Shown here: one piece after another, positions 1-64,000 of the stretch
Numbering within the stretch: position 1 is the first letter of the stretch
Layout: each line of letters starts with the position of its first letter
Source of the DNA: Klebsormidium nitens
Taxonomy: Eukaryota > Plantae > Klebsormidiophyceae
Length of the DNA: 64,000 nt
Direction: 5' to 3'
Assembly (NCBI GenBank): GCA_000708835.1
Contig: DF236971.1
Location: forward strand, 1-64,000
Notes under the pieces: generated by a model
Told to the model about the DNA's origin: nothing
Seen by the model: the letters and a program-made list of their open reading frames with translations, nothing else
The model's database searches: none
Program-made: the position numbers and the translations under genes

Positions 1-290
1 TGGTTTCCACACATGTGAAGTAGACAGGCAGCGTGTAAACCCTGTCCAACCGTCACAATGCTGAGTCAAGTTCAAGTGTGCGCTTAAGCAACTGATTGCC
101 AATTTCTGTGCAAGCTGAAACAACCGCCACTAGAACGAATCTGGTCGAAATATAGGATTGAAACGCCAGAGTCTAGTCTAACAAGGCATCAGTCAATCAA
201 AATAGCAGCTTACAAAAAGACTATAGACTTCAATATCTTGCTGCTTTGCGCTCGGAAACGCTACAAACCAGCAAAACCCCTGATCGTAAC

Positions 291-3266
291 CTGACCCCTT
301 GACAAACGCACCGGTCTTGATTCCAGAACGATTTTCGACTTCATGAAGAATGACACTAACTTCCAAACGTAGCTGAGATTCCCCCAATCTGACGTGTCCG
401 AGTCCGGCAGGAAGCGGCCCGTGACGTAGACATTGGTCCCCGGGTCGGTCGCCGCGTCAAGGCGCGCGTAGTTCTTGGGAACTCCCTGAATCAGATTGTC
501 GCTTCCGAATATGGAGGTCCAGTAGGTCGGGTTCAGAATATTGTCCAGATTCACGATTCGGACCTGCGTAGAAAGCCATCTATGGTTCGTAAACAGGGTT
601 TAGGCTTTCAGGATTAGGGTCTTGAGATTCGCACCTTCCGCTTACCTTCCATAAAAACATGTCGACGTCTCCTGAAGAGCGGGAAAGCATATGCAGTCTG
701 GGAATCCTTAGAGTTATCGTTCATCAAAAGGGTTACGAGCAAGGGTGACGAGAGCCCACATTCGTTGCCTGTCCCAAGCTAGCTAGCTCATCGGATAGGA
801 GATGAATTTTATTTTGGTCCATCTTCTAATCAGAGTCCTGCTGGTTGGCTAACACGAGAGCGGTTTTGATAGATTGCTGGCGGTTCGTGATGCGTCTAGA
901 AGGCCCCTTGACGCAGGCAAGCTTGGATCTGTCGAGTCAATGTGAGCATTCAGGTCGCTTGAAAACGGTTTGACAAGAGTACAGTCTCACGAGATTAACG
1001 TCCTGATCGCCTCGAAAATCGAAAGCTTCATTTCTTGTAGCAGGGATTCCGGTACCATCGTTCAGACGCATACTGATTGGAAAGACCAGCAATACGTCAC
1101 TTCCTCACAAATACGCCGTCAGCGCGTACCATTAAGCAAGTACTGATTTACCGCTGGGAAAGTGGGCAGAATGGAATAAAAGCTGTTCCTTGGATAAGAT
1201 CGAATCTAAATCAACGGCTCACATTGATCGATCCGTAGCTCGGCCCAGCCGGCCCCTGCTGCCCCGCAAAGTACCCTCTCCGCCGCGTCACGTCGAGAAC
1301 CGCCCCGGAAAAGTTTACGCCGGAACTAGAGTTAGCACTGGGTTTGGTGCCCATGATCCAGGTCGGGGGATCTGACCGGAGGGTGGTTAAGTTCATAACC
1401 ACCGCCGGTGCCATATCTACCGAGCTGATGAGATACTTCTTGACGGAGTCGTAGTCGATCGTCTTAGGCGCGCCGGAGCCGGCGCCCGTAAAGTTGCCGG
1501 TTCCCGTCATCGTGATGGTAGTTATGTTTGGAGGAGAAACTGCAGAACAGGATCGTGTCACGTCGATATTCTTGTTCTGCGGTCCGTCCTGGGGGGCCCA
1601 TGAGATCCGTTCGGTGAAAGATGCGATTTGACGGTTGTTACGTTGGGGACTAAGACTGCAAGCAAGACGTTAAGTTGGATTGTTGTGGCCTGCGATCCCT
1701 CTAGATTGTAATACTCGTAAAACCTTTCTGTTCTTTCAACGGATCGTTATGTCGGCGGGGGCCGCAACTGCAAGCGAGAGGATAAGTAGTTCGATTCTGT
1801 CGTGCGAAGCGTGATCTTTTTGAACGGATTGTGCCAAAATTTCGTACTTGTAGACCCGTGCAGCTTCTCTGTCCTTTGAGCTTGAGACAGATTAGGTGTA
1901 CGAGTTGATGCAGAAAGACCCGGGCCAATCATGGGGGGAAGACTGGCCAGACTTGAGTTACTCTGATGATTCTCTTCTTCTACAAAAACTCACGCGTGCA
2001 TCAAAATCCGTCTGGTCCCACTTAAGCAGATACACACCTGGAAATCTGCTCCGTCTCTTTTCACAAAACTGAAGCAACGCCATTTTCCCCATGACTTTGA
2101 AGCTAACGACCTGGCCTCGGAACTCCAAAGAAACAACACCTATGCGTTACGTTCTTCGTGTCCCGCAACTTTGACCACTGCAGAGTCGCAGGTTGAAGCG
2201 CAAAAAACGAACAACTAGATGCGAGAGGCCGTTTTGGAGACGTACCCGTGTATTCAATAGCATACCACACGGGTGAGGACGCATTTCCCCCCGTTTCTCC
2301 TCCGGCGAACAAGATCCCCCGGACGGTGTCGAGGCCGAGTTTCATTTGCGTCACGTTCGCGTTTGCGATCGTCAGCTGGATGAGCAGCGTCTGGGGGCAC
2401 TTGAAGATGGCGGCGTATGAGTTCTAGGCGTCTAGGGTACTGGGAAACATGTAGACCTGCGCAACGACGATAGATTTTGATGAAGGGCCCTTCTCCGGGA
2501 AGGGACATCGAGCTTGATTTTTGCGAGACAGAGCGGCTGCGTGCGGGCACTTCGTAGTATACCATCCTGCCTTCAGTGCTGAACTCGAAAACAACTTTTT
2601 ACCGCCTTTGTCTGACTTCCTTCTGCGTTCCACAATTTGGGTTTACGTGGATTCATAGTTGCTGTTTTGGAAACAATTGTTTCTTGGGTCTTGTCGAAAG
2701 AGACATCAGCAAGTGGTAAAGGACTGCCCACTCTGTAAGTTTGGGACCCGTTTGGGATGCAATACCGAACCTTTGCTACCCTCAACTTGGGGTCAGTACA
2801 CTGGTACCCTGGTACAATGAAAGCCTTACTGCGCAAGCTTCCTCGTAAGATGGACAAGTGCATTGAAATCAGCAGGTAGACTTTCAATCGCCCAGCACCG
2901 CATACAGGAGCTACTTGTGCAAGACGTTTGGAGGAGTTCAAAGCTACCCGGATCTTCAACCCTTCTTTCCGCAAGCTGGCCTCTCTTCTCAGACATTGTA
3001 CCGAGGTAAAGTCAACTGCTCACCTCGCCATTCCAGCTGGTAAACAGCAGCTCCCGCGTCTCGTCCACGTAGATGGGCCCCGCATTGTAAGGGTTGACGT
3101 CCGTCCCCAAACTGAGGGACGAATAAATGTACTGCTGACCGAGCCCAGTCTGACGCGCACACAGGGGCTGTACGTGCGCAAAAGGTACTGCCGCCCAAAA
3201 GGTTGCTGCGCTCGCGAGAAGGACGAGAAGACCTCCTGATGGCGCCATCATAGGTGGGCTTACCAT
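291..3266 (-). CDS. Secreted beta-propeller-like protein, multi-exon; internal exons only partly resolved and the 3' end probably lies further left or off-window
   Basis: The N-terminus is a hydrophobic signal peptide (MVSPPMMAPSGGLLVLLASAATFWAAVPFAHVQ). GT-AG-bounded exons lie at 3266-3024, about 2423-2246, about 1656-1223 and 563-291; the last two join in phase 0 (GPSYGSIN|VRIVNLDN). A phi-D-x-x-R-x-phi-phi motif recurs (IYVDETRELLF, LGLDTVRGILF, VLDVTRRRGYF), as in propeller blades. No specific family recognised. Confidence 0.6.
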
Positions 3267-4666
3267 GGGGTGCGTTTCAAACCCTTAGTGTCAAAGTTCT
3301 GACGTTTTACATGAGGTTTTACCAGTTCATTCTGATGCTACCATGATAGAAGCGGCGTACGGGGCAGCTTCTCAAGCAGTGTCTCTTCCTGTGAAGCTGG
3401 CTCGGTAGAGAGATGGTTTCAAATTGACACGGATCCGTTACTGAGCCCCCCGATTGAACAGCTTCCTTTCTGGCAGCAACTACTTCCTGTAAGGAAGTAT
3501 CAGCTTAATGCAGGTCTTGCCGCAAGCCGCAGAGTGTGGTCACCCCGCGAGCCCCGTTGAGGGGCCCTCGAAGCGTTAGTACACATACGTTCTCCCACAG
3601 CTACAGGCTTGACCAAGAGATTGCTTGCCTTGTTTTCCAAAAGAAATGCTGATTAGAGCTTGGGTCCTGCTTTTCAACATCCTGCTGGACGTGTTTCAAA
3701 CGTTCCTGCTTGGATATAATAGCACCACATGCCGCCCTTGACAGCCCGACCCTAGTTTCAGCAGCCTGAATTTAAGACATGGATCAACTGGATTATGCAG
3801 TACTCAGAACATGTCTGAACGACGTCACTTTGTCACTTTTACCTGTCAGACCGCGGGCTTTGGGCAGGCTGTGGAGCAGCCAAGTCAGCCACCATGGCGA
3901 CAAAATTATTGGTTTCGTACAACGTGAGGGCTCATGGGAAGTGTGTGAATAAATGCAGGGGCAGTCTGCCATCAAGTGAGTCTCGCAACAGTACCGTACA
4001 GGTTCCCAGATTCTTGGTTGACAGAGGAACAGACTAGAAGGAACTGAGCCAGACGGATATACGTAATAGTACCCGCAAAACCCCGCAGCACAGCAGATCC
4101 GACTCCAGAAAATTTCAAACAACCTGAGCCAAGTACCCACATGCTGGGACGTCTTGACATCAGCAGCGAGTCGGACAGCCTACTCTCCTGCTTATATCTT
4201 ATATAAGAGGTAGGTAGTCAAAACTTGAATTCTTGAATCATGTACCGGGCGGGCCCCGCAAACCGGTACCAGAGTCTAGAAGCGCGCGCACAGGTTTTTG
4301 AACCTACAATTACAACAATCGGACGGCGCACCAACAAGGAGATCAAAAAGTTCGACGAGCAGTGCGCTTGCGCTCGTTTGCTGGATCGCTGCTTTTATCG
4401 ACGTCGAAAGCTGTGCCTTTGCTTCGCGCCAGAATTTGCAGCCGAAAAAGTTCAAAAGTTTGAATGCTCTTCAAGTTCAAAGTCAAAGCAGTGCTACAGC
4501 TTGCTTTTTTGCGCCGCGACTCGCGAGCCTTGAGGATCTGCTTTACCCGTCATCTCTTGTCAATGTTGAGCCAGCCATTCCTGTGATTCCAGACCATTAA
4601 AAGGTGGAAAAGGAGGTGCAGGATATTAGCGGTGCGAGCAGGGGAGGTTGCCAAGCACTCGTAGAC

Positions 4667-6989
4667 ATGGCATCAGGTCCTGCAAGGAAGCGGCCGAGGA
4701 GACGCTTGGGCCACACCTTGCAGAAACCATCCAAGACAACTCCAGGCCTCGACTCTGAGTGCCAGTGGGAGAAGCTGCCGGACGACGTCATCACTCGCAT
4801 CCTCAGCTTGGCGAGCTTGAAAAAGGAGAAGCCATCAGAAAGTAAGGATGCATGCCTTGAGAAAGGGGACTGGCCGGGGGGCACGCTCCCACTCTCCGCA
4901 GCAAGTCTCTGCAAGCTGGGAGCCGTCTGCTCCATGTTTCGGCGGCTGGTGCCGCAGGTGGAAAGCGTAGCCTGGGAGTTTGAGTACAGCTTTTCGGGTC
5001 CGAACGTGCTGGCGCTCGTACAGTTTGCCAAGAGGGCGCAGATGCTGCGGGGGCTGAGGATCTACCGGGAGTATGACCTGGGGCCGATTCTCGCTGAGGA
5101 TCTGACCGCCATCCTGAGAGCATCCCCCCAGCTGACCACGTTAGAGCTGCACGAGAGCGTTGTAGACGATTCTTATGAGTCTGACGAGGAGTTTGACGGG
5201 GATGGGGAGCAAACGGGGGTCCCCTTTACTGCCCAGCAGCTGTTTGATGCGCTGGCGAACTGCCCCCAGTTGGTCGCCGTCAGCCTTTGGCTGGAACACC
5301 TGGACCTCGTCAAGCCCTTCAAAGTGAGCCATTCGTTTTGCAACCTGCGACAGCTGTCGCTGAATACTCGGGGGACCATCGTTTCAGACGGGCTAGTGTC
5401 CGGCGCCGCGGTCGCATACCTCGTCCGGTTGTGTCCAAATCTGCAGAGCCTCTCCCTGCGAGCCGAGCCAGACGGCACAGGAAAGCTGTTCCTGGTGTCC
5501 GGTTCGCTTGAGGTCGTGGACTTGGTGGGCTTTGCAGTACTCAAGCTCAGACTGGAGACCCCCTCTCTAGTTACCTTGCGCCTCGGTTGGTGCCCCGAGA
5601 GGGTCGTACTGCAGGCCCCCCAGCTGGCCACCTTCCAGTGCACCAACGCAGTGTTCAATCTGTCAGAGTTCAAGCTAGCCGTGCCTTGGCAACTCACAGA
5701 GCTTATCTTGAGTGAGGAGATCGAACAGGAGGAGCTGTTAGCCGGCCTCGTTCTCTGCCCTGGGCTGAAGCGTCTCGATCTCTCGGGGCTGACTTTCACG
5801 TATGGCCACTTTGACCTTAGAACCATGAGAGCGTTGGCCGGCCTCAAGCACTTAGAGGAGCTTCTCATCGACAGCGAGGTGGCCATGGAGGAGCAAAACG
5901 AGGGTTCGGACGAGGGTGACTTTGACTTGACTCCTGAGAACATCATGGAAGTGGTGCTCCCCAGCTTGCGTTCTCTAAGGGTGAACCTGGCAACTGCCGA
6001 GTGCCTCTCGTTCGCGGGGCTGTTTGTGATGCGAGCACCGAAGCTGCGCGAGTTGGTTCTAGGCGTGGGGGACTTGAACCGCGGGGGTTGCAACTGCTTC
6101 GGTGCCGACGGGCTGTGCTTGGGCGTCAAGGGAGAGATCATTGGCTTCCAAATGGATGTTGCTATGCTTAACCCCGAGGTTAGGGTGAGGTTAGACACCA
6201 CCCCCTCCAAACCCGCTGAAGATTCCTGCGAGTCGGACGAGGATCCGGATGACAGTGAGGATGACCTAGACCTTTCAGACGTGCAAGGGTATTTCGGGGG
6301 GGACTCGGAGAGCGATGGCAGCGGCGGGGGGCGCTCCGAGAGTGAGGAAATGGGGGAGCGCTTCGAGGTTGGGGATTCAGAGGGCGAGGTATCGGAGGAA
6401 GAGGGATTCGCGGGGGAGGCAAGCAGTGACGAGTCAGGGAGTGAAGAGGATGTTGCTGTTGTTAACCGTGAGGATTTTGACTTCCATGATCCGGAACAGG
6501 ACGATGCTAGTGACTGGGAGGAGGGGAGGGAGGCGTGGGGGGCGGGGCTGTCTAGTCAGGTGGAAGGAGGCAAGGTAAGTGTTTAGGTCTGCCCTTTCTC
6601 AGGCAAGGTGATCGAGCTGATTGCTTAAGAGGACATTCTTCGATTGTTCGAGCACAGGAAGCAAGGAAGGCAGACAAGCATACAGCCTTTGCAACTATGC
6701 AGCGAAACTAGGCTGGAGAATCTGCATGGAATTCAAAACTCCGTTGCCTGGCAAGCATCAATTCTGTAGCCTGCTGCTCCAGTCTCTCATAGATTACATC
6801 TGAGATTCCCTCTTCTTTGCTACAACAAAAGGTGCAGCTTTGCGGGAATAACCAGAAGGCTGCGATTCGAGATCCGTTAACTCATCAGAGAATTTGTCTT
6901 CCCTTCTTCAAGGTCCAGCTTTTGGGCCGCTCTCTCAATCACAACATACTGAGCTGACCCACCTCATTTACTTGCAGGTCCAGACTTAG
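4667..6989 (+). CDS. F-box/LRR (RNI-like) protein with acidic low-complexity C-terminal tail
   Basis: First ATG of the 660-aa ORF is at 4667. It has an F-box motif (EKLPDDVITRILSL...LGAVCSMFRRLV), LRR-like LxxLxL repeats (LRGLRI, LTTLEL, LRQLSL, LQSLSL, LKRLDLS, LRSLRV) and a D/E/S-rich tail. A strong donor AAG|GTAAGT at 6574/6575 probably splices to a tiny last exon at 6978-6989 (VQT*); unspliced, the ORF stops at 6586. Confidence 0.85.
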
Positions 6990-7883
6990 TGTGAGACTCT
7001 CCGTCATTATTACAAGACACTTCAATGAGCAAGACGCCAGGTGTTGGTTGTATACCTGTAACATGTTGGAGAGAAGTGCAAGAGGATGAGCAAGGTGACG
7101 TTCAAAGTTTCTGCAATGCTATAAGAACATTGATTATGCTGTGACTCGTCAGTCTGTCGATTGGGTTACCAATTGCTACGTACCGCGGCGTTGGTTGACT
7201 ATGTAAACTACTTAACCTGCAACGTCCGGGCCCCTGCACATGCATGAAGCTAGCCATGAGTTCTCAGATACCGGCCCATGCGAAAGCTGAGCCCTTTACA
7301 GGCCCGGCAGCGGCTGCGCGCATGTGTTCGCTCCACTGCTTCAAACATGCAATGTCCGATTGAATGTTTTAGTGTACGGGTTTATAAGATTGAATCAAGT
7401 TCTTGTTGACATTATGAGTGCCGGTTCAGTCCAAGGAGCTCAGCACATTCGGTCGCATGCGCATATGCGGTGGAGAACATGAAAAAAATCGATTGACGTA
7501 AGAGTTCTACATCCGGGCATTGAATCAGTACACTGTGATATATTCATTTATGGACGATCGCCCATCGTGACGCCTTGAAGCGTTTCTCTAAAGGCGGTCC
7601 GGACCTCCTCGGGCACCCTCGAACATGCACCGCGCGGACAGTGCACTGCACCCATGCATTGCTTCTTTGCGGCTGAGCAGCGCTTGCAAGAACCGCTTGG
7701 CACTTACCGGCGGTTGAGAAGACCAGCCAATGATCTGTCTCAACTCACGGCCCCTGCCATTGAACTTTTGTGACAGTCCTTGTGCTGTGGCCCGCACGAT
7801 CCCGTGTGCGTCCGTCTGTCGACGGAGAGAGGCCGGCTGTAAGTCTCGAGAAGTCGCCTTATGGCCTGAGGCACAGGGACATA

Positions 7884-10800
7884 TCAGCCCAAAGGTACTC
7901 CTGAGGGCGTGTCGAAGAGTCGCCGCTTCCGCACTTTTCCCTGGTTGTCTGAACCGGACGCGTGTGCCGTCCTAGAAGCGTGATAGCTCTCAGCCACGTC
8001 TGCAAAGACGCAAGGGAGCGAACATGTCAAAATAGAACCGCAGAGCCACTTATTTGGAAAGAAAAGCCTTATCATGTTTAATGCCGCTGATGGGGTCCCA
8101 AACTAATCTGGACTCCATGCGAAAAGACACTGCAGGATGCAAGAGAAGATGCAATCGACAACACAGAGGTCAGCACGAAAAGCGCGGAATGGGATGAACG
8201 TTGCGGGCAGGTATGGTGCGCACCCTTTGGAACCCGCTAGCCGGAAAGCCGAGCTCTCCCGGTATAGGATGCTACGCACGGCTCCCGAGAAAGCGACGTC
8301 TGCTGCCTCGCTGCTGGACTTGGCCGGAGTCGACTCAACCGTGTCCTGCGCAAGGGATGGAAAGATCAGCAAACAAGTGGATACGATGTACGTGGTTTCG
8401 GTACTGCGACTCAGAGCTGTAGACGGCTGTAGGCGCGCGCTTCAATGCTTGAACATAGGATTGTGAGTTTGTATTCGGTCGGCGTTGCTCAAGAAAGCAA
8501 TGTTCCAAAACCTCGGAGACATGCTCCTCTAATTCTGACGACTTCAGTGTTTGCCGCCTTCTTGTAGCTCTACGAGGAGAGGACTACTGTTCAGAAACGT
8601 CACTCCACACTAAAGTAAGCAGGACCTTGTACTTTGAACTTCCCGCAATGGTTGCAGAAGGGAGAGGACTAATTGTCAGAACGGATGGAAGGAGAACAGG
8701 GACTCCTGGCGGACTCCAGAGGTACCCCCTTTTACTATAACCCTCCGATGGACGTTCAAGATTGCAAATTCGTCTAACCCAGATCGTCGATCCGATAGGG
8801 TTACAGTTAGGAGGGGTCCTAATTTTGCTTTGGGAGTCCATGTTCTCCGTCCTTCCGTATTGTCAAGCAACTCTTCTTGAAAGTTCGAATTATTCTTTGC
8901 AAAAGATTTTCAGGGAAGAGTTTCCGACTTGACCGTGTGGGCCTCGTATTTGCCGGGGTCAGCCGATCGAAGTCAATACATAGGATAGATAGGACAAAGC
9001 CATAAGCCGGTGCAGTCTCTCCTAATCTGTAACTCATTCGTCGTTTCAATTCAGTCTTCGCCCCCAAAACAAGCCCTCGAAACAACTTCCGTTCGAGTAT
9101 CACAAGATAGCATGGACCCTCTTACTTCGTAAAAAACGTTTCGTGGAACCTCACCCCCTTAATTGCGACCACCCACCAAAGCACGAAACCCCGAGGGCTT
9201 ATTCCCCCACCGCCCTGAGGGCCCATTCTCACCTCGACCTCCCGCAGCTTCCCCAGGTACCAGTCCCGCTCCACGAGCACCCCTAGGTGGCACCTTCGCA
9301 GGGCGCGCTCCCGTTCCGCCATGTCATTGTGCATTGCCAGCAGCCGCCGGAGGCGCGCGAGCGGCTCTTTGAGCAGAAGCTTGTTCTCGTCGTTGTCCTC
9401 TTGAGCGTCCATGTCCGCAAAGATCTGCTTCAGGTTGTCCCACACGTCAATGTCGTCTCCGCTGGTGGACGCGGCTTCGACGGGGTCGGAGGCTTGCTGG
9501 GAGGCGGGGTCGCAGCCTGACACGTGGCAAAAAAGCGAGTTGGCCTCAAGTCCGTCTGCAATTGTTAGACTTACTTGTGGAAGCGCTTTCTTATTGGTTC
9601 CAATGATGTAGGACAATCTTAGCAGGCAGTGTCAATCGGCAACATTTGAATAGGAGACTGTTTTGCAAGTGACTGCTTGTCGCCTGTCCTCAGGCTGAGG
9701 TTTGCGCAAAATGAATCGATTGATTGAAAAAGTGAAAGAAGGAAATTACACCAGGCAATTTGGGAAGAAGAAGATACCAGCCGTTATTGGTAGAAAGTCG
9801 ATTTAAAATCATGACCTAGTTTGAAGGGAAACAAAGAACCTGGCAGTGATTTTATGGGCCCAAAGTGCCAGCAAATGCACCCTCAAGCTACCTTGAGGGC
9901 TGCCCTGAATACACAATCAATCGGCATCTGCCAAACCAATATCTCCTGGGAAAGAGCGGATGCATGTGATTAGCTGGGGTCCCTGAAGAGACAGAGGTCT
10001 AGACGTGCGGAGTGCCGATGCAAATTCTGACCTGCGACTACTCACCATCGATGCTCCCTCGGCCGTCTTCATCTTCTGAGGACGAGAGAAGCTCTGCCAA
10101 CAAAGAACGAGGTGTAAATTGGCAATGTCATTCCGGCTGGGCTTGGGCAACAGGAAGCCGTTGTTCTCCAAGCAGTCTGACTTTTGTTATGCTTCAAGGT
10201 CCAAACAGTTTGCTAGGCATGCGGGCAATGGGCTATTGTACTTCTCTGTACAGAAAAAGCAAGACCCCAAACAGAAACTTGACAAGTCTGCTCGAAGATG
10301 CCGGGAGATCCGTACAGTGACGCGGCGTCAAAGGTGGTCAACCCAGGCAACAAAAGTGGTACTATCGTGCATGTACTATCTCACCACCGACTGGGGCCAG
10401 CTGGTTGCGCGTGTATCTAATGGAGGGGAGTTGATCAGGACCTACAGATTGTGAAAGAAGGTGATCAATAAGTTCCTGGTGAAGACATATAACCTTAGCA
10501 TCAAAAAGGATACGAGGAGATCCCTCTGGCAATGCATTTCAGCTGCCAGGACACACCACTCCTTGTGATGCTTGTTCGATGAAAGAAGTTGTTTGGAAGA
10601 TTCTCTACAATGGCAGTATGGATCATGGGTCTTCTGCATCACTTGCTCCTGAGTGTACAACTGTGATCCACAATTCTGCGGGGATTCCCAAACCCGTGCA
10701 GTCAAGACAAGAAGAAGCAATAGACATCTTAGATCCATTGTACGCACTTTGTTGATAATCTTCGGCCCTTCGACATGAGCCCCACACGAATTGGCGGCAC

Positions 10801-11035
10801 ACTTTTTCTCACCTTGAACCGCTTGATCTACTTCCAGGTCCTGATCCGACTCGGGCTCGTCATAGTCATCAGACAAGAACGCTTTCTCAGCTGTCTCCGC
10901 TTCTGCATATTTCTGTGCAATGTAGGGAGCTGGAGCCTGCCCCGCCTTAGCCATCCCTTGAATTCCAAAATGATCGAAGGGTTTTCTCCACAAATGAAAT
11001 TGCAGTGGCCTAGCGCCTCCAGGCTCCACTCTCCC
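7884..11035 (-). CDS. EB1 C-terminal (EBH) domain-containing protein; 5' end unresolved
   Basis: Exon 9555-9233 ends VERDWYLGKLREVE and splices in phase 0 to exon 8345-8234 (DTVES...AVRSILYRESSAF). Together they match the EB1 signature ERDFYFGKLRxIE...ILYAxxxF. A phase-1 join leads to the last exon 7999-7884 (KVRKRRLFDTPSGVPLG*). Upstream exon fragments lie at about 10030-10070, 10385-10440 and about 10750-11035. Confidence 0.65.
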
Positions 11036-11804
11036 CTAGCTTCTAGGGTTTGGTGCCATGTCCGGCCCTGTTCATTTGTTTAGGCGTCGGTTTGGTACTT
11101 GACCCGGGCCCAGCCATGCACTGGCAGTCTATGCAGCTACCGTAGTTGACCTGCGACACAAGTCAACAAAACGGGTTAGCCCAACCTCATAGCGGCCGCG
11201 GGATCGTGCACTGCGGCCGCCTGTCTGCGCGCAACCCTGCCGAAAAACGAGTTTGAACGCGCGCGCGTTTTCCTGGGGCAAAATGGCGCTGGTGAGAGAG
11301 GACTTGAAAACCTGCGCTCCATTGGCATGGGAGCTATCCCGGCCTATCCGCGTCCAGACCTCCTGATGGAAACTCCAAGCACAATATTGGCGCTTTGCTA
11401 AGGCAGAAGAGATGCAAGGCTTATGCATTTGCGGCACTGCAGGTGAAAGCAGGGGTTTCCTGCATTGCTTGGAGGTGGAATTCAAGTGCTCAAACCCTAG
11501 AAGTGAAACCCTAATCAGCACTCATTCGCATGAGGAGTTTTTTAACGTTTCTCATTCGCCCGAGGTAAGAATGGATATTTAGTGCCAGCTTGTGGCACTG
11601 TTGCTCTAGAAAGCGGGTTGCCATCAAACCCCAAGCTGAACGAAGGCTGGTAGGTTGAGGTTCTTTGATAATTGGAGACGATGCTCACTTTGCATCAAGT
11701 AGAGTCAAGGAACGCAAGTTGCCCAGGCGAGTTGCATACTCGAGGGGCCAGCCATTACTTCTGATTAAAGAGCAGGAAGCCAATGTGCTCTTGGCTAGAA
11801 CACA

Positions 11805-14800
11805 ATGGCCGCAGCTGAGGACTACCTGAAGGAGGTTGGGGGGACCGATGCTTTCTCAGAATCAGTCTATGAGTTCCTACAAAAAGAAGGCGACCTGCCG
11901 TCCAGCGTGCCGGCCGCCGCTGCCCAAAGGACTTTACGCAGGCGCTCGTCTTTAGGCCATAACCATACAGAGGAACCACAGCAAGAGGGAGAAGAAGCAT
12001 CAGAGGACAATGTGATGTCAGATGACACAGCCGCAGGAGATGGGACTGCTGACGGCCCTGTGTCAAGTCCAAAATTGGAGAGAGTGAGCGCGCCAATGGG
12101 GGCCCTTCTGGGGCTGGCGCAGCAGTTGGAGAACATGTGGAAGGAGGAGGGGGCCAAGGGCTGGAATGCCAACGGCGGGGATAGCTTATGGGAAGGGGGC
12201 GGAGCAGATGAGTTTAGGGACGTGGGGGTGGATCTGAATGCTGGCCCGGGGGAGGCGCTGAGCAGCCGGGAATCAGCAGAGAGTGGGGCGGGGCAGCATG
12301 AGCGGAGGAGTGAGTGTAACTTACATCCAGATTGGCAGGCCCATGACTTGTCACTTTCCAAGGCTTTCTGGCCATTTATTATGGAGGGTTACAACTTGGT
12401 TTTGCAAGGGCCAGAATGCAGGTTGACTGGCCGTTGGCTTAGAAAGTTGCGAGGTCAAGCGGCCTTCCTCGATGCATGCAGATTCATTGAAGCTTGATCA
12501 TCTATGTCGGTTTTGAAACATAAAGGTGGCCGCAGCTGAGCAGACTTGTTAAGCTGAATCATTTGCAGCTTACCGGTGTCATTGGCAAGTTGACTTTCTG
12601 GCTTGAATAAGTCTATGACTGGGTGTTTGTATCTTATGCATTGAGTTACACTATCTTGCTTACAGTTTTCCTCCTACGCTCGCTTGTCTCTGGACCAAAT
12701 CCCCCAGTTCTTTCCCGGGTGATACGCAGTGGGATGTGTAGAAGTGAGCACGTAATGCCTCTCCAGGTGGAATGAGCTTGATCCAGCTTCCGCAACACGC
12801 TTCTGATGTCCATGTCACCAGAGGCCGGAAAACCACAAGTGATAATATACTCAAGACCGAAAATGGTTGTAAATTCAAGTGCATGGGTCCTGCCAGAGCT
12901 AAACCACCAGTGACGCAGAGACCATCAGGAAACTGGAGGATTAACCTGAAGGATGGAGCTCCACTAAAAGTGAACAACAACTTCTTGATATTTGTCCGGG
13001 CTATAAGCAAGAATATGAGAGTAACTCTGGTGGAGACCAAAGAGGCAATGATTATGTCAAGACCTGAGATCTGATTGCTTGAAGTGGCCGTGCAGAGCCT
13101 TTATCTGAGACCAGCTACCAGCAGATCTTGGACGAGCTCCGAAACAAGGGCCTGTCTCCGCAACAAGCAGGCCAGCGGAGGCTGGGCCGGAGCAAGAGCG
13201 AGGTGGGGAAAGTAACTGACATAAGCTCCACTTCAGATAGTTCAACTTTGAATCAGAGCGAACTTCGCTTGTCTTTTGTGACGCGTTGAAAACTTTTGCG
13301 GACAATCGGATGGGCCTGGTTTTGTGACATGGTAAAGTGGCCAGGGGACAGCATGAGAATGTGTGGCTACCCTTCTTTTCATGTTGACGTAAGAGACGCC
13401 ACCAGTTCCATTTATCCAGCTGTCTTGCCCTAACCTTATCACATCGCCTTCTCTGACAAGCTGAGGACAATGTATTGCAGACTCGAGTTGTTTAGAGGAA
13501 TCTGACGGATGCAATGATGCATATCCAGCTAGCTCCGAACTTCTGCAGAAAAGTGGTCGGGTTACAAATCTTGAGACCTGACGTGAGGAACTTTGATTCA
13601 TGTGTTTGCACTTTGCAGCTGGCTTGCGCAAAGATGCACCAAAGTCGCCATTAAGATCATCTTTGCCAGGTAGTGATCTTGCAATCTTTGTGGAATCCAC
13701 TTTGTCTCTGCTGTTCCGACTCGCATCTGACCACGTGTCTGCACGATACAGCTGGCGTGTGCAAAGATGTACGAGATCGCCATCCAGAAGATCAATGCCC
13801 GGCAGCAGGAAAAGGAGCGCGAGGCAGAAGAGGCCGCCAGGCTGGCCAAGAAGCGGGGCTTCAAGGCTTACAAGGTCAGTAGCGATCAGGACTCTCTTTG
13901 ACCGCCAGCAGGTTTTGACAGCTCATCCGTGGGAGTGCAACCAGGCATCTGTCCACGTATGAGTACTCCGTCAGTTGGTCCGCATAACGTATAAGCTTTG
14001 TGCTCAGCTACACGTGTTAGTGCCAGCCCTTCTGGAGCAACATCGGTTTTGTGCTTGGAAAATGTAGGAAAATGTCATGATCATGAAATCATCCATTCAA
14101 GCCCGTGAAATCAACAACGAAGTAACAACTAGAAACATGCCACCTGAGAATATGTTAGCAGCTAAGCTACTGGCTGATGTGTCTCGGAACAAAACGCCGT
14201 TGACGTCTGCGTTGCGGGGCAAATATCTACTGCGTATTTGTGGATCCAACACGAGCGACAACGCGACCAATTTATTTCTAAGACGATTTGACGAGAATCC
14301 TGCAAACGTGCTGTACACCAGCGGTCTGTTGTAGCCTCATGCATCTGGCCGGATACTTCCCGTCGGAGCCTCACTAAGCTCCGTTCCTAGAGAAGCTTGT
14401 TCGTTGTCTGATTAATTGATACTCTCGTCCATGCAGAAGTCGAAGCAGATTGCGAAAGGCCGGCTTCAGGATGCCAACCCGTTCGACTACTCGGAGATGC
14501 TGTACAATGAAGCCAAGTAAGGGCTTAAATCAAGCTGGGGTTTCCCAGCCCCTATCCAAGGCTCATGTTTCTGAGTTTTTGAAAGTGAGATCTGCACCTA
14601 GATGACAGAACGGGCATTTGGAGTTCATTTCCACGAGAAGTTGGACAGAGGATTCGTGCCTGAGATCAGCTTTGTTAGTATACGGTCACTGAAACGCAGG
14701 GTCCTTGAGACGTGCATCTTCGAGGATACGGCCCGGAACGGGCAAATCTCTCGTGCTGCTGGATAACGTCAGCCTTGGCTCATCCGGTAGACAAGAATTT

Positions 14801-17800
14801 CATGGAGGTTTGAAAAGCAATCTCTGGGAAGACCGAAAACAAGCCCCCTCCAAAATGGCTGGTTTGGACGGGCGTGCAGGCAGGTTGAGAAGCGGAAGCG
14901 CGCGCTGCTGGAGGTGCTGGAGGCGGAACGGAACATGGAGCTGGCGGAATGCACGTTTGCGCCAGACTCGATCGGAACAAGACCAAGAAAACAACCTTTT
15001 TCGACACTGTTTCTTTGACGCGCGTGCAGGCAGATCGAGAAGCGGAAGCGCGCGCTGCTGGAGGTGCTGGAGGCGGAACGGAACAAGGAGCTGGCGGAAT
15101 GCACGTTCGCCCCGAAGGTCAAGCCGTTCGTGCCGCTCTACACGGCGCGGCACGCGGGCGCGCCCGTCGTCGAGCGGATGCAGAAAATGGTGGACGAGCA
15201 GCGGGCGAGGATACGAGAGGTGGGGACGGCTGGACGACTCTCTTTTTCTTGCCTTTGGTGTTTGGAAGGGTAGAATTCTTATAAGGCAGGAGTGGGCTTT
15301 TGCCAAGGTGGTGAAGGAACAAGGACGAGGATAGGGATTCCGCATAACCAAGGTGAGCTTCCTGCCAACGAATGCTCGTAGCGCGACCTGTGCTTGCACT
15401 TGAGTCCTGATCTGCACGATCACAATCAGTCGACAAACTTGAGGTCGTTGATGTCTTAGTATTGATCACGCTGAGTCTGCCTGCTTGGAGCAAGTCAGCC
15501 GCCGGAGAGGCGCTTGGCAAGACGGCCAAGCCTAGGCGCATTACTTGAAAAAGGTCCGGTGGTTCCGCCAGCCTATACTGGGTGATTGCCAAGAAGGTTT
15601 GAGATTTGCTTGCATCCCTCGCATATTCCTCCGCTTCAGTAACGTCATCTTCCTTCTTGTTTCAGATGCGGGAAGAAACGGAGAAGGCAAGGGCAAAAGA
15701 GCTCACGTTCAAGCCGACCATCAGCGAGACCGCCAAGCGGGTGAGGTTACCATAAGGAACTAAAGTTTTTGGCAGCAATCATGACATAGCAGTCTGCTCA
15801 AAACCCGCGCACCGTCTGAAGGAGTTGTAGAGCTACCAGCGCTGAGAATACTGGACACCCTTGCTACAGCCTTATGAGAGTTCTTGACCCTTCTATCTAA
15901 CTCAGCAAAACACATATGCGTTTTTACGCACTTCGTTTTCACGAAAGTAGTCTCGAAGTGTCACAGCTTCTAGATGCGGAGGTAAGAGGCACGACCGGGA
16001 TTCGGGCAGACGCTGTTTACTTTGGGGGACAGTCAGCGACTGTAATTATCATCGTCGTCTTCAGACCGTGACACGCGTCAATATTAAATATGTTATTTTG
16101 GGTTCGATTGGTTAGGTCAAGGATTGCATACCTATGGACTTTTTACAATCAAGATTTAAAAATATATATATAAAATAATTTTTACTTCCCTTTTTCAAAA
16201 GAGACGACTGCTGATTTTGCAGGCGGGCAGTGCTGGAGGTTTCCTGAAAAGGACGAGGGACCACATTTGGAAAAAGCAGGTAGAACAGGAGCGGGCGCAG
16301 CAGGAGATCCAAGCGGAAGCGTCGCTCAAGGTACAGTCGGCCCTTGTATTACATAGTACAAATCTGAGGAAATTGTCGAAATCAGATGGGCGTTTACGCA
16401 GTTGCGTGCTTTTATTTGGAAGGTCTGGAAGATGCAGAGGAGAGACCTACCTATTTCGAAAGCACACCTGTCATATCCTTCCTATATCTGAAGGGCCAAT
16501 CTGTATCTGGTGCCTCAAAGGGTCTTGGAAAGTTTTCTGTAGCTCAACGGCATGCCCTTAATATGTGGGTAGAGGAATTTGGGACAGTTGAGTCTCCGTT
16601 TCAAGGTTTGCCGAAGCACTGGTACTTTCAAATGGCCTTAAAGCAGTAAACTTGGGAGGGGTTCTACACCAGATTTTAATCTCAACTTGTTCTAAATCCA
16701 AACATCGTCAATCCAATTCTTCTTTTGCAGTCGGTCCCGTCAATCAACAGCTACTCCAAGGCGTTGGAGCTCGACGAGCCCGTTCACCAAAGGCTCTACA
16801 GGTACATCTCAACATCGATTCTAATCTGGGTATCACTTAGTCCAACTGCTCTGCCAGGAGTGTTCTCAGAAATGCTTTATCCGGCGTCAGGCGAGAAGTG
16901 CTTTGATCTGCGGCCTCCCCGCTCCAATTCAAGCTCGCGGAGAGACACTCCCTTCCCAGCAATCTGTGATTCTTGACCCACGTCTTAAACTGAGGTCTTG
17001 TACCGGTTGAATTCCGCAATAACTCTTGCACTTCTTCCCCGACGCCATCGCAACTCTTGCACGCCGTTTCCATCAGAACGGTCAAACCAAAGCAGCGAAA
17101 CTCTCGGGCTCAGACGTATGTAGTTTGATCGCGCATGTCAGGAACTGCATGCGATTCGCAGAATGTTAGAAGGTGCCACTATCCTGTATACCTGCCACTT
17201 CCAACGCTAGACACACGAATAATCAATCCAGAAAGGTCTTGTGCTTCCAGGCAGCGGACCTCTAAATTGATAATCGTCACACGGGTTGCGTCGAGCATCT
17301 TTTCTCTGACGCAGCGCATCGGATGATTGGAAACCTTCGGATCCTGTTGATTTGTCAGCTCTTGAACCCAAACCAGAGCCGTGCTGAACGAATCCACTTT
17401 CTCAAAATGCAGGTCGGCACGCTTGAAAGAACAGAGGTCCTATGAGGAGCAAGAAAACCGGTTGCACGGTGAGTGTTTCCGGTGCATGCAAAATCTCTCT
17501 TTGCAACGCGGCCATCGCTTGAAGTTCTTGCCGTGACCGAAGCATGGGAAAAGGCAGGGACATTGAGAGATGTCTCTTTCGTTCAGGTTCTACCTTGCCG
17601 TGATTCCATCCCGACAGGAATTGCAACAAAGCCGCAAAGCGATAAGACGTGGCTCTGCGCCGTGCATCAAGCATGTAAAAAGCGTTTCAAAGGTCAACGC
17701 GAAAGTCGATTCACTGTGTCCGGCGTTGACTCGGAGAAAGTCTCACAACGGCTCGTTCCGCTGCAGAGACCGAGGTTCCGGCCGCAGTCCTGCCGGAAGA

Positions 17801-20800
17801 CGAGATCCTGCAGGCGACGGAGAAGCTATTTGGCGACGAGGACGAGAAGCGGCGGCGGCTCGCGGCCGCGACGCGCGCGAACCTAGAAAGGACCCTGTCA
17901 CTGGCGACGGTCAAGAAGATTAACCAGACGAGCGTCGAGTATGCCAAGCGGAAGCTAGAAAAGGTGGGGAAGGTTTGCGCGTTGGCGTCTAGCAAGAGAT
18001 CTTTGCTCTTCTTTTCGTAGGTTGAGTCTGGTTTGGGCTCCCGCCCTGTGTAGTTGCAGCAAACTGGAAGGTGCAAAGCAGAAATCCTTTCCATCTCGAC
18101 TTCCTGAGGAGCTGTTGGCAGATCCGCGGATAGTTCGTGATCCTTATGCAAGGGCCTCTACTGTCGTAGGGCACCTTTAAAACGTCAACGCCCTAGGTCT
18201 TTAGAACTGGGTTGACTCTCATTGTGAGGGCAGCTGCACGGTTTACAAGTCGCTTGCGTAGGGAGCAATACCGACTCCTTCGTATGCCCTCCCATGTCAT
18301 GAAGTTTGATCGCGTACTGAGCCATTCGGTCATAGATGTGCAATCTGTATCTTTACGTTTCTGCTTTCGAACTCGTTATCAGCTCGGAAGCCAGTTTCCA
18401 CAAATTTGCCATTACCTTCAAACCCCTGTTGGCGATAAGACGTGCGCGCTGCATTTGCAAACTGGATCCCAAGCGCTCGAGGATTGTGGGCGGGGGAAGA
18501 TCCGTGAGTGTTCCACGAGAGAAGGTTTGTTTCTACACTGAAACCCCCAAACCGTCAAACCTGAAACCAAAACCCAGAATCCTGTCCGTAACAGGACGTG
18601 CGCGCTGCGTTTGCAGAAGTTGACTCCAAGTGCTCGGGGCTCGTGGGCGGGCAGAGATCCCAATTGGTATTCGAGAATCGAACGTGTTCCACGCTACCCC
18701 GCTAAACCACTCGGATCGAAAACCCCAGAACGCTACTCCCCAATGCCTCGTCCGTGGCAGGATGTGCGCGCTGCGTTTGCGGGAGTCTATCCCGAGTGCT
18801 CGGGGATCGTGGGCGGGGCGGAGATCCGGTCGGTGTTCCTGAGGCCGAAAGTCTTTTACAGTTAACCCTAAATAGTTGAACCCTCGAATACTTGCTCGGC
18901 AGGATGTGCGCGCTGCGTTTGCGGAGGTGGACCCCGAGTGCTCGGGGATTGTTCGCCGGGCGAAGATCTGGTCGGTGTTCCAGAAGCTGAATGTCTGTAC
19001 CCGCTCCGCACCCAAACCCACCCTAATCCCCAAGCTAATCCCACCCGTCCCAGGCTGCTTAGCTTACTTTACCTGAAGTTTACTTTACCTAAAGCTTGCT
19101 TTACCTAAATCGAAGTCTTATGTCACGTAGATAAGCCTTCAATTTACGCTAACCCTGTATCCCGGAAAGCATAAAATCGTAAGATCTTAACGCCCTGTCC
19201 ATGACAGGACTCGCACGCTGCATGTGCGGAAGTGGACCCCGTGTGCCCGGAATTGATGGGCAAGGCCGAGACCCAATGAAGATTCTAGAAGCTGGACGTC
19301 TTTTACCCAGTCTCTCTACATCCCTGAAAGCCAGAAATCCTTAAAGCTCAGACCCCGTCCGTGGCAGGATGTGCGCGCTGCGTTTGCGGAAGTTGACCCC
19401 GAGTGCTCGGGGATCGTAGGCGGGGCGGAGATCCGGTCGGTGTTCCAGAAGCTGAACGTCTTCCACCCGCCCGGGGCGAGGAAAAACCGGGAACGCGAGA
19501 GGAGCGAGCAGAGGATTCTGGACAGAGCACGGGAGTTGATGCCAGGGCGGGCGGGCATTGGGGTGGACACGAAGGCTTTCCTAGGGTGGGTATTGCAGTT
19601 TGATTGAATTTTGGCTTTCGAGGCATGTTTTCACGTCCGAAAGCATCCGCCGTCTGTGTAATCGACCAGACCAGGTCGGCCGGCGACAAACAGCCCTTAA
19701 GGTAAACTCCCGCTTCTAGTGCCCGGGCGTCGAGACCAAGGGTTTCCTTGTGCAAGTGCTGCTTTGAAGACGTTTGCCTCCTTTTACCGCTGAAGATTGG
19801 TGCGGATAACCTTTGTTTGCTAGAATTGGCGCAAGTAAAGGATAGAGCCCGGGAGCTGATGCCTGGGCGGGCGGGCATTGGGCGTTGACACCAAAGCGTA
19901 AGCATTGCGTTGAAACGTCCGCATGTGCTAATGGTTGTCGACAACGGATGTCTTCGTTTGCCAAAGCAATAGCGATCAAATTGCGGCGACGGGTTTACGC
20001 AAAATAGTAAACACATGGCTAAGTCCTCTGATAGACTGTACCCACGAGTTCGTACGGAAGGAGCCGCTTCCACTTGCTGCCCATTTCTAGCTTTGAACGC
20101 GCATCTCTGACGTCAGCAGACGAGCAGATTGAGGGAATTCGTGGTAGGCCCAGCTAGACAGAACCAAAACGACCAGGCGACAAGATGGAACGGCTGAAAA
20201 ATAAGAGATTTCTCGAAAGCAAAACGCCAAGGCTCCGAAAAATTCGAAAGAAAAAAAGGCGACAAATGGTTTGACAACAAAAGCGTCCTCGAGACGTCGA
20301 CTGTTTCGAAAGCGCACGATGAATACAATCAACAAGAGAGCATGCAGGGACAAGACCAGCGTGATTGGTTCCATCCTTGAGTTTAGATGATCTTGACGAT
20401 TAATGACAGTTCACCCCTTTTAATCCCCAGGTTCATGGAGTTGGTGGTGGAGCATTCTTTGCAGCAGCAGAGGGCGTCTCTCGACGGCGGGGCCAAGGAG
20501 CAAGCCGAGACAGAAAAGCCGTTGAGCCCTCTGGATAAGGTGAGAGGCCGTGCCAGGTTTCTCAATCTCGACGACTTTGAAAGTTTGCGGAAAAGTTTGC
20601 GGGGGCCGGGTCGAAGCTTGGGTTCACCACTCTAGCTGCTGCGAGGTTTTCTCCGAACAGCAGCTCTCATGGCGAAAAGAAGGAGGGTCTGAGAATGACG
20701 CGAGAAGGAGCCGGACCGCAAAACAGATGCTTTCAAAGGAAGGTTCATGAGTTTTTCGTTCCAATTTTATGATCATCTCAGCGTCATCTGTGCTTCTTGC

Positions 20801-23800
20801 GCTCTACTTAGAAGAGGCCTTGTCTGCTTGTTTTAGATGAGTCGTGTACAAGTGGATGAGCTAGGTATGTTCAGCATCCGGAGGTTATGTCAGCTGTTCG
20901 GCTCATGACAGTGTCTCATGGTCCTCGAGCAACGCTTTCTATGTCGTCGCTAAATGAGTCTTGCATCAGGACCGCAGAAGTATGTAATGCTGACTGTGCC
21001 GACGCTTGTTCGATGAACAACTCCTTTTAGATACCAGTGAAGCGTGGCCCGTAATCAGGTAGTCGGAATCATTGGTCGCTCGGTATTGAGCGGCAAAGCC
21101 GGCTGACTGGCCGCATTCTTGTTGTGTTCCAAATTTCTGACATGAGCGAACCATGAAAAAGGGGTTTCTTTCTCAACCCTTACTTAAACCCCGCAGCTCG
21201 CGCGCGACATCGCGCGCCGCAGCTTCCACCGCCTCTCCTACACCCAGACCAAAGTCCTGCGCGAGTCCAAGCCCAACTGCCCCCCAACCCGCGCCGCCGA
21301 AATACGAACGTCGTCACGACCGTTACCGTTTACGCCGTCGCTCTCTCGGCCCGCCGACCCTAGTTTTCCCCTCCCGATCACCGCCCACGTCGACCGATCG
21401 AAAACCACGTTCCGGTGGCAAAGCAAAACGGGGGAGCTGGCGCTGGTTCCGGTTCCGGGGGAAGACGTCCCGCGGAGCCCCACGCGCGCGCAGCAGGAGG
21501 CGCACGCGGACGCGATCCTGAGGAAGGGCGCGCGCGCGCGCGAGCGCGTCGCGGCGCTGAGGACGGAGCTGGAGCTGCGCGAGCGGGAGGCGTGCACGTT
21601 CCGGCCGGCGCTCGTGGCGAGCCCGCGGAAGGTGCGCGCGGCGCGGAACCGGCGGACGAGCGTACGGAAGGTGAGCTAGACGGTCTGAAAGAAAGGCATT
21701 TCAAACGGAGAGACGCGGCAAGGCCGCAATTCCCTTGCCGCTTCCTCTGTACGGTAGGAGGGGGATATCGAGCTGGGAGAATTCTGAGGCTGCATCCATC
21801 CATTCGAATGACGCTTCTGAAGTCGACTTAATCCTTTCAGACGTTTTGCCTACTTCAACGGTAAGCCGAAAAGCCTGCACGTAAAAATCCCTGCTGAAAC
21901 TTTTAGGTCTCATTGGCGCGTCTTCCGTCGGTCGCACAGATCCGTGGGCATACCGAAAAAGCATGAGATCAAGTTTGAATCCTCTTTCGAACAATGCTTG
22001 TGAACTCGACTCGTTCCTTTCAGACGTTCTGCCTGTTTCGACAGCAAGCCCCTTAAATCCTGAGATTACCTGACATGCTGAATCCTGAACCCTCAGGAGC
22101 CGCCCCCGCCGACCGCGGTCACCAAAGAGCTGCGGGAGATGGGCGAATGTACCTTCCGCCCAAAGACACTGCCAAAGGCCCCCAGGTAAGCGAGATATCC
22201 TCGCGTTGGTTATAACTTCTTCCCGTTTGCAGCCTCGCATCTCGGGTCCAAGTTTGCTTGAGTATACGTCGGTTCGAGATAGACAGCGTCGGAGATCTGT
22301 ACACTTCCAAAGGCATGAGTGGTTGCAGACTCCGGCGGGCTGGATTACCGCTGAGAATTTGTTGTCAACGTGAAATTGAAGGCTGTTGTCGGTCTTGAGA
22401 TATGAGGTTTCAGGTAGATCAGAACGTCCGTGCTGTGCGTAGTAGAATCAACACATCGAGCGATGTCTTGTCTAGAACTTGCTCGAAGTCAGGTGCCAAA
22501 TGGGTCGCAGTAAGATGATCACTGTCATCTGTGTGGTCCCGCCGACAGTCAAGTGGGGTCAGTGCTGGTTTGGACTTGCTTAATCGGGATGTTCTCAAAA
22601 GGACCTACAAGCAAGCGCAAGCTCTCTCGGGAGATCCTCGACAGAGACGATTTTCCCCTTGACCGGAGTTCGAATATTTCCAGAAGGAAAAGGGGGCTCA
22701 GGTTCTGCCCAGAGATGCTGTAAGCAAAAGAAGAGAAACAAAGGTCATTGGCGTGACGAAGCGGACACTATGAATGGGTTCGCAACCCAACCTCTTGCAG
22801 ACCTCGTTTCTAGCAGCTCATCAAAGACTGCGCAAAAGAAGCCGGCCCCCTCCCCTGACTATAAAATTCTTTTTGTCTAGCTTCTAAATTCGTCCATTTT
22901 GGCAATCTTTTCAGGAACCCAGCGGCGAAAGCCCCCGCGCTGTTTGACCGGTGCATCGAGCGCATGCGCCGGGGCCACGCGCGGCGGCACCAGCTGCGGC
23001 ACTGGCAGGACACCAGGATTCCGGAGGTCAGTAATCACAGTCTCGATTCGCATTTTTGTGTCAATGTTCAGTGGTTTGAGAGTTTCAATTCTTTTGGATA
23101 TCCAGAGCTTGCAGGACACCAGAAACTTGGAGGAATCTACTTTACCACTAAACTGCCCGTTCTTAGTCTTGCTCAGTCTCCCCTCCAAAACTATCTTCCA
23201 GCGCGCAAACTTGCATCGGCGGGCTTTCGACAACCAACGGCTAAATGCAACCTCGCCTTAGACTTTGCAATCGCCCCAACGGCCACAGATGCCACTGGAT
23301 CCTGCACCTGCGTATTTCCGCAGCTTCAAAAGACGCATTTTTATGTTCTTGCTTTGTTTGAGCAAGCTAACCGCAGCCCTTGCAAAATCCAGCATCCTTT
23401 GGCCTCATTAAAGGCCTGTGGCAAGTTAGCGGCATTTGACGTTTTTTCTATTGGTTCCGGCAGGACTTGGCGGACGAGACGCGGGTGTACAAGCGGAAGG
23501 AGACGCGGACGGAACCGGAGCCGTTCCAGTTCGTTCCGGGACGGAAGCGGGCGCCAATTGTGTACATAGAAGTCATCCTCAGCAAGTCAAGGTGAACGCT
23601 CCCGGTCAATCGGTTTCGCGAATCTGGGATTTGCGACGTCGGAGTAGAGACTTTGGGTAATCTTATCCGGATTTAGCAGTCAAACGTCCTGCTTTTCGGG
23701 TGTTGCTCTCAAAATCATCAGTCAGAGGAGTACTTGTTGGAGAGTCCTAGGGGACAGGATATTGAGGACGGTTCAGAAGTAACACGCTCTACTCGATCCT

Positions 23801-25564
23801 GCTAGTGACGTAAATATTTGGGTGTGCCTCCAGTCTCTGATTAATAATTGCGTGGTAGAGACACGTGACCAGCTTGTCCTTCAGAGAGTAAGAGGCCCAT
23901 TGGTGCCCGCGCGCGAAGTTATGAGTAGGCACATCGGTCAGTGTCGGACCGTCTTTAGACGTGTCGAGGGCCCCGCTTGCTTGGTATATACAGCATTTCT
24001 CGTTTAAGCAAGAAATTCAGCGCCCGGCCTTTCAACCCAAGAACTACCAAGCATATCGTGCCCGAAGCTCTCGCGAATCGTTCCAGGCTCCGCTCAGCTC
24101 CGCTTGAGATCAAGGAGGCGCGAGGCGGCCTCTGATCTGGCCAACGGCGCCCGTCATTCCTCTGGTCAAGTAAATACGTAAAAGCAGACGTTTCACCCCC
24201 GTTCTGCCGCCTTTATAAAACGTGAACCTGATCCGGGTTTCCGGGCTTTTCAGGGTTGCCCGGATTGGCATCGAGCGCGGCGACAAGCCCGAGAAGATCG
24301 CCGCCAACTTCGCCAAGATATACGACCTCGACGACCAGGCACGTGCCCACCTCGCCACCGTCATCCGCAAGTCCGTCGAGGTCAGCTCCTGCGCGAGCTT
24401 CCATTTCCGCTCCTGTCCTCGTTTTCCGCCTGCTTTTCGCCTCCACTTAGTCGGTTTTCAAATGCTTAACTTGCTTTCATCTGCAACTCTTCCAAGTTTA
24501 ACACCCGCACGGGCTTCTGTCCTCGAGTATGTCCTCGTTTTCCGCCCCGCTTTCTCCGTCCCATTCCTCGATTGCAGGCTTATTTCTTCATTTCTTATCC
24601 CGTTCGCGCTTCCGTGCATATTCGCTCTCCTTGTGCGACCCGCTGGATCGGGTGCACATTGCGGCCTAGGACTGCGGGCGGGTCGCGAATTGAAATAAAA
24701 ACACGGTTCCATGCAATTTTGACTTCTCATTTGAGGAAGTTTAGGAGCATGCTGCTCAAAAGGGACACTTTGAGAAGCACCGCAAGAATTCTATCCACTC
24801 CGTTTCATGGCGAGTTTAAGAATTCGCATCTAGAAAAGGAGGAAATGGCAAGCGTCCGGCTTTTTGGCGTCTGCCGGTGAACTACAGTTTCTTAGGGTTA
24901 TCTTGACTTGTCCATCTTCTCGGTGCTATAGCCATCCAACGGTTCGCAACGCAGCGTCCCCGTAAAAAGAGCAAAGGCAACTAGTGTGTTGAGACAATGG
25001 TCACGCCGCTTTGCAAAATCGAACCAACCGTTTCCGCATCTGTGTACCCAGAGCCTAAGGAACCAGATAGCTGATAAAGGCTTCTCGTCATTCGTCTTCG
25101 CTCACACGCTCAACGAGACTGAGAGGTTTTTACCCCCCGCCTCGGCCGATACTTTGCAGGACATCAAGACGCAACGAGAACAGTCGGAGAAGGCCCTCCA
25201 AGAGAACCTGCGGAACGCCGAGCTCGCGCTGGCCCGTCGCTTGTCCGGGCTCATGCGGACGTCAGACGGAGGGTCCGCTGACGTCAGCGGAGTGGAGGAG
25301 AATCCAGGAGCTGGAGTCCGGACGGGTCGGCCGTCTGCGGAGCGGCTGAGCAGGGACGGAGGGACGCAGGTTGTAGTCGGGTCGGTTGAAAATGGGACAC
25401 GTGGCGGAGAGGGGGAGGCTGGGATTGAGGTTGGGACGGGAGTAGAAATTGATGGGGTCGTAGTGACAGAAGTTGAAGATCTAGACGAGATGGGAGAAGT
25501 AGATGCAGATTTCGCGGCAGAGGAGACGGATGGGGTGAGTTCGGAGATAGAGGACCATGAGTGA
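11805..25564 (+). CDS. Large multi-exon coiled-coil protein with an EF-hand pair, E-x-CTFxP repeats and a conserved C-terminal (IVYIEV...IGIERGDKPEKIAANFAKIYDL) module
   Basis: Splice-consistent exons include 11805-12309, about 13751-13873, about 14437-14516, 15034-15219, 15667-15741, 16223-16330, 16731-16801, about 17767-17963, 19368-19585 (DVRAAFAEVDPECSGIVGGAEIRSVF, EF-hand-like), about 20431-20540, about 21258-21670, 22099-22186, about 22916-23029, 23464-23592, about 24255-24381 and 25161-25564. Repeats: ELAECTFAP, KELTFKP, EREACTFRP, EMGECTFRP. Some internal exons are not resolved. Confidence 0.8.
13614..13660 (+). repeat. Degenerate intronic copy of the acceptor and start of the next exon
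   Basis: cagctggcttgcgcaaagatgcaccaaagtcgccatt closely resembles the real cagctggcgtgtgcaaagatgtacgagatcgccatcc at about 13748. Confidence 0.65.
14830..15130 (+). repeat. Tandem duplication of about 150 bp spanning an acceptor site and exon 5' end
   Basis: 14881-14965 (caggttgagaagcggaagcgcgcgctgctggaggtgctggaggcggaacggaac...) is nearly identical to 15031-15115, and the upstream intron parts are also similar. Confidence 0.85.
18430..19465 (+). repeat. Degenerate tandem array of about 6 copies (140-165 bp period) of the acceptor and EF-hand exon start
   Basis: Copies of cagga(t/c)gtgcgcgctgcgtttgcgga...gagtgctcgggga begin at about 18436, 18592, 18758, 18900 and 19205, with the functional copy at 19365. 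Confidence 0.85.
19062..19109 (+). repeat. Short tandem repeat, 16 nt x3
   Basis: Units read gcttactttacctgaa / gtttactttacctaaa / gcttgctttacctaaa. Confidence 0.7.
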
Positions 25565-27072
25565 GCAACGAGGCACTTCTGCCTCATTGGAAAGGCACCT
25601 AGGTATGGCTTATTTACAAGTTTCCTAAGGAATACCAGGATTCCCCTTTGTGGGAGAGCATATCGTAGCAGGTTGGCCTTACAGCACGGAAGCGCTTTGT
25701 CTAGTAGCCGACTGGCCGCTCCTCATCTAGATCGAATTTGCTGTATCAACCAGCTATTGTGACGCGGTTGATGACAAACCAAGAGCGACGGTACGAGCCC
25801 GATCATCAGCGGAAGGATCACTGAATGAGGCGACTTGAAAGCAAGAACCAGCGCCAGCTTTCCAAACAGCCCAGCCCGGCAGAGAGATTGCCACCGCCAC
25901 ATCAGCTAGATGCATTCTACTGGTACATTAAATGGTATGCGCTTTCCCGCGACGTGGCCCCCGACTTGGAAGCTTAGGCTGATGTGGTTACAAAGGTTGC
26001 ATACTAACGCTATACTTCCGTGTCTGTGAGTGGACTATATCCGGTTACTTTTGCAGATCCGGTCGCAATTGCTTTCGTACCTGTCGGATCATGACGACAC
26101 TCATGGTAGCGGCTTGCAAAACGCAAATTGCATGCGTGTACGTCCTGAATGACAGATATTCATTTTGGCGGCCGGCGGGCGGGCACGTCGAGAGCTTGCA
26201 GATGCACTGACGCCATGACGATCGGATCATGATATATAGACATTGACTCAGTATCCTCTAGCCTCTCCGCTCCATCTTAAGCAAGAGTACTGTTGATGAC
26301 TCATGCATGTGTGCAAGGTTCCGCGACGTGGGGCGGGGCACCCTGAATGCGACCGCGCGCGCGCGCAGGCCGGCAGCTCAATTATATTAACCGCCAGCTG
26401 GCCCCGGGGCTAGCCTTGCATGGGTAGCCGGGCTATATAGCCCATGATGCACGTCTGATCGTTGATCATTCTGCCTTATAACCTTCGGGTTATATCAGTC
26501 CCGATGGATCTGATCATACAGAGCGATGCTCAAGTGGCATGCATGTGGCAATTGCATGAAATGATCCGCGCGCTCATGTTCCGTTACATGGATTGTACGT
26601 AAGCCATATAGCTGCTCGGGGGACTCAACGATAGATTCAGGAAAGACGGTCCTTCATGCATCTCCTCATTCGGCGCAAACGTTGAAAATATTGCCAGAAA
26701 CGGTATGGTTTATGACAGTGATTGACTGTCCAACACGAGTCCCTAATGAGCAGCTTCAGAGCACTTCTTGACGCCACACAAACCAGTGCGCACATACTAT
26801 CATATTCGAGCTCAAAATATGTTGAGCACCTATAAAGTTTCTGCCGGATACCTCCTTCTTAGTATGAGCACGGCCAGATGCATGAAATACTCAATCACTG
26901 CCGCAGACAGTCTTGATAAGGGTTTTACACTACGTTGAATCACCAAAATCTATTGGACAATCCACTGCACCAAACACGTATATGTACAAAGTTTTCCTCT
27001 AATTTGTGCGCCCTGTTCAACTTGCTTCTACTTGAAACAGATCAGATTGAAACAAAGTCAACAAAAGATTGA

Positions 27073-27827
27073 TCAATGATGACGCCGGCCCCCACAGTGA
27101 GGACACAGTATTCGGCCGGACCCGCCGCAACCTGCATGCAACGAGGCACAAGCTTAACATGAGGGGGCGCATTGAAGCCAGCAGGACGTAAAAAGCACCT
27201 TAAGGTCACCTATTGCAGTGTATCTTCACTAAACCAGAAGGTTTGTTAATGAAAACAAGTCGAGGGGAGCATCGAGAATCTCCAAGTCAGACCATCAAAC
27301 TTCCCAGATTGTGGAAACTTGGCCTAGGGTGAAGGGCAAACACCTCGCGGGATATAGCTTGCACCACAGGGAAACACACAAATCGGTTAAGGTAGCATTA
27401 GATTTCCGGGGGCCCTGAGCACAAGCCTCCCGAGCTCTAGGATCTCGAAGCTGACCTTCAGACAATATTCAAGGCCTCCTGGTGCCCAGCCTTCTCTTTC
27501 TCCTCTCCCCTTTCCACCACCTATTCAACTCTGTAAGGAACATCGCAAAACAACCAAAAATCGAAGTTTGAATCAGTGGAGCAGAATCTATAACTCACCC
27601 AAGCACGTCACCTTCACAATCACCCCAGCGCTTTCCAAACACGGCTCCACGTACAGCCCCGACCCCGCACACGTCATGCACTCTATGGAACCCTCCCTAT
27701 CGCACCAACTGCATTCCTCTCCCCCCGTTCGAACTGAAATTGTCGGCGCGGCTACAGTTACCCCCCTGACCTCTGCCGCCTTGCTGGTGTCAAGGACGGG
27801 GTCTCGGGGGTTTTCAACGGCAGACAT
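27073..27827 (-). CDS. DnaJ/Hsp40 cysteine-rich zinc-finger (DnaJ-like ZF) protein, about 95 aa if the ATG at 27827 is the start
   Basis: Exons 27827-27599 and 27131-27073 join in phase 1. They give four CxxCxxxG-type motifs: CSWCDREG, CMTCAGSG, CLGCGGSG and CPHCGGR. The GLYVEPCLESAGVIVKVTCLGCGGSG segment resembles plant plastid DnaJ-like ZF proteins. Confidence 0.8.
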
Positions 27828-29602
27828 CTGGTAAACCGACTCCAGGACATTCCGGGTGCGCTGGAGCTTGACACCGGGGTTCGACCCCGGTCGGTTGTCC
27901 TACACAAAATGCACGCGCAGTGTCAGCCTGGATCAAGACCTGAAGTTCAAGACAAGGTTGACTGTCCTCGTCCAACTGTCGGCAAAAGCGTGTCGGCAGG
28001 CAGCGTACCTGTTTTGATTGGTGGTGTACTCCTTAAGGTGTCAAGATAAATGGTTGCTTTTATAAGATTCGCTCGATGCAGTCTTTCAAGCGCACGTCAG
28101 TGAGAGCTTGACCGGGCACTGATCTTGCAAGTCTTCCCCCGCAGGACGTTTGTGTTTGTTCCTCAACTCCTGTTGTCACGCTTACATGGTGTCACCCGCA
28201 TGACGTTCTGCGGTCACCTTAACCAACCCTAATCTGGCCTCTTGCTAAGATCCGACTTGAGATAACAAGCAAGTGCTAGCTAGTTTGCACGCTGAAACTT
28301 GCGACATTCTGAACCAGGATGCCCGCTTTGCCTCCATCTGTCACTACTACGGTACATCAATCTGACCAGCGACACCATGTTGTGCCCCATAAAATACATA
28401 AGAAACACTTTCTGCATATTAAAGCTTGGTCGTAGCAGTGCCCTATATCCAGTCAGGATACGTCACGACACGAGGGCCACAATGGAGCTTTGGAACGTGC
28501 TCCATGACAATCTGCTTTCCTTAGAAACAATCACCCGTGCATGGACGTCATCATACAGGAGCGTATATGCCGCTTCTTAGAGAGCCGCCATCTCCACATT
28601 GGTACACGGTGGTCTTTTTCTGGTCCAAGGAACGATGAGAGGGAGGAGCCACTCGATTCTTCGGACTGAGAACACAACAAAACGACTTGATGCGCGCGCA
28701 GCCGGCATGACTGACCTCTGAAAGGCTGCTCCTCAGCAGGGTCGAAGGACTCCGCTGCATGCCTCTGCAAAGACGGCAGATTGGAGCCGCCATAAAGGGC
28801 GATTGATCAGAGCGGCTGGTGGAGGCATCTGAAATTATGCCCTGCAAAACCCCTTGATGAGGAGCTCGCACAGACTTTGCCATCGTATATCCTGCAACCC
28901 TGATGAATAGGTACCAAATCTGTTGCCTAGGTAAAGAATCTAATAGTAAGAAAAGCCTCCCTGCTTTTGAAACACACCCACTTTTGGAACTTGAAAGGGA
29001 TGTGCAGTGCAAATATTGGATCTAGGTATAGCCGGTTGAGTGGATTCGCATTGACTACTAGGAGTGGCGGTAAAAGCTGGGGATGGAGACTTAGCCTTTA
29101 CCACTTCATGTTGGTAATGGAAGTGGAATCTCGATTCGGCTACCACGTGGCATTTGGTGATTTGACCGAAGTTCGTCACTCATGTCGTCACTCAGGATTC
29201 TGCGCACACTGAATTTGCACCTAGTGGCAAGTTCAGGGCGCCAAATGGATAAGTTCACTGTCACCTCCGAGTCCTTGAGACCAGGTTCATGCACCGCGCT
29301 TGTGCTCTTACGAGCTCAAACTTCAAAGCAACAGAACACCGCTTTCATTCTAACTACTCTAGCTTCCTCTCCCGCCATTAAGAGAATCTAGGACTAGGTC
29401 CACGTCCGTGTACTTTCGAAAAGACTCGAGTTCGCGGAAGTCTTCATCCTCATCTTTCAGATACTTGCATTGCTTCACTTGCATTGCATTCTTTCCTTTC
29501 AAACCACTGTCAAACTCAAATTGCCCTTCCTGGCACTTGCAGAATCCGTCCCACCACCTTACTGGTGCTAGCGCCCTCTCCCCACTCAAGTAGTACTAGT
29601 AT

Positions 29603-29622
29603 TAGCTGCACTAGTGCAGCTA
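29603..29622. other. Perfect 20-bp palindrome just upstream of the haloperoxidase ATG
   Basis: tagctgcactagtgcagcta is its own reverse complement and sits among several CTAG/gcagctagtct repeats, 36 nt before the ATG at 29659. Confidence 0.85.
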
Positions 29623-29658
29623 GTCTCGTGCAGCTAGTCTCGGTGGTCTTCTCCCACA

Positions 29659-32600
29659 ATGGCGCCAACAATCAGAGCTGCTCAGCTTGCAGCGATACTG
29701 CTAGTGTTCCTGGCGTGCTCCGCCCCTGTGCTGGCCCTGAACAACGTGGTGACGCAATGGAACGTCAGGTACCAGGGCGTGGTCAGATCACTCTCCATTG
29801 CCAACCAGCAGAGCTCGAAGTACTTTGCGGAGCTGCATTTGGCGCAGGTGAAGGAACTTCTCCGAGCTCAGTGACTGTGATGTTGGCTTTAGTGGTGAAT
29901 CTCAGCTGAGTCAGCATGTGTGTTGATGGTCAGATTGTTAGAAGGTACTCGTCCAGTCAGAAGGTGCTCCCAGGTTGGATAGACGGGAGATAATTGGTTC
30001 AAACTACAGAAAAAGGATTATGAAGGTCTTCACTGCACTCAGTTGCAAGCACCTTTGCTTCTACAGAAAGGAAGCAGTACTTCGAGGGGAATTGACTAAC
30101 ATGATGTGTTGACTAATACAGCCCTCAAATGACTGTCATGCTGCTCACTTTTCAGAGTCAGCTGTCAAACACCAGTAGCATCAGACAGTCTGTAAAAGGT
30201 GTTTACTCAGAACCAGGCTCTCTTCTTGCAGTACTATGCTGTCCTGCTGGCGGCGCCATCTGGCAGTAATGCTTCAACATCAGAAAATGTCGCTGTGAAT
30301 GCCAGCGCGGCTGCTGCCTACGCTGGACACTACATTCTGTCCGCAACCTTCCCATTCCAGCAACCAAACTTCGATGCCCTCCTGAAGTCCCAGGTAACAT
30401 CCCCTGCTTGCCCCGTCAACTAGTTCCTTTGTAGAGCGACGACTGAAAGAGTTTGAATCGCCAAGGGGGGTGCAAGCTCCACTAGGGTCTAAACGGTATT
30501 ATGGCATGGATAATGCATGTTCATCTGACAATATCTCTTCGTAAAGCCTGTGCATTGGACAGGAGGCCTTTGAATGCCAAGCTGAGTACTATGAGAACGG
30601 TCTTTACGAAAAACCTGTCGACCAATCCGTGCCTACATATCCAGAATGTAACGGATTCATCTTCTTTAGAGGTGCAGTCAAATATTTTTACAGAGCATCC
30701 CCAAGAATCAGAGCCGATGCTAACATGAGATACTTCCAGAGTGCTTACTTGTGCAGCTAATATCTTAGCTTCCCTTCTGCTCAATTTCCCTTCTTCATCT
30801 GCCTTACTCCAAGCTCAGCGCTTTCACTTCCTCTTGACGTCAGGTAGGGGGATTGAGCTCTGCTGACAGGACTGCCGCTCACGACCTTGGGGTCAAGGTG
30901 GCAACCAAGATCATAGCAGCAAGGTAAGTACTACCGTTGCTTTATTACGTCCTTGTCCTCTGAAACATTGCCAGCCAGTATACTGAAACGAAGGTTGAAA
31001 CAAGCATCAAAGCGATACATTCAGTTGCTTGCTTCTCTGATGAGATTCCCGAGTACAGAGTTCGCCTTTCAACTGCACCTCAGCGAGTTCCTGCTCTTGA
31101 CACCATGATCCGGATGTTGAAAATTAAGATGCTTGTTGAATGCGTCCGCTTACAGGGGAGGTGTAAAGCCTAAAGTAGCCTGCCACAAGTGAACAGAGCT
31201 CATGAAGGTTTAGCTCAATCTGACGGATTGGGCGAAAGTGAACTTCGTCCTAAGTTTTCAGAATCTTCCGCACAATATCTGCGCAAAATGTGACCTTCTA
31301 CATACAAAGTTTTCCTAATGCGGATTCGTTAATCTAAATATATTAATCAAGCCCTACTGAAGCTGAAAAATGCTTCGAGCCGAACCCTCTTAGAACGCTC
31401 TCAAAGGAAATGTTGTTCGTGCTTTTTCCAGATGCTGATCAGCTGTTCAAGTGTAGTATGTGTTTCTTACAGATGCTCATAAGCTGTTTTCTTATTGCAG
31501 AGTGAATGACGGGAGTGCGGATTGGTATGACTTCACCCCTTCTCCTGCAAACGGAACGATTGGCAAGTACCAGTTCACACCCAACCAGACCAACGCCCTC
31601 TATCCTCAGGTGAACATGGCAACCCCTCGAGCTCACCTTTGGCGACTAATAGCAGAAGCTTTTGTAGCTTTCTTGATTAACCGCTCTCTCAAAAGCTGCA
31701 ACTTTCGAAAGCCCGCTGTCTGCTTATCCCGATAATGCATTTCACAACTGTGAGTTTGCGAAGAAGAGAAATTGCTGCAAAGCGTGTTTCGCGATCATCA
31801 TACCGAGCCTGCTTCATCACCCACAGTTGCAAAACACGCGACCGTTCTTGGTCGACCCTTCCCGCTTCAACACCACGAACGGCGGCCCGCTCACGGTTCC
31901 ATCAGACACCTACAACACCCAGCTCGCAGAGGTGAGTTCTCCGAATGAACGGCCAGCTCGTTGCACTGCCACACAGGTCAGGATGTAATAAAATTATTGC
32001 GGGCTTCTGACCGGCTCGCGCCTTGGATCTGAGCAGCCGTTCAAGGGAAGCCCTCAGATTTGTTGTCGGCCGAGTAGTGTGAAAGATTCGGGTCTTCGTT
32101 CTCTGTGTACGGGAGCGACTGGCTCTTCAGAGCGAGGGAATTTCAAATTAGGGTGCAACAAATAGGTCGGCCAAAAACTCTCTGAAAGTTAGGTCCTCTT
32201 CACCGGTTGAATCAGCCTGAACTCCTTTTCCAGCTTGATTACTGAGGCTCTTATCTGCTCGATTGCGATTGTATCTAAGAAGATCGTCCTTAAAGTTACT
32301 CTAAACGCGCCTCTTCCCGGGGTCAACCTGCATTTTCATCTCTTTGCGGTTCGAAGGGCCCTCCTGACACTCCGTCGCAGCTTCATCAAAGTCCAAATTC
32401 ACCACCAAACGGTCAGACTCTGCTGCAAGGCAAAACGGACCGTTAAATGTGTAGCGTCAATAGCTTGGCAGCTTAGACCCAAGTTTACCACTACTAACAT
32501 GCCTGACGCAACTTCAATAATGTCCCTCCATAGGTGCGCACACTGGGTTCCAGCACGAGCTCCAACCGGAGCGCCACTCAAACAGAAACCGCCTACTTCT

Positions 32601-35296
32601 GGGCCGACCTCGCGGGTAAGTACCCCGGGGGAGGGTACTGGAAAACCTCGTAAGAATCCGAGTTTGATTTGCGCTAGTTTTGTAGTCTGCAAGCCCGCAG
32701 ACTAATCACAGTGGTCGTAAAGTCGTGATCGATGTTTCTTTATCCGGAAGGGTAGGAGTCCAGAAGTGTAGATCTGAGACTTTGATTATCCAATAGATTT
32801 TGGTTTTTCCGTTACTGGTATCAGCTTGACCGTTACTGGTATTAGCTTGACCTCTCGACGTCCTTTTGAGAACGGAAGTACGAACTGCTTCTCTCTCATA
32901 ATATGAGCAGAAGTTCAAGAGACGCATCTTTCCCAGATCCTTGCGGCCCCTGGCATTCTAGGCGACGGGCACTCAGGCCTTCGGTCGCCTGTTCTGGACA
33001 TTTCCGGCAACGCCCATCTCCAGCCTTCCAATAAGTTCGCCAGCGCCCTGAGCTCGGTCCCCGTTGTCGGTCAGCTTCCGTGCGTTCCTCTAGTAGCTTC
33101 ACAGCCCTCCATAAGAGCCCCCACACCGCTGACGTCATGCTGACGCTTCCTCCTGCAGGCACGGGCGCGATCACCAGCCACTGGTACAACATCACGGCGG
33201 CGGTGCTGCCCAACTCGACGGACGTGCTGACGACAGCCAAAGTGTACGCGGCGATTGGAGTTGCTATCTATGACGCCAGCATTGCGGGGTGGAAGCAGAA
33301 GTACGGCGTCCTCTTCTGGCGGCCCATCACAGCCATCAGGTGAGTCTACTCAGATCGACGTTTTGCACTGCTTCTTACAGTACTGATTCTTCTTCACGAA
33401 AGGTTTCCAGTGCTTTTCGGTGAGAAGGGGAAACGTTTAGCATATCGCCGTTGTTCGAGGAACTATGCCCAGGAACCTGCTTCTTTTGAATGTGTAAATC
33501 AAAGTATGGTTCTCAGAAGCTCGGCATGTAGAAACCGTTTTGGGAGCGTTCTGAGATCTGTCCAAGGCCCCCATTCTGTCGAGGACGAATCGCCGTTCAC
33601 TGTACGGCATGTTTTCCAGCGGATTCGCGTTTGCTTTCTGGAAAGGGAAGTGTGCGATAGATCACCGCACCCTCGATTCGGTAGGCTTCTCCACTAGCGA
33701 AGACGTTGTTCCAAATCTACCGCTTCTAACCTTGATCAGATTTGGCGTTGATTTTGTGTTTTTCAGACTATCTTAATCTCAAGTTGGGACATCAAACCTC
33801 GATGTCATCCTTATCCCCAGGCAAGGCGACGGTGTGAATACCCCGGACGCAACCTGGTCGCCCCTGCTAAGCACGCCAAACCACCCCGAGTACCCGAGCG
33901 GCCATTCTGTCACGAGCGGCGCCGCAGCGGTACGTACCGCGCCCACCCTCTTTCCAGTGCACAATCTTCGTCGGTAGCGCCTGATTCGGGTCGAGCTCAC
34001 GGCTCCTTTGTTTCACTAACGACACTGGTTAGTGGCAAGGATTTCTGGCTGAGACCTCAGTCACAGGATGGTATGGCTGCTAACCAGGTTTGATAACCAG
34101 ACTTTAGTGTGGTACTTTGACCAATAACCGCACGTAATCATGCCATGCTAATAACGTGGTTACTGCTCGAGTCTGGTTGTTGGACCTTCAACCAGCTTCA
34201 AACCAGCCCGTAACCGACTATGTTTTACCGTCAAAAAATCCTTGTAAGCGCTGAGCAGGCGCTGAGCGACGGATCGACTGGCAGCAGGAGGCGAGCGTCT
34301 AGAAATGAAACTGACAGTGAATGTCAAAAACTGCAGGGTATCCTTATCAACCACTTCGGGAGCGACAATACGACTTTCACCATCGGGTCGGAATACACGT
34401 CAGCAAACGTCACATCCCTTTCTCCGAGAAGCTACACCAAGTTTACGGACACAGCGACGGAGATCGGTCTGAGCAGGTACGCAAGGACGAAACGGCTTGC
34501 CAAGAGACAACTCATCCTGATTCCCAAATGCTTCTCTACTTGTGGATGCTGCGTTTGATACCCGGGAACGGGCAGAGACGACATCGAGCGAGCGAATGTG
34601 GTTTAACCCCCTTCGGATCGATTCATTTTGGCCTCTATCGCCCTTCGCTGGAGAAAAACGTTTTCCCAAACGAATTAGTTGACGCCTTCTAAAGCCCTTA
34701 TAACAACGCTCGCGCTCCGATACACAGGATCTACGGCGGACTTCACTTCCGGAAGGCCATTGAGGACGGGCAAGCTCTCGGACTGGCGGTGAGTTGCTTT
34801 TGTCCTGCTTCCGACAATTGCTCGTCTGGAATCCAGGTTCTCGTTGTCAAAGTATGTCGGCCGCATGTTTTGCCCGCACTGTGTGCGCACCGGTCAGCAC
34901 AATCTTCGATTCCATTGGAGACAAAGCTACCCGCGTCGATCCGTTCCCGTTACCTAGGCAAAATACAGGGGGGAAATCCGGAGGAAATCTGGGCTCGGAG
35001 CTTGGATTTGAATCCACTTCAAACATTAGTTTTGAAAAAACCCGTCGCTTTCACCTGTGAAGCTCTATTTGTTTTGCGATGCCTCTGGCGTTGCGCAGCC
35101 TACGAGGATATTTCCTAACTCTGTCCCAATGAAATGGTTCTCCGTCCTGTTCCCGGAACCTGCTTCACGACCCGACATGAAGCTGCTAACGCGCTCCCTA
35201 TGCTTGCAGGTTGCGAGCGCGGTTTGGGCATCCTTCCCGTCCTCCTACTCTGTGGACGGGGTCAGCATCGTGACGGGAGTGCCTTTGAAGAATTGA
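29659..35296 (+). CDS. Secreted vanadium-dependent haloperoxidase family (PAP2/VHPO superfamily, bacterial-type) protein, 11 exons, 434 aa
   Basis: Exons 29659-29847, 30232-30393, 30844-30923, 31501-31609, 31827-31931, 32534-32615, 33159-33339, 33821-33929, 34337-34476, 34728-34788 and 35210-35296 total 1305 nt and are all phase-consistent. It has a signal peptide and all three vanadate/phosphate-binding motifs: KYGVLFWRP (K-x6-RP), HPEYPSGH and SRIYGGLHF. TETAYFWAD and AAAAYAGHYILSATFP also match the family. No transmembrane helices beyond the signal peptide. Confidence 0.9.
32809..32852 (+). repeat. Intronic tandem repeat, 21 nt x2
   Basis: ccgttactggtatcagcttga followed by ccgttactggtattagcttga. 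Confidence 0.75.
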
Positions 35297-38061
35297 TGAC
35301 GTATTGGCAGGCAAACCCGAAATGTAATTAGCGCCACTCTCATCCAGGGGCTTTCGACATGCGATTTCTCGGGTTGATTTTTGACGTAACTCTTAGGGGT
35401 TCGGCGATTCAGACTTTTTTGATAATACGGAATTGAAGGTGGATCGTGAGCGCGTCCTGTAAGGAACACCGCATCCGAAGGACTAAGTTGGTCGATTTGT
35501 GAGCCGGAATGGAATCTCTAGCCTCAATTTGAGGGCTTAAGTCCGCGCAATATTACAGGCTTAAGACACTCGGTCCGAGCACTCTGGCTAACGGGAAGAG
35601 AGCCTAGATTATTGAGCAACGACTCCAGGACTACTCTTGGGATTGGGATTTTGGAGACATTATGCTCTGGCAGTTGCTTTATGCCATGCAAGGTTAATCC
35701 ACCTCGTCCTTGGAAATGATCGTTAATACTTCCAACAAGATCCCTGATCGCTGTGATAGCTAGTACTTAATAGTGTCTCGTACATGGGTAAAGTCTGCCC
35801 TATTTGTAAGCACTCTATGTAATGTCCCTACCCTTGAAGAATCGTCGATGCGTCAATGCGTGCACTTTTGCAAAACTACTACGTTCACACCACCGTAGGA
35901 CTGAACGACGAATCAGGATAAGGGAGTCAACTATGTTCTTGTTACTTGGCCTCATCTGCGGGATGTGCAAGGCATTGAAGGCCGGTATTCATAGAAACAG
36001 TACGGTACCAGACGTCCATCAAAATGGTCACTTTTTTTTGTACACGCTTACGCACCTTAGCCCATGCGGCAGAAACGATATTAAACAACATCGGACTTCG
36101 GCTTCCTAAGAAACTTTTACTACTCTAGTTACCGAGAGATTGCTAACAATGAAGCAACATGACTAATGGACAGAATGCAAGGCTTACTTCGTGATCAAGT
36201 GGGACGATTTGTTCTCTGTGCTCCGGCCCTACGTCTTGCTTTTTTGAGCGAGCTTTTTTCGCCATGGGCCAGGCTAATGGATGTCCGAATGGTACTGCAG
36301 CTCTATCAGAATCTACCTGCCGAACCCTTTGGTTGCTACTTTTCTAAGACTTAGGCCTGGGCACCGCACCCTTCCTATTTTATCAACGTACCATTGTAAG
36401 TTTGTCCAATCACGCGTGCACTCTATGATCAGGGTCCTGCTTGTGTAAAAGGCAAGGAATCAGCCCAGATGTCGCCCCGTGCAAGCAGCGCTGTATGATC
36501 CGATCTGCCCGGCCCGGCTCGCGATTGGAGGCGTCTGTGTCGCTTGGACATCCTCAGAAGCTGCCTCTCCGTCGACCGGAAACGGAAGTGCCGGCCTCGT
36601 CTGCACCAGGTGTTAGCGTCGCTCAAGCAGTTGACTACGGACTGTCAAAATGGGTGCAGATTGCAGAGGGGCGCACCGAAAGCACTTCTCAGGGAGAACC
36701 GCAAAAATGTAAGGAAAGGTTCGAGGCTCCTGATCCGCCAGCTTCCGGTCGATACCAGCGGCCCACGTGGGAGCAACACTGGCAAGAAGCGCGCTTGGAC
36801 GGCAGGACGGGGCAGGGGGACCAAACATCACTGAAACGCAGCGGACCATGATCCGCACCGTCAGATGAGAATTCTCTCAATCTGGACGGTCAGGATTGCT
36901 TATTTCGGATGTCCCGTGCCCGAAGCGGTCCTCGGTTGGTCTGAATGGAGGGTTTAGAAGAGTGTTAAAAGAAAATCTACGGTTTTTTGGCTGTTATACC
37001 CACCTAAACCTGCCCCCAATTCCTCCTACACGGCGCTTTGCCCGGACCCAAACCTTTGGGTTTCAAAGGTGACCCTGTGGAGGTTCAATCCCACCAATTG
37101 TCAGTTCCGGGAAATTAGCCGTTTGGCTGCTGGCACATGATTCCTGTTGCTGAATTTCTTACCTGGGGTGTTTGGTCCCCCTGGGACGGGGCTTCGGCGC
37201 CGGCTGACGTAGGATAGCCGGTGCGCTATGAAACGGTTTTGAAAGCTGAAACTTCGCTTAAACGTCTCTCAAAGTCTCTCCAAGTGCTGATTAACCGCGC
37301 CAGCCCAATTAGCAGTGCGGAGTCCAACTCACTACTAGGAGACCACCAGAGTCAAATGACGGTACTGTCATGCGGCGCGATCGATTGGCGCACTGGAAGT
37401 CTGAAAATTAACATCCTGACCAGTAAAGTCATTAGCTCTCGAAGGCCTCATTGCTTATGGATAGCGCTCCGAAAGAAGAAGGGGAAGAGAGCATGTGAGT
37501 CATGCCTGCTTTGGCCCGGCTAGTATGACTGTATTCGGTTTGGCCAGCTGCAGTCGGTTGGCATCACAATGCACATATCTACAATACATGACGTGCTAAC
37601 GGTGCATAAATCTCATGAGATCATGGGCCCTGAAGGGGCCAACAATCTCTAAAGAAGCTTTACTGCAGCCCAATATTGGCTCCTAGCCATGCAATCTTGT
37701 GCAGCTCATCGAGAGATTTCAAGACCACTGGTCAGAGCATGCAGTCTGCAGCAGGAAACTCGGTAGAGCCGACGTCAAAGTTGAGAAGTCGATGGGCTTA
37801 TAGTCTTCATGGGCAACTAGCATCCCCTATGTTTAGCTGTATTCCTAAGCTTTCTGTTCTGGTTGGCAACCTGTGATACGACAAGCTCTATAAGGTCTTT
37901 CCAAAATTGCCAAAACGTAAACGTCTCATTACAAACTCTTCGCTTAGGATACTCCAAGGCAAACGTTCTGGCGTTTGCTTGTATGTGCCCTTGGGGCTCA
38001 GAGTATTTTGTATGGCTTAAACGCGCAGTAACTTCCCTATAGACAGAATTTCTGATCTGGT

Positions 38062-39297
38062 CTACGGGTTGACGATAGTGCCCGCGGGGAGGAGCGCTGC
38101 CAGGTTGGCGATGGCATCGAGCAGCTTCGTAAGGGGACCCCCCAGGATTTGGCCCACCTGCGCGCGCGCGCACAAGCATCAGAATGGTTGCCACGTGTGC
38201 AACGGCTTTAAGAACGCCGGAAGAGTCGACCTCAGTCACAGAGGTATACGCAAGCATGGTATCACGCAGTCAGCCGTCTCCGAACTTGACCACTTTCAGC
38301 TTGCCTGTTTGCTGGACGTTTACAACCAGTCGGCACGTCTACACGTTTGATCTTCTGCAAGACGGAGAGATCTAAACGATCTGACGTCATAGCAAAAGTG
38401 CAGACCAATGTCGTTAGAAGTTCCCTTCAAACCCTGCACAACGTTGTTCCCATAACCCTGACTTTCGTGAAAAGAAAGCTACCAGCGCGCTCACCGCAAT
38501 GGACGTCTGCGATGCCTGCCCGGCGGTGTTGAGCAGCGTGGTCACCAAACCCAGCTGGTTAGTGAGCTGGGTTATTGCAAACAGCAGGGTTTGCGCCAGG
38601 AGAACCACGGGGTCAAGCGCGCCACCTCCGCTGAAGAGACCGCCCAGATTGCCCGGGAGCTGCTTCAGCGAACGGGCGGCGCCGCTGACGTCATTCTCCT
38701 CGAGCTTGGGAAGCTCGCGGCCCTGGAAACAAAATGACCTAGTGATTACGTCAGCACTACGTTGTGCTGATAGAAGATCGATCCAAAACCTACTGCTATT
38801 ACAGAAGTGTAGTAGATGTCTAGCAGAAGATTCAGATTTGACCGTAGAAATCAGGAGGTGGAGGTGCGCGCCTTGCAGAAAGGCTCTCAAACATAGGACC
38901 GAACTTCGTTTGCTAGCCCCTTTCTTGAAAGCCCCTCATTTCACCTTAGAGCACTTGTTTTGCAACTAGCGCAGTGTCTGACTGTAGTGTTGGCTGAGAA
39001 CACATTCGTTTGCTTGCAAGCAAAACAGCGCGCGGTGACTGCAACAACAAGCAAAACCTTGAATGAGTCATCGATTCCAACAACATAGGCCGCTATTGGG
39101 CCACAGGGATCAGAGGGGCGAATGGGCAAATGGGTCCTTCCCGCTTCTAGAAAAGAGGGAAAGAGTAACATAATAATAAAAGGCCAAATGGGTCACGCGG
39201 AGAACCAAGGCAGTGATGTCCAGCTCACCTGCGCAGCAACTGCCGCAAAGACGGCCACGAGAACCGAAGCCATGATCACGTACTTGAAGGCAGCCAT
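38062..39297 (-). CDS. Small secreted Leu/Ala/Gly-rich amphipathic protein, 3 exons, 130 aa
   Basis: Exons 39297-39229, 38722-38495 and 38157-38062 all join in phase 0 with canonical GTGAG donors and CAG acceptors. Product: MAAFKYVIMASVLVAVFAAVAAQGRELPKLEENDVSGAARSLKQLPGNLGGLFSGGGALDPVVLLAQTLLFAITQLTNQLGLVTTLLNTAGQASQTSIAVGQILGGPLTKLLDAIANLAALLPAGTIVNP. Confidence 0.8.
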
Positions 39298-39680
39298 CAC
39301 TTTTGGAAAGCAGGGAAGTAGATGCGGGGCGAGCTGCGAATGGGTAAAGAAACTTTGCAAGGAGGGTAGAATCTGAGCAGTACTTGGGGCGACTGAGGTT
39401 TTGGCTGCGAGCTGTAGATTGCAGTGGCACTTTGAGCAGTGAAGCTGATGTATCTCCACTTTTGACTGAGGCAAAACCGAGGCTCGGGCAGACGGCTCTG
39501 TTTAGATAGTAACCGCTGAGCAGTGACACTATCTAGCTGGTAAGCATCCGGCGCAAGGCGGAGAGCTCCTCATCCATGCTGACGTCATCTGCTGAAGATG
39601 CTGATGTGACGTCTCAGGTGGGCGCAGCCCGCGAGCTCTCGACCACACGTAGGATTCATGCACCTTCTGTTTCGGGGCAG

Positions 39681-41568
39681 GTACCGGGCTGCAGATTGAG
39701 TCCTAGTACTTTCAGTACTTTGCTCTCGGTACGTAGTCATGATGTTGATGAACTCGTTTTGATTTCTTGGTCTTTGTTGTATCAGCCCAATTGCACCGGC
39801 CAGCCTCGCTGTATATCTAGGTACCTATGTACCTAATTCTCTTTGTAGCCTGGCATCCGATCTAGTCAAAAAGGTAAGTATGGGATAGGTGTGTAGGCCT
39901 ATCCATCTATACATAGATCACAGCAGGCCATTTCAGCAGAGAGGACTGGCATCCAGTATGAACCCGCCGTGCCTATCAGCGAATGTGCAGGCGATTCTTG
40001 CGTAAGTTTGCAGTCTGCAGTACCCAGGTATATTACACTCAAAAGCCCCGCACCAGTGTTAAGGCTTTGTTACGGGAAGTACAGCTGTGCGTACTGCTGT
40101 GGATTTGAGTCCAGTGTACCTACGTAGCCGGCTTGGTACCTTCCTTGTACCGACGCTTGTGAAGTCGGATATCGGTCCTGCCCAGAGTTGCCTGACCGGC
40201 TGCTGGCTCTGCCCGGTAGTTCCTGCTGACGGCTGCTCAGACTGACGAGCTAAACCTGTAACATCCCCGGCTGTTAGGCTACGTAATCCCCGGGCCTTTG
40301 AACACCTATTGCAGCATTGGGTGCACCGAACCTGTACGCGACGGTCCGCTCGTACCAGTACGAAGCAAAGTCGGCGCCACGCCGGAGAATTCCGAGCAGT
40401 AAATGCATAGTGCTTCGAGTAACCCGGTGAATCCGTGATTCGCGCATATTCTTGGCCGGGCGGCTACTGCAGTGATGATGTGGCAGGTAGCCTGAACCTG
40501 GTCTGCTTTGCGGAACCGCTCAACCCCAGACCAGGTTTCCTCCAAGTCTTAACGTTTAACACCATCTACTACACCGCTCAATTTATCAAGTATTGAATGT
40601 GCTGATTAGTGTCAAAGTTTTGTCAGCCGGCGACAACTTTCCGATCCGCTGCGGCGTTTGGTTCATGATGCACTGAACTTGGGGCCGGGGCATCATATAC
40701 CGTAGGCTCTCAGTGCAGGAATATTACCTTCGTCGGTACTATGGTACTAGGACTCGCTACCTACTTATTTTCTAGGTTGTGCTCTGAGCAAATCTCTAGG
40801 CTAAATCTATGCTTCATTTCAGCTAGCTTTCTGGCGCAGCCACCTATCTTTGCCAGGTGTCCAAATCACCAGGTAGATTCTTTGCGTCGCAGCTTCCTAG
40901 ACCACCACGTGGCTTGCCAAGACGATCTGAAGCACGGACTGGTCCGATTGCATCCTCGCCGCGGATTGTGACCCGTCGTGAGCTACCGGTGCATGAATCA
41001 TAAGCTGCGCACACCTAGCTAGGTACCTCGTGAGAGTCGACTCGTTTCTTCCAATCATGGATCCTCGGCTCATGCCGACAGGGTGTCATAATTGATGTGC
41101 GCTCCGAGATCGCTCTCCGCCTCGCAAAACGGATCGCGTGATTGGGTGTGACGTCACCGTGCCGCAACAAGAGCCGCGGCTTGACGTCAGCCCGTGCTGA
41201 GTTCACTTGACGTCGCCAGGGGGCTGCGCCGAGTTCGTGCACCTGTTGACGAGGCCGCAGCCAGGTTTCAACCCGCAATCAGAACGACAGACACGTCAGC
41301 ATTCACCAGGTTCAGGATTAGTTGCACGTCGCCAAGTACACTATAAGTACGTCAGGTATGTACGTTCTGCACGAAACATGACGGCCCGATGAGCTCTGGG
41401 TAGTCAGTTCGACAAGTATTAAAGGCCGGAAGAAAAGCAGCCCGCAGAGTGCCTACAAAGCGTGACAGTCAGCCCTGGTGACTACGGTAGTGTAAAATTG
41501 CCAAGGATCAAAATCGCGTAATCACTGGTGTACCCGAGTACTACCATCGTTTCTGGTCGAATCAGTAC
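39681..41568. promoter_or_regulatory. Divergent promoter region with a dense cluster of GTAC cores (candidate copper-response elements, SBP-box TF sites)
   Basis: About 24 GTAC by eye in 1.9 kb, against about 7 expected at uniform composition. Sub-clusters lie at 39681-39832 (6), 40020-40150 (6), 40334-40361 (3), 41336-41363 (3) and 41530-41568 (3). The region sits between two divergently oriented secreted-protein genes. Confidence 0.55.
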
Positions 41569-41782
41569 GACTCCGTTCAGCTGACTAGCAGGCTAAGTTA
41601 AAATTCTTGCCCCGAACGTCTACACCAGCTTTTCCTGGTTGAATCCAGATTGAATCCTCGCAGGCTGCTTGCAGCCAGCATTGCCCTCTTCATCCTCTCC
41701 GCCCATAAAGCCCCTCAAAAGTCGGCTCTTTCCAGAATTCTCCCTCCCTATCCTTTCCAGATTCCGACACTGACAGTCAAGC

Positions 41783-44700
41783 ATGGCTCCGTCAGCGTCC
41801 CGCCTCCTTTCCGCTCTGCTCCTTCTTGCGGCGCTTGCTGACGTGGCGTCCGCTGCGGAAGATTTGCTGTACGTTTGGACGGGCGACGATGACCACCAGC
41901 AGCCAGACTTCCTGGCGGTCTTGGAGTTCAATCCGACGTCGCCCAACTACGGAAAGGTGGTCGCCAAGGTGGACCTTACAGGGCCCAGTGCGTTCGGGAA
42001 TGAGGTGAGAGATCCCAAACCTGCCCCTTCCTTTGTTCTGGTGCGTTTCTTTTCCTTGCTCCCCTTATTTGCGTGCTTGAAGCGATAAGCAAGGGGCGAG
42101 TTGGTAGCAAAGGGGCTGGCCAACGAGCATTCATTCCCACCTTCCTCCGGCTTAACATGGGCGGTCTTTCTAGGTTGACGTATTAAGTCCTACATACTTT
42201 GATGCTTAAGGTTGATGCTTTAAAACATTGGACAACCAGCGCATGGAAAGAAGGTCGCACTTGCACACATCCTTATAGATTTGGTTCCAAATCTGGGTGC
42301 ATCAGAAGCTTTCCCTTGAAGAAATGGTCTTTGTTTGGACTTAAGGGAGGTGGCTCAAGGTACCTGCAAGGGAGTTGAGAACCAGTACTCCGGAAATCTG
42401 CTGTCTTCAGACTTGACTGAAATGCTTATGGATGTCCTGGCTGTCTAAAACAGTCTACCTAGCTCAAGATATCTGTCAGGGTCAGTGAGCATTATTGGTT
42501 TAGAGGCTGCCTCCGATTGAAGCCAGGTTTCGAGGGGCTCGAGCTTCAGCGTTTCAGAGGGTGAACCTAATACATGCGGCCGGCAGTCCTTACGAGATCC
42601 AGATATTGAAAGACTTTCTGGTCTTGTATGTCAGTTGTATCTGGGTCCGCTTCGGAACGTTTGAAATCATCCTAGTCGTCAGTTGTTCAGAGCTTTCAAT
42701 TGTGCAAGCTTTTCAATCATCAAAACCTCCTCTCTGCAGCCGCACCGCAGCACGTTTGGCAACGACAAGCAGACGCTCGCGGGCGCCAATATCTTAACCG
42801 AGTTGGTTAATCCGTCCACAAAACTATCCGACTCATTATTTTCTCCCTGCAGCCGCACCACATCACGTTCAGCTACGACAAGAAGACCCTCGCGGGCGCC
42901 GGGATCTTCTCCTTCCTCTTCCCCTTCTCCGCGCGCATCCCCGCGCAGGAGCAAGTCTTCTTCTACGACACGAGCAACCCGCGCGCGCCCACCTTCAACG
43001 GGGTTACCGCTAACCCGCTCAAGTCGGGCGCTGCGGACGAGTTGTACCCACTTTCGGACGGCACGTTTCTGCTGAGCTCACTGGGCACTCGGGCCGGAAC
43101 CGCCGAGGGCGCGATTACGGTTTTGTCGGCGACCGGGACGATCCTCGGGGAGTATCCCCTGGTGCCGCCGCTCGAGTCGTTCGACCCGCACGGGATCACC
43201 GTGCGCGAGGACCTTGACCTGTTCATAACCACGGGTGAGTGACGGGTTAAGCCGTAACCAAGTTGATCTTGTGCGAAGTCTTTTCTATAGATTGCGTCTA
43301 TTTGCGCGGTATGAAAACCTGCGTTATTTGGGATCACCGTGCGCGAGGACCTGGACCTGTTCATAACCACGGGTGAGTGACGGGTTAAGCGATTGACCCC
43401 TGGTTTTGAGCTAGCTTGATTGCATGTGGATTGCGCGACGGTAACAGTCCGTCTTATTTGGGCATCACGGGCGCGAGGACCTTGACCTGTTCATAACCAC
43501 AAAGCGAGTGGCGGGTTAAGCCGTAACCTTGGTCTTGTGCTGAGTCTATGCCAAGAATTGCATTGAGTTTGCGCGACAGCAGAGCCTGTGTCATCAGCTG
43601 TCGTCAGCGAATCGAGACCGATTTGCGCTGAAGTCCTTCGATCGTAGGACGCAATAATCAAGGATCGCGCTTGCTGCAAATGCACTCAAAATTGGGAGTC
43701 TGTACGAAACCCGCGCTCTTTTGTCGGGTCGGTTCTGTCTTGGTTCTCTGACTTGTGATTTTCAATGTCCAATGTCAGTCCTCAGTCTGACTGCTCGCAG
43801 GTGGCTCGTTTTGTCACTTGGCGTCAGCCAACGGCTCTCTGTATCACATCGGTCTTCTGGTTTAATTTGAAAATATTCATGGAAAATAGCTTTGTCGAAG
43901 TCTACTTGCAAATTACAACGCTATGTGCCCAACAATTTCGTTCAATCCTGATAGACTGGCTTCAGGGCTTGTTCAACACATGGCAATCGGTGCCTCTGCG
44001 CAACTTCTTTTCTCCCTGATGAAGGGCTTTTTATGCTCTTGTGTCTTAGGCGCTCCTGTTCTTAAGGCTTTCTTCTCCTGCAGATTTCATCGAGCCTGCT
44101 TCGGCCCTTTCGCTTACCCAGCTGCTCTTCGGAGGCATCCGCTATCAGAAGAGTAAGTGCCGTATCTTTTGATTTCTTTTTTGCGGCTGCCGGATGTGAT
44201 TTGCTGAACCGGAGATGAATACTCTGAGCCTTTCAGGCGCGGGGTTTACAAATGAAGACCCATGCGCTTTCTCCTTTGTCGACGTTTTCGTGCAAAGTAT
44301 ACGTTATCAAGTTTCCTCAAGGTTCAACAGCATAGGCTTGAATGGCCCGCACACTTCTCCAGGGAGCCTAACCCCCAGTTTTTTTAAGCGCTTCAGCCGC
44401 AGCATTGATTTACTCTTTCAAATAGCCGGTGCGTCCCTCAGTCCGCTTGATTGTCCCAACTGTTGACTTCGTGCCACGTGTCGCGCGCAGCGATCCGCAA
44501 GTGGCGCCTCTCCACCAAGGAGATCATCGGAACATGGACGGTCGACGATAAAGCGGGGCCGTTAACCAACTACTTCATCCCCAACGACCCCTACGGCCGC
44601 ATCATCGCGTCCGCGGTTAACGCTAACAAGATCTACCTCCTTGACCCAAACCTCAACGGCACGTGAGTGGCGCCACGTCAGTTGGTCTTTCGTTTTCGCT

Positions 44701-46958
44701 GCTTGCTCAGAAAACAGGGAGCAAGCTGGAATACGTTGAAGGATCATGTGACGCTTGCACAAATATGAATGAGCAAGGTTTTGTCCTTCCCCGTCGGGAT
44801 ATGTAAGCCCTCCGCTTTCTCATAAGCGGACCGTCTTTCAAAGCCCTTCCTGGTTCTTGCCAAAGCGCCTGCTTTCCTCACGAAGTGTCAAGGAGACCTT
44901 TGTGGGGAAGCGTTATTTAGTACGTACACACGGGCTTCGCGCCTTCAAACTGTTGGCCGATATTTCCATTTTTTTCAAACGATGTGCTTTATCATTATTT
45001 TGCACTGATTATGCAGATTGGGCGGCCTTAAATACTACACCGCTCTCGATCTGACCGCCGCCGGTTACCCCAACTCCAACCCCCACTACGTCAGACTGAC
45101 GCAAGACGGCAAGACTGCCGTGCTTACTTTGAATGCTGGGAACAAGGTAAGAATTCAGAAAGCCCTAGTCTAAAACTCAGCAAGCACCACTGGTGAGGTT
45201 CACGGATTTGAAATGTGCTAGTTTCGAAAGAAACGGAGTCTTGCAATCCTTGCAAGAAAGAGTCTCGCAGGAATAGGGCGTGCTCATTAGATTCTTTCCT
45301 GGACGTACCTGAGCAGATACAACTTAGGGTTGTCGAATTGCGTCAGTTTAGATCGCACGAAGTGTGAAAGCCCTCAAGCGTTTCCTGTCATATGGGTATT
45401 CTTCTGCGTTCATCGAGCTACTTCAGACCTGATGTCATGAAAGGCAGTAATCAGCAGGTACGAAGAATGCTCCCCCTCTCTCCCCTCAAGTGGTCGCGGT
45501 CTGATTGCGAAGCAAAGAGGACCCGTCCACTGCTTCATTTTTGAGAGAATCCTTGTCATCTTGCGCAGGTCTTGCTTCTCGACTTGACCAACCCGTACAA
45601 CATCAAGATCAAGGACGTGCTGCCTCTGCCTAACGGTGAGGACAGCTGTCAAGCTCTGCCTTTGAAGCCCTACTCCAAGCTTCCATTGCTGGGTTTAACT
45701 TTTCGAGTTCGATGTTTGAAGTGATTCTGTTCCACTTTGATATGGGCGAATCCTTCCGTGCCTTATGTTCATCCTCGTGTTTTTCGTGAACGGTGACTTT
45801 TTGACAGAAGTTCGGTGCTTTTCTGAGACCTGGTGATCCAGGTAGAAGGCATTTCTGTCCGCGGGGGGTTTGAACTTGTGTCTCATTCACTCCACTCCCT
45901 CTCTCTGAATTTGGCTTCCTCTGTATACCGCAGGCGCGAATCCCCACTACGCCGACATTCACCCCGACCAGAAACGCGTCGTCGTCGTCGTGAGTCACAT
46001 AGACCCTGGCCCAAAAACCCTAAAAAACCCTAACCCTAAAACCTGACCAGCTTCCAGCGCTGCTCGGATCTCATCCTCGTAGCATCCGGAGGCTTTCGTC
46101 GAGCACTCGTTATAAAATGAAAGAGTTCCTGCCTTTCCACAACTGATCTCCGTTGCATCAGTCGGCGATGAGAGGTGCTTGGAAGAATATAAGCTCAGTG
46201 GAGAAGCGGACTTCGGAAGAGCTGCATTTGAACCTGATAGATGTGTTACTCAAGAGACAGGTCGTCCTCTCAGCGCTTAGGTGCATCCCGCATTCCTTAG
46301 TGCTCGTTTACCTAGCTGCTCCATCCACGTATGCACAGCCCACACAGACATAAAAGAGAGAACTTCAACAGGAAAGATTGCCCCAACGTTCCCGCTAATC
46401 ATTTTCCATCTCTTTTCAAACAGGACTACTTCCTGGATTTCAAGACCTATGGGATCATTCACCGCCCCGGTGACAAGATTGTAAGCTTCCCTTCTCCAAT
46501 CCATTGTTCAATCAAGGTAGTCGGATTTTACGTTTTTGGCAAATCGTTTCCCTGCGCGCTCCGCCAAACTGGGCGCTTCTTCAATTTTGCTCAAACTGGG
46601 AACGTGCTTTGACCCTGCCTTGACGACTCTTGTCGGCCTCGATCGTCTTGCTTAACCCGTTTCTCAATGCGCCCTTGGCAAGCTCATCTTCAAACGTCCG
46701 CTGAATTCTAGATATCAACACCCTGGTAAAATCAGGATAACGTCGCTGATCTAACTCGATAGAAAATATGTAACTCAATTCAGCAATTCATGATCCTAAC
46801 CGTCTTCCTAAACCCGTTTGCAGATCCACGTGTACACGTTCGACACCGGCAAGCTCATTCCTGACCCCAACTGGCCTAATCCGGATTTCAAGAACCTGTT
46901 CCCCGCTCAAGGCGTCACCAACCCGCACGGAACCGCCTTCTATGCGTCAGGCTACTAG
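41783..46958 (+). CDS. Secreted SBP56 / selenium-binding protein (methanethiol oxidase-family) beta-propeller, bacterial/fungal short type, 9 exons, 429 aa
   Basis: Exons 41783-42004, 42853-43234, 44084-44152, 44491-44662, 45017-45146, 45569-45635, 45934-45989, 46424-46480 and 46824-46958 total 1290 nt and are phase-consistent. It has a signal peptide and the motifs DFLAVLEFNPTSPNYGKVV, GNEPHH, FDPHG, TDFIEP, IRKW, NPHY (x2), DYFL and terminal NPHG. Confidence 0.85.
42730..42790 (+). repeat. Degenerate intronic copy of the acceptor and start of SBP56 exon 2
   Basis: ctctgcagccgcaccgcagcacgtttggcaacgacaagcagacgctcgcgggcgcc matches the real ccctgcagccgcaccacatcacgttcagctacgacaagaagaccctcgcgggcgcc 113 nt downstream. 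Confidence 0.8.
43192..43525 (+). repeat. Three tandem copies (130-138 bp period) of the SBP56 exon 2 3' end and donor
   Basis: gggatcaccgtgcgcgaggacct(t/g)gacctgttcataaccac occurs at 43192, 43330 and 43460. The second copy keeps GTGAGT; the third has lost it. Confidence 0.9.
46012..46044 (+). repeat. Short degenerate telomere-like (A)nCCCT repeat in an intron
   Basis: Sequence reads aaaaaccctaaaaaaccctaaccctaaaacct. Confidence 0.5.
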
Positions 46959-48061
46959 ACCGTTGGGGGTCCCAGCTTTTGCATTTTGAGGCAGGTTTTG
47001 ATCGGATTCAGGCCGTTTCTCAAGCCGTTGTCTGGTTGAAGGAGCTTTTGGAAACCCACGTAAGAGAGGTGTACGAAGCTGCTGAAGTAGAGGGCAAAAA
47101 CAATCATGGGAAGGAGCTAAACAGATATGATAGATAGTCGCGCAATGCTGGCGCAATTTTGAACATATTCAGTTCGAGATTTCTTACTTCATAAGCGAGT
47201 TGGCAAGGACCTTACAGGAAAGGGCGGTGCTGAAAAAGCCCTTTGACAAAGAGCAGATTACTAGCTTAAATTTCACGGCTTGATTTTCGCAGACTGTGCC
47301 ACTCGGATCCGCCGAATATCGCGTTAGCCTCAAAAAACGCGTGATCTGAATTATCATCGCTGGATCTGTGAGTCGCTAGTGGCCCCGGGCAGCAACCTCA
47401 CGCATTACTGAAATGTTTGTGCTTTTACCCTTCTTTGAAACGATGTTGACTGCCACTGATGCCAAGTCGGAGCGTATGCCCACAATGCTGAATTGCCTAC
47501 ATGCTTCTTCCAATATAAGAAAGATTTGAGCAACTCAGCAAAATTTCGATTCGTAGGCATGTGAAGAGCAGATCGTGGTATATAAGATTGTGGGCCATGT
47601 TTTACATATCACGCCGGTCAGACCGATAAAAGTAGGGACTGAAATTCATGCCGTAAGCAAAGATGCAGTGTGTTCAGATCGGCTGACCTTTCGCAATACT
47701 AAAACCGTCGATGAAATTATGAAGTTCCCGTTGAAAAGACGTGGTAACCCAGAAACTAGCAGTATGCGGAGACATTCGCTCCTGGTATTTGCACGATAAG
47801 AGAGCAGAAAGTTGTGCGATTAACCTTGTAAACGGATATCTTGTCGTCTTGAGATTGACTGATAGATTGAGGACGTCAGCTGACACGGCGCATGCTTGTC
47901 ATCCTCCATTAGCGGCTTCTCTAACTTGCATCATCGCTGCGCTGCGGTCGCATACGAATAAGGTCTGCAAGCTGTAAGACCGCGCCACGGTGCTTTACCA
48001 AATGTTCGTAATGTTCCAAACGTGGCATCCAACAGGCCAAATAACCGGAAAGCTAGCTGGC

Positions 48062-51000
48062 TTATACGTCTAAGTGACTCCTCGCTCGCAGGCCGCGAAC
48101 CAGAAAGTCCGCGAGCGCCTTGCTGACGTCACAGAAACCCCGCCGGAAGTCCAGGAATCTGTCGATGGCCGCCGCCAATGTCAGGTCGTCCACCTCTTTA
48201 CTTCCGTTTCCAATTTCCCCCACGGAATTTGCGCTGACTTCCACCCCCCAAACCGTTCTGCAAAAGCTCCGGAACAGTTTAGCTGCGTCCTTGGGGTCCG
48301 TTTCGGGGGGACTGGAGCGAGCCCCAATAAGATCCCCCCCCTTCGCAACCATCTGCTTGACCTCAAACCGCAGCGCTGAAAGGTAGTCAAGATTCTCAAC
48401 TGCAGATATGCCGATGACGGTCGCGCCTCCGTCAGAAGGCACTACAAGGTAGACCACGGAAAGCGAGTCCTCCGAACCGGGCCCTGTTTTCGTACTACCC
48501 GCACCGTCTGCCTGCTTATTCTCCCTGAGACCCTGCACCCAGGCGCACGCAACAAGGCCCGGAGTCACTTGCGCCGCTGCGTCGAAATCGGGCACCGTTT
48601 TGAAGCAGCACTTTTCCGCGTATTGCACGCAGCTCGCGAGCAGGAAACGGTGGAGCTCGCGCGCGCGGGCGCCCGTCTCGCGCGCCATTCGGACGTCCAC
48701 GTGGAGCCGCTGCTGCTCGCGGACGAGCGCCCGGTAGTGCGCGAGCAGCAGCGGGCCGAGGTCGCGCGATTCGACGCCGCTGACGTCGCTCTGACGTCGT
48801 CCCAGTGGGCTCGCGGCCGGGGGCGAAGCCTGGCCCGTTTCTTTTCCCCCAGTCCCTGGACTTGCTTCGCTTTCTAAAACGTTCCGAGTGGTGATCCGGT
48901 ATTCTTCGCCGGCGCGAACGATCTCGAGCGCGTGCGCCGGGACCGCGTCAGGGTTTGGGAGGTTTAAGCAGAGCTCCGACTCCAAGAACGTCGCCATATC
49001 GGCCACTGCTCGGGCGTTTTGAAGCGCGGCCGCGATCGCGCCGTCTGGAGAATCCAAACCCGCCGCCGCGGCCGCGAGCAGCTGGAAGGCCTCTTGGAGA
49101 AGCGCGCGATCGTGCGCCCCGGTTTGGACGATCGTCCGGATCGCGGTCCGAAGTTTGTCCGTTGCTTTCTTGGTTTCGTTGCTTCTTATGAAAGCACGCG
49201 CGAGCGCAATATGTGCGCGCGAGACGAGAGCCGCAGGGGGGTTGGCGACGACGTGCGAGAGGAGGCGCTCGCATTTCACGAGGGAGGCAAGTGCGGCGGA
49301 GACCTGAGAAAAGCAGGAGTTTTACCTCTGGAGTCCGGCCAGTCACAGTCGACAAAATGGATCGACCGCACGGTTTTTCACGATTATCGCCGCAAACAAA
49401 GCGGAATTGGAAGGCACTTGAGTAGATGAGAACGATAACCGAGCGGGGAGATGGAGAAATCATGAGAGATGCTCCGGTGAATAATGTGCAAACAGCCTGG
49501 GGTCGATAGCAGCGGAAAGTAAAATATGTGATACCGAGATACAATAAGTGTGGGTAGAGCTTCAGCAGGCAAAAGATGTGTTGACATCCTGAATCGCAAC
49601 AACGTAACGCTTGTCAGAGAAAGGAGCGATACGCCCCAATGTCAGGTTGCGATTGTATGCTCAAGGCGCGTGGTTTGTCGCAAAATGCACCTATCAAAGC
49701 CGGGGAAAGCCGGCGAGCTCCACAACATAAAACACGCGCCTGCCGCAATTGTGCGCTGGGCAATCATTTGGCACCGCCCATACGCTTCGCTTTATTGACT
49801 CAAACTCAAACCCGGCCCTTTTCCGGCGACATTTTCAGATATAAGTCCGCAGCCCTCACCTGCGACTGGTCGCCCAGAAGCGCCGTCCCTCGCAACAGCA
49901 GTCCCACCGCGAGCGTTTCCGTCGTGGGAAGGTAAACGCTCCTGAGCGCTTCCTTCTTCTGCACGTCGTTCGCCCCAAGCTCCACCTCTTGACACTCCAG
50001 AAGCGCGCAAGCCTCGGCGCAGAGCACCAAGCCGTTTCTGGTGTCAAGCTTCTCCGCCCTAGCCAGCTCGGCGAGTCTCAGCAGCTGCGTCGGTAAGAAG
50101 AGCCCGTCGCTGTAGTGATGCTCGCGGCACTGCGCGGCGACCGCGCTTAAACCCTCAAACCCTTTCCTGACCGCGCCGGCCAATACGTCCAACTCAGCCA
50201 ATAAGCTCTGCGCCCGCAGAGTGTAATTTACACTCCCCGCCGACCCCGCCTGCGACTCCAGCTGCTCTGACGCGGCGCGCGCTAGTGTGAAATGGCCCAG
50301 ATCGAGCAGGATTTCCGCCAGTCTCAACTGACACTCCAGCCAGCACTTTTGCAGAACCGCGTGCCGCAGGGGGACATTCACACCGCCGTGTCCGTCGCCC
50401 ATCGGCTGTGGTGGGAACGCTTTCGAGATGCGGTTCAGGGCCGTTTCGAGAGCGTTCAACGCGGCCTTCGGACGGTGCTGCGCGCGCAGGACGTCCGAAA
50501 GCACGAGGCCGCCCCGGGCCAAAACCTCCAAACCATCCAAACCCTGCCCGGCCGCGGCACCGTCCACCCCCCCATTTCCGCCCTCGGGTTCCACCCCCCA
50601 TCTCTGTGCCGCGGCATCCAAAGCCTTTCTGAGCAAAGCCTCCGCCTGCGCTAAGCACGCGCTGCCACTTGTGACTTCCTGGTTGGCCGCGACCGTTACG
50701 CTCGCGCGCGATGTCTTTCCAGACTCTGCCGTCTTCTTCGTGTTGTTTCCGGATTTGGGTCTCGGAACATTTAGAGACGCCTCGGTAGAGAGCCCCGGGC
50801 CGTCGGTCATGCCAGTGGCCCACAGGGACCCCACCCGGCAAAGGAACCGGGCACGTGCCAGCTCAAGCTCCGTGCTGACGTTTCCTGCCACGTCAGCATT
50901 CGCAAGAAAGGCTATCGCGGCCTGGTTGCTGGGGTGGCTCGGTGGAAGGTTGTTCGCGTACAACAGTTCCTGTTTTGGCGCAGGAACGGCTTCCGGTGCG

Positions 51001-54000
51001 ACCGGTTTGCTCTTTCCGTCCTTTCCGGTTCCGTTGGCTTTCCCTGCGTCCGCAGGGTCCCCGTTTGCCGGCGCACCGACAGGTGTGAACAGGCGCTGAA
51101 GCTCCGCAAAAGCTTCCGAGAGGCGCCCCACGGCGAGCAGCGCTTCTACGTGCAGCAAAGTAGCCGCGTTTCGTGCCAGGGGGTTCGGTTTGGCAGCGCC
51201 GAGTGCCCCCCGAAGTAGCGCCAGAACCGGCAACGCCCTCAGGGGCTCTTCTTCGACGGCCACCAAATGCGTCGCGAGTGTAAACAGGGCCCTTTGGAGC
51301 CGGTTGACACTGCCAACGTGGCCGACCGCGAATGGCGCCACGTGGCCCCAGCTGAGTGGCTCCGGGGTGTAGGTCGCCAAAGCGAGCGGCGCTTGCGGGT
51401 GCGCCATACTAGTTGCAAAGACCGCTGACGTCATCTCGGCGGCCATCAGCGCCGCCTCGCGTTGCGCGTGTGCGTCCGACGTCAGAGCTGACGTCAGCAG
51501 CTTCGAAATGACGTCAGCGCCGAGGAGACAGCGCTGTGCGCCCCCGCCCTCGGACAGGACGTGCATCCAGTGCTCGTTTATGCCCGCCGTTTTGTCGCCG
51601 CCCCTGGTTCTCCTCTGATCACCCTCTTTTCTGGCCACCGTTCCGTAAGGCGAACGGACGTTTCCGATCGGGTTTCCGAGCGGCTCTGCGTTCAGAGCTC
51701 CTTTCGAGGTCTCAGTCGCGATTCCGGTCAACACAGTTCCGCTGAGTAGATCAGAGCGGAAAAGCTGGCGCCACTTGTCAAGCGACTTGTAGGCGCCCGT
51801 CACGGCGTCGAGGGCGTCCTTCCAGCACTGCCCCGCGGCTGTCATGTCGCCAAAATGCGCGTGAATGTCGCCGAGCTCGCTGTGGGCCTGGGCCAGCAAA
51901 AAGGCATCGGGGCCTGCCTGGAGCTGCAGGAAGGATTACAAAGACACGGCAGCTTTACTGTCTTCCATGAATGTCGCTGACGAAAGGTGACCGTTGTCAG
52001 CCTGTGTGACTTCCTGCCTTCTCTCCCAGATCTGGGGGACTTCATCTTATTGCTCAAGGAAACAAGCCACGAAGCGGGTTTTACATCCACCGATATGAAG
52101 GCGCGGAAAAATGATGGGTTCCTATAAAATAAAAAGATTGGCAGAGAAGGGGTTGTATTAGGGCACGATGGAAGCTTGTTGTAACTTGCCGTGCCTCTTA
52201 CGGACGAGCTGTCAGATTTACTCTCTGGAACACTGACCTTATATAATAGCGGGGCTGGTTTGTCTCTGAAAGACTGGATAGAAACACCTGAGACTCCGAC
52301 ACCCATATTTGTGATCACGAGAACGTATCAGGGACAGACTTCTGACTGACAGTTCCGACTTTGCGTCAGAGGGTTGATAAGGTCAGAAAGCAAATTGAGA
52401 TTGAAATGTTCAACAAACAGCTTTGCAGTTGTTCAAGATTCAGCTGTGCCTCTGCAAGCTCTTTCATAGACCCTTGAAAGTTGAGCGGCTGGCCGCTTCA
52501 CTCCTCGCAAACCGATTGATGTAGAAACAGAAGTCCTGAAAACCACTGACAAAACAACTTACCAAAGTGATGGCTTTGGTGTACGCCTTCACAACCGCTG
52601 CTTTCTGCTCCGACGCATCTCCCGCCATCCGATCGCCGCCCAGCGGCCAGCTTCCACCGTCCGATACGCCATCCTTCCTACCCAATCGCAAAAACTCCTC
52701 CCACTGTTTCCTACATCCTTCCAGCGCGTCCAAGGCGGGCGGCTTTTGCTTCCAAATTCCTTCTAGATCACGCCTTAAAACCCCGGCGCTTATCCCCAAG
52801 TCGCGGCATCCGGCCTCTCCCAAGGCTTCCGCTGACGTCACCATTAGCTGGAGAACGCGCTCCGTTGCTCCTCGAGCGGTCAGCGACATGCCCAGCTCGA
52901 GGACACGTGTCCACCGCCGATTGGTCGCGAGCGCGCGCAGGACCTTCTCCCCGAAGCCCAGGACCTCTGCCGCCGTTTCCGCGTCGTCCGATCCGTTAAT
53001 GACGTCAGCGAGAGCGCTCGCGAGCAAGTAGGCCGCCTTTGCGAGACCGCCGGAGATGCCACGTGGCGCATCCGGATTGCTCAAATTCTCCGACGGGGTT
53101 CCCCTGGTCTCCTCTTCTTCCGCAATGCTCGGGCGACTGGGTGCCCCTTTCAGAGTAGCAGGGCTTGCGCTGCCAGTGCTGACGTCACTTGCACTGTTCG
53201 CTGACGTGACCTCCAAGTTGCCAAAACAGCGTATTGCGTTACGGAGTTCTGTGACGGCTCCCGCGCGCAGCGCATGCTGGCCCGCCCGACTAAAATGCGC
53301 CGAGGCCGGAGGTGTGAATGCCCACCAGCCGCGGGTTTTCACACCTGCTCCGGGGGGAGCCTCTCCGGGGGGCGGGCGTCACGGCCGCCGACTTGCTGAC
53401 GTCACCCTTCGTTTTCTTCGACTTCGCGCCGGCGGATGCGCTCGGCGGCCGCGAGACTTTGGGGTTTGACTCCGGCCGCTTGACCTCGTTTTCGGGGCTG
53501 GATTGTCCGCTTCCAGGAGCCGGGGTTTGCGCGGGTTTCGTGTCGGGTAGGGCTAACCCCAGCGCGATGTGCAGCCGCGCGATCCAGGCCCCGTTGCGCG
53601 CGAACCACTCGCGCGTTTTCCGAACCTCGCGGCTCCACGCGAGACGCGAAAGCACGTGTTTCTGGATAGTTACCGCAGCAGCGACCCGTTTCTGATCCAG
53701 CGCAGCCTGTTCCGGGCTCAGGTCCTCTTTCAGAACGGGGTCCTCGCCGCTCTGCACCGTAGAACCGCTCCGGCTCTCGCTCCTTTTCCCGTCATCCTTA
53801 GCCGACGGTTTCTTCGTCAGCTTCTTGGAGTCCCCTCCCTTCCCTTTCGACTTGGAATCACTCTCTTGCTCTGTTTTTTCCCGCGCAACATAACCCGGCC
53901 GCTTGCCCTTGGCCCTCACCATGTCTTCCAACTCCCCCCCCCACTTCACCACCCGTTCGTTACACCCCTCTCGAACTTCTTTCTCAATCACTCTCACGGC

Positions 54001-57000
54001 GAGCTCAAACGCGCGCGGATGGGCTGCGAGGTCGCCCTTCAGCGCGGCCCACGCCTTTTCACACCCGTCCGCCGAGTGTAAATGCACTCCCAGAACCTGA
54101 GCCGCGGCATCGGGAGAATCTTCGACCGTCGTTGCGAGACAAATCAATTCTACAAACGCCCGGACCAGTCGTCGGGGTCCGTACGAAAACGTTCCTACCT
54201 TCTAACGNNNNNNNNNNNNNNNNNNNNNNNNNNNNNNNNNNNNNNNNNNNNNNNNNNNNNNNNNNNNNNNNNNNNNNNNNNNNNNNNNNNNNNNNNNNNN
54301 NNNNNNNNNNNNNNNNNNNNNNNNNNNNNNNNNNNNNNNNNNNNNNNNNNNNNNNNNNNNNNNNNNNNNNNNNNNNNNNNNNNNNNNNNNNNNNNNNNNN
54401 NNNNNNNNNNNNNNNNNNNNNNNNNNNNNNNNNNNNNNNNNNNNNNNNNNNNNNNNNNNNNCTCAAACGCCGGCCAGTCTGGGTCCGTCAAAAGTTCCTC
54501 CTCTAGTTGCATAATCTGCGCCTCTGCTTCTCGTCTTTCCTTTTCCCCAGCCCCTTCTTTGGGACCTTTCTCCAAAGCCGAGCTTCCCGACCTGGGCGCA
54601 TTTTCACTCCCCTTCCGGACGCTCTTCCCGTCCGATGTGAACACCCCCAGGTCCATCTTTCCAATCGCTTTCATTGTCCCGCCCTCCGCAATCGCTGCCA
54701 GCCTTTTGAACAGCTGTGACGTCAGCCCGGCCGCAACCTTCCCAGCTCCTGACGTCAGCCCCGCCGTCTGGTTGACCGTCGCCAACACCACGTGGCAGCC
54801 GGCGAGCAGGGGCTGAATCACCGGACACTTTTCGGGCAGGTTTGCCAGCAAAGGAACCACCCGGTTGTAGAACCGGGTCGCCGCTTCGTACACCAGAGGG
54901 GCGCATTCACACAGCGCAGCGGCCTGCGCCGCGATCAGCAGGCGGTGCGCTTGTTGGAGGCGCTCGAGTTGCGACGGGAGGAGCGAGTGCGGGGTTTGGG
55001 CGGGGTTTAGCGCGCGCAGCGGCGCGGGCGCGGCTTCGGACTCCATGAAGAGAACCTGGTTGGCGGGGAAAAGGAAGGTGACGTCAGCGAAATTGGCGTC
55101 TGCTTCGAGTGGGACGGCTTGAGGAGGATACTGTCGTTTTCAAAAAAAGAATGGTTGTTGCTTTCTTGCAAAGTGACAATCGGGCTGAATGAAGGGCGTA
55201 AAGGTCAGATGCCTCGAAAGTGTTTCCAACTCTTTCAAAAAGGTGCCCACCCTCTACAATAATATCAACTGTTTCGCCCATAAATCAAGCGACTCTGTGG
55301 AAGTTTGACAAACAAAGTTCAGATTTTCTTTCAATTCGGTTCCCCTTCTCATTGTCTGTTCGAACACATCGCAAATTAATATGCAGAATCCGCCTCCGCC
55401 TTTGTATGCTTTTAGAAGGCTGTCCCAGTGACTCTACGTCTTATTCGATCGACTGCATTTTTATCCTGGGGACCAGATATCTGTCAGGACTCACCTGGAC
55501 AAAGCTTCTGAGCAGCGTGCTGGGCGCCTCCCGCGCTTCTGTCGCCCTCAGCTGGTCGCCGAAAAGTCGCTCCACCCCGTCTTCATCCACTGCTACCTTC
55601 TCCACAAAATGGGCGACCACGGGCCGCGCCGCGAACAGCGCCTCTTTCGGACACCCCAAACGGTGAGCGGTCAGTGCCAAATACGCTTGACACTGTAATC
55701 TCGGCAGGGGTAAAGCTAGGGTGACAGGGGCCGTGCTGGGGCCGATGGTGTCAATGAGCGCGCCAGTCGCGTCGTAAAAAGCTAGCGCGAAGATGTAGCG
55801 CTCGTTGGGCGTCAGGCCCGTGACGGTGATGACGTCAGACAGGGGCGCGCGCGCGTGCGCGCCTGCAGATGGTGAGTCCGGCAGTAAGTGCACGGTTGCT
55901 GGATTTCTTTAAATCGTGACGGAAGCTCTTTTGTCAGTGAATGAAGAGGACTGAGAATGACGACTAGGCGTTGGTAATGAAAGACAAGGGAACAAGAAGC
56001 TACGGCAGCAACGCAGTGGATTCAGATGGCTTTAGCGGAGCAGCTTGTGATCAATCTTATCAAACTGGACACTTCGAGAGGTGGGACCGAATGAAAGCTA
56101 TCGTCCTGAATCCTGAGGTCTGAGTCCTCACACACGGACAACGTTTACTCACAGTCGATTTGCCAAGGATTACGGAATGGAGGTCTTTAATAATAGAAAG
56201 AAGAGAAACTAAAGACACGCACCTGTTCCAGGGAAGTCCGTGTTGTGCAGCGAGACCCCCACTCCGCTCCCCGCCACTTTTCCAAACACAGCGTACGCGA
56301 CCGGCTTTCCGTCCGGCGAGTCCCTTCCGCCGGAGTTCTTTCCGCTCTTCAATCGGGCTGGGAAAGCACTAGCCGGCCGGATAGTCACCGAGACACTCAT
56401 CCTCGTCAAGATTAGGGGGGCCGGAACGCCCCTGGAACTGCCCCCTTCGCCGCCTGAGCACAGAGGGCGCGCGCTTTCCTCAAGAACGCGCGCGTTTTCA
56501 AGCTCTGCTTGTGCCTGCTGGAGGAAGAGCGCGCGGTCGGCTTGGGATGGACGCGTCGCGGCGATCTGCGCGAGCACGAGCGCGCGCTGGTAGGGGTTTG
56601 AGTTGCACTCCGCGAGCAGCTCCTTCTCGGCCTGCGGACGTGGATTGGGAGGTATCAAATTTCGATTTCTGACGTTCTGACCCCCGAGAGAGACGGCGAG
56701 GTTGTTAGTTGAAGAAACGACGATCTGGGAATCCACCTCGTAAACGTTTAGAGACAACGAACTAGATCGAATGGATGCTTGACCTGCAACTTAAGCAGAT
56801 TTATTGCTAACTCTCGGGACGAAAGGTTAATGTTTAAGAGAGGTCTCGTGATATGCAAACCCCGAAAACCGCGCCGCTGCAGCCGGTTCGCTTGGGCGAG
56901 AAAACCAGGTAGGGAATTGTCTGCGAACACACTTTTCAGGATCAAAGAGAATTCATAACGCAAAGCTGGTATTCTGCCGCCCAATCAGTCAGCCCACGCT

Positions 57001-60000
57001 TCGCCGTTAAGTCTTCTTCCCACCGAAGCTCGACAATTTTTCGGTCTCCGCCCCTGTACACAACGCCAACGCGTGCTGGCCGCACATCAAAAGTGAAGTG
57101 CGATAGTGGGAGCGAAGCGCAAGAGAAAAGCAAAGCCGAGTGCAGCCAAGTGCAAGCGAAGTAAAAGCGCGAAGAAGAAGAAAACGTCATGCAAACCAGT
57201 GGCGTGGCCCACCTTCACGGAGAACGGCGGCGGCCGACCGACACGTGTCAGCCTGTCCTGCGCCTCCTTCTTCTCCTTGAGCGTCATCGCACCGAAGATG
57301 CTCGACTGCTGCTCGCGCTTCCGCAGCGTGCTCTCCTCGCGGCTCAGCCGCGCGGCCGCCTCTGCGGCCTCCGCGTGCGCGCCCAGCCGCTGCAGAATGC
57401 TCGTTTTGGTTACTTCTGATTTTATCAGGTTCGAGCGAGATACCTCTCTTGCATTTCTGGTGCATGATAGAGAGCCGGAGTGGCCTGGCTCGACTTCGCA
57501 CTTTCGTTTCTGTGGAGCCTAGTCTGACTAGAGCTTGTTTGGACGGTATGCTGAGCTACACTGTGAACGCTTGTTTGTGTCAATGACAATGGTTGGAGGG
57601 AGTTTGTCTGGACTTCCTTGGCTAGCACAGTGCCAATCTCGTCCAACAATTATGTGAAGAGAGGTGTGTCCTGCGTCAGGAAAGTCATGACTTCTAAGGT
57701 TGGCACTCTCTTTTTAAGTGCTGAGTCCCATGACAGGACGCGAAACCGTGAACGACATCCTCCCGATCGATTTCAAGGGTCCTTTCGACGAACTGTGAGC
57801 ACTAGCGGCGTACAAACTGGCAAACGTCTGCATATGTTAATGCTGAAAACACATAATATACAGGTACAGAGTCTTTCAGAGAACCGTATCGATAGCCCGC
57901 TACTGATCATGCTTTGTTCGACTCACCAGCCGCAGTCGGCAGTACGTCATCAAGAGGTCCACGTGGCAGCTCCTCAGCAGCTTCTGCGCCTCGTCGCCCG
58001 GCCCGCCCTCCCGCGCCTCCGCCCAGCTCCGGTCGCTGACGTCATCGTGCGCGCGCACTTCCGTGTCCAGATCCCTGAACCTCTCGACCGCGCGCAGCGC
58101 GCCACGTAGCACCTCCAGGGCCCTTTCCAGGTCACGTGCATCCGGGTTCTCCGCCACGGTTCCCGGATGCTTTTGTCTGCTGTCGAGCAGGGACGCAAGA
58201 CGGAGCGCAATCTGCGCGTGCATGAGCGCGTCGGGGAGTTCCAGCCGCTCGCTGACGTCATGGAGCGTTGCCAGCAGCTCGATCAGCGTCTCGTCGCTTT
58301 TCCCTCCTCTCGTGTCCTCCTCTCCAGAAGTCCCGCCGCCTAGTATAGCTGCGCTACCGTCCGGTGTGTCTGAACTTCCATTCGGTGTGAATACGCTCTC
58401 TCCGGACCTGGGGACGTCGGACGTTCTACTGGTCAAGTCCGCATCCCGCTTCTCCAACAGATGCTTCACCTCTCCCCACAGCAACAGCGCCGCATCCGTA
58501 AGAATCTCGCCGTCCCTAGTTACAAACTCCGCCCCGCACGCCCCAATAGCGATCCCAAGCGCCGCTAAAAGGTCCTGTTCTCCACCTCCCTCCGCTTTCT
58601 GCAGATCCCGTACAGCTCGGAGGAGCTTTACCCCTGCAGAAAAAGCCGTCGGCGGCGCTGACGTCACGCGTGCGTCGGCTGCGGCCGCGAGGCTGTCGAA
58701 GAGTGGCCAGTCGCCGTAGGTGAACGCCACGTGGAGCAATCGACGGTGGAGGTCGATCGGGAGAAGGGCGTCTGCGGGCCCATTCTGGGACCCCCGGGAA
58801 GATGCGCCGCCGCTTTCCGAACTAGGAGTGGCGGGGGCCGCGGCTGACGTCACGATCTCGTCCAGGATCCCCGCCAGCTGGAACACAAAGCGCAGAAGAC
58901 GTCAGACAAGGCTACACGGTTTGTCTGTGTTGAGCGTAACAAGTGGTGTGACGGAGATGTTATTTCGGCCCTTTGCGTGTTATGGGTTTGGTTTCTCCCA
59001 CAGTCCGAGCTTAACCGCAGCGAATCTTAGCGACATTCCAACAACTTCGATTTGGTTTACAGAACTGAAAGTCGGCAGCACTCAAAGCGGGGAGAAATAC
59101 GTGTCCACCGCGCAAAGAGAGCTTCGCGGCGACGCTTGGATTCTTGGAAATGGCACATCACAGTCATACCTCACACACAGATGTCTTACTAATGCTCTAC
59201 ACCCCTAGATTATGGAAAAACCCACTGCTTCACATACAAATGCTGTTATCAAGGCAATGAAACACAGATACAGCAGAATGATGGCACAGCCTAAGACAAA
59301 GTACAATGACTCTGAACCTTCTTTTTTCAGACCAGGGCACAGCGTAACGTAGGATTACCTCTAAGGAGCGTTAAGAGATACAATCAGATGAGCGTTTTTC
59401 TGCGAGTGCTTACCAAGTTATTGGCACACCCGAGCAGGACCCTCTGATAGCTGGTGGGAGGGACGCCGCCCAGAACCCTTTGCGTCGGATTCTGCAGAGA
59501 TGATGATATCAACGTCAGTCAAGGACTCAACAACTTTAGCAAGTTTCAGAGGCCAGGAGTCATGACTTGTGGGAGCCAATGCAGCCCACTAGATTTGCGA
59601 ACGGAACCCGATTCGGGCGTCGAGAAAATGGGGGAAAAAAATGGCTACTGAGGATCGCGCTGCTGTTCAGTCTGCTTGGCGCCTCCGTGATGTGTTGTCA
59701 ACCGCAGCTCTCAAAAAATTTACGTGAAATGGAATGGCAGCTAGCAATCAACGTGTTGGCTGAATTGGAGCCGTGAGTTTTGGCCGTTTTCTGCTTCTTT
59801 TCTATAGAGCCTCGCTCTCTGGTCAAGATGATACCTCAGCCAAAATAAGAAGCCTGTCGAGGTCCCGTCTCAGGTTGCCGTTTGACGTCACCATACGTCA
59901 CGTGGCAGCACTTTTGCCTCCTCACCTCCAGGGCGAGCGCCAGGGCCAGGATCCGGTCTATCGGTTCCGCGAACGTCTGAGCGAGGTTCTGGGCGACGGA

Positions 60001-63000
60001 TTCGCTGGTGACGGTGCCACTTTGGTCGCCGTATTGGAAGCACGCCAGCTGCATCGTCCTTCTCGCGCTCTGAAAGCAAGGGGAAGGAATATGGTCAATC
60101 GCGGTGCATTTCAAATACACCATGCTCGCGTTCTACGGCTGATCCAAAAATGAGTGGTATGGCTTTGACCACTCTCAGCTCAGACATTCAGTACATTCTA
60201 TGTTTTGGGTGTCCTTCTCAGCACGACGCAGGGTCGGCTCACAGATTTGGCTTTTGCTTACATTATTTTCACACGGTAATCGGCAGAAACTGAAAGGTAA
60301 TATCACGCTGCTTTCTGATTTAAAAAGTGTCTAAATTGCATGGTATTTGCTTTCAAGAGCGGTACGGCCCCGTCAGACGTCCTGCGCTCGAAGACCAAAT
60401 ATGTTGAAAGTACAAACTCTTCCAGAGGTCAAGTGACGTCACATACAACGACAGCACTCACGTCATATGTGGCCACCGTCTCGGGCAGGGGCGGCACGGG
60501 GTCCAGCCGCTGCAGCTCCTCGAGCTCGCGCACTTTGCTTCGTCCCCGCTCCGCGCAGGCCTGCAAAACGTGGAGACGTGAAATCAGGCCGCGCACTTGC
60601 TTTCTTCCAATAGTTACAAACTTGCAAGGTCTTCTGAGTTGGACCGGTTGTTGCAAGAAGCGGAGCGCTCTGCGAGAAGCCATGTGGCCCGACCTTTCGC
60701 CATCGTTGTTGCGAGGTCGAAGAGAGGATGATAAAGTAATCAACCAGGTTCGACTCGGTTTGGTCCGCTAGGCAATACCCCTCGCACGCGGTCACCTCCA
60801 TCTGGCAGCGCCATTCAAGGTACGAAACCAGGAAATCAATCATCGTTTTTTTTCGTCAATAAGAAAGTCCAACTAGCAAAAAGCAGGTCTAGACTTACTG
60901 GTCCCACTTTTCCACTAGGCCATATCCCTCGCACGCGGTTGACTGGCAGCGCCAGCCGGAGATGCATCCAAACAACCAGCCAGTTGTCTACGTCCATTTA
61001 CCCTCCTGATCAGAAACAAGCGGGTATGTAAGCGGTAGGCTAGACCCACCTTGGCCTTGTCCCGGTATTCCGCCAGGCAATACCCCTCGCACGCGGTCAG
61101 GTACAGCTGGCAGCGCCACTCGAGGTGCCGCGGCGCGCACAGCGCGACCTGCGACTCCATGGCCGCGATCGCGGATACCACGAACTCGAGCGTTTCCGAC
61201 GCAAGCGACGCGGCCATTAGGGGCTGAACCGACGACCAGATGTGGACCGTGCCTGGAAAACAGAAAATGGGGAGAGTGAGCGTCTCAAACCTCTATCCGT
61301 GTGGATGTCGTCTGACTAGAATGACTCACAAAAGGCGGAGGGAAGGGACTTGAGTGAGAATCTGATCGAGGACATGAAGCCGCCAACCCTACGAGAGCCC
61401 CCTAAAGGAAATCTGCATATTGTCTCGCTTCAGGGCTTGAGTCTCCACTTAAGAAAGCTCATTGTCGCAACGATCAGAATTTGGCATTAATGTCTATCGG
61501 CTTTAACTGGAATAGCTTCCAATGAGGAAGACGGGGCAACGGGAATTGGGTGCGCCTTGAAGAGGCCAAGATGAGAAATCTTCGAGCGAGTCTACCTGGA
61601 TTATAGCCAGAAGTTCTTCCTTATTTTCCAAGCAGGTTTGAAGAGCGCACACCTTCCGACAGATGCAAGTCAGGGACGAACGGATTTAAAACATGTCAGT
61701 TACAAAGAGCGCGCGTGCTCACTCTGCAATGTTATTCTCACGTCAGTTTCCTTAAAGAAAGCAGAACATGCCAAAGTCGAAAGCAAAAAGGTATTTGCAC
61801 CATTTAGCGCCAGCCAGTAGAGCTCCTCATGCTCCAAAAGCGAGTCCCCCAGCGCTGCTTTCATTTCTCCCAGCGCAGTCAGTGCCCCCTTCAGGGTTTT
61901 GGGGTTTTGGAACGTCGGGTCCCCGCACCGAAGCTCCTGAAAACTGCATAGCGCCGCCCCGTAGCGCGCCTGAACGTTGCAGGTGAGCAGCGGAAGCTGA
62001 GCGGGGTTGGCGGGTTTGAGAATGGAAGTCCTGCGGGCGACGGGGAGGAAACAGGAGTGTCGGGCCAGATGGAATGCCTGCAGAAGGGGAGGCCGGAACA
62101 TTTTTGAATCTTTCGAAGCTTTCGAATTTTGAGGAGGAGAGGTGCCAATACCAAGTCACATGTGGCCCCTGCGGTAGAATTCAGTTTGTGTCAACTCAAC
62201 AAGCCTCAACTTCAAAGGCTGCCCTCTTAAGCTCCTAGCAACAGAAAACCACCACCGTAACCTTGTGGCAGTGCGCTGTTGCCTGCAGCCTCATCCACAA
62301 CTTTTGCAGCCCCTTGCTGCTGTGTCTATTCGTCAGCCAGGCTGTCTTCATTAATGCACCTCAACTGTGGGGCTTCCATAGAAGACAAACTACGAGAGTT
62401 GGGGTGGCGTTGAGACCTGACAGTTTACCTCTCGTTTGAAGAGAAGGTCGCCCAATTGAAGCAGCCGGGGCGCAAAAACAGGGACTGACAGCTTGGGGGT
62501 GAAGTGTTCAAGTAGCTCGGCCAGCTTCCGTGCAACGGGGTTTGGGAACCTGTCACCAGAAGCAATCCACATTCTTTTTCCCTTGAGTAAGCATAGCATG
62601 ACGGCGCAAGTCAGAACTCAATTTAATTTCACTGATGCTCTTTTGTGACATGAAAGGCACTGGGATCAATAGAATCTTCCAATACATGCTCATAGCTAGA
62701 GGTCTGATAGAAAGCTGAAAGAGAGCTCATATGCCTCGCCAGCATGTTTCGACAATCTCCATGAAAAGCAGTTCTCCTTGATGAAGGTGGTGACACGAGC
62801 AGGTGCTGCAAAGAGGACCAGCTCTTTGCAACGCTGCAGAGAACTTTATCAAGGAGAGAAAAGGCTCCTCCCAAACCAGAATGTTGATACTCTAGTCTTA
62901 CCTAGCTCCCAGCGGTGCCCCTTTCAGTACTTTGCTGAACTCGAGGTTGAATGCAGCAAGAACCGCTGCCTCCCCCATCTTTGCGATCGCCGAACAGCAG

Positions 63001-63780
63001 CTCTCTCAGCTCATATGCATCCCAATATTGATACACACAGTGCCACTACAACAACCTTACTACGTTGGTGTCAGCACCTTCGAGGCACATTGAGGGCAGG
63101 TTGCAAGAAAAAAAGAGCTCAGAAGGGGCAAAACTTGAGGTTTGATACATCAGATCATCTACATACACAGATGCTAGCGCTGTCGGCTTGCGCTTGCATC
63201 AACAAGCTAGCTTCTGAAGCGTACAATTTCAAGCATTTCCTCCATCTCAAGCACCTCGTAAACCCTAATCTCGAGCAGAAATTTCTGAAACCGTCGATGA
63301 AGGTAGCACTCTTGTAGATCGGTAGATCGCACGGCTGAGAAAGCTCTGGTTGCCACTCGCGCACAGGTTTACCTCAAATTCAAAGGAAGCAGTTGTCCAA
63401 ACTGTGCAACATATGCAATTGCCCTGAACGAAGCACAAATCGGAAGGCTGAAGCCTGAAGGCTGAAGCGCAGCCCAAATCTTTCCCAGGAAACATGTATT
63501 TTGAGAGCCTGGGGTTCAATGGCAGGAGCGCTACGAGCTTATGAGCTCAGCAACTCCAAGGGCTTTGTTTCTGTCGACGTCAGTTGGCGCGCTAGGCGAT
63601 GCGAAAGAGCCGGAAAGTGAACGAGGTAACGGAAGGACTGGATTGGGACTTTCAAAACAATTTGAAAGAAGTGCAATTAACAGCTATCTTTTCAAGCTCT
63701 TTAGCAGAACTAGTAGCATGCGTAGAACTAAGCACCTGACCTGTGCCGTGAAAGAACTCAGGCTGAGCCATGGGTGCCAT
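48062..63780 (-). CDS. CFAP54: Cilia- and flagella-associated protein 54 (central-pair C1d projection), very large multi-exon gene containing an assembly gap
   Basis: Several segments match CFAP54 as recalled: MAPMAQPEFFHG|TVWTTASFEFE (exons 63780-63741 and 63401-63373), FTPKLSVPVFAPRLLQLGDLLFKRE|AFHLARHSCF, LLEHEELYWLALNG|TVHIWSSVQPLM...LEWRCQLYLTACEGY, GKPVAYAVFGKVAGSGVGVSLHNTDFPGTG, and VTGLTPNERYIFALAFYDATGALIDTIGPSTAPV. Long helical exons lie at 58886-57930, 55046-54462, 54149-52560, 51900-49810 and 49279-48062 (stop). Confidence 0.88.
54208..54461. other. Assembly gap (254 N) inside the CFAP54 locus
   Basis: Run of N bases in the sequence. Confidence 1.
60765..61130 (-). repeat. Two degenerate intronic copies of a CFAP54 exon 3' segment
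   Basis: The real exon segment (LEWRCQLYLTACEGYCLAE, about 61070-61125) is echoed at about 60917-60955 and about 60767-60830 (LEWRCQMEVTACEGYCLAD). Confidence 0.8.
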
Positions 63781-63994
63781 GCGGCACTTTCTGAGCTGGC
63801 TTAGCTGGAACAGGCAAACACCAGATCCGTCTGCTGGAGCCTTGAAGAGGAGCGGATCCGAGCTCTCATTCCTCACTGCAAATGACACCGAAGAGCAACA
63901 TGAAGATGGTCAAGGATTTGGTGGCCGAGCTCTGGTGTCAAAGGCCGGGGAAGAGAGTGACGACACTGTGCCTGAGATCACGCCTCTCCCATGG
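63770..63994 (+). CDS. Possible first exon of an unknown gene continuing off-window
   Basis: A 75-aa ORF with acidic, disordered composition (TEEQHEDGQG...EESDDTVPEITPLPW) ends at a canonical donor ATG|GTGAGC. No homology recognised, and it overlaps the CFAP54 start. Confidence 0.4.
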
Positions 63995-64000
63995 TGAGCA

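Follow-up and report, generated by a model that had tools for sequence, protein, structure and literature searches.

Gene structure and transcripts

Within the window, i.e., the 64,000-nucleotide stretch of Klebsormidium nitens contig DF236971.1 that was analysed, positions 29659-35296 (+) hold a gene of 11 exons and 10 introns, every intron being GT-AG according to both sequence reading and a script run on the window. The coding sequence of 1305 nt starts with the ATG at 29659, ends with the TGA closing at 35296 and encodes 434 aa. The joined exon model is identical, letter for letter, to the public K. nitens protein KFL_000220060, and we use this name in the following. The coordinates of all features are listed in Table 1.

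All 10 intron junctions are present in spliced transcript-like contigs (4 runs from 4 studies) with zero sequence differences, which supports the intron number given in a preliminary description of this DNA. The lengths of introns 1 to 10 (384, 450, 577, 217, 602, 543, 481, 407, 251 and 421 nt) are the same in the transcript contigs. No ATG upstream of the start codon is found within 29381-29658. Furthermore, a metagenome contig that is independent of this assembly carries an 11-exon orthologue. The locus is a true nuclear gene of K. nitens and is transcribed.

Table 1. Features of the KFL_000220060 locus (positions refer to the window).
Feature	Position	Strand	Remark
5' UTR, minimum extent	29381..29658	+	transcript contigs (X7, X10) begin at least 119 nt upstream of 29500
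Exon 1, residues 1-63	29659..29847	+	codons 1-26 (29659-29736) form the signal-peptide-like segment
Exon 2, residues 64-117	30232..30393	+	exon model and transcript contigs
Exon 3	30844..30923	+	next intron phase 2, position common to Marchantia, Diphasiastrum, Coccomyxa
Exon 4	31501..31609	+	exon model and transcript contigs
Exon 5	31827..31931	+	next intron phase 0, position common to Chlamydomonas incerta
Exon 6	32534..32615	+	next intron phase 1, common to Marchantia, Diphasiastrum, Coccomyxa
Exon 7, 181 nt	33159..33339	+	next intron phase 2, common to Marchantia, Diphasiastrum, Coccomyxa
W287	33290-33292	+	exon 7
Motif 1, K290-x6-R297-P298 (KYGVLFWRP)	33299-33325	+	exon 7
Exon 8	33821..33929	+	exon model and transcript contigs
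Motif 2, H324-P-E-Y-P-S329-G330-H331	33882-33905	+	exon 8
Exon 9	34337..34476	+	next intron phase 2, common to Marchantia, Diphasiastrum, Coccomyxa
Motif 3 start, S385	34472	+	exon 9 terminates within the R386 codon
Exon 10, 61 nt, rest of motif 3	34728..34788	+	next intron phase 0, common to Marchantia, Diphasiastrum, Coccomyxa
H392, predicted vanadate-binding histidine	34744-34746	+	exon 10
Exon 11, coding part	35210..35296	+	TGA stop 35294-35296
3' UTR, approximate end	35297..35735	+	transcript contigs extend 210-285 nt past 35450

Family assignment and predicted fold

The protein scores above the cut-offs of two Pfam domains, namely PAP2 (PF01569; 41.8 bits, cut-off 27.2) and VCPO_2nd (PF22778; 30.5 bits, cut-off 27). 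In a PDB sequence search, all matches with E values up to 7e-6 are vanadium haloperoxidases (VHPOs) or VHPO homologues. The top match, with E 2.8e-24, is 4CIT, the iodoperoxidase from Zobellia, while the best acid phosphatase reaches just E 0.1. Foldseek aligns the AF2 model (pLDDT 91.4) best, and over its full length, with 4usz/4cit (TM 0.74/0.78), followed by further bacterial and fungal VHPOs including NapH1, XhnO11 and VCPO. Acid phosphatases, on the other hand, align with one bundle only, i.e., the C-terminal half (TMq ~0.35). Judged by sequence and predicted fold, KFL_000220060 is a member of the two-bundle VHPO-type branch of the PAP2 superfamily. The size of about 430 aa, described before as a bacterial architecture, goes along with two bundles, as is typical of bacterial members.

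We also considered membership in the class A acid phosphatases. The protein departs from this class in its 434 aa and two bundles (vs. a single bundle of ~230 aa) and in the missing Asp of the HX3D motif.

Active-site residues

The three motifs of the PAP2 superfamily (K290-x6-R297-P298, P328-S-G-H331 and S385-R386-x5-H392) are intact, as the preliminary description had stated. In the HMMER alignment, K290, R297, S329, G330, H331, R386 and H392 pair with the ligands of 4CIT, i.e., the vanadate-ligand set is complete, and motif 3 of both proteins shares the form SR-x-YGG-x-H-[YF]-R-x-AIE. The vanadate-coordinating residues are nearly invariant across 37 green-clade and 68 bacterial sequences. 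Within the green clade, we find K in 36/37, R in 37/37, S in 35/37, H331 in 35/37 and R386 in 36/37 sequences, while H392 is conserved in all 35 (of 37) that cover the respective column. The halide pocket was assessed based on a Trp that precedes the Lys of motif 1 and a Phe or His five residues ahead of the motif-2 Ser. The respective residues W287 and H324 are kept in 31/37 and 32/37 green-clade sequences; the favoured halide is not readable from them.

The Asp of the HX3D charge relay, located four residues after the nucleophilic His, is a hallmark of phosphatases (Stukey-Carman / Hemrika motif). It is present in 0/37 green-clade sequences, where the position is occupied by Ser/Ala (34/37; Ala in KFL_000220060) or Glu (1) or is gapped (2). 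Among the bacterial relatives, 21/68 have the Asp.

These observations bear on the question of whether KFL_000220060 is a secreted PAP2 acid phosphatase or phosphoesterase, which would bind phosphate esters instead of vanadate and could serve, e.g., extracellular phosphate scavenging. The motifs KX6RP, PSGH and SRX5H define the entire superfamily, Pfam's PAP2 outscores VCPO_2nd, and the source databases list some relatives as 'membrane-associated phospholipid phosphatase' or 'PAP2'. In addition, apo-chloroperoxidase (apo-VCPO) shows phosphatase activity, i.e., it dephosphorylates substrates (PDB 3bb0 title; PMC4859513). We nevertheless hold a phosphatase to be rather unlikely: the strong sequence and fold matches are all VHPOs with solved acid phosphatases restricted to the C-terminal bundle, the HX3D Asp is missing throughout the green clade, and W287 and H324 in the second sphere show a haloperoxidase-like conservation.

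Secretory features

Signal peptide and cleavage site were judged by inspection. The N-terminus consists of a short charged start, ~14 hydrophobic residues and V-L-A ahead of the conserved domain, and the hydrophobic stretch (residues 7-26) is the sole one in the protein, in line with the signal peptide proposed before. The count of N-x-S/T sequons is exactly the 10 given previously, compared to 4.85 +/- 1.9 expected from shuffles, of which ~0.9% get to 10. With 14.5 sequons per 1000 aa, the density in green members is ~3.5x that of bacterial members (4.1). Based on these sequence features, the product is probably secreted and N-glycosylated.

Hydrophobic N-terminal leaders occur family-wide. 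The signal peptide did not originate with eukaryotes, since export signals also stand at the start of the bacterial relatives, together with fusion domains of extracellular type. Such fusion domains are seen in the nearest large Atlas clusters as well, each of which is bacterial.

Distribution, shared introns and origin

Homologues are found in Chlamydomonas, Volvox, Coccomyxa, Parachlorella, Raphidocelis, Marchantia, Riccia, Ceratodon and Diphasiastrum. Together with Klebsormidium, these represent chlorophytes and streptophyte algae, liverworts and mosses, and one lycophyte. In unrooted trees, for which bacterial sampling was biased to the best matches and which hold no characterised VHPO, all named green sequences form one clan that is split from the sampled bacteria with support 100 (FastTree), 98 (IQ-TREE, C20 mixture) and 100 (reduced set). 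The preliminary description had named nesting within bacteria as the pattern that would support horizontal transfer; the green sequences instead stand as one clan against the sampled bacteria. Klebsormidium groups with other streptophyte-type sequences, with a weak support of 60 (reduced set). In a search of general scope rather than one aimed at red algae and glaucophytes, no named non-green eukaryote is among the best 120 matches, most of which come without taxonomy.

Five intron positions are common, in identical phase, to Klebsormidium, Marchantia, Diphasiastrum and Coccomyxa. Because these positions are shared by Klebsormidium, land plants and a chlorophyte (Coccomyxa), sequence comparison indicates that the family is older than the chlorophyte/streptophyte split and that the introns were already present in that ancestor.

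A recent transfer from bacteria into Klebsormidium only, or bacterial contamination of the assembly, could be suspected given that bacteria make up the nearest large protein clusters and that a first pattern scan returned many distant bacterial matches but no close one. We consider the chance of this to be negligible. The 10 introns are spliceosomal and all spliced in RNA-derived contigs, the orthologue on the metagenome contig has the same exon number, and identity to bacterial proteins is 30-38% at best vs. 41-47% to other green-lineage proteins. Above all, the single green clade and the intron positions shared with land plants and Coccomyxa refute a recent, Klebsormidium-specific event.

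An ancient transfer from a bacterium to the green ancestor is plausible and would be the most economical origin, because by far most members of the wider family are bacterial and extracellular. Of the old horizontal acquisition adapted to secretion that had been suggested, the secretory features hold up, while an acquisition special to Klebsormidium does not agree with a monophyletic, green-wide family with shared introns.

Proposed function and its implications

We infer that KFL_000220060 would have halogenating rather than phosphatase activity. The signal peptide would direct the protein to the ER, followed by glycosylation and export to the wall or medium. There, vanadate would be bound covalently to H392 and held by K290, R297, S329, G330 and R386, and H331 would assist the reaction with H2O2 to peroxo-vanadate. 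The latter could generate hypohalous acid by oxidising a halide close to W287 and H324, and this acid might in turn halogenate or cross-link nearby compounds or work as a biocide. Overall, we assign a probability of about 0.6 to KFL_000220060 being a secreted, probably N-glycosylated VHPO-fold enzyme that halogenates in this way and belongs to a family of the green ancestor before the split.

Some observations point away from halogenation, i.e., the three motifs are common to acid phosphatases and the identity to the closest characterised enzyme is just 25-26%. Furthermore, the soil and freshwater habitats of Klebsormidium are poor in halides and vanadate. The VHPO fold might also serve a non-halogenating role, e.g., a NapH3-like rearrangement, another peroxidative oxidation, or the binding of vanadate or phosphate in the wall. 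NapH3, a VHPO homologue without halogenation (PDB 8cxl title), shows that the fold permits such chemistry, and diverse extracellular modules are fused to the uncharacterised bacterial proteins that are its nearest relatives there. Still, such a role appears improbable, given that KFL_000220060 and 35/37 green relatives retain every catalytic residue. NapH3 aligns with PSGF at motif 2, and Ser/Thr replacements are reported for VHPO homologues that lost the motif-2 histidine (PMC13198595).

For the family as a whole, it is possible, if tentative, that green plants sensu lato (chlorophytes, streptophyte algae, bryophytes and lycophytes) have an ancient secreted VHPO family of Zobellia-type kin that seed plants apparently lack. 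Textbook accounts of VHPOs cover brown and red seaweeds, some fungi and bacteria; to our knowledge, they usually omit the green lineage. Public labels within the family read 'haloperoxidase-like' (Chlamydomonas) and 'acid phosphatase/Vanadium-dependent haloperoxidase' (Coccomyxa), which weakens the claim that the green lineage lacks VHPOs. Our literature search found no functional or activity study of any green-lineage member.

If true, no halogenating enzyme of the VHPO class would have been shown in the green lineage before these. Organohalogens and hypohalous acid in soils, crusts and freshwater could then have a biological source in this family, and its chemistry, which might serve defence or the cross-linking of walls, would be older than land plants. 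If the family is active, green algae and early land plants would have inherited extracellular halogen chemistry as an ancestral trait. An active family would also be relevant to how organohalogens form naturally on land, to the use of apoplastic H2O2 before the dominance of class III peroxidases, and to the genes lost en route to seed plants. If the activity is that of a phosphatase only, KFL_000220060 would be no more than a secreted PAP2 enzyme of the usual kind. Chlamydomonas and Marchantia, which each have a member and for which genetic tools exist, allow direct tests of the family.

Comparison with known systems

Class A acid phosphatases (E. blattae 1EOI/1IW8, PhoC 9QCJ, P. aeruginosa 7F17) resemble KFL_000220060 in all three PAP2 motifs and in the five-helix bundle at the C-terminus. 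With ~215-230 aa and a single bundle, they cover half of it (TMq 0.31-0.37, E 0.1).

The bromoperoxidases of algae (Ascophyllum 1QI9, 5AA6; Corallina 1UP8, 1QHB) share the catalytic core and a motif 2 of H-P-x-Y-P-S-G-H type. They are larger, oligomeric and very distant (E 0.08-0.7, TMq ~0.24), such that we reject a classical 'algal-type' VHPO kinship.

Bacterial-like VHPO genes, many of them with a predicted signal peptide, have been described before in eukaryotic algae, namely as 'bacterial-type' vHPOs of diatoms and brown algae (bioRxiv 10.1101/2024.02.19.579948) and as Zobellia-type 'group 2' putative vHPO transcripts in macroalgae (PMC13198595). The latter include the green alga Bryopsis plumosa, for which the authors state that epibiont contamination is not excludable (PMC13198595). 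Both sets lie outside our tree; Supplementary Table S8 of bioRxiv 10.1101/2024.02.19.579948 has no Klebsormidium, Coccomyxa or Zobellia entries.

Members of the same clade are Chlamydomonas reinhardtii XP_001703431.1, Coccomyxa subellipsoidea XP_005645038.1 and Marchantia polymorpha MPTK1_2g09150. They show 34-45% identity, similar length, N-terminal leaders and conserved catalytic residues, and differ from KFL_000220060 in species and sequon number.

The VCPO of Curvularia inaequalis (1VNC and mutants), a secreted enzyme, agrees with KFL_000220060 in its active-site motifs and in a core of two bundles (E 2e-7 to 7e-6, TMq 0.66-0.72). In contrast to KFL_000220060, it is 609 aa long with extra elements, the identity is ~19%, and its halide-pocket position is Phe397, not His.

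Finally, the best solved relative is Zg-VIPO1 of Zobellia galactanivorans (4CIT/4USZ), whose sequence match spans residues 165-405 and whose fold match spans ~410 columns. The low identity noted above sets the two apart, as do a shorter loop in place of the one holding Zobellia Tyr263 and H324 in place of Phe five residues before the motif-2 Ser, which corresponds to a bromoperoxidase-like state. KFL_000220060 is furthermore eukaryotic, with its 10 introns, ER-type leader and 10 sequons, and its activity is a predicted one. Both proteins share the size class, the two-bundle architecture, all vanadate ligands (K, R, S, G, H, R, H) and the motif-3 form SR-x-YGG-x-H-aromatic-R-x-AIE without the phosphatase Asp.

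Gene structure and transcript-like contigs

The script-built model of KFL_000220060, which encodes a vanadium haloperoxidase (VHPO)-like protein, comprises 11 exons and 10 introns with GT-AG borders (10/10), such that a 1305-nt reading frame is translated into 434 residues. The derived protein is identical to the public 434-aa entry KFL_000220060 of Klebsormidium nitens (P0160). This entry was found by a word search using P0002 as query, i.e., the best full-length match from an HMMER scan with exon 7, and served as the reference protein thereafter.

Exons of KFL_000220060 in the script-built model from the window sequence
Feature	Coordinates	Strand
exon 1	29659-29847	+
exon 2	30232-30393	+
exon 3	30844-30923	+
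exon 4	31501-31609	+
exon 5	31827-31931	+
exon 6	32534-32615	+
exon 7	33159-33339	+
exon 8	33821-33929	+
exon 9	34337-34476	+
exon 10	34728-34788	+
exon 11	35210-35296	+

About the exonic share of the locus is contained in 19 public runs from 7 studies. We aligned 4 runs from 4 studies on positions 29500-35450, which gave one long contig each (1.5-2.0 kb). All four omit exactly the ten modelled introns (384, 450, 577, 217, 602, 543, 481, 407, 251 and 421 nt; GT..AG), and show zero differences to the window sequence. The contigs run past the aligned interval by at least 119 nt on its 5' side (29500) and by 210-285 nt on its 3' side (35450). The RNA label of the runs is a guess, i.e., the contigs are transcript-like by their joined, intron-free form. 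Model and contigs together confirm the ten introns of the preliminary description. Its three motifs are each present once, namely KYGVLFWRP (K290-x6-RP), HPEYPSGH (ending at H331) and SRIYGGLHF (S385-R-x5-H392), and the N-x-S/T sequons number exactly ten, as it had counted. The 5' leader holds no upstream ATG.

Within the window, no second copy of the gene was found, and Rfam reports no RNA family over the whole length of the window. Ten long ORFs flanking the gene, 8 of them within 35297-46958, match no Pfam family. The region 48000-54000 shows a G+C content of 58-63% compared to about 50-53% elsewhere in the window, and carries long minus-strand ORFs at 49806-51899 (697 aa) and 48062-49279 (405 aa).

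Distribution and phylogeny

The HMMER scan with exon 7 covered 1.84 billion representatives and returned 173 proteins. Word search and cluster look-up identified chlorophyte homologues in Chlamydomonas reinhardtii (database name 'haloperoxidase-like protein'), C. incerta, Volvox, Edaphochlamys, Raphidocelis, Coccomyxa ('acid phosphatase/Vanadium-dependent haloperoxidase'), Apatococcus, Elliptochloris, Myrmecia, Botryococcus and Parachlorella. Land-plant homologues are found in Marchantia, Riccia, Ceratodon and Diphasiastrum; ferns and seed plants do not appear among the best 120 matches of the word search, many of which carry no taxonomy. Exon 7 alone, used as a pattern against bacterial genomes, gave no match, and an alignment-based scan, in which each bacterial species was represented by one genome, yielded at least 539 relatives. 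The best of these match over nearly the full length with 30-38% identity and stem from Oscillatoria, Verrucomicrobiota, Planctomycetota, Acidobacteriota and others.

Some members of the family stand out. In C. incerta (JAEHOC010000004.1, L085:4486-4640), a second family gene (419 aa, PAP2/VCPO_2nd) lies ~850 nt downstream of the first, so that this alga carries a tandem duplication of the family. The unlabelled 806-aa protein P0089, placed beside Parachlorella in the trees, combines the VHPO-like domain with a C-terminal glycosyltransferase family 92 domain, which, for some chlorophyte, hints at a link to the metabolism of glycans or the wall. Ceratodon purpureus encodes a second, far more divergent paralogue of 474 aa (P0257, M758_12G122400; about 29% identity to P0002), which, together with the unlabelled metagenome protein P0201, forms a long basal branch of unsure placement in the green clade.

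We computed three unrooted trees, i.e., FastTree for 209 rows, IQ-TREE LG+C20 PMSF for 107 rows and LG+G4 for 41 rows, from which the biochemically characterised VHPOs (Zobellia, NapH, VCPO, VBPO) were left out. In each tree, a single branch separates all named green sequences from the bacteria (support 100, 98 and 100, respectively), and the unlabelled transcript-like sequences group with the named green side. In these trees, the green sequences do not nest within the bacteria; such nesting was named in the preliminary description as support for horizontal transfer. Within the green clade, Chlorophyceae, Trebouxiophyceae and land plants form separate clusters. Klebsormidium is weakly placed on the streptophyte side (support 60, 41-row tree), and the best 41-row tree keeps the streptophytes together, again weakly. 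Cyanobacterial sequences are not sister of the green clade and a plastid origin is therefore without support.

A transcript-like group of unlabelled runs (P0002, P0154-P0157, P0015 and the locus L081 from Logan run ERR12684112) is sister of the land-plant sequences. At 42-47% identity, its proteins are the closest full-length relatives of KFL_000220060, and other streptophyte algae may be their source.

Shared introns and origin of the family

We mapped the exact exon structures of the Marchantia, Diphasiastrum, Coccomyxa and C. incerta genes on genomic loci. Five KFL_000220060 introns are equal in column and phase to introns of Marchantia, Diphasiastrum and Coccomyxa, where the 181-nt and 61-nt exons also have the same lengths, and one further intron is common to C. 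incerta. The intron-bearing gene is therefore older than the chlorophyte/streptophyte split.

An orthologue with the identical eleven-exon layout (62-89% identity per exon) is located on the eukaryotic 109-kb contig Ga0590115_0000767 of JGI metagenome 3300060285 (L082:828-9721), where a prokaryotic gene caller had broken it into pieces. The contig probably stems from another Klebsormidium-like alga.

Recent horizontal transfer or contamination is rejected by the introns spliced out in the contigs, the shared intron positions and the green-clade tree. The earlier picture of a bacterial gene domesticated by the alga thus gives way to an ancient, green-lineage-wide VHPO-like family, given one green clade opposite the bacteria and introns shared with land plants and Coccomyxa. 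A bacterial origin of this family as a whole is possible.

Predicted secretion

The only hydrophobic stretch of KFL_000220060 is N-terminal (residues about 7-26) and is followed by V-L-A and the conserved domain; we judged this leader signal-peptide-like by inspection. It also contains the single Cys of the protein. All green homologues show a hydrophobic leader immediately ahead of the conserved V-T-x-W-N domain start. The bacterial relatives have one in the same place and often carry extracellular modules (PEP-CTERM, dockerin, CARDB, haemolysin-type repeats). Export is thus ancestral to the VHPO-like family and not a post-transfer adaptation. The ten sequons compare with 4.85 +/- 1.9 in shuffles, and sequon density is 14.5 per 1000 aa for green vs. 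4.1 for bacterial members. Of the proposed adaptation to the secretory pathway, the sequon load is the eukaryote-specific part, while the export signal was already there in bacterial relatives.

Family assignment and predicted fold

Pfam searches with single exons matched VCPO_2nd and PAP2 on exon 8 only and below threshold, because the exons encode just 26-63 aa. For full-length P0160, both PAP2 (41.8 bits) and VCPO_2nd (30.5 bits) are above the cut-off, and the N-terminal half shows a weak DUF6851 match. No NCBIfam model matches the protein or four green homologues.

Against PDB, exon 7 finds Curvularia chloroperoxidase (E 8.6e-4) and exon 8 the Zobellia haloperoxidase 4CIT (E 4.7e-6). When P0160 is compared to all PDB sequences, the matches up to E 7e-6 are exclusively VHPOs or VHPO homologues, i.e., 4CIT (best, E 2.8e-24), two recent bacterial VHPOs (E 7e-10 and 2.9e-9), NapH3 (E 6.6e-7), NapH1 (E 4.3e-6) and fungal chloroperoxidase (E 2e-7 to 6.7e-6), while algal bromoperoxidases and one acid phosphatase reach only E about 0.1. 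All vanadate ligands of 4CIT align with K290, R297, S329, G330, H331, R386 and H392 of P0160, and both proteins have the motif-3 form SR-x-YGG-x-H-aromatic-R-x-AIE in common. A motif search among the fetched proteins found Zobellia-like motif-2 strings in two only (P0046 and P0133).

The AlphaFold2 model from 65 homologues reached pLDDT 91.4 and pTM 0.90. Foldseek ranks Zobellia iodoperoxidase first for this predicted fold (TM 0.74/0.78, about 410 columns), followed by bacterial and fungal VHPOs, whereas acid phosphatases match one bundle only (TMq 0.31-0.37). Given the Pfam, PDB and Foldseek results, membership in the VHPO structural family is well supported, both by family assignment and by predicted fold.

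Published work

A bioRxiv study (10.1101/2024.02.19.579948) describes bacterial-type vHPOs of brown algae and diatoms; its table has zero green and zero Zobellia entries. Putative Zobellia-type vHPO transcripts are reported in a 2026 study for macroalgae collected in the field, the green alga Bryopsis plumosa among them; the authors warn of epibionts (PMC13198595). In the literature searched, we found no published work on the VHPO-like family, which is green-lineage-wide and, judged from its N-terminal leaders, probably secreted. The finding would gain in interest if any green member proves to halogenate.

Halide oxidation or phosphatase activity

The three motifs alone do not decide between phosphatase and haloperoxidase, because they define the whole PAP2 superfamily. 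An Asp four residues after the motif-3 His is part of the classical phosphatase signature. This residue is Ala in KFL_000220060 and Ser or Ala in 34/37 green-clade sequences, with Asp in 0/37; the Zobellia enzyme, a proven haloperoxidase, likewise lacks the Asp. Conservation also holds for W287 and H324 of the second sphere. The missing Asp and these two residues lean towards haloperoxidase. As a caution against certainty, apo-chloroperoxidase is a phosphatase (PMC4859513; PDB title), and NapH3 is a VHPO homologue without halogenation (PDB title). The probability that the KFL_000220060 protein genuinely oxidises halides is, by our estimate, roughly one half to three fifths. With regard to known enzymes, H324 represents the bromoperoxidase-like state, while the Zobellia and Curvularia enzymes have Phe at the equivalent position.
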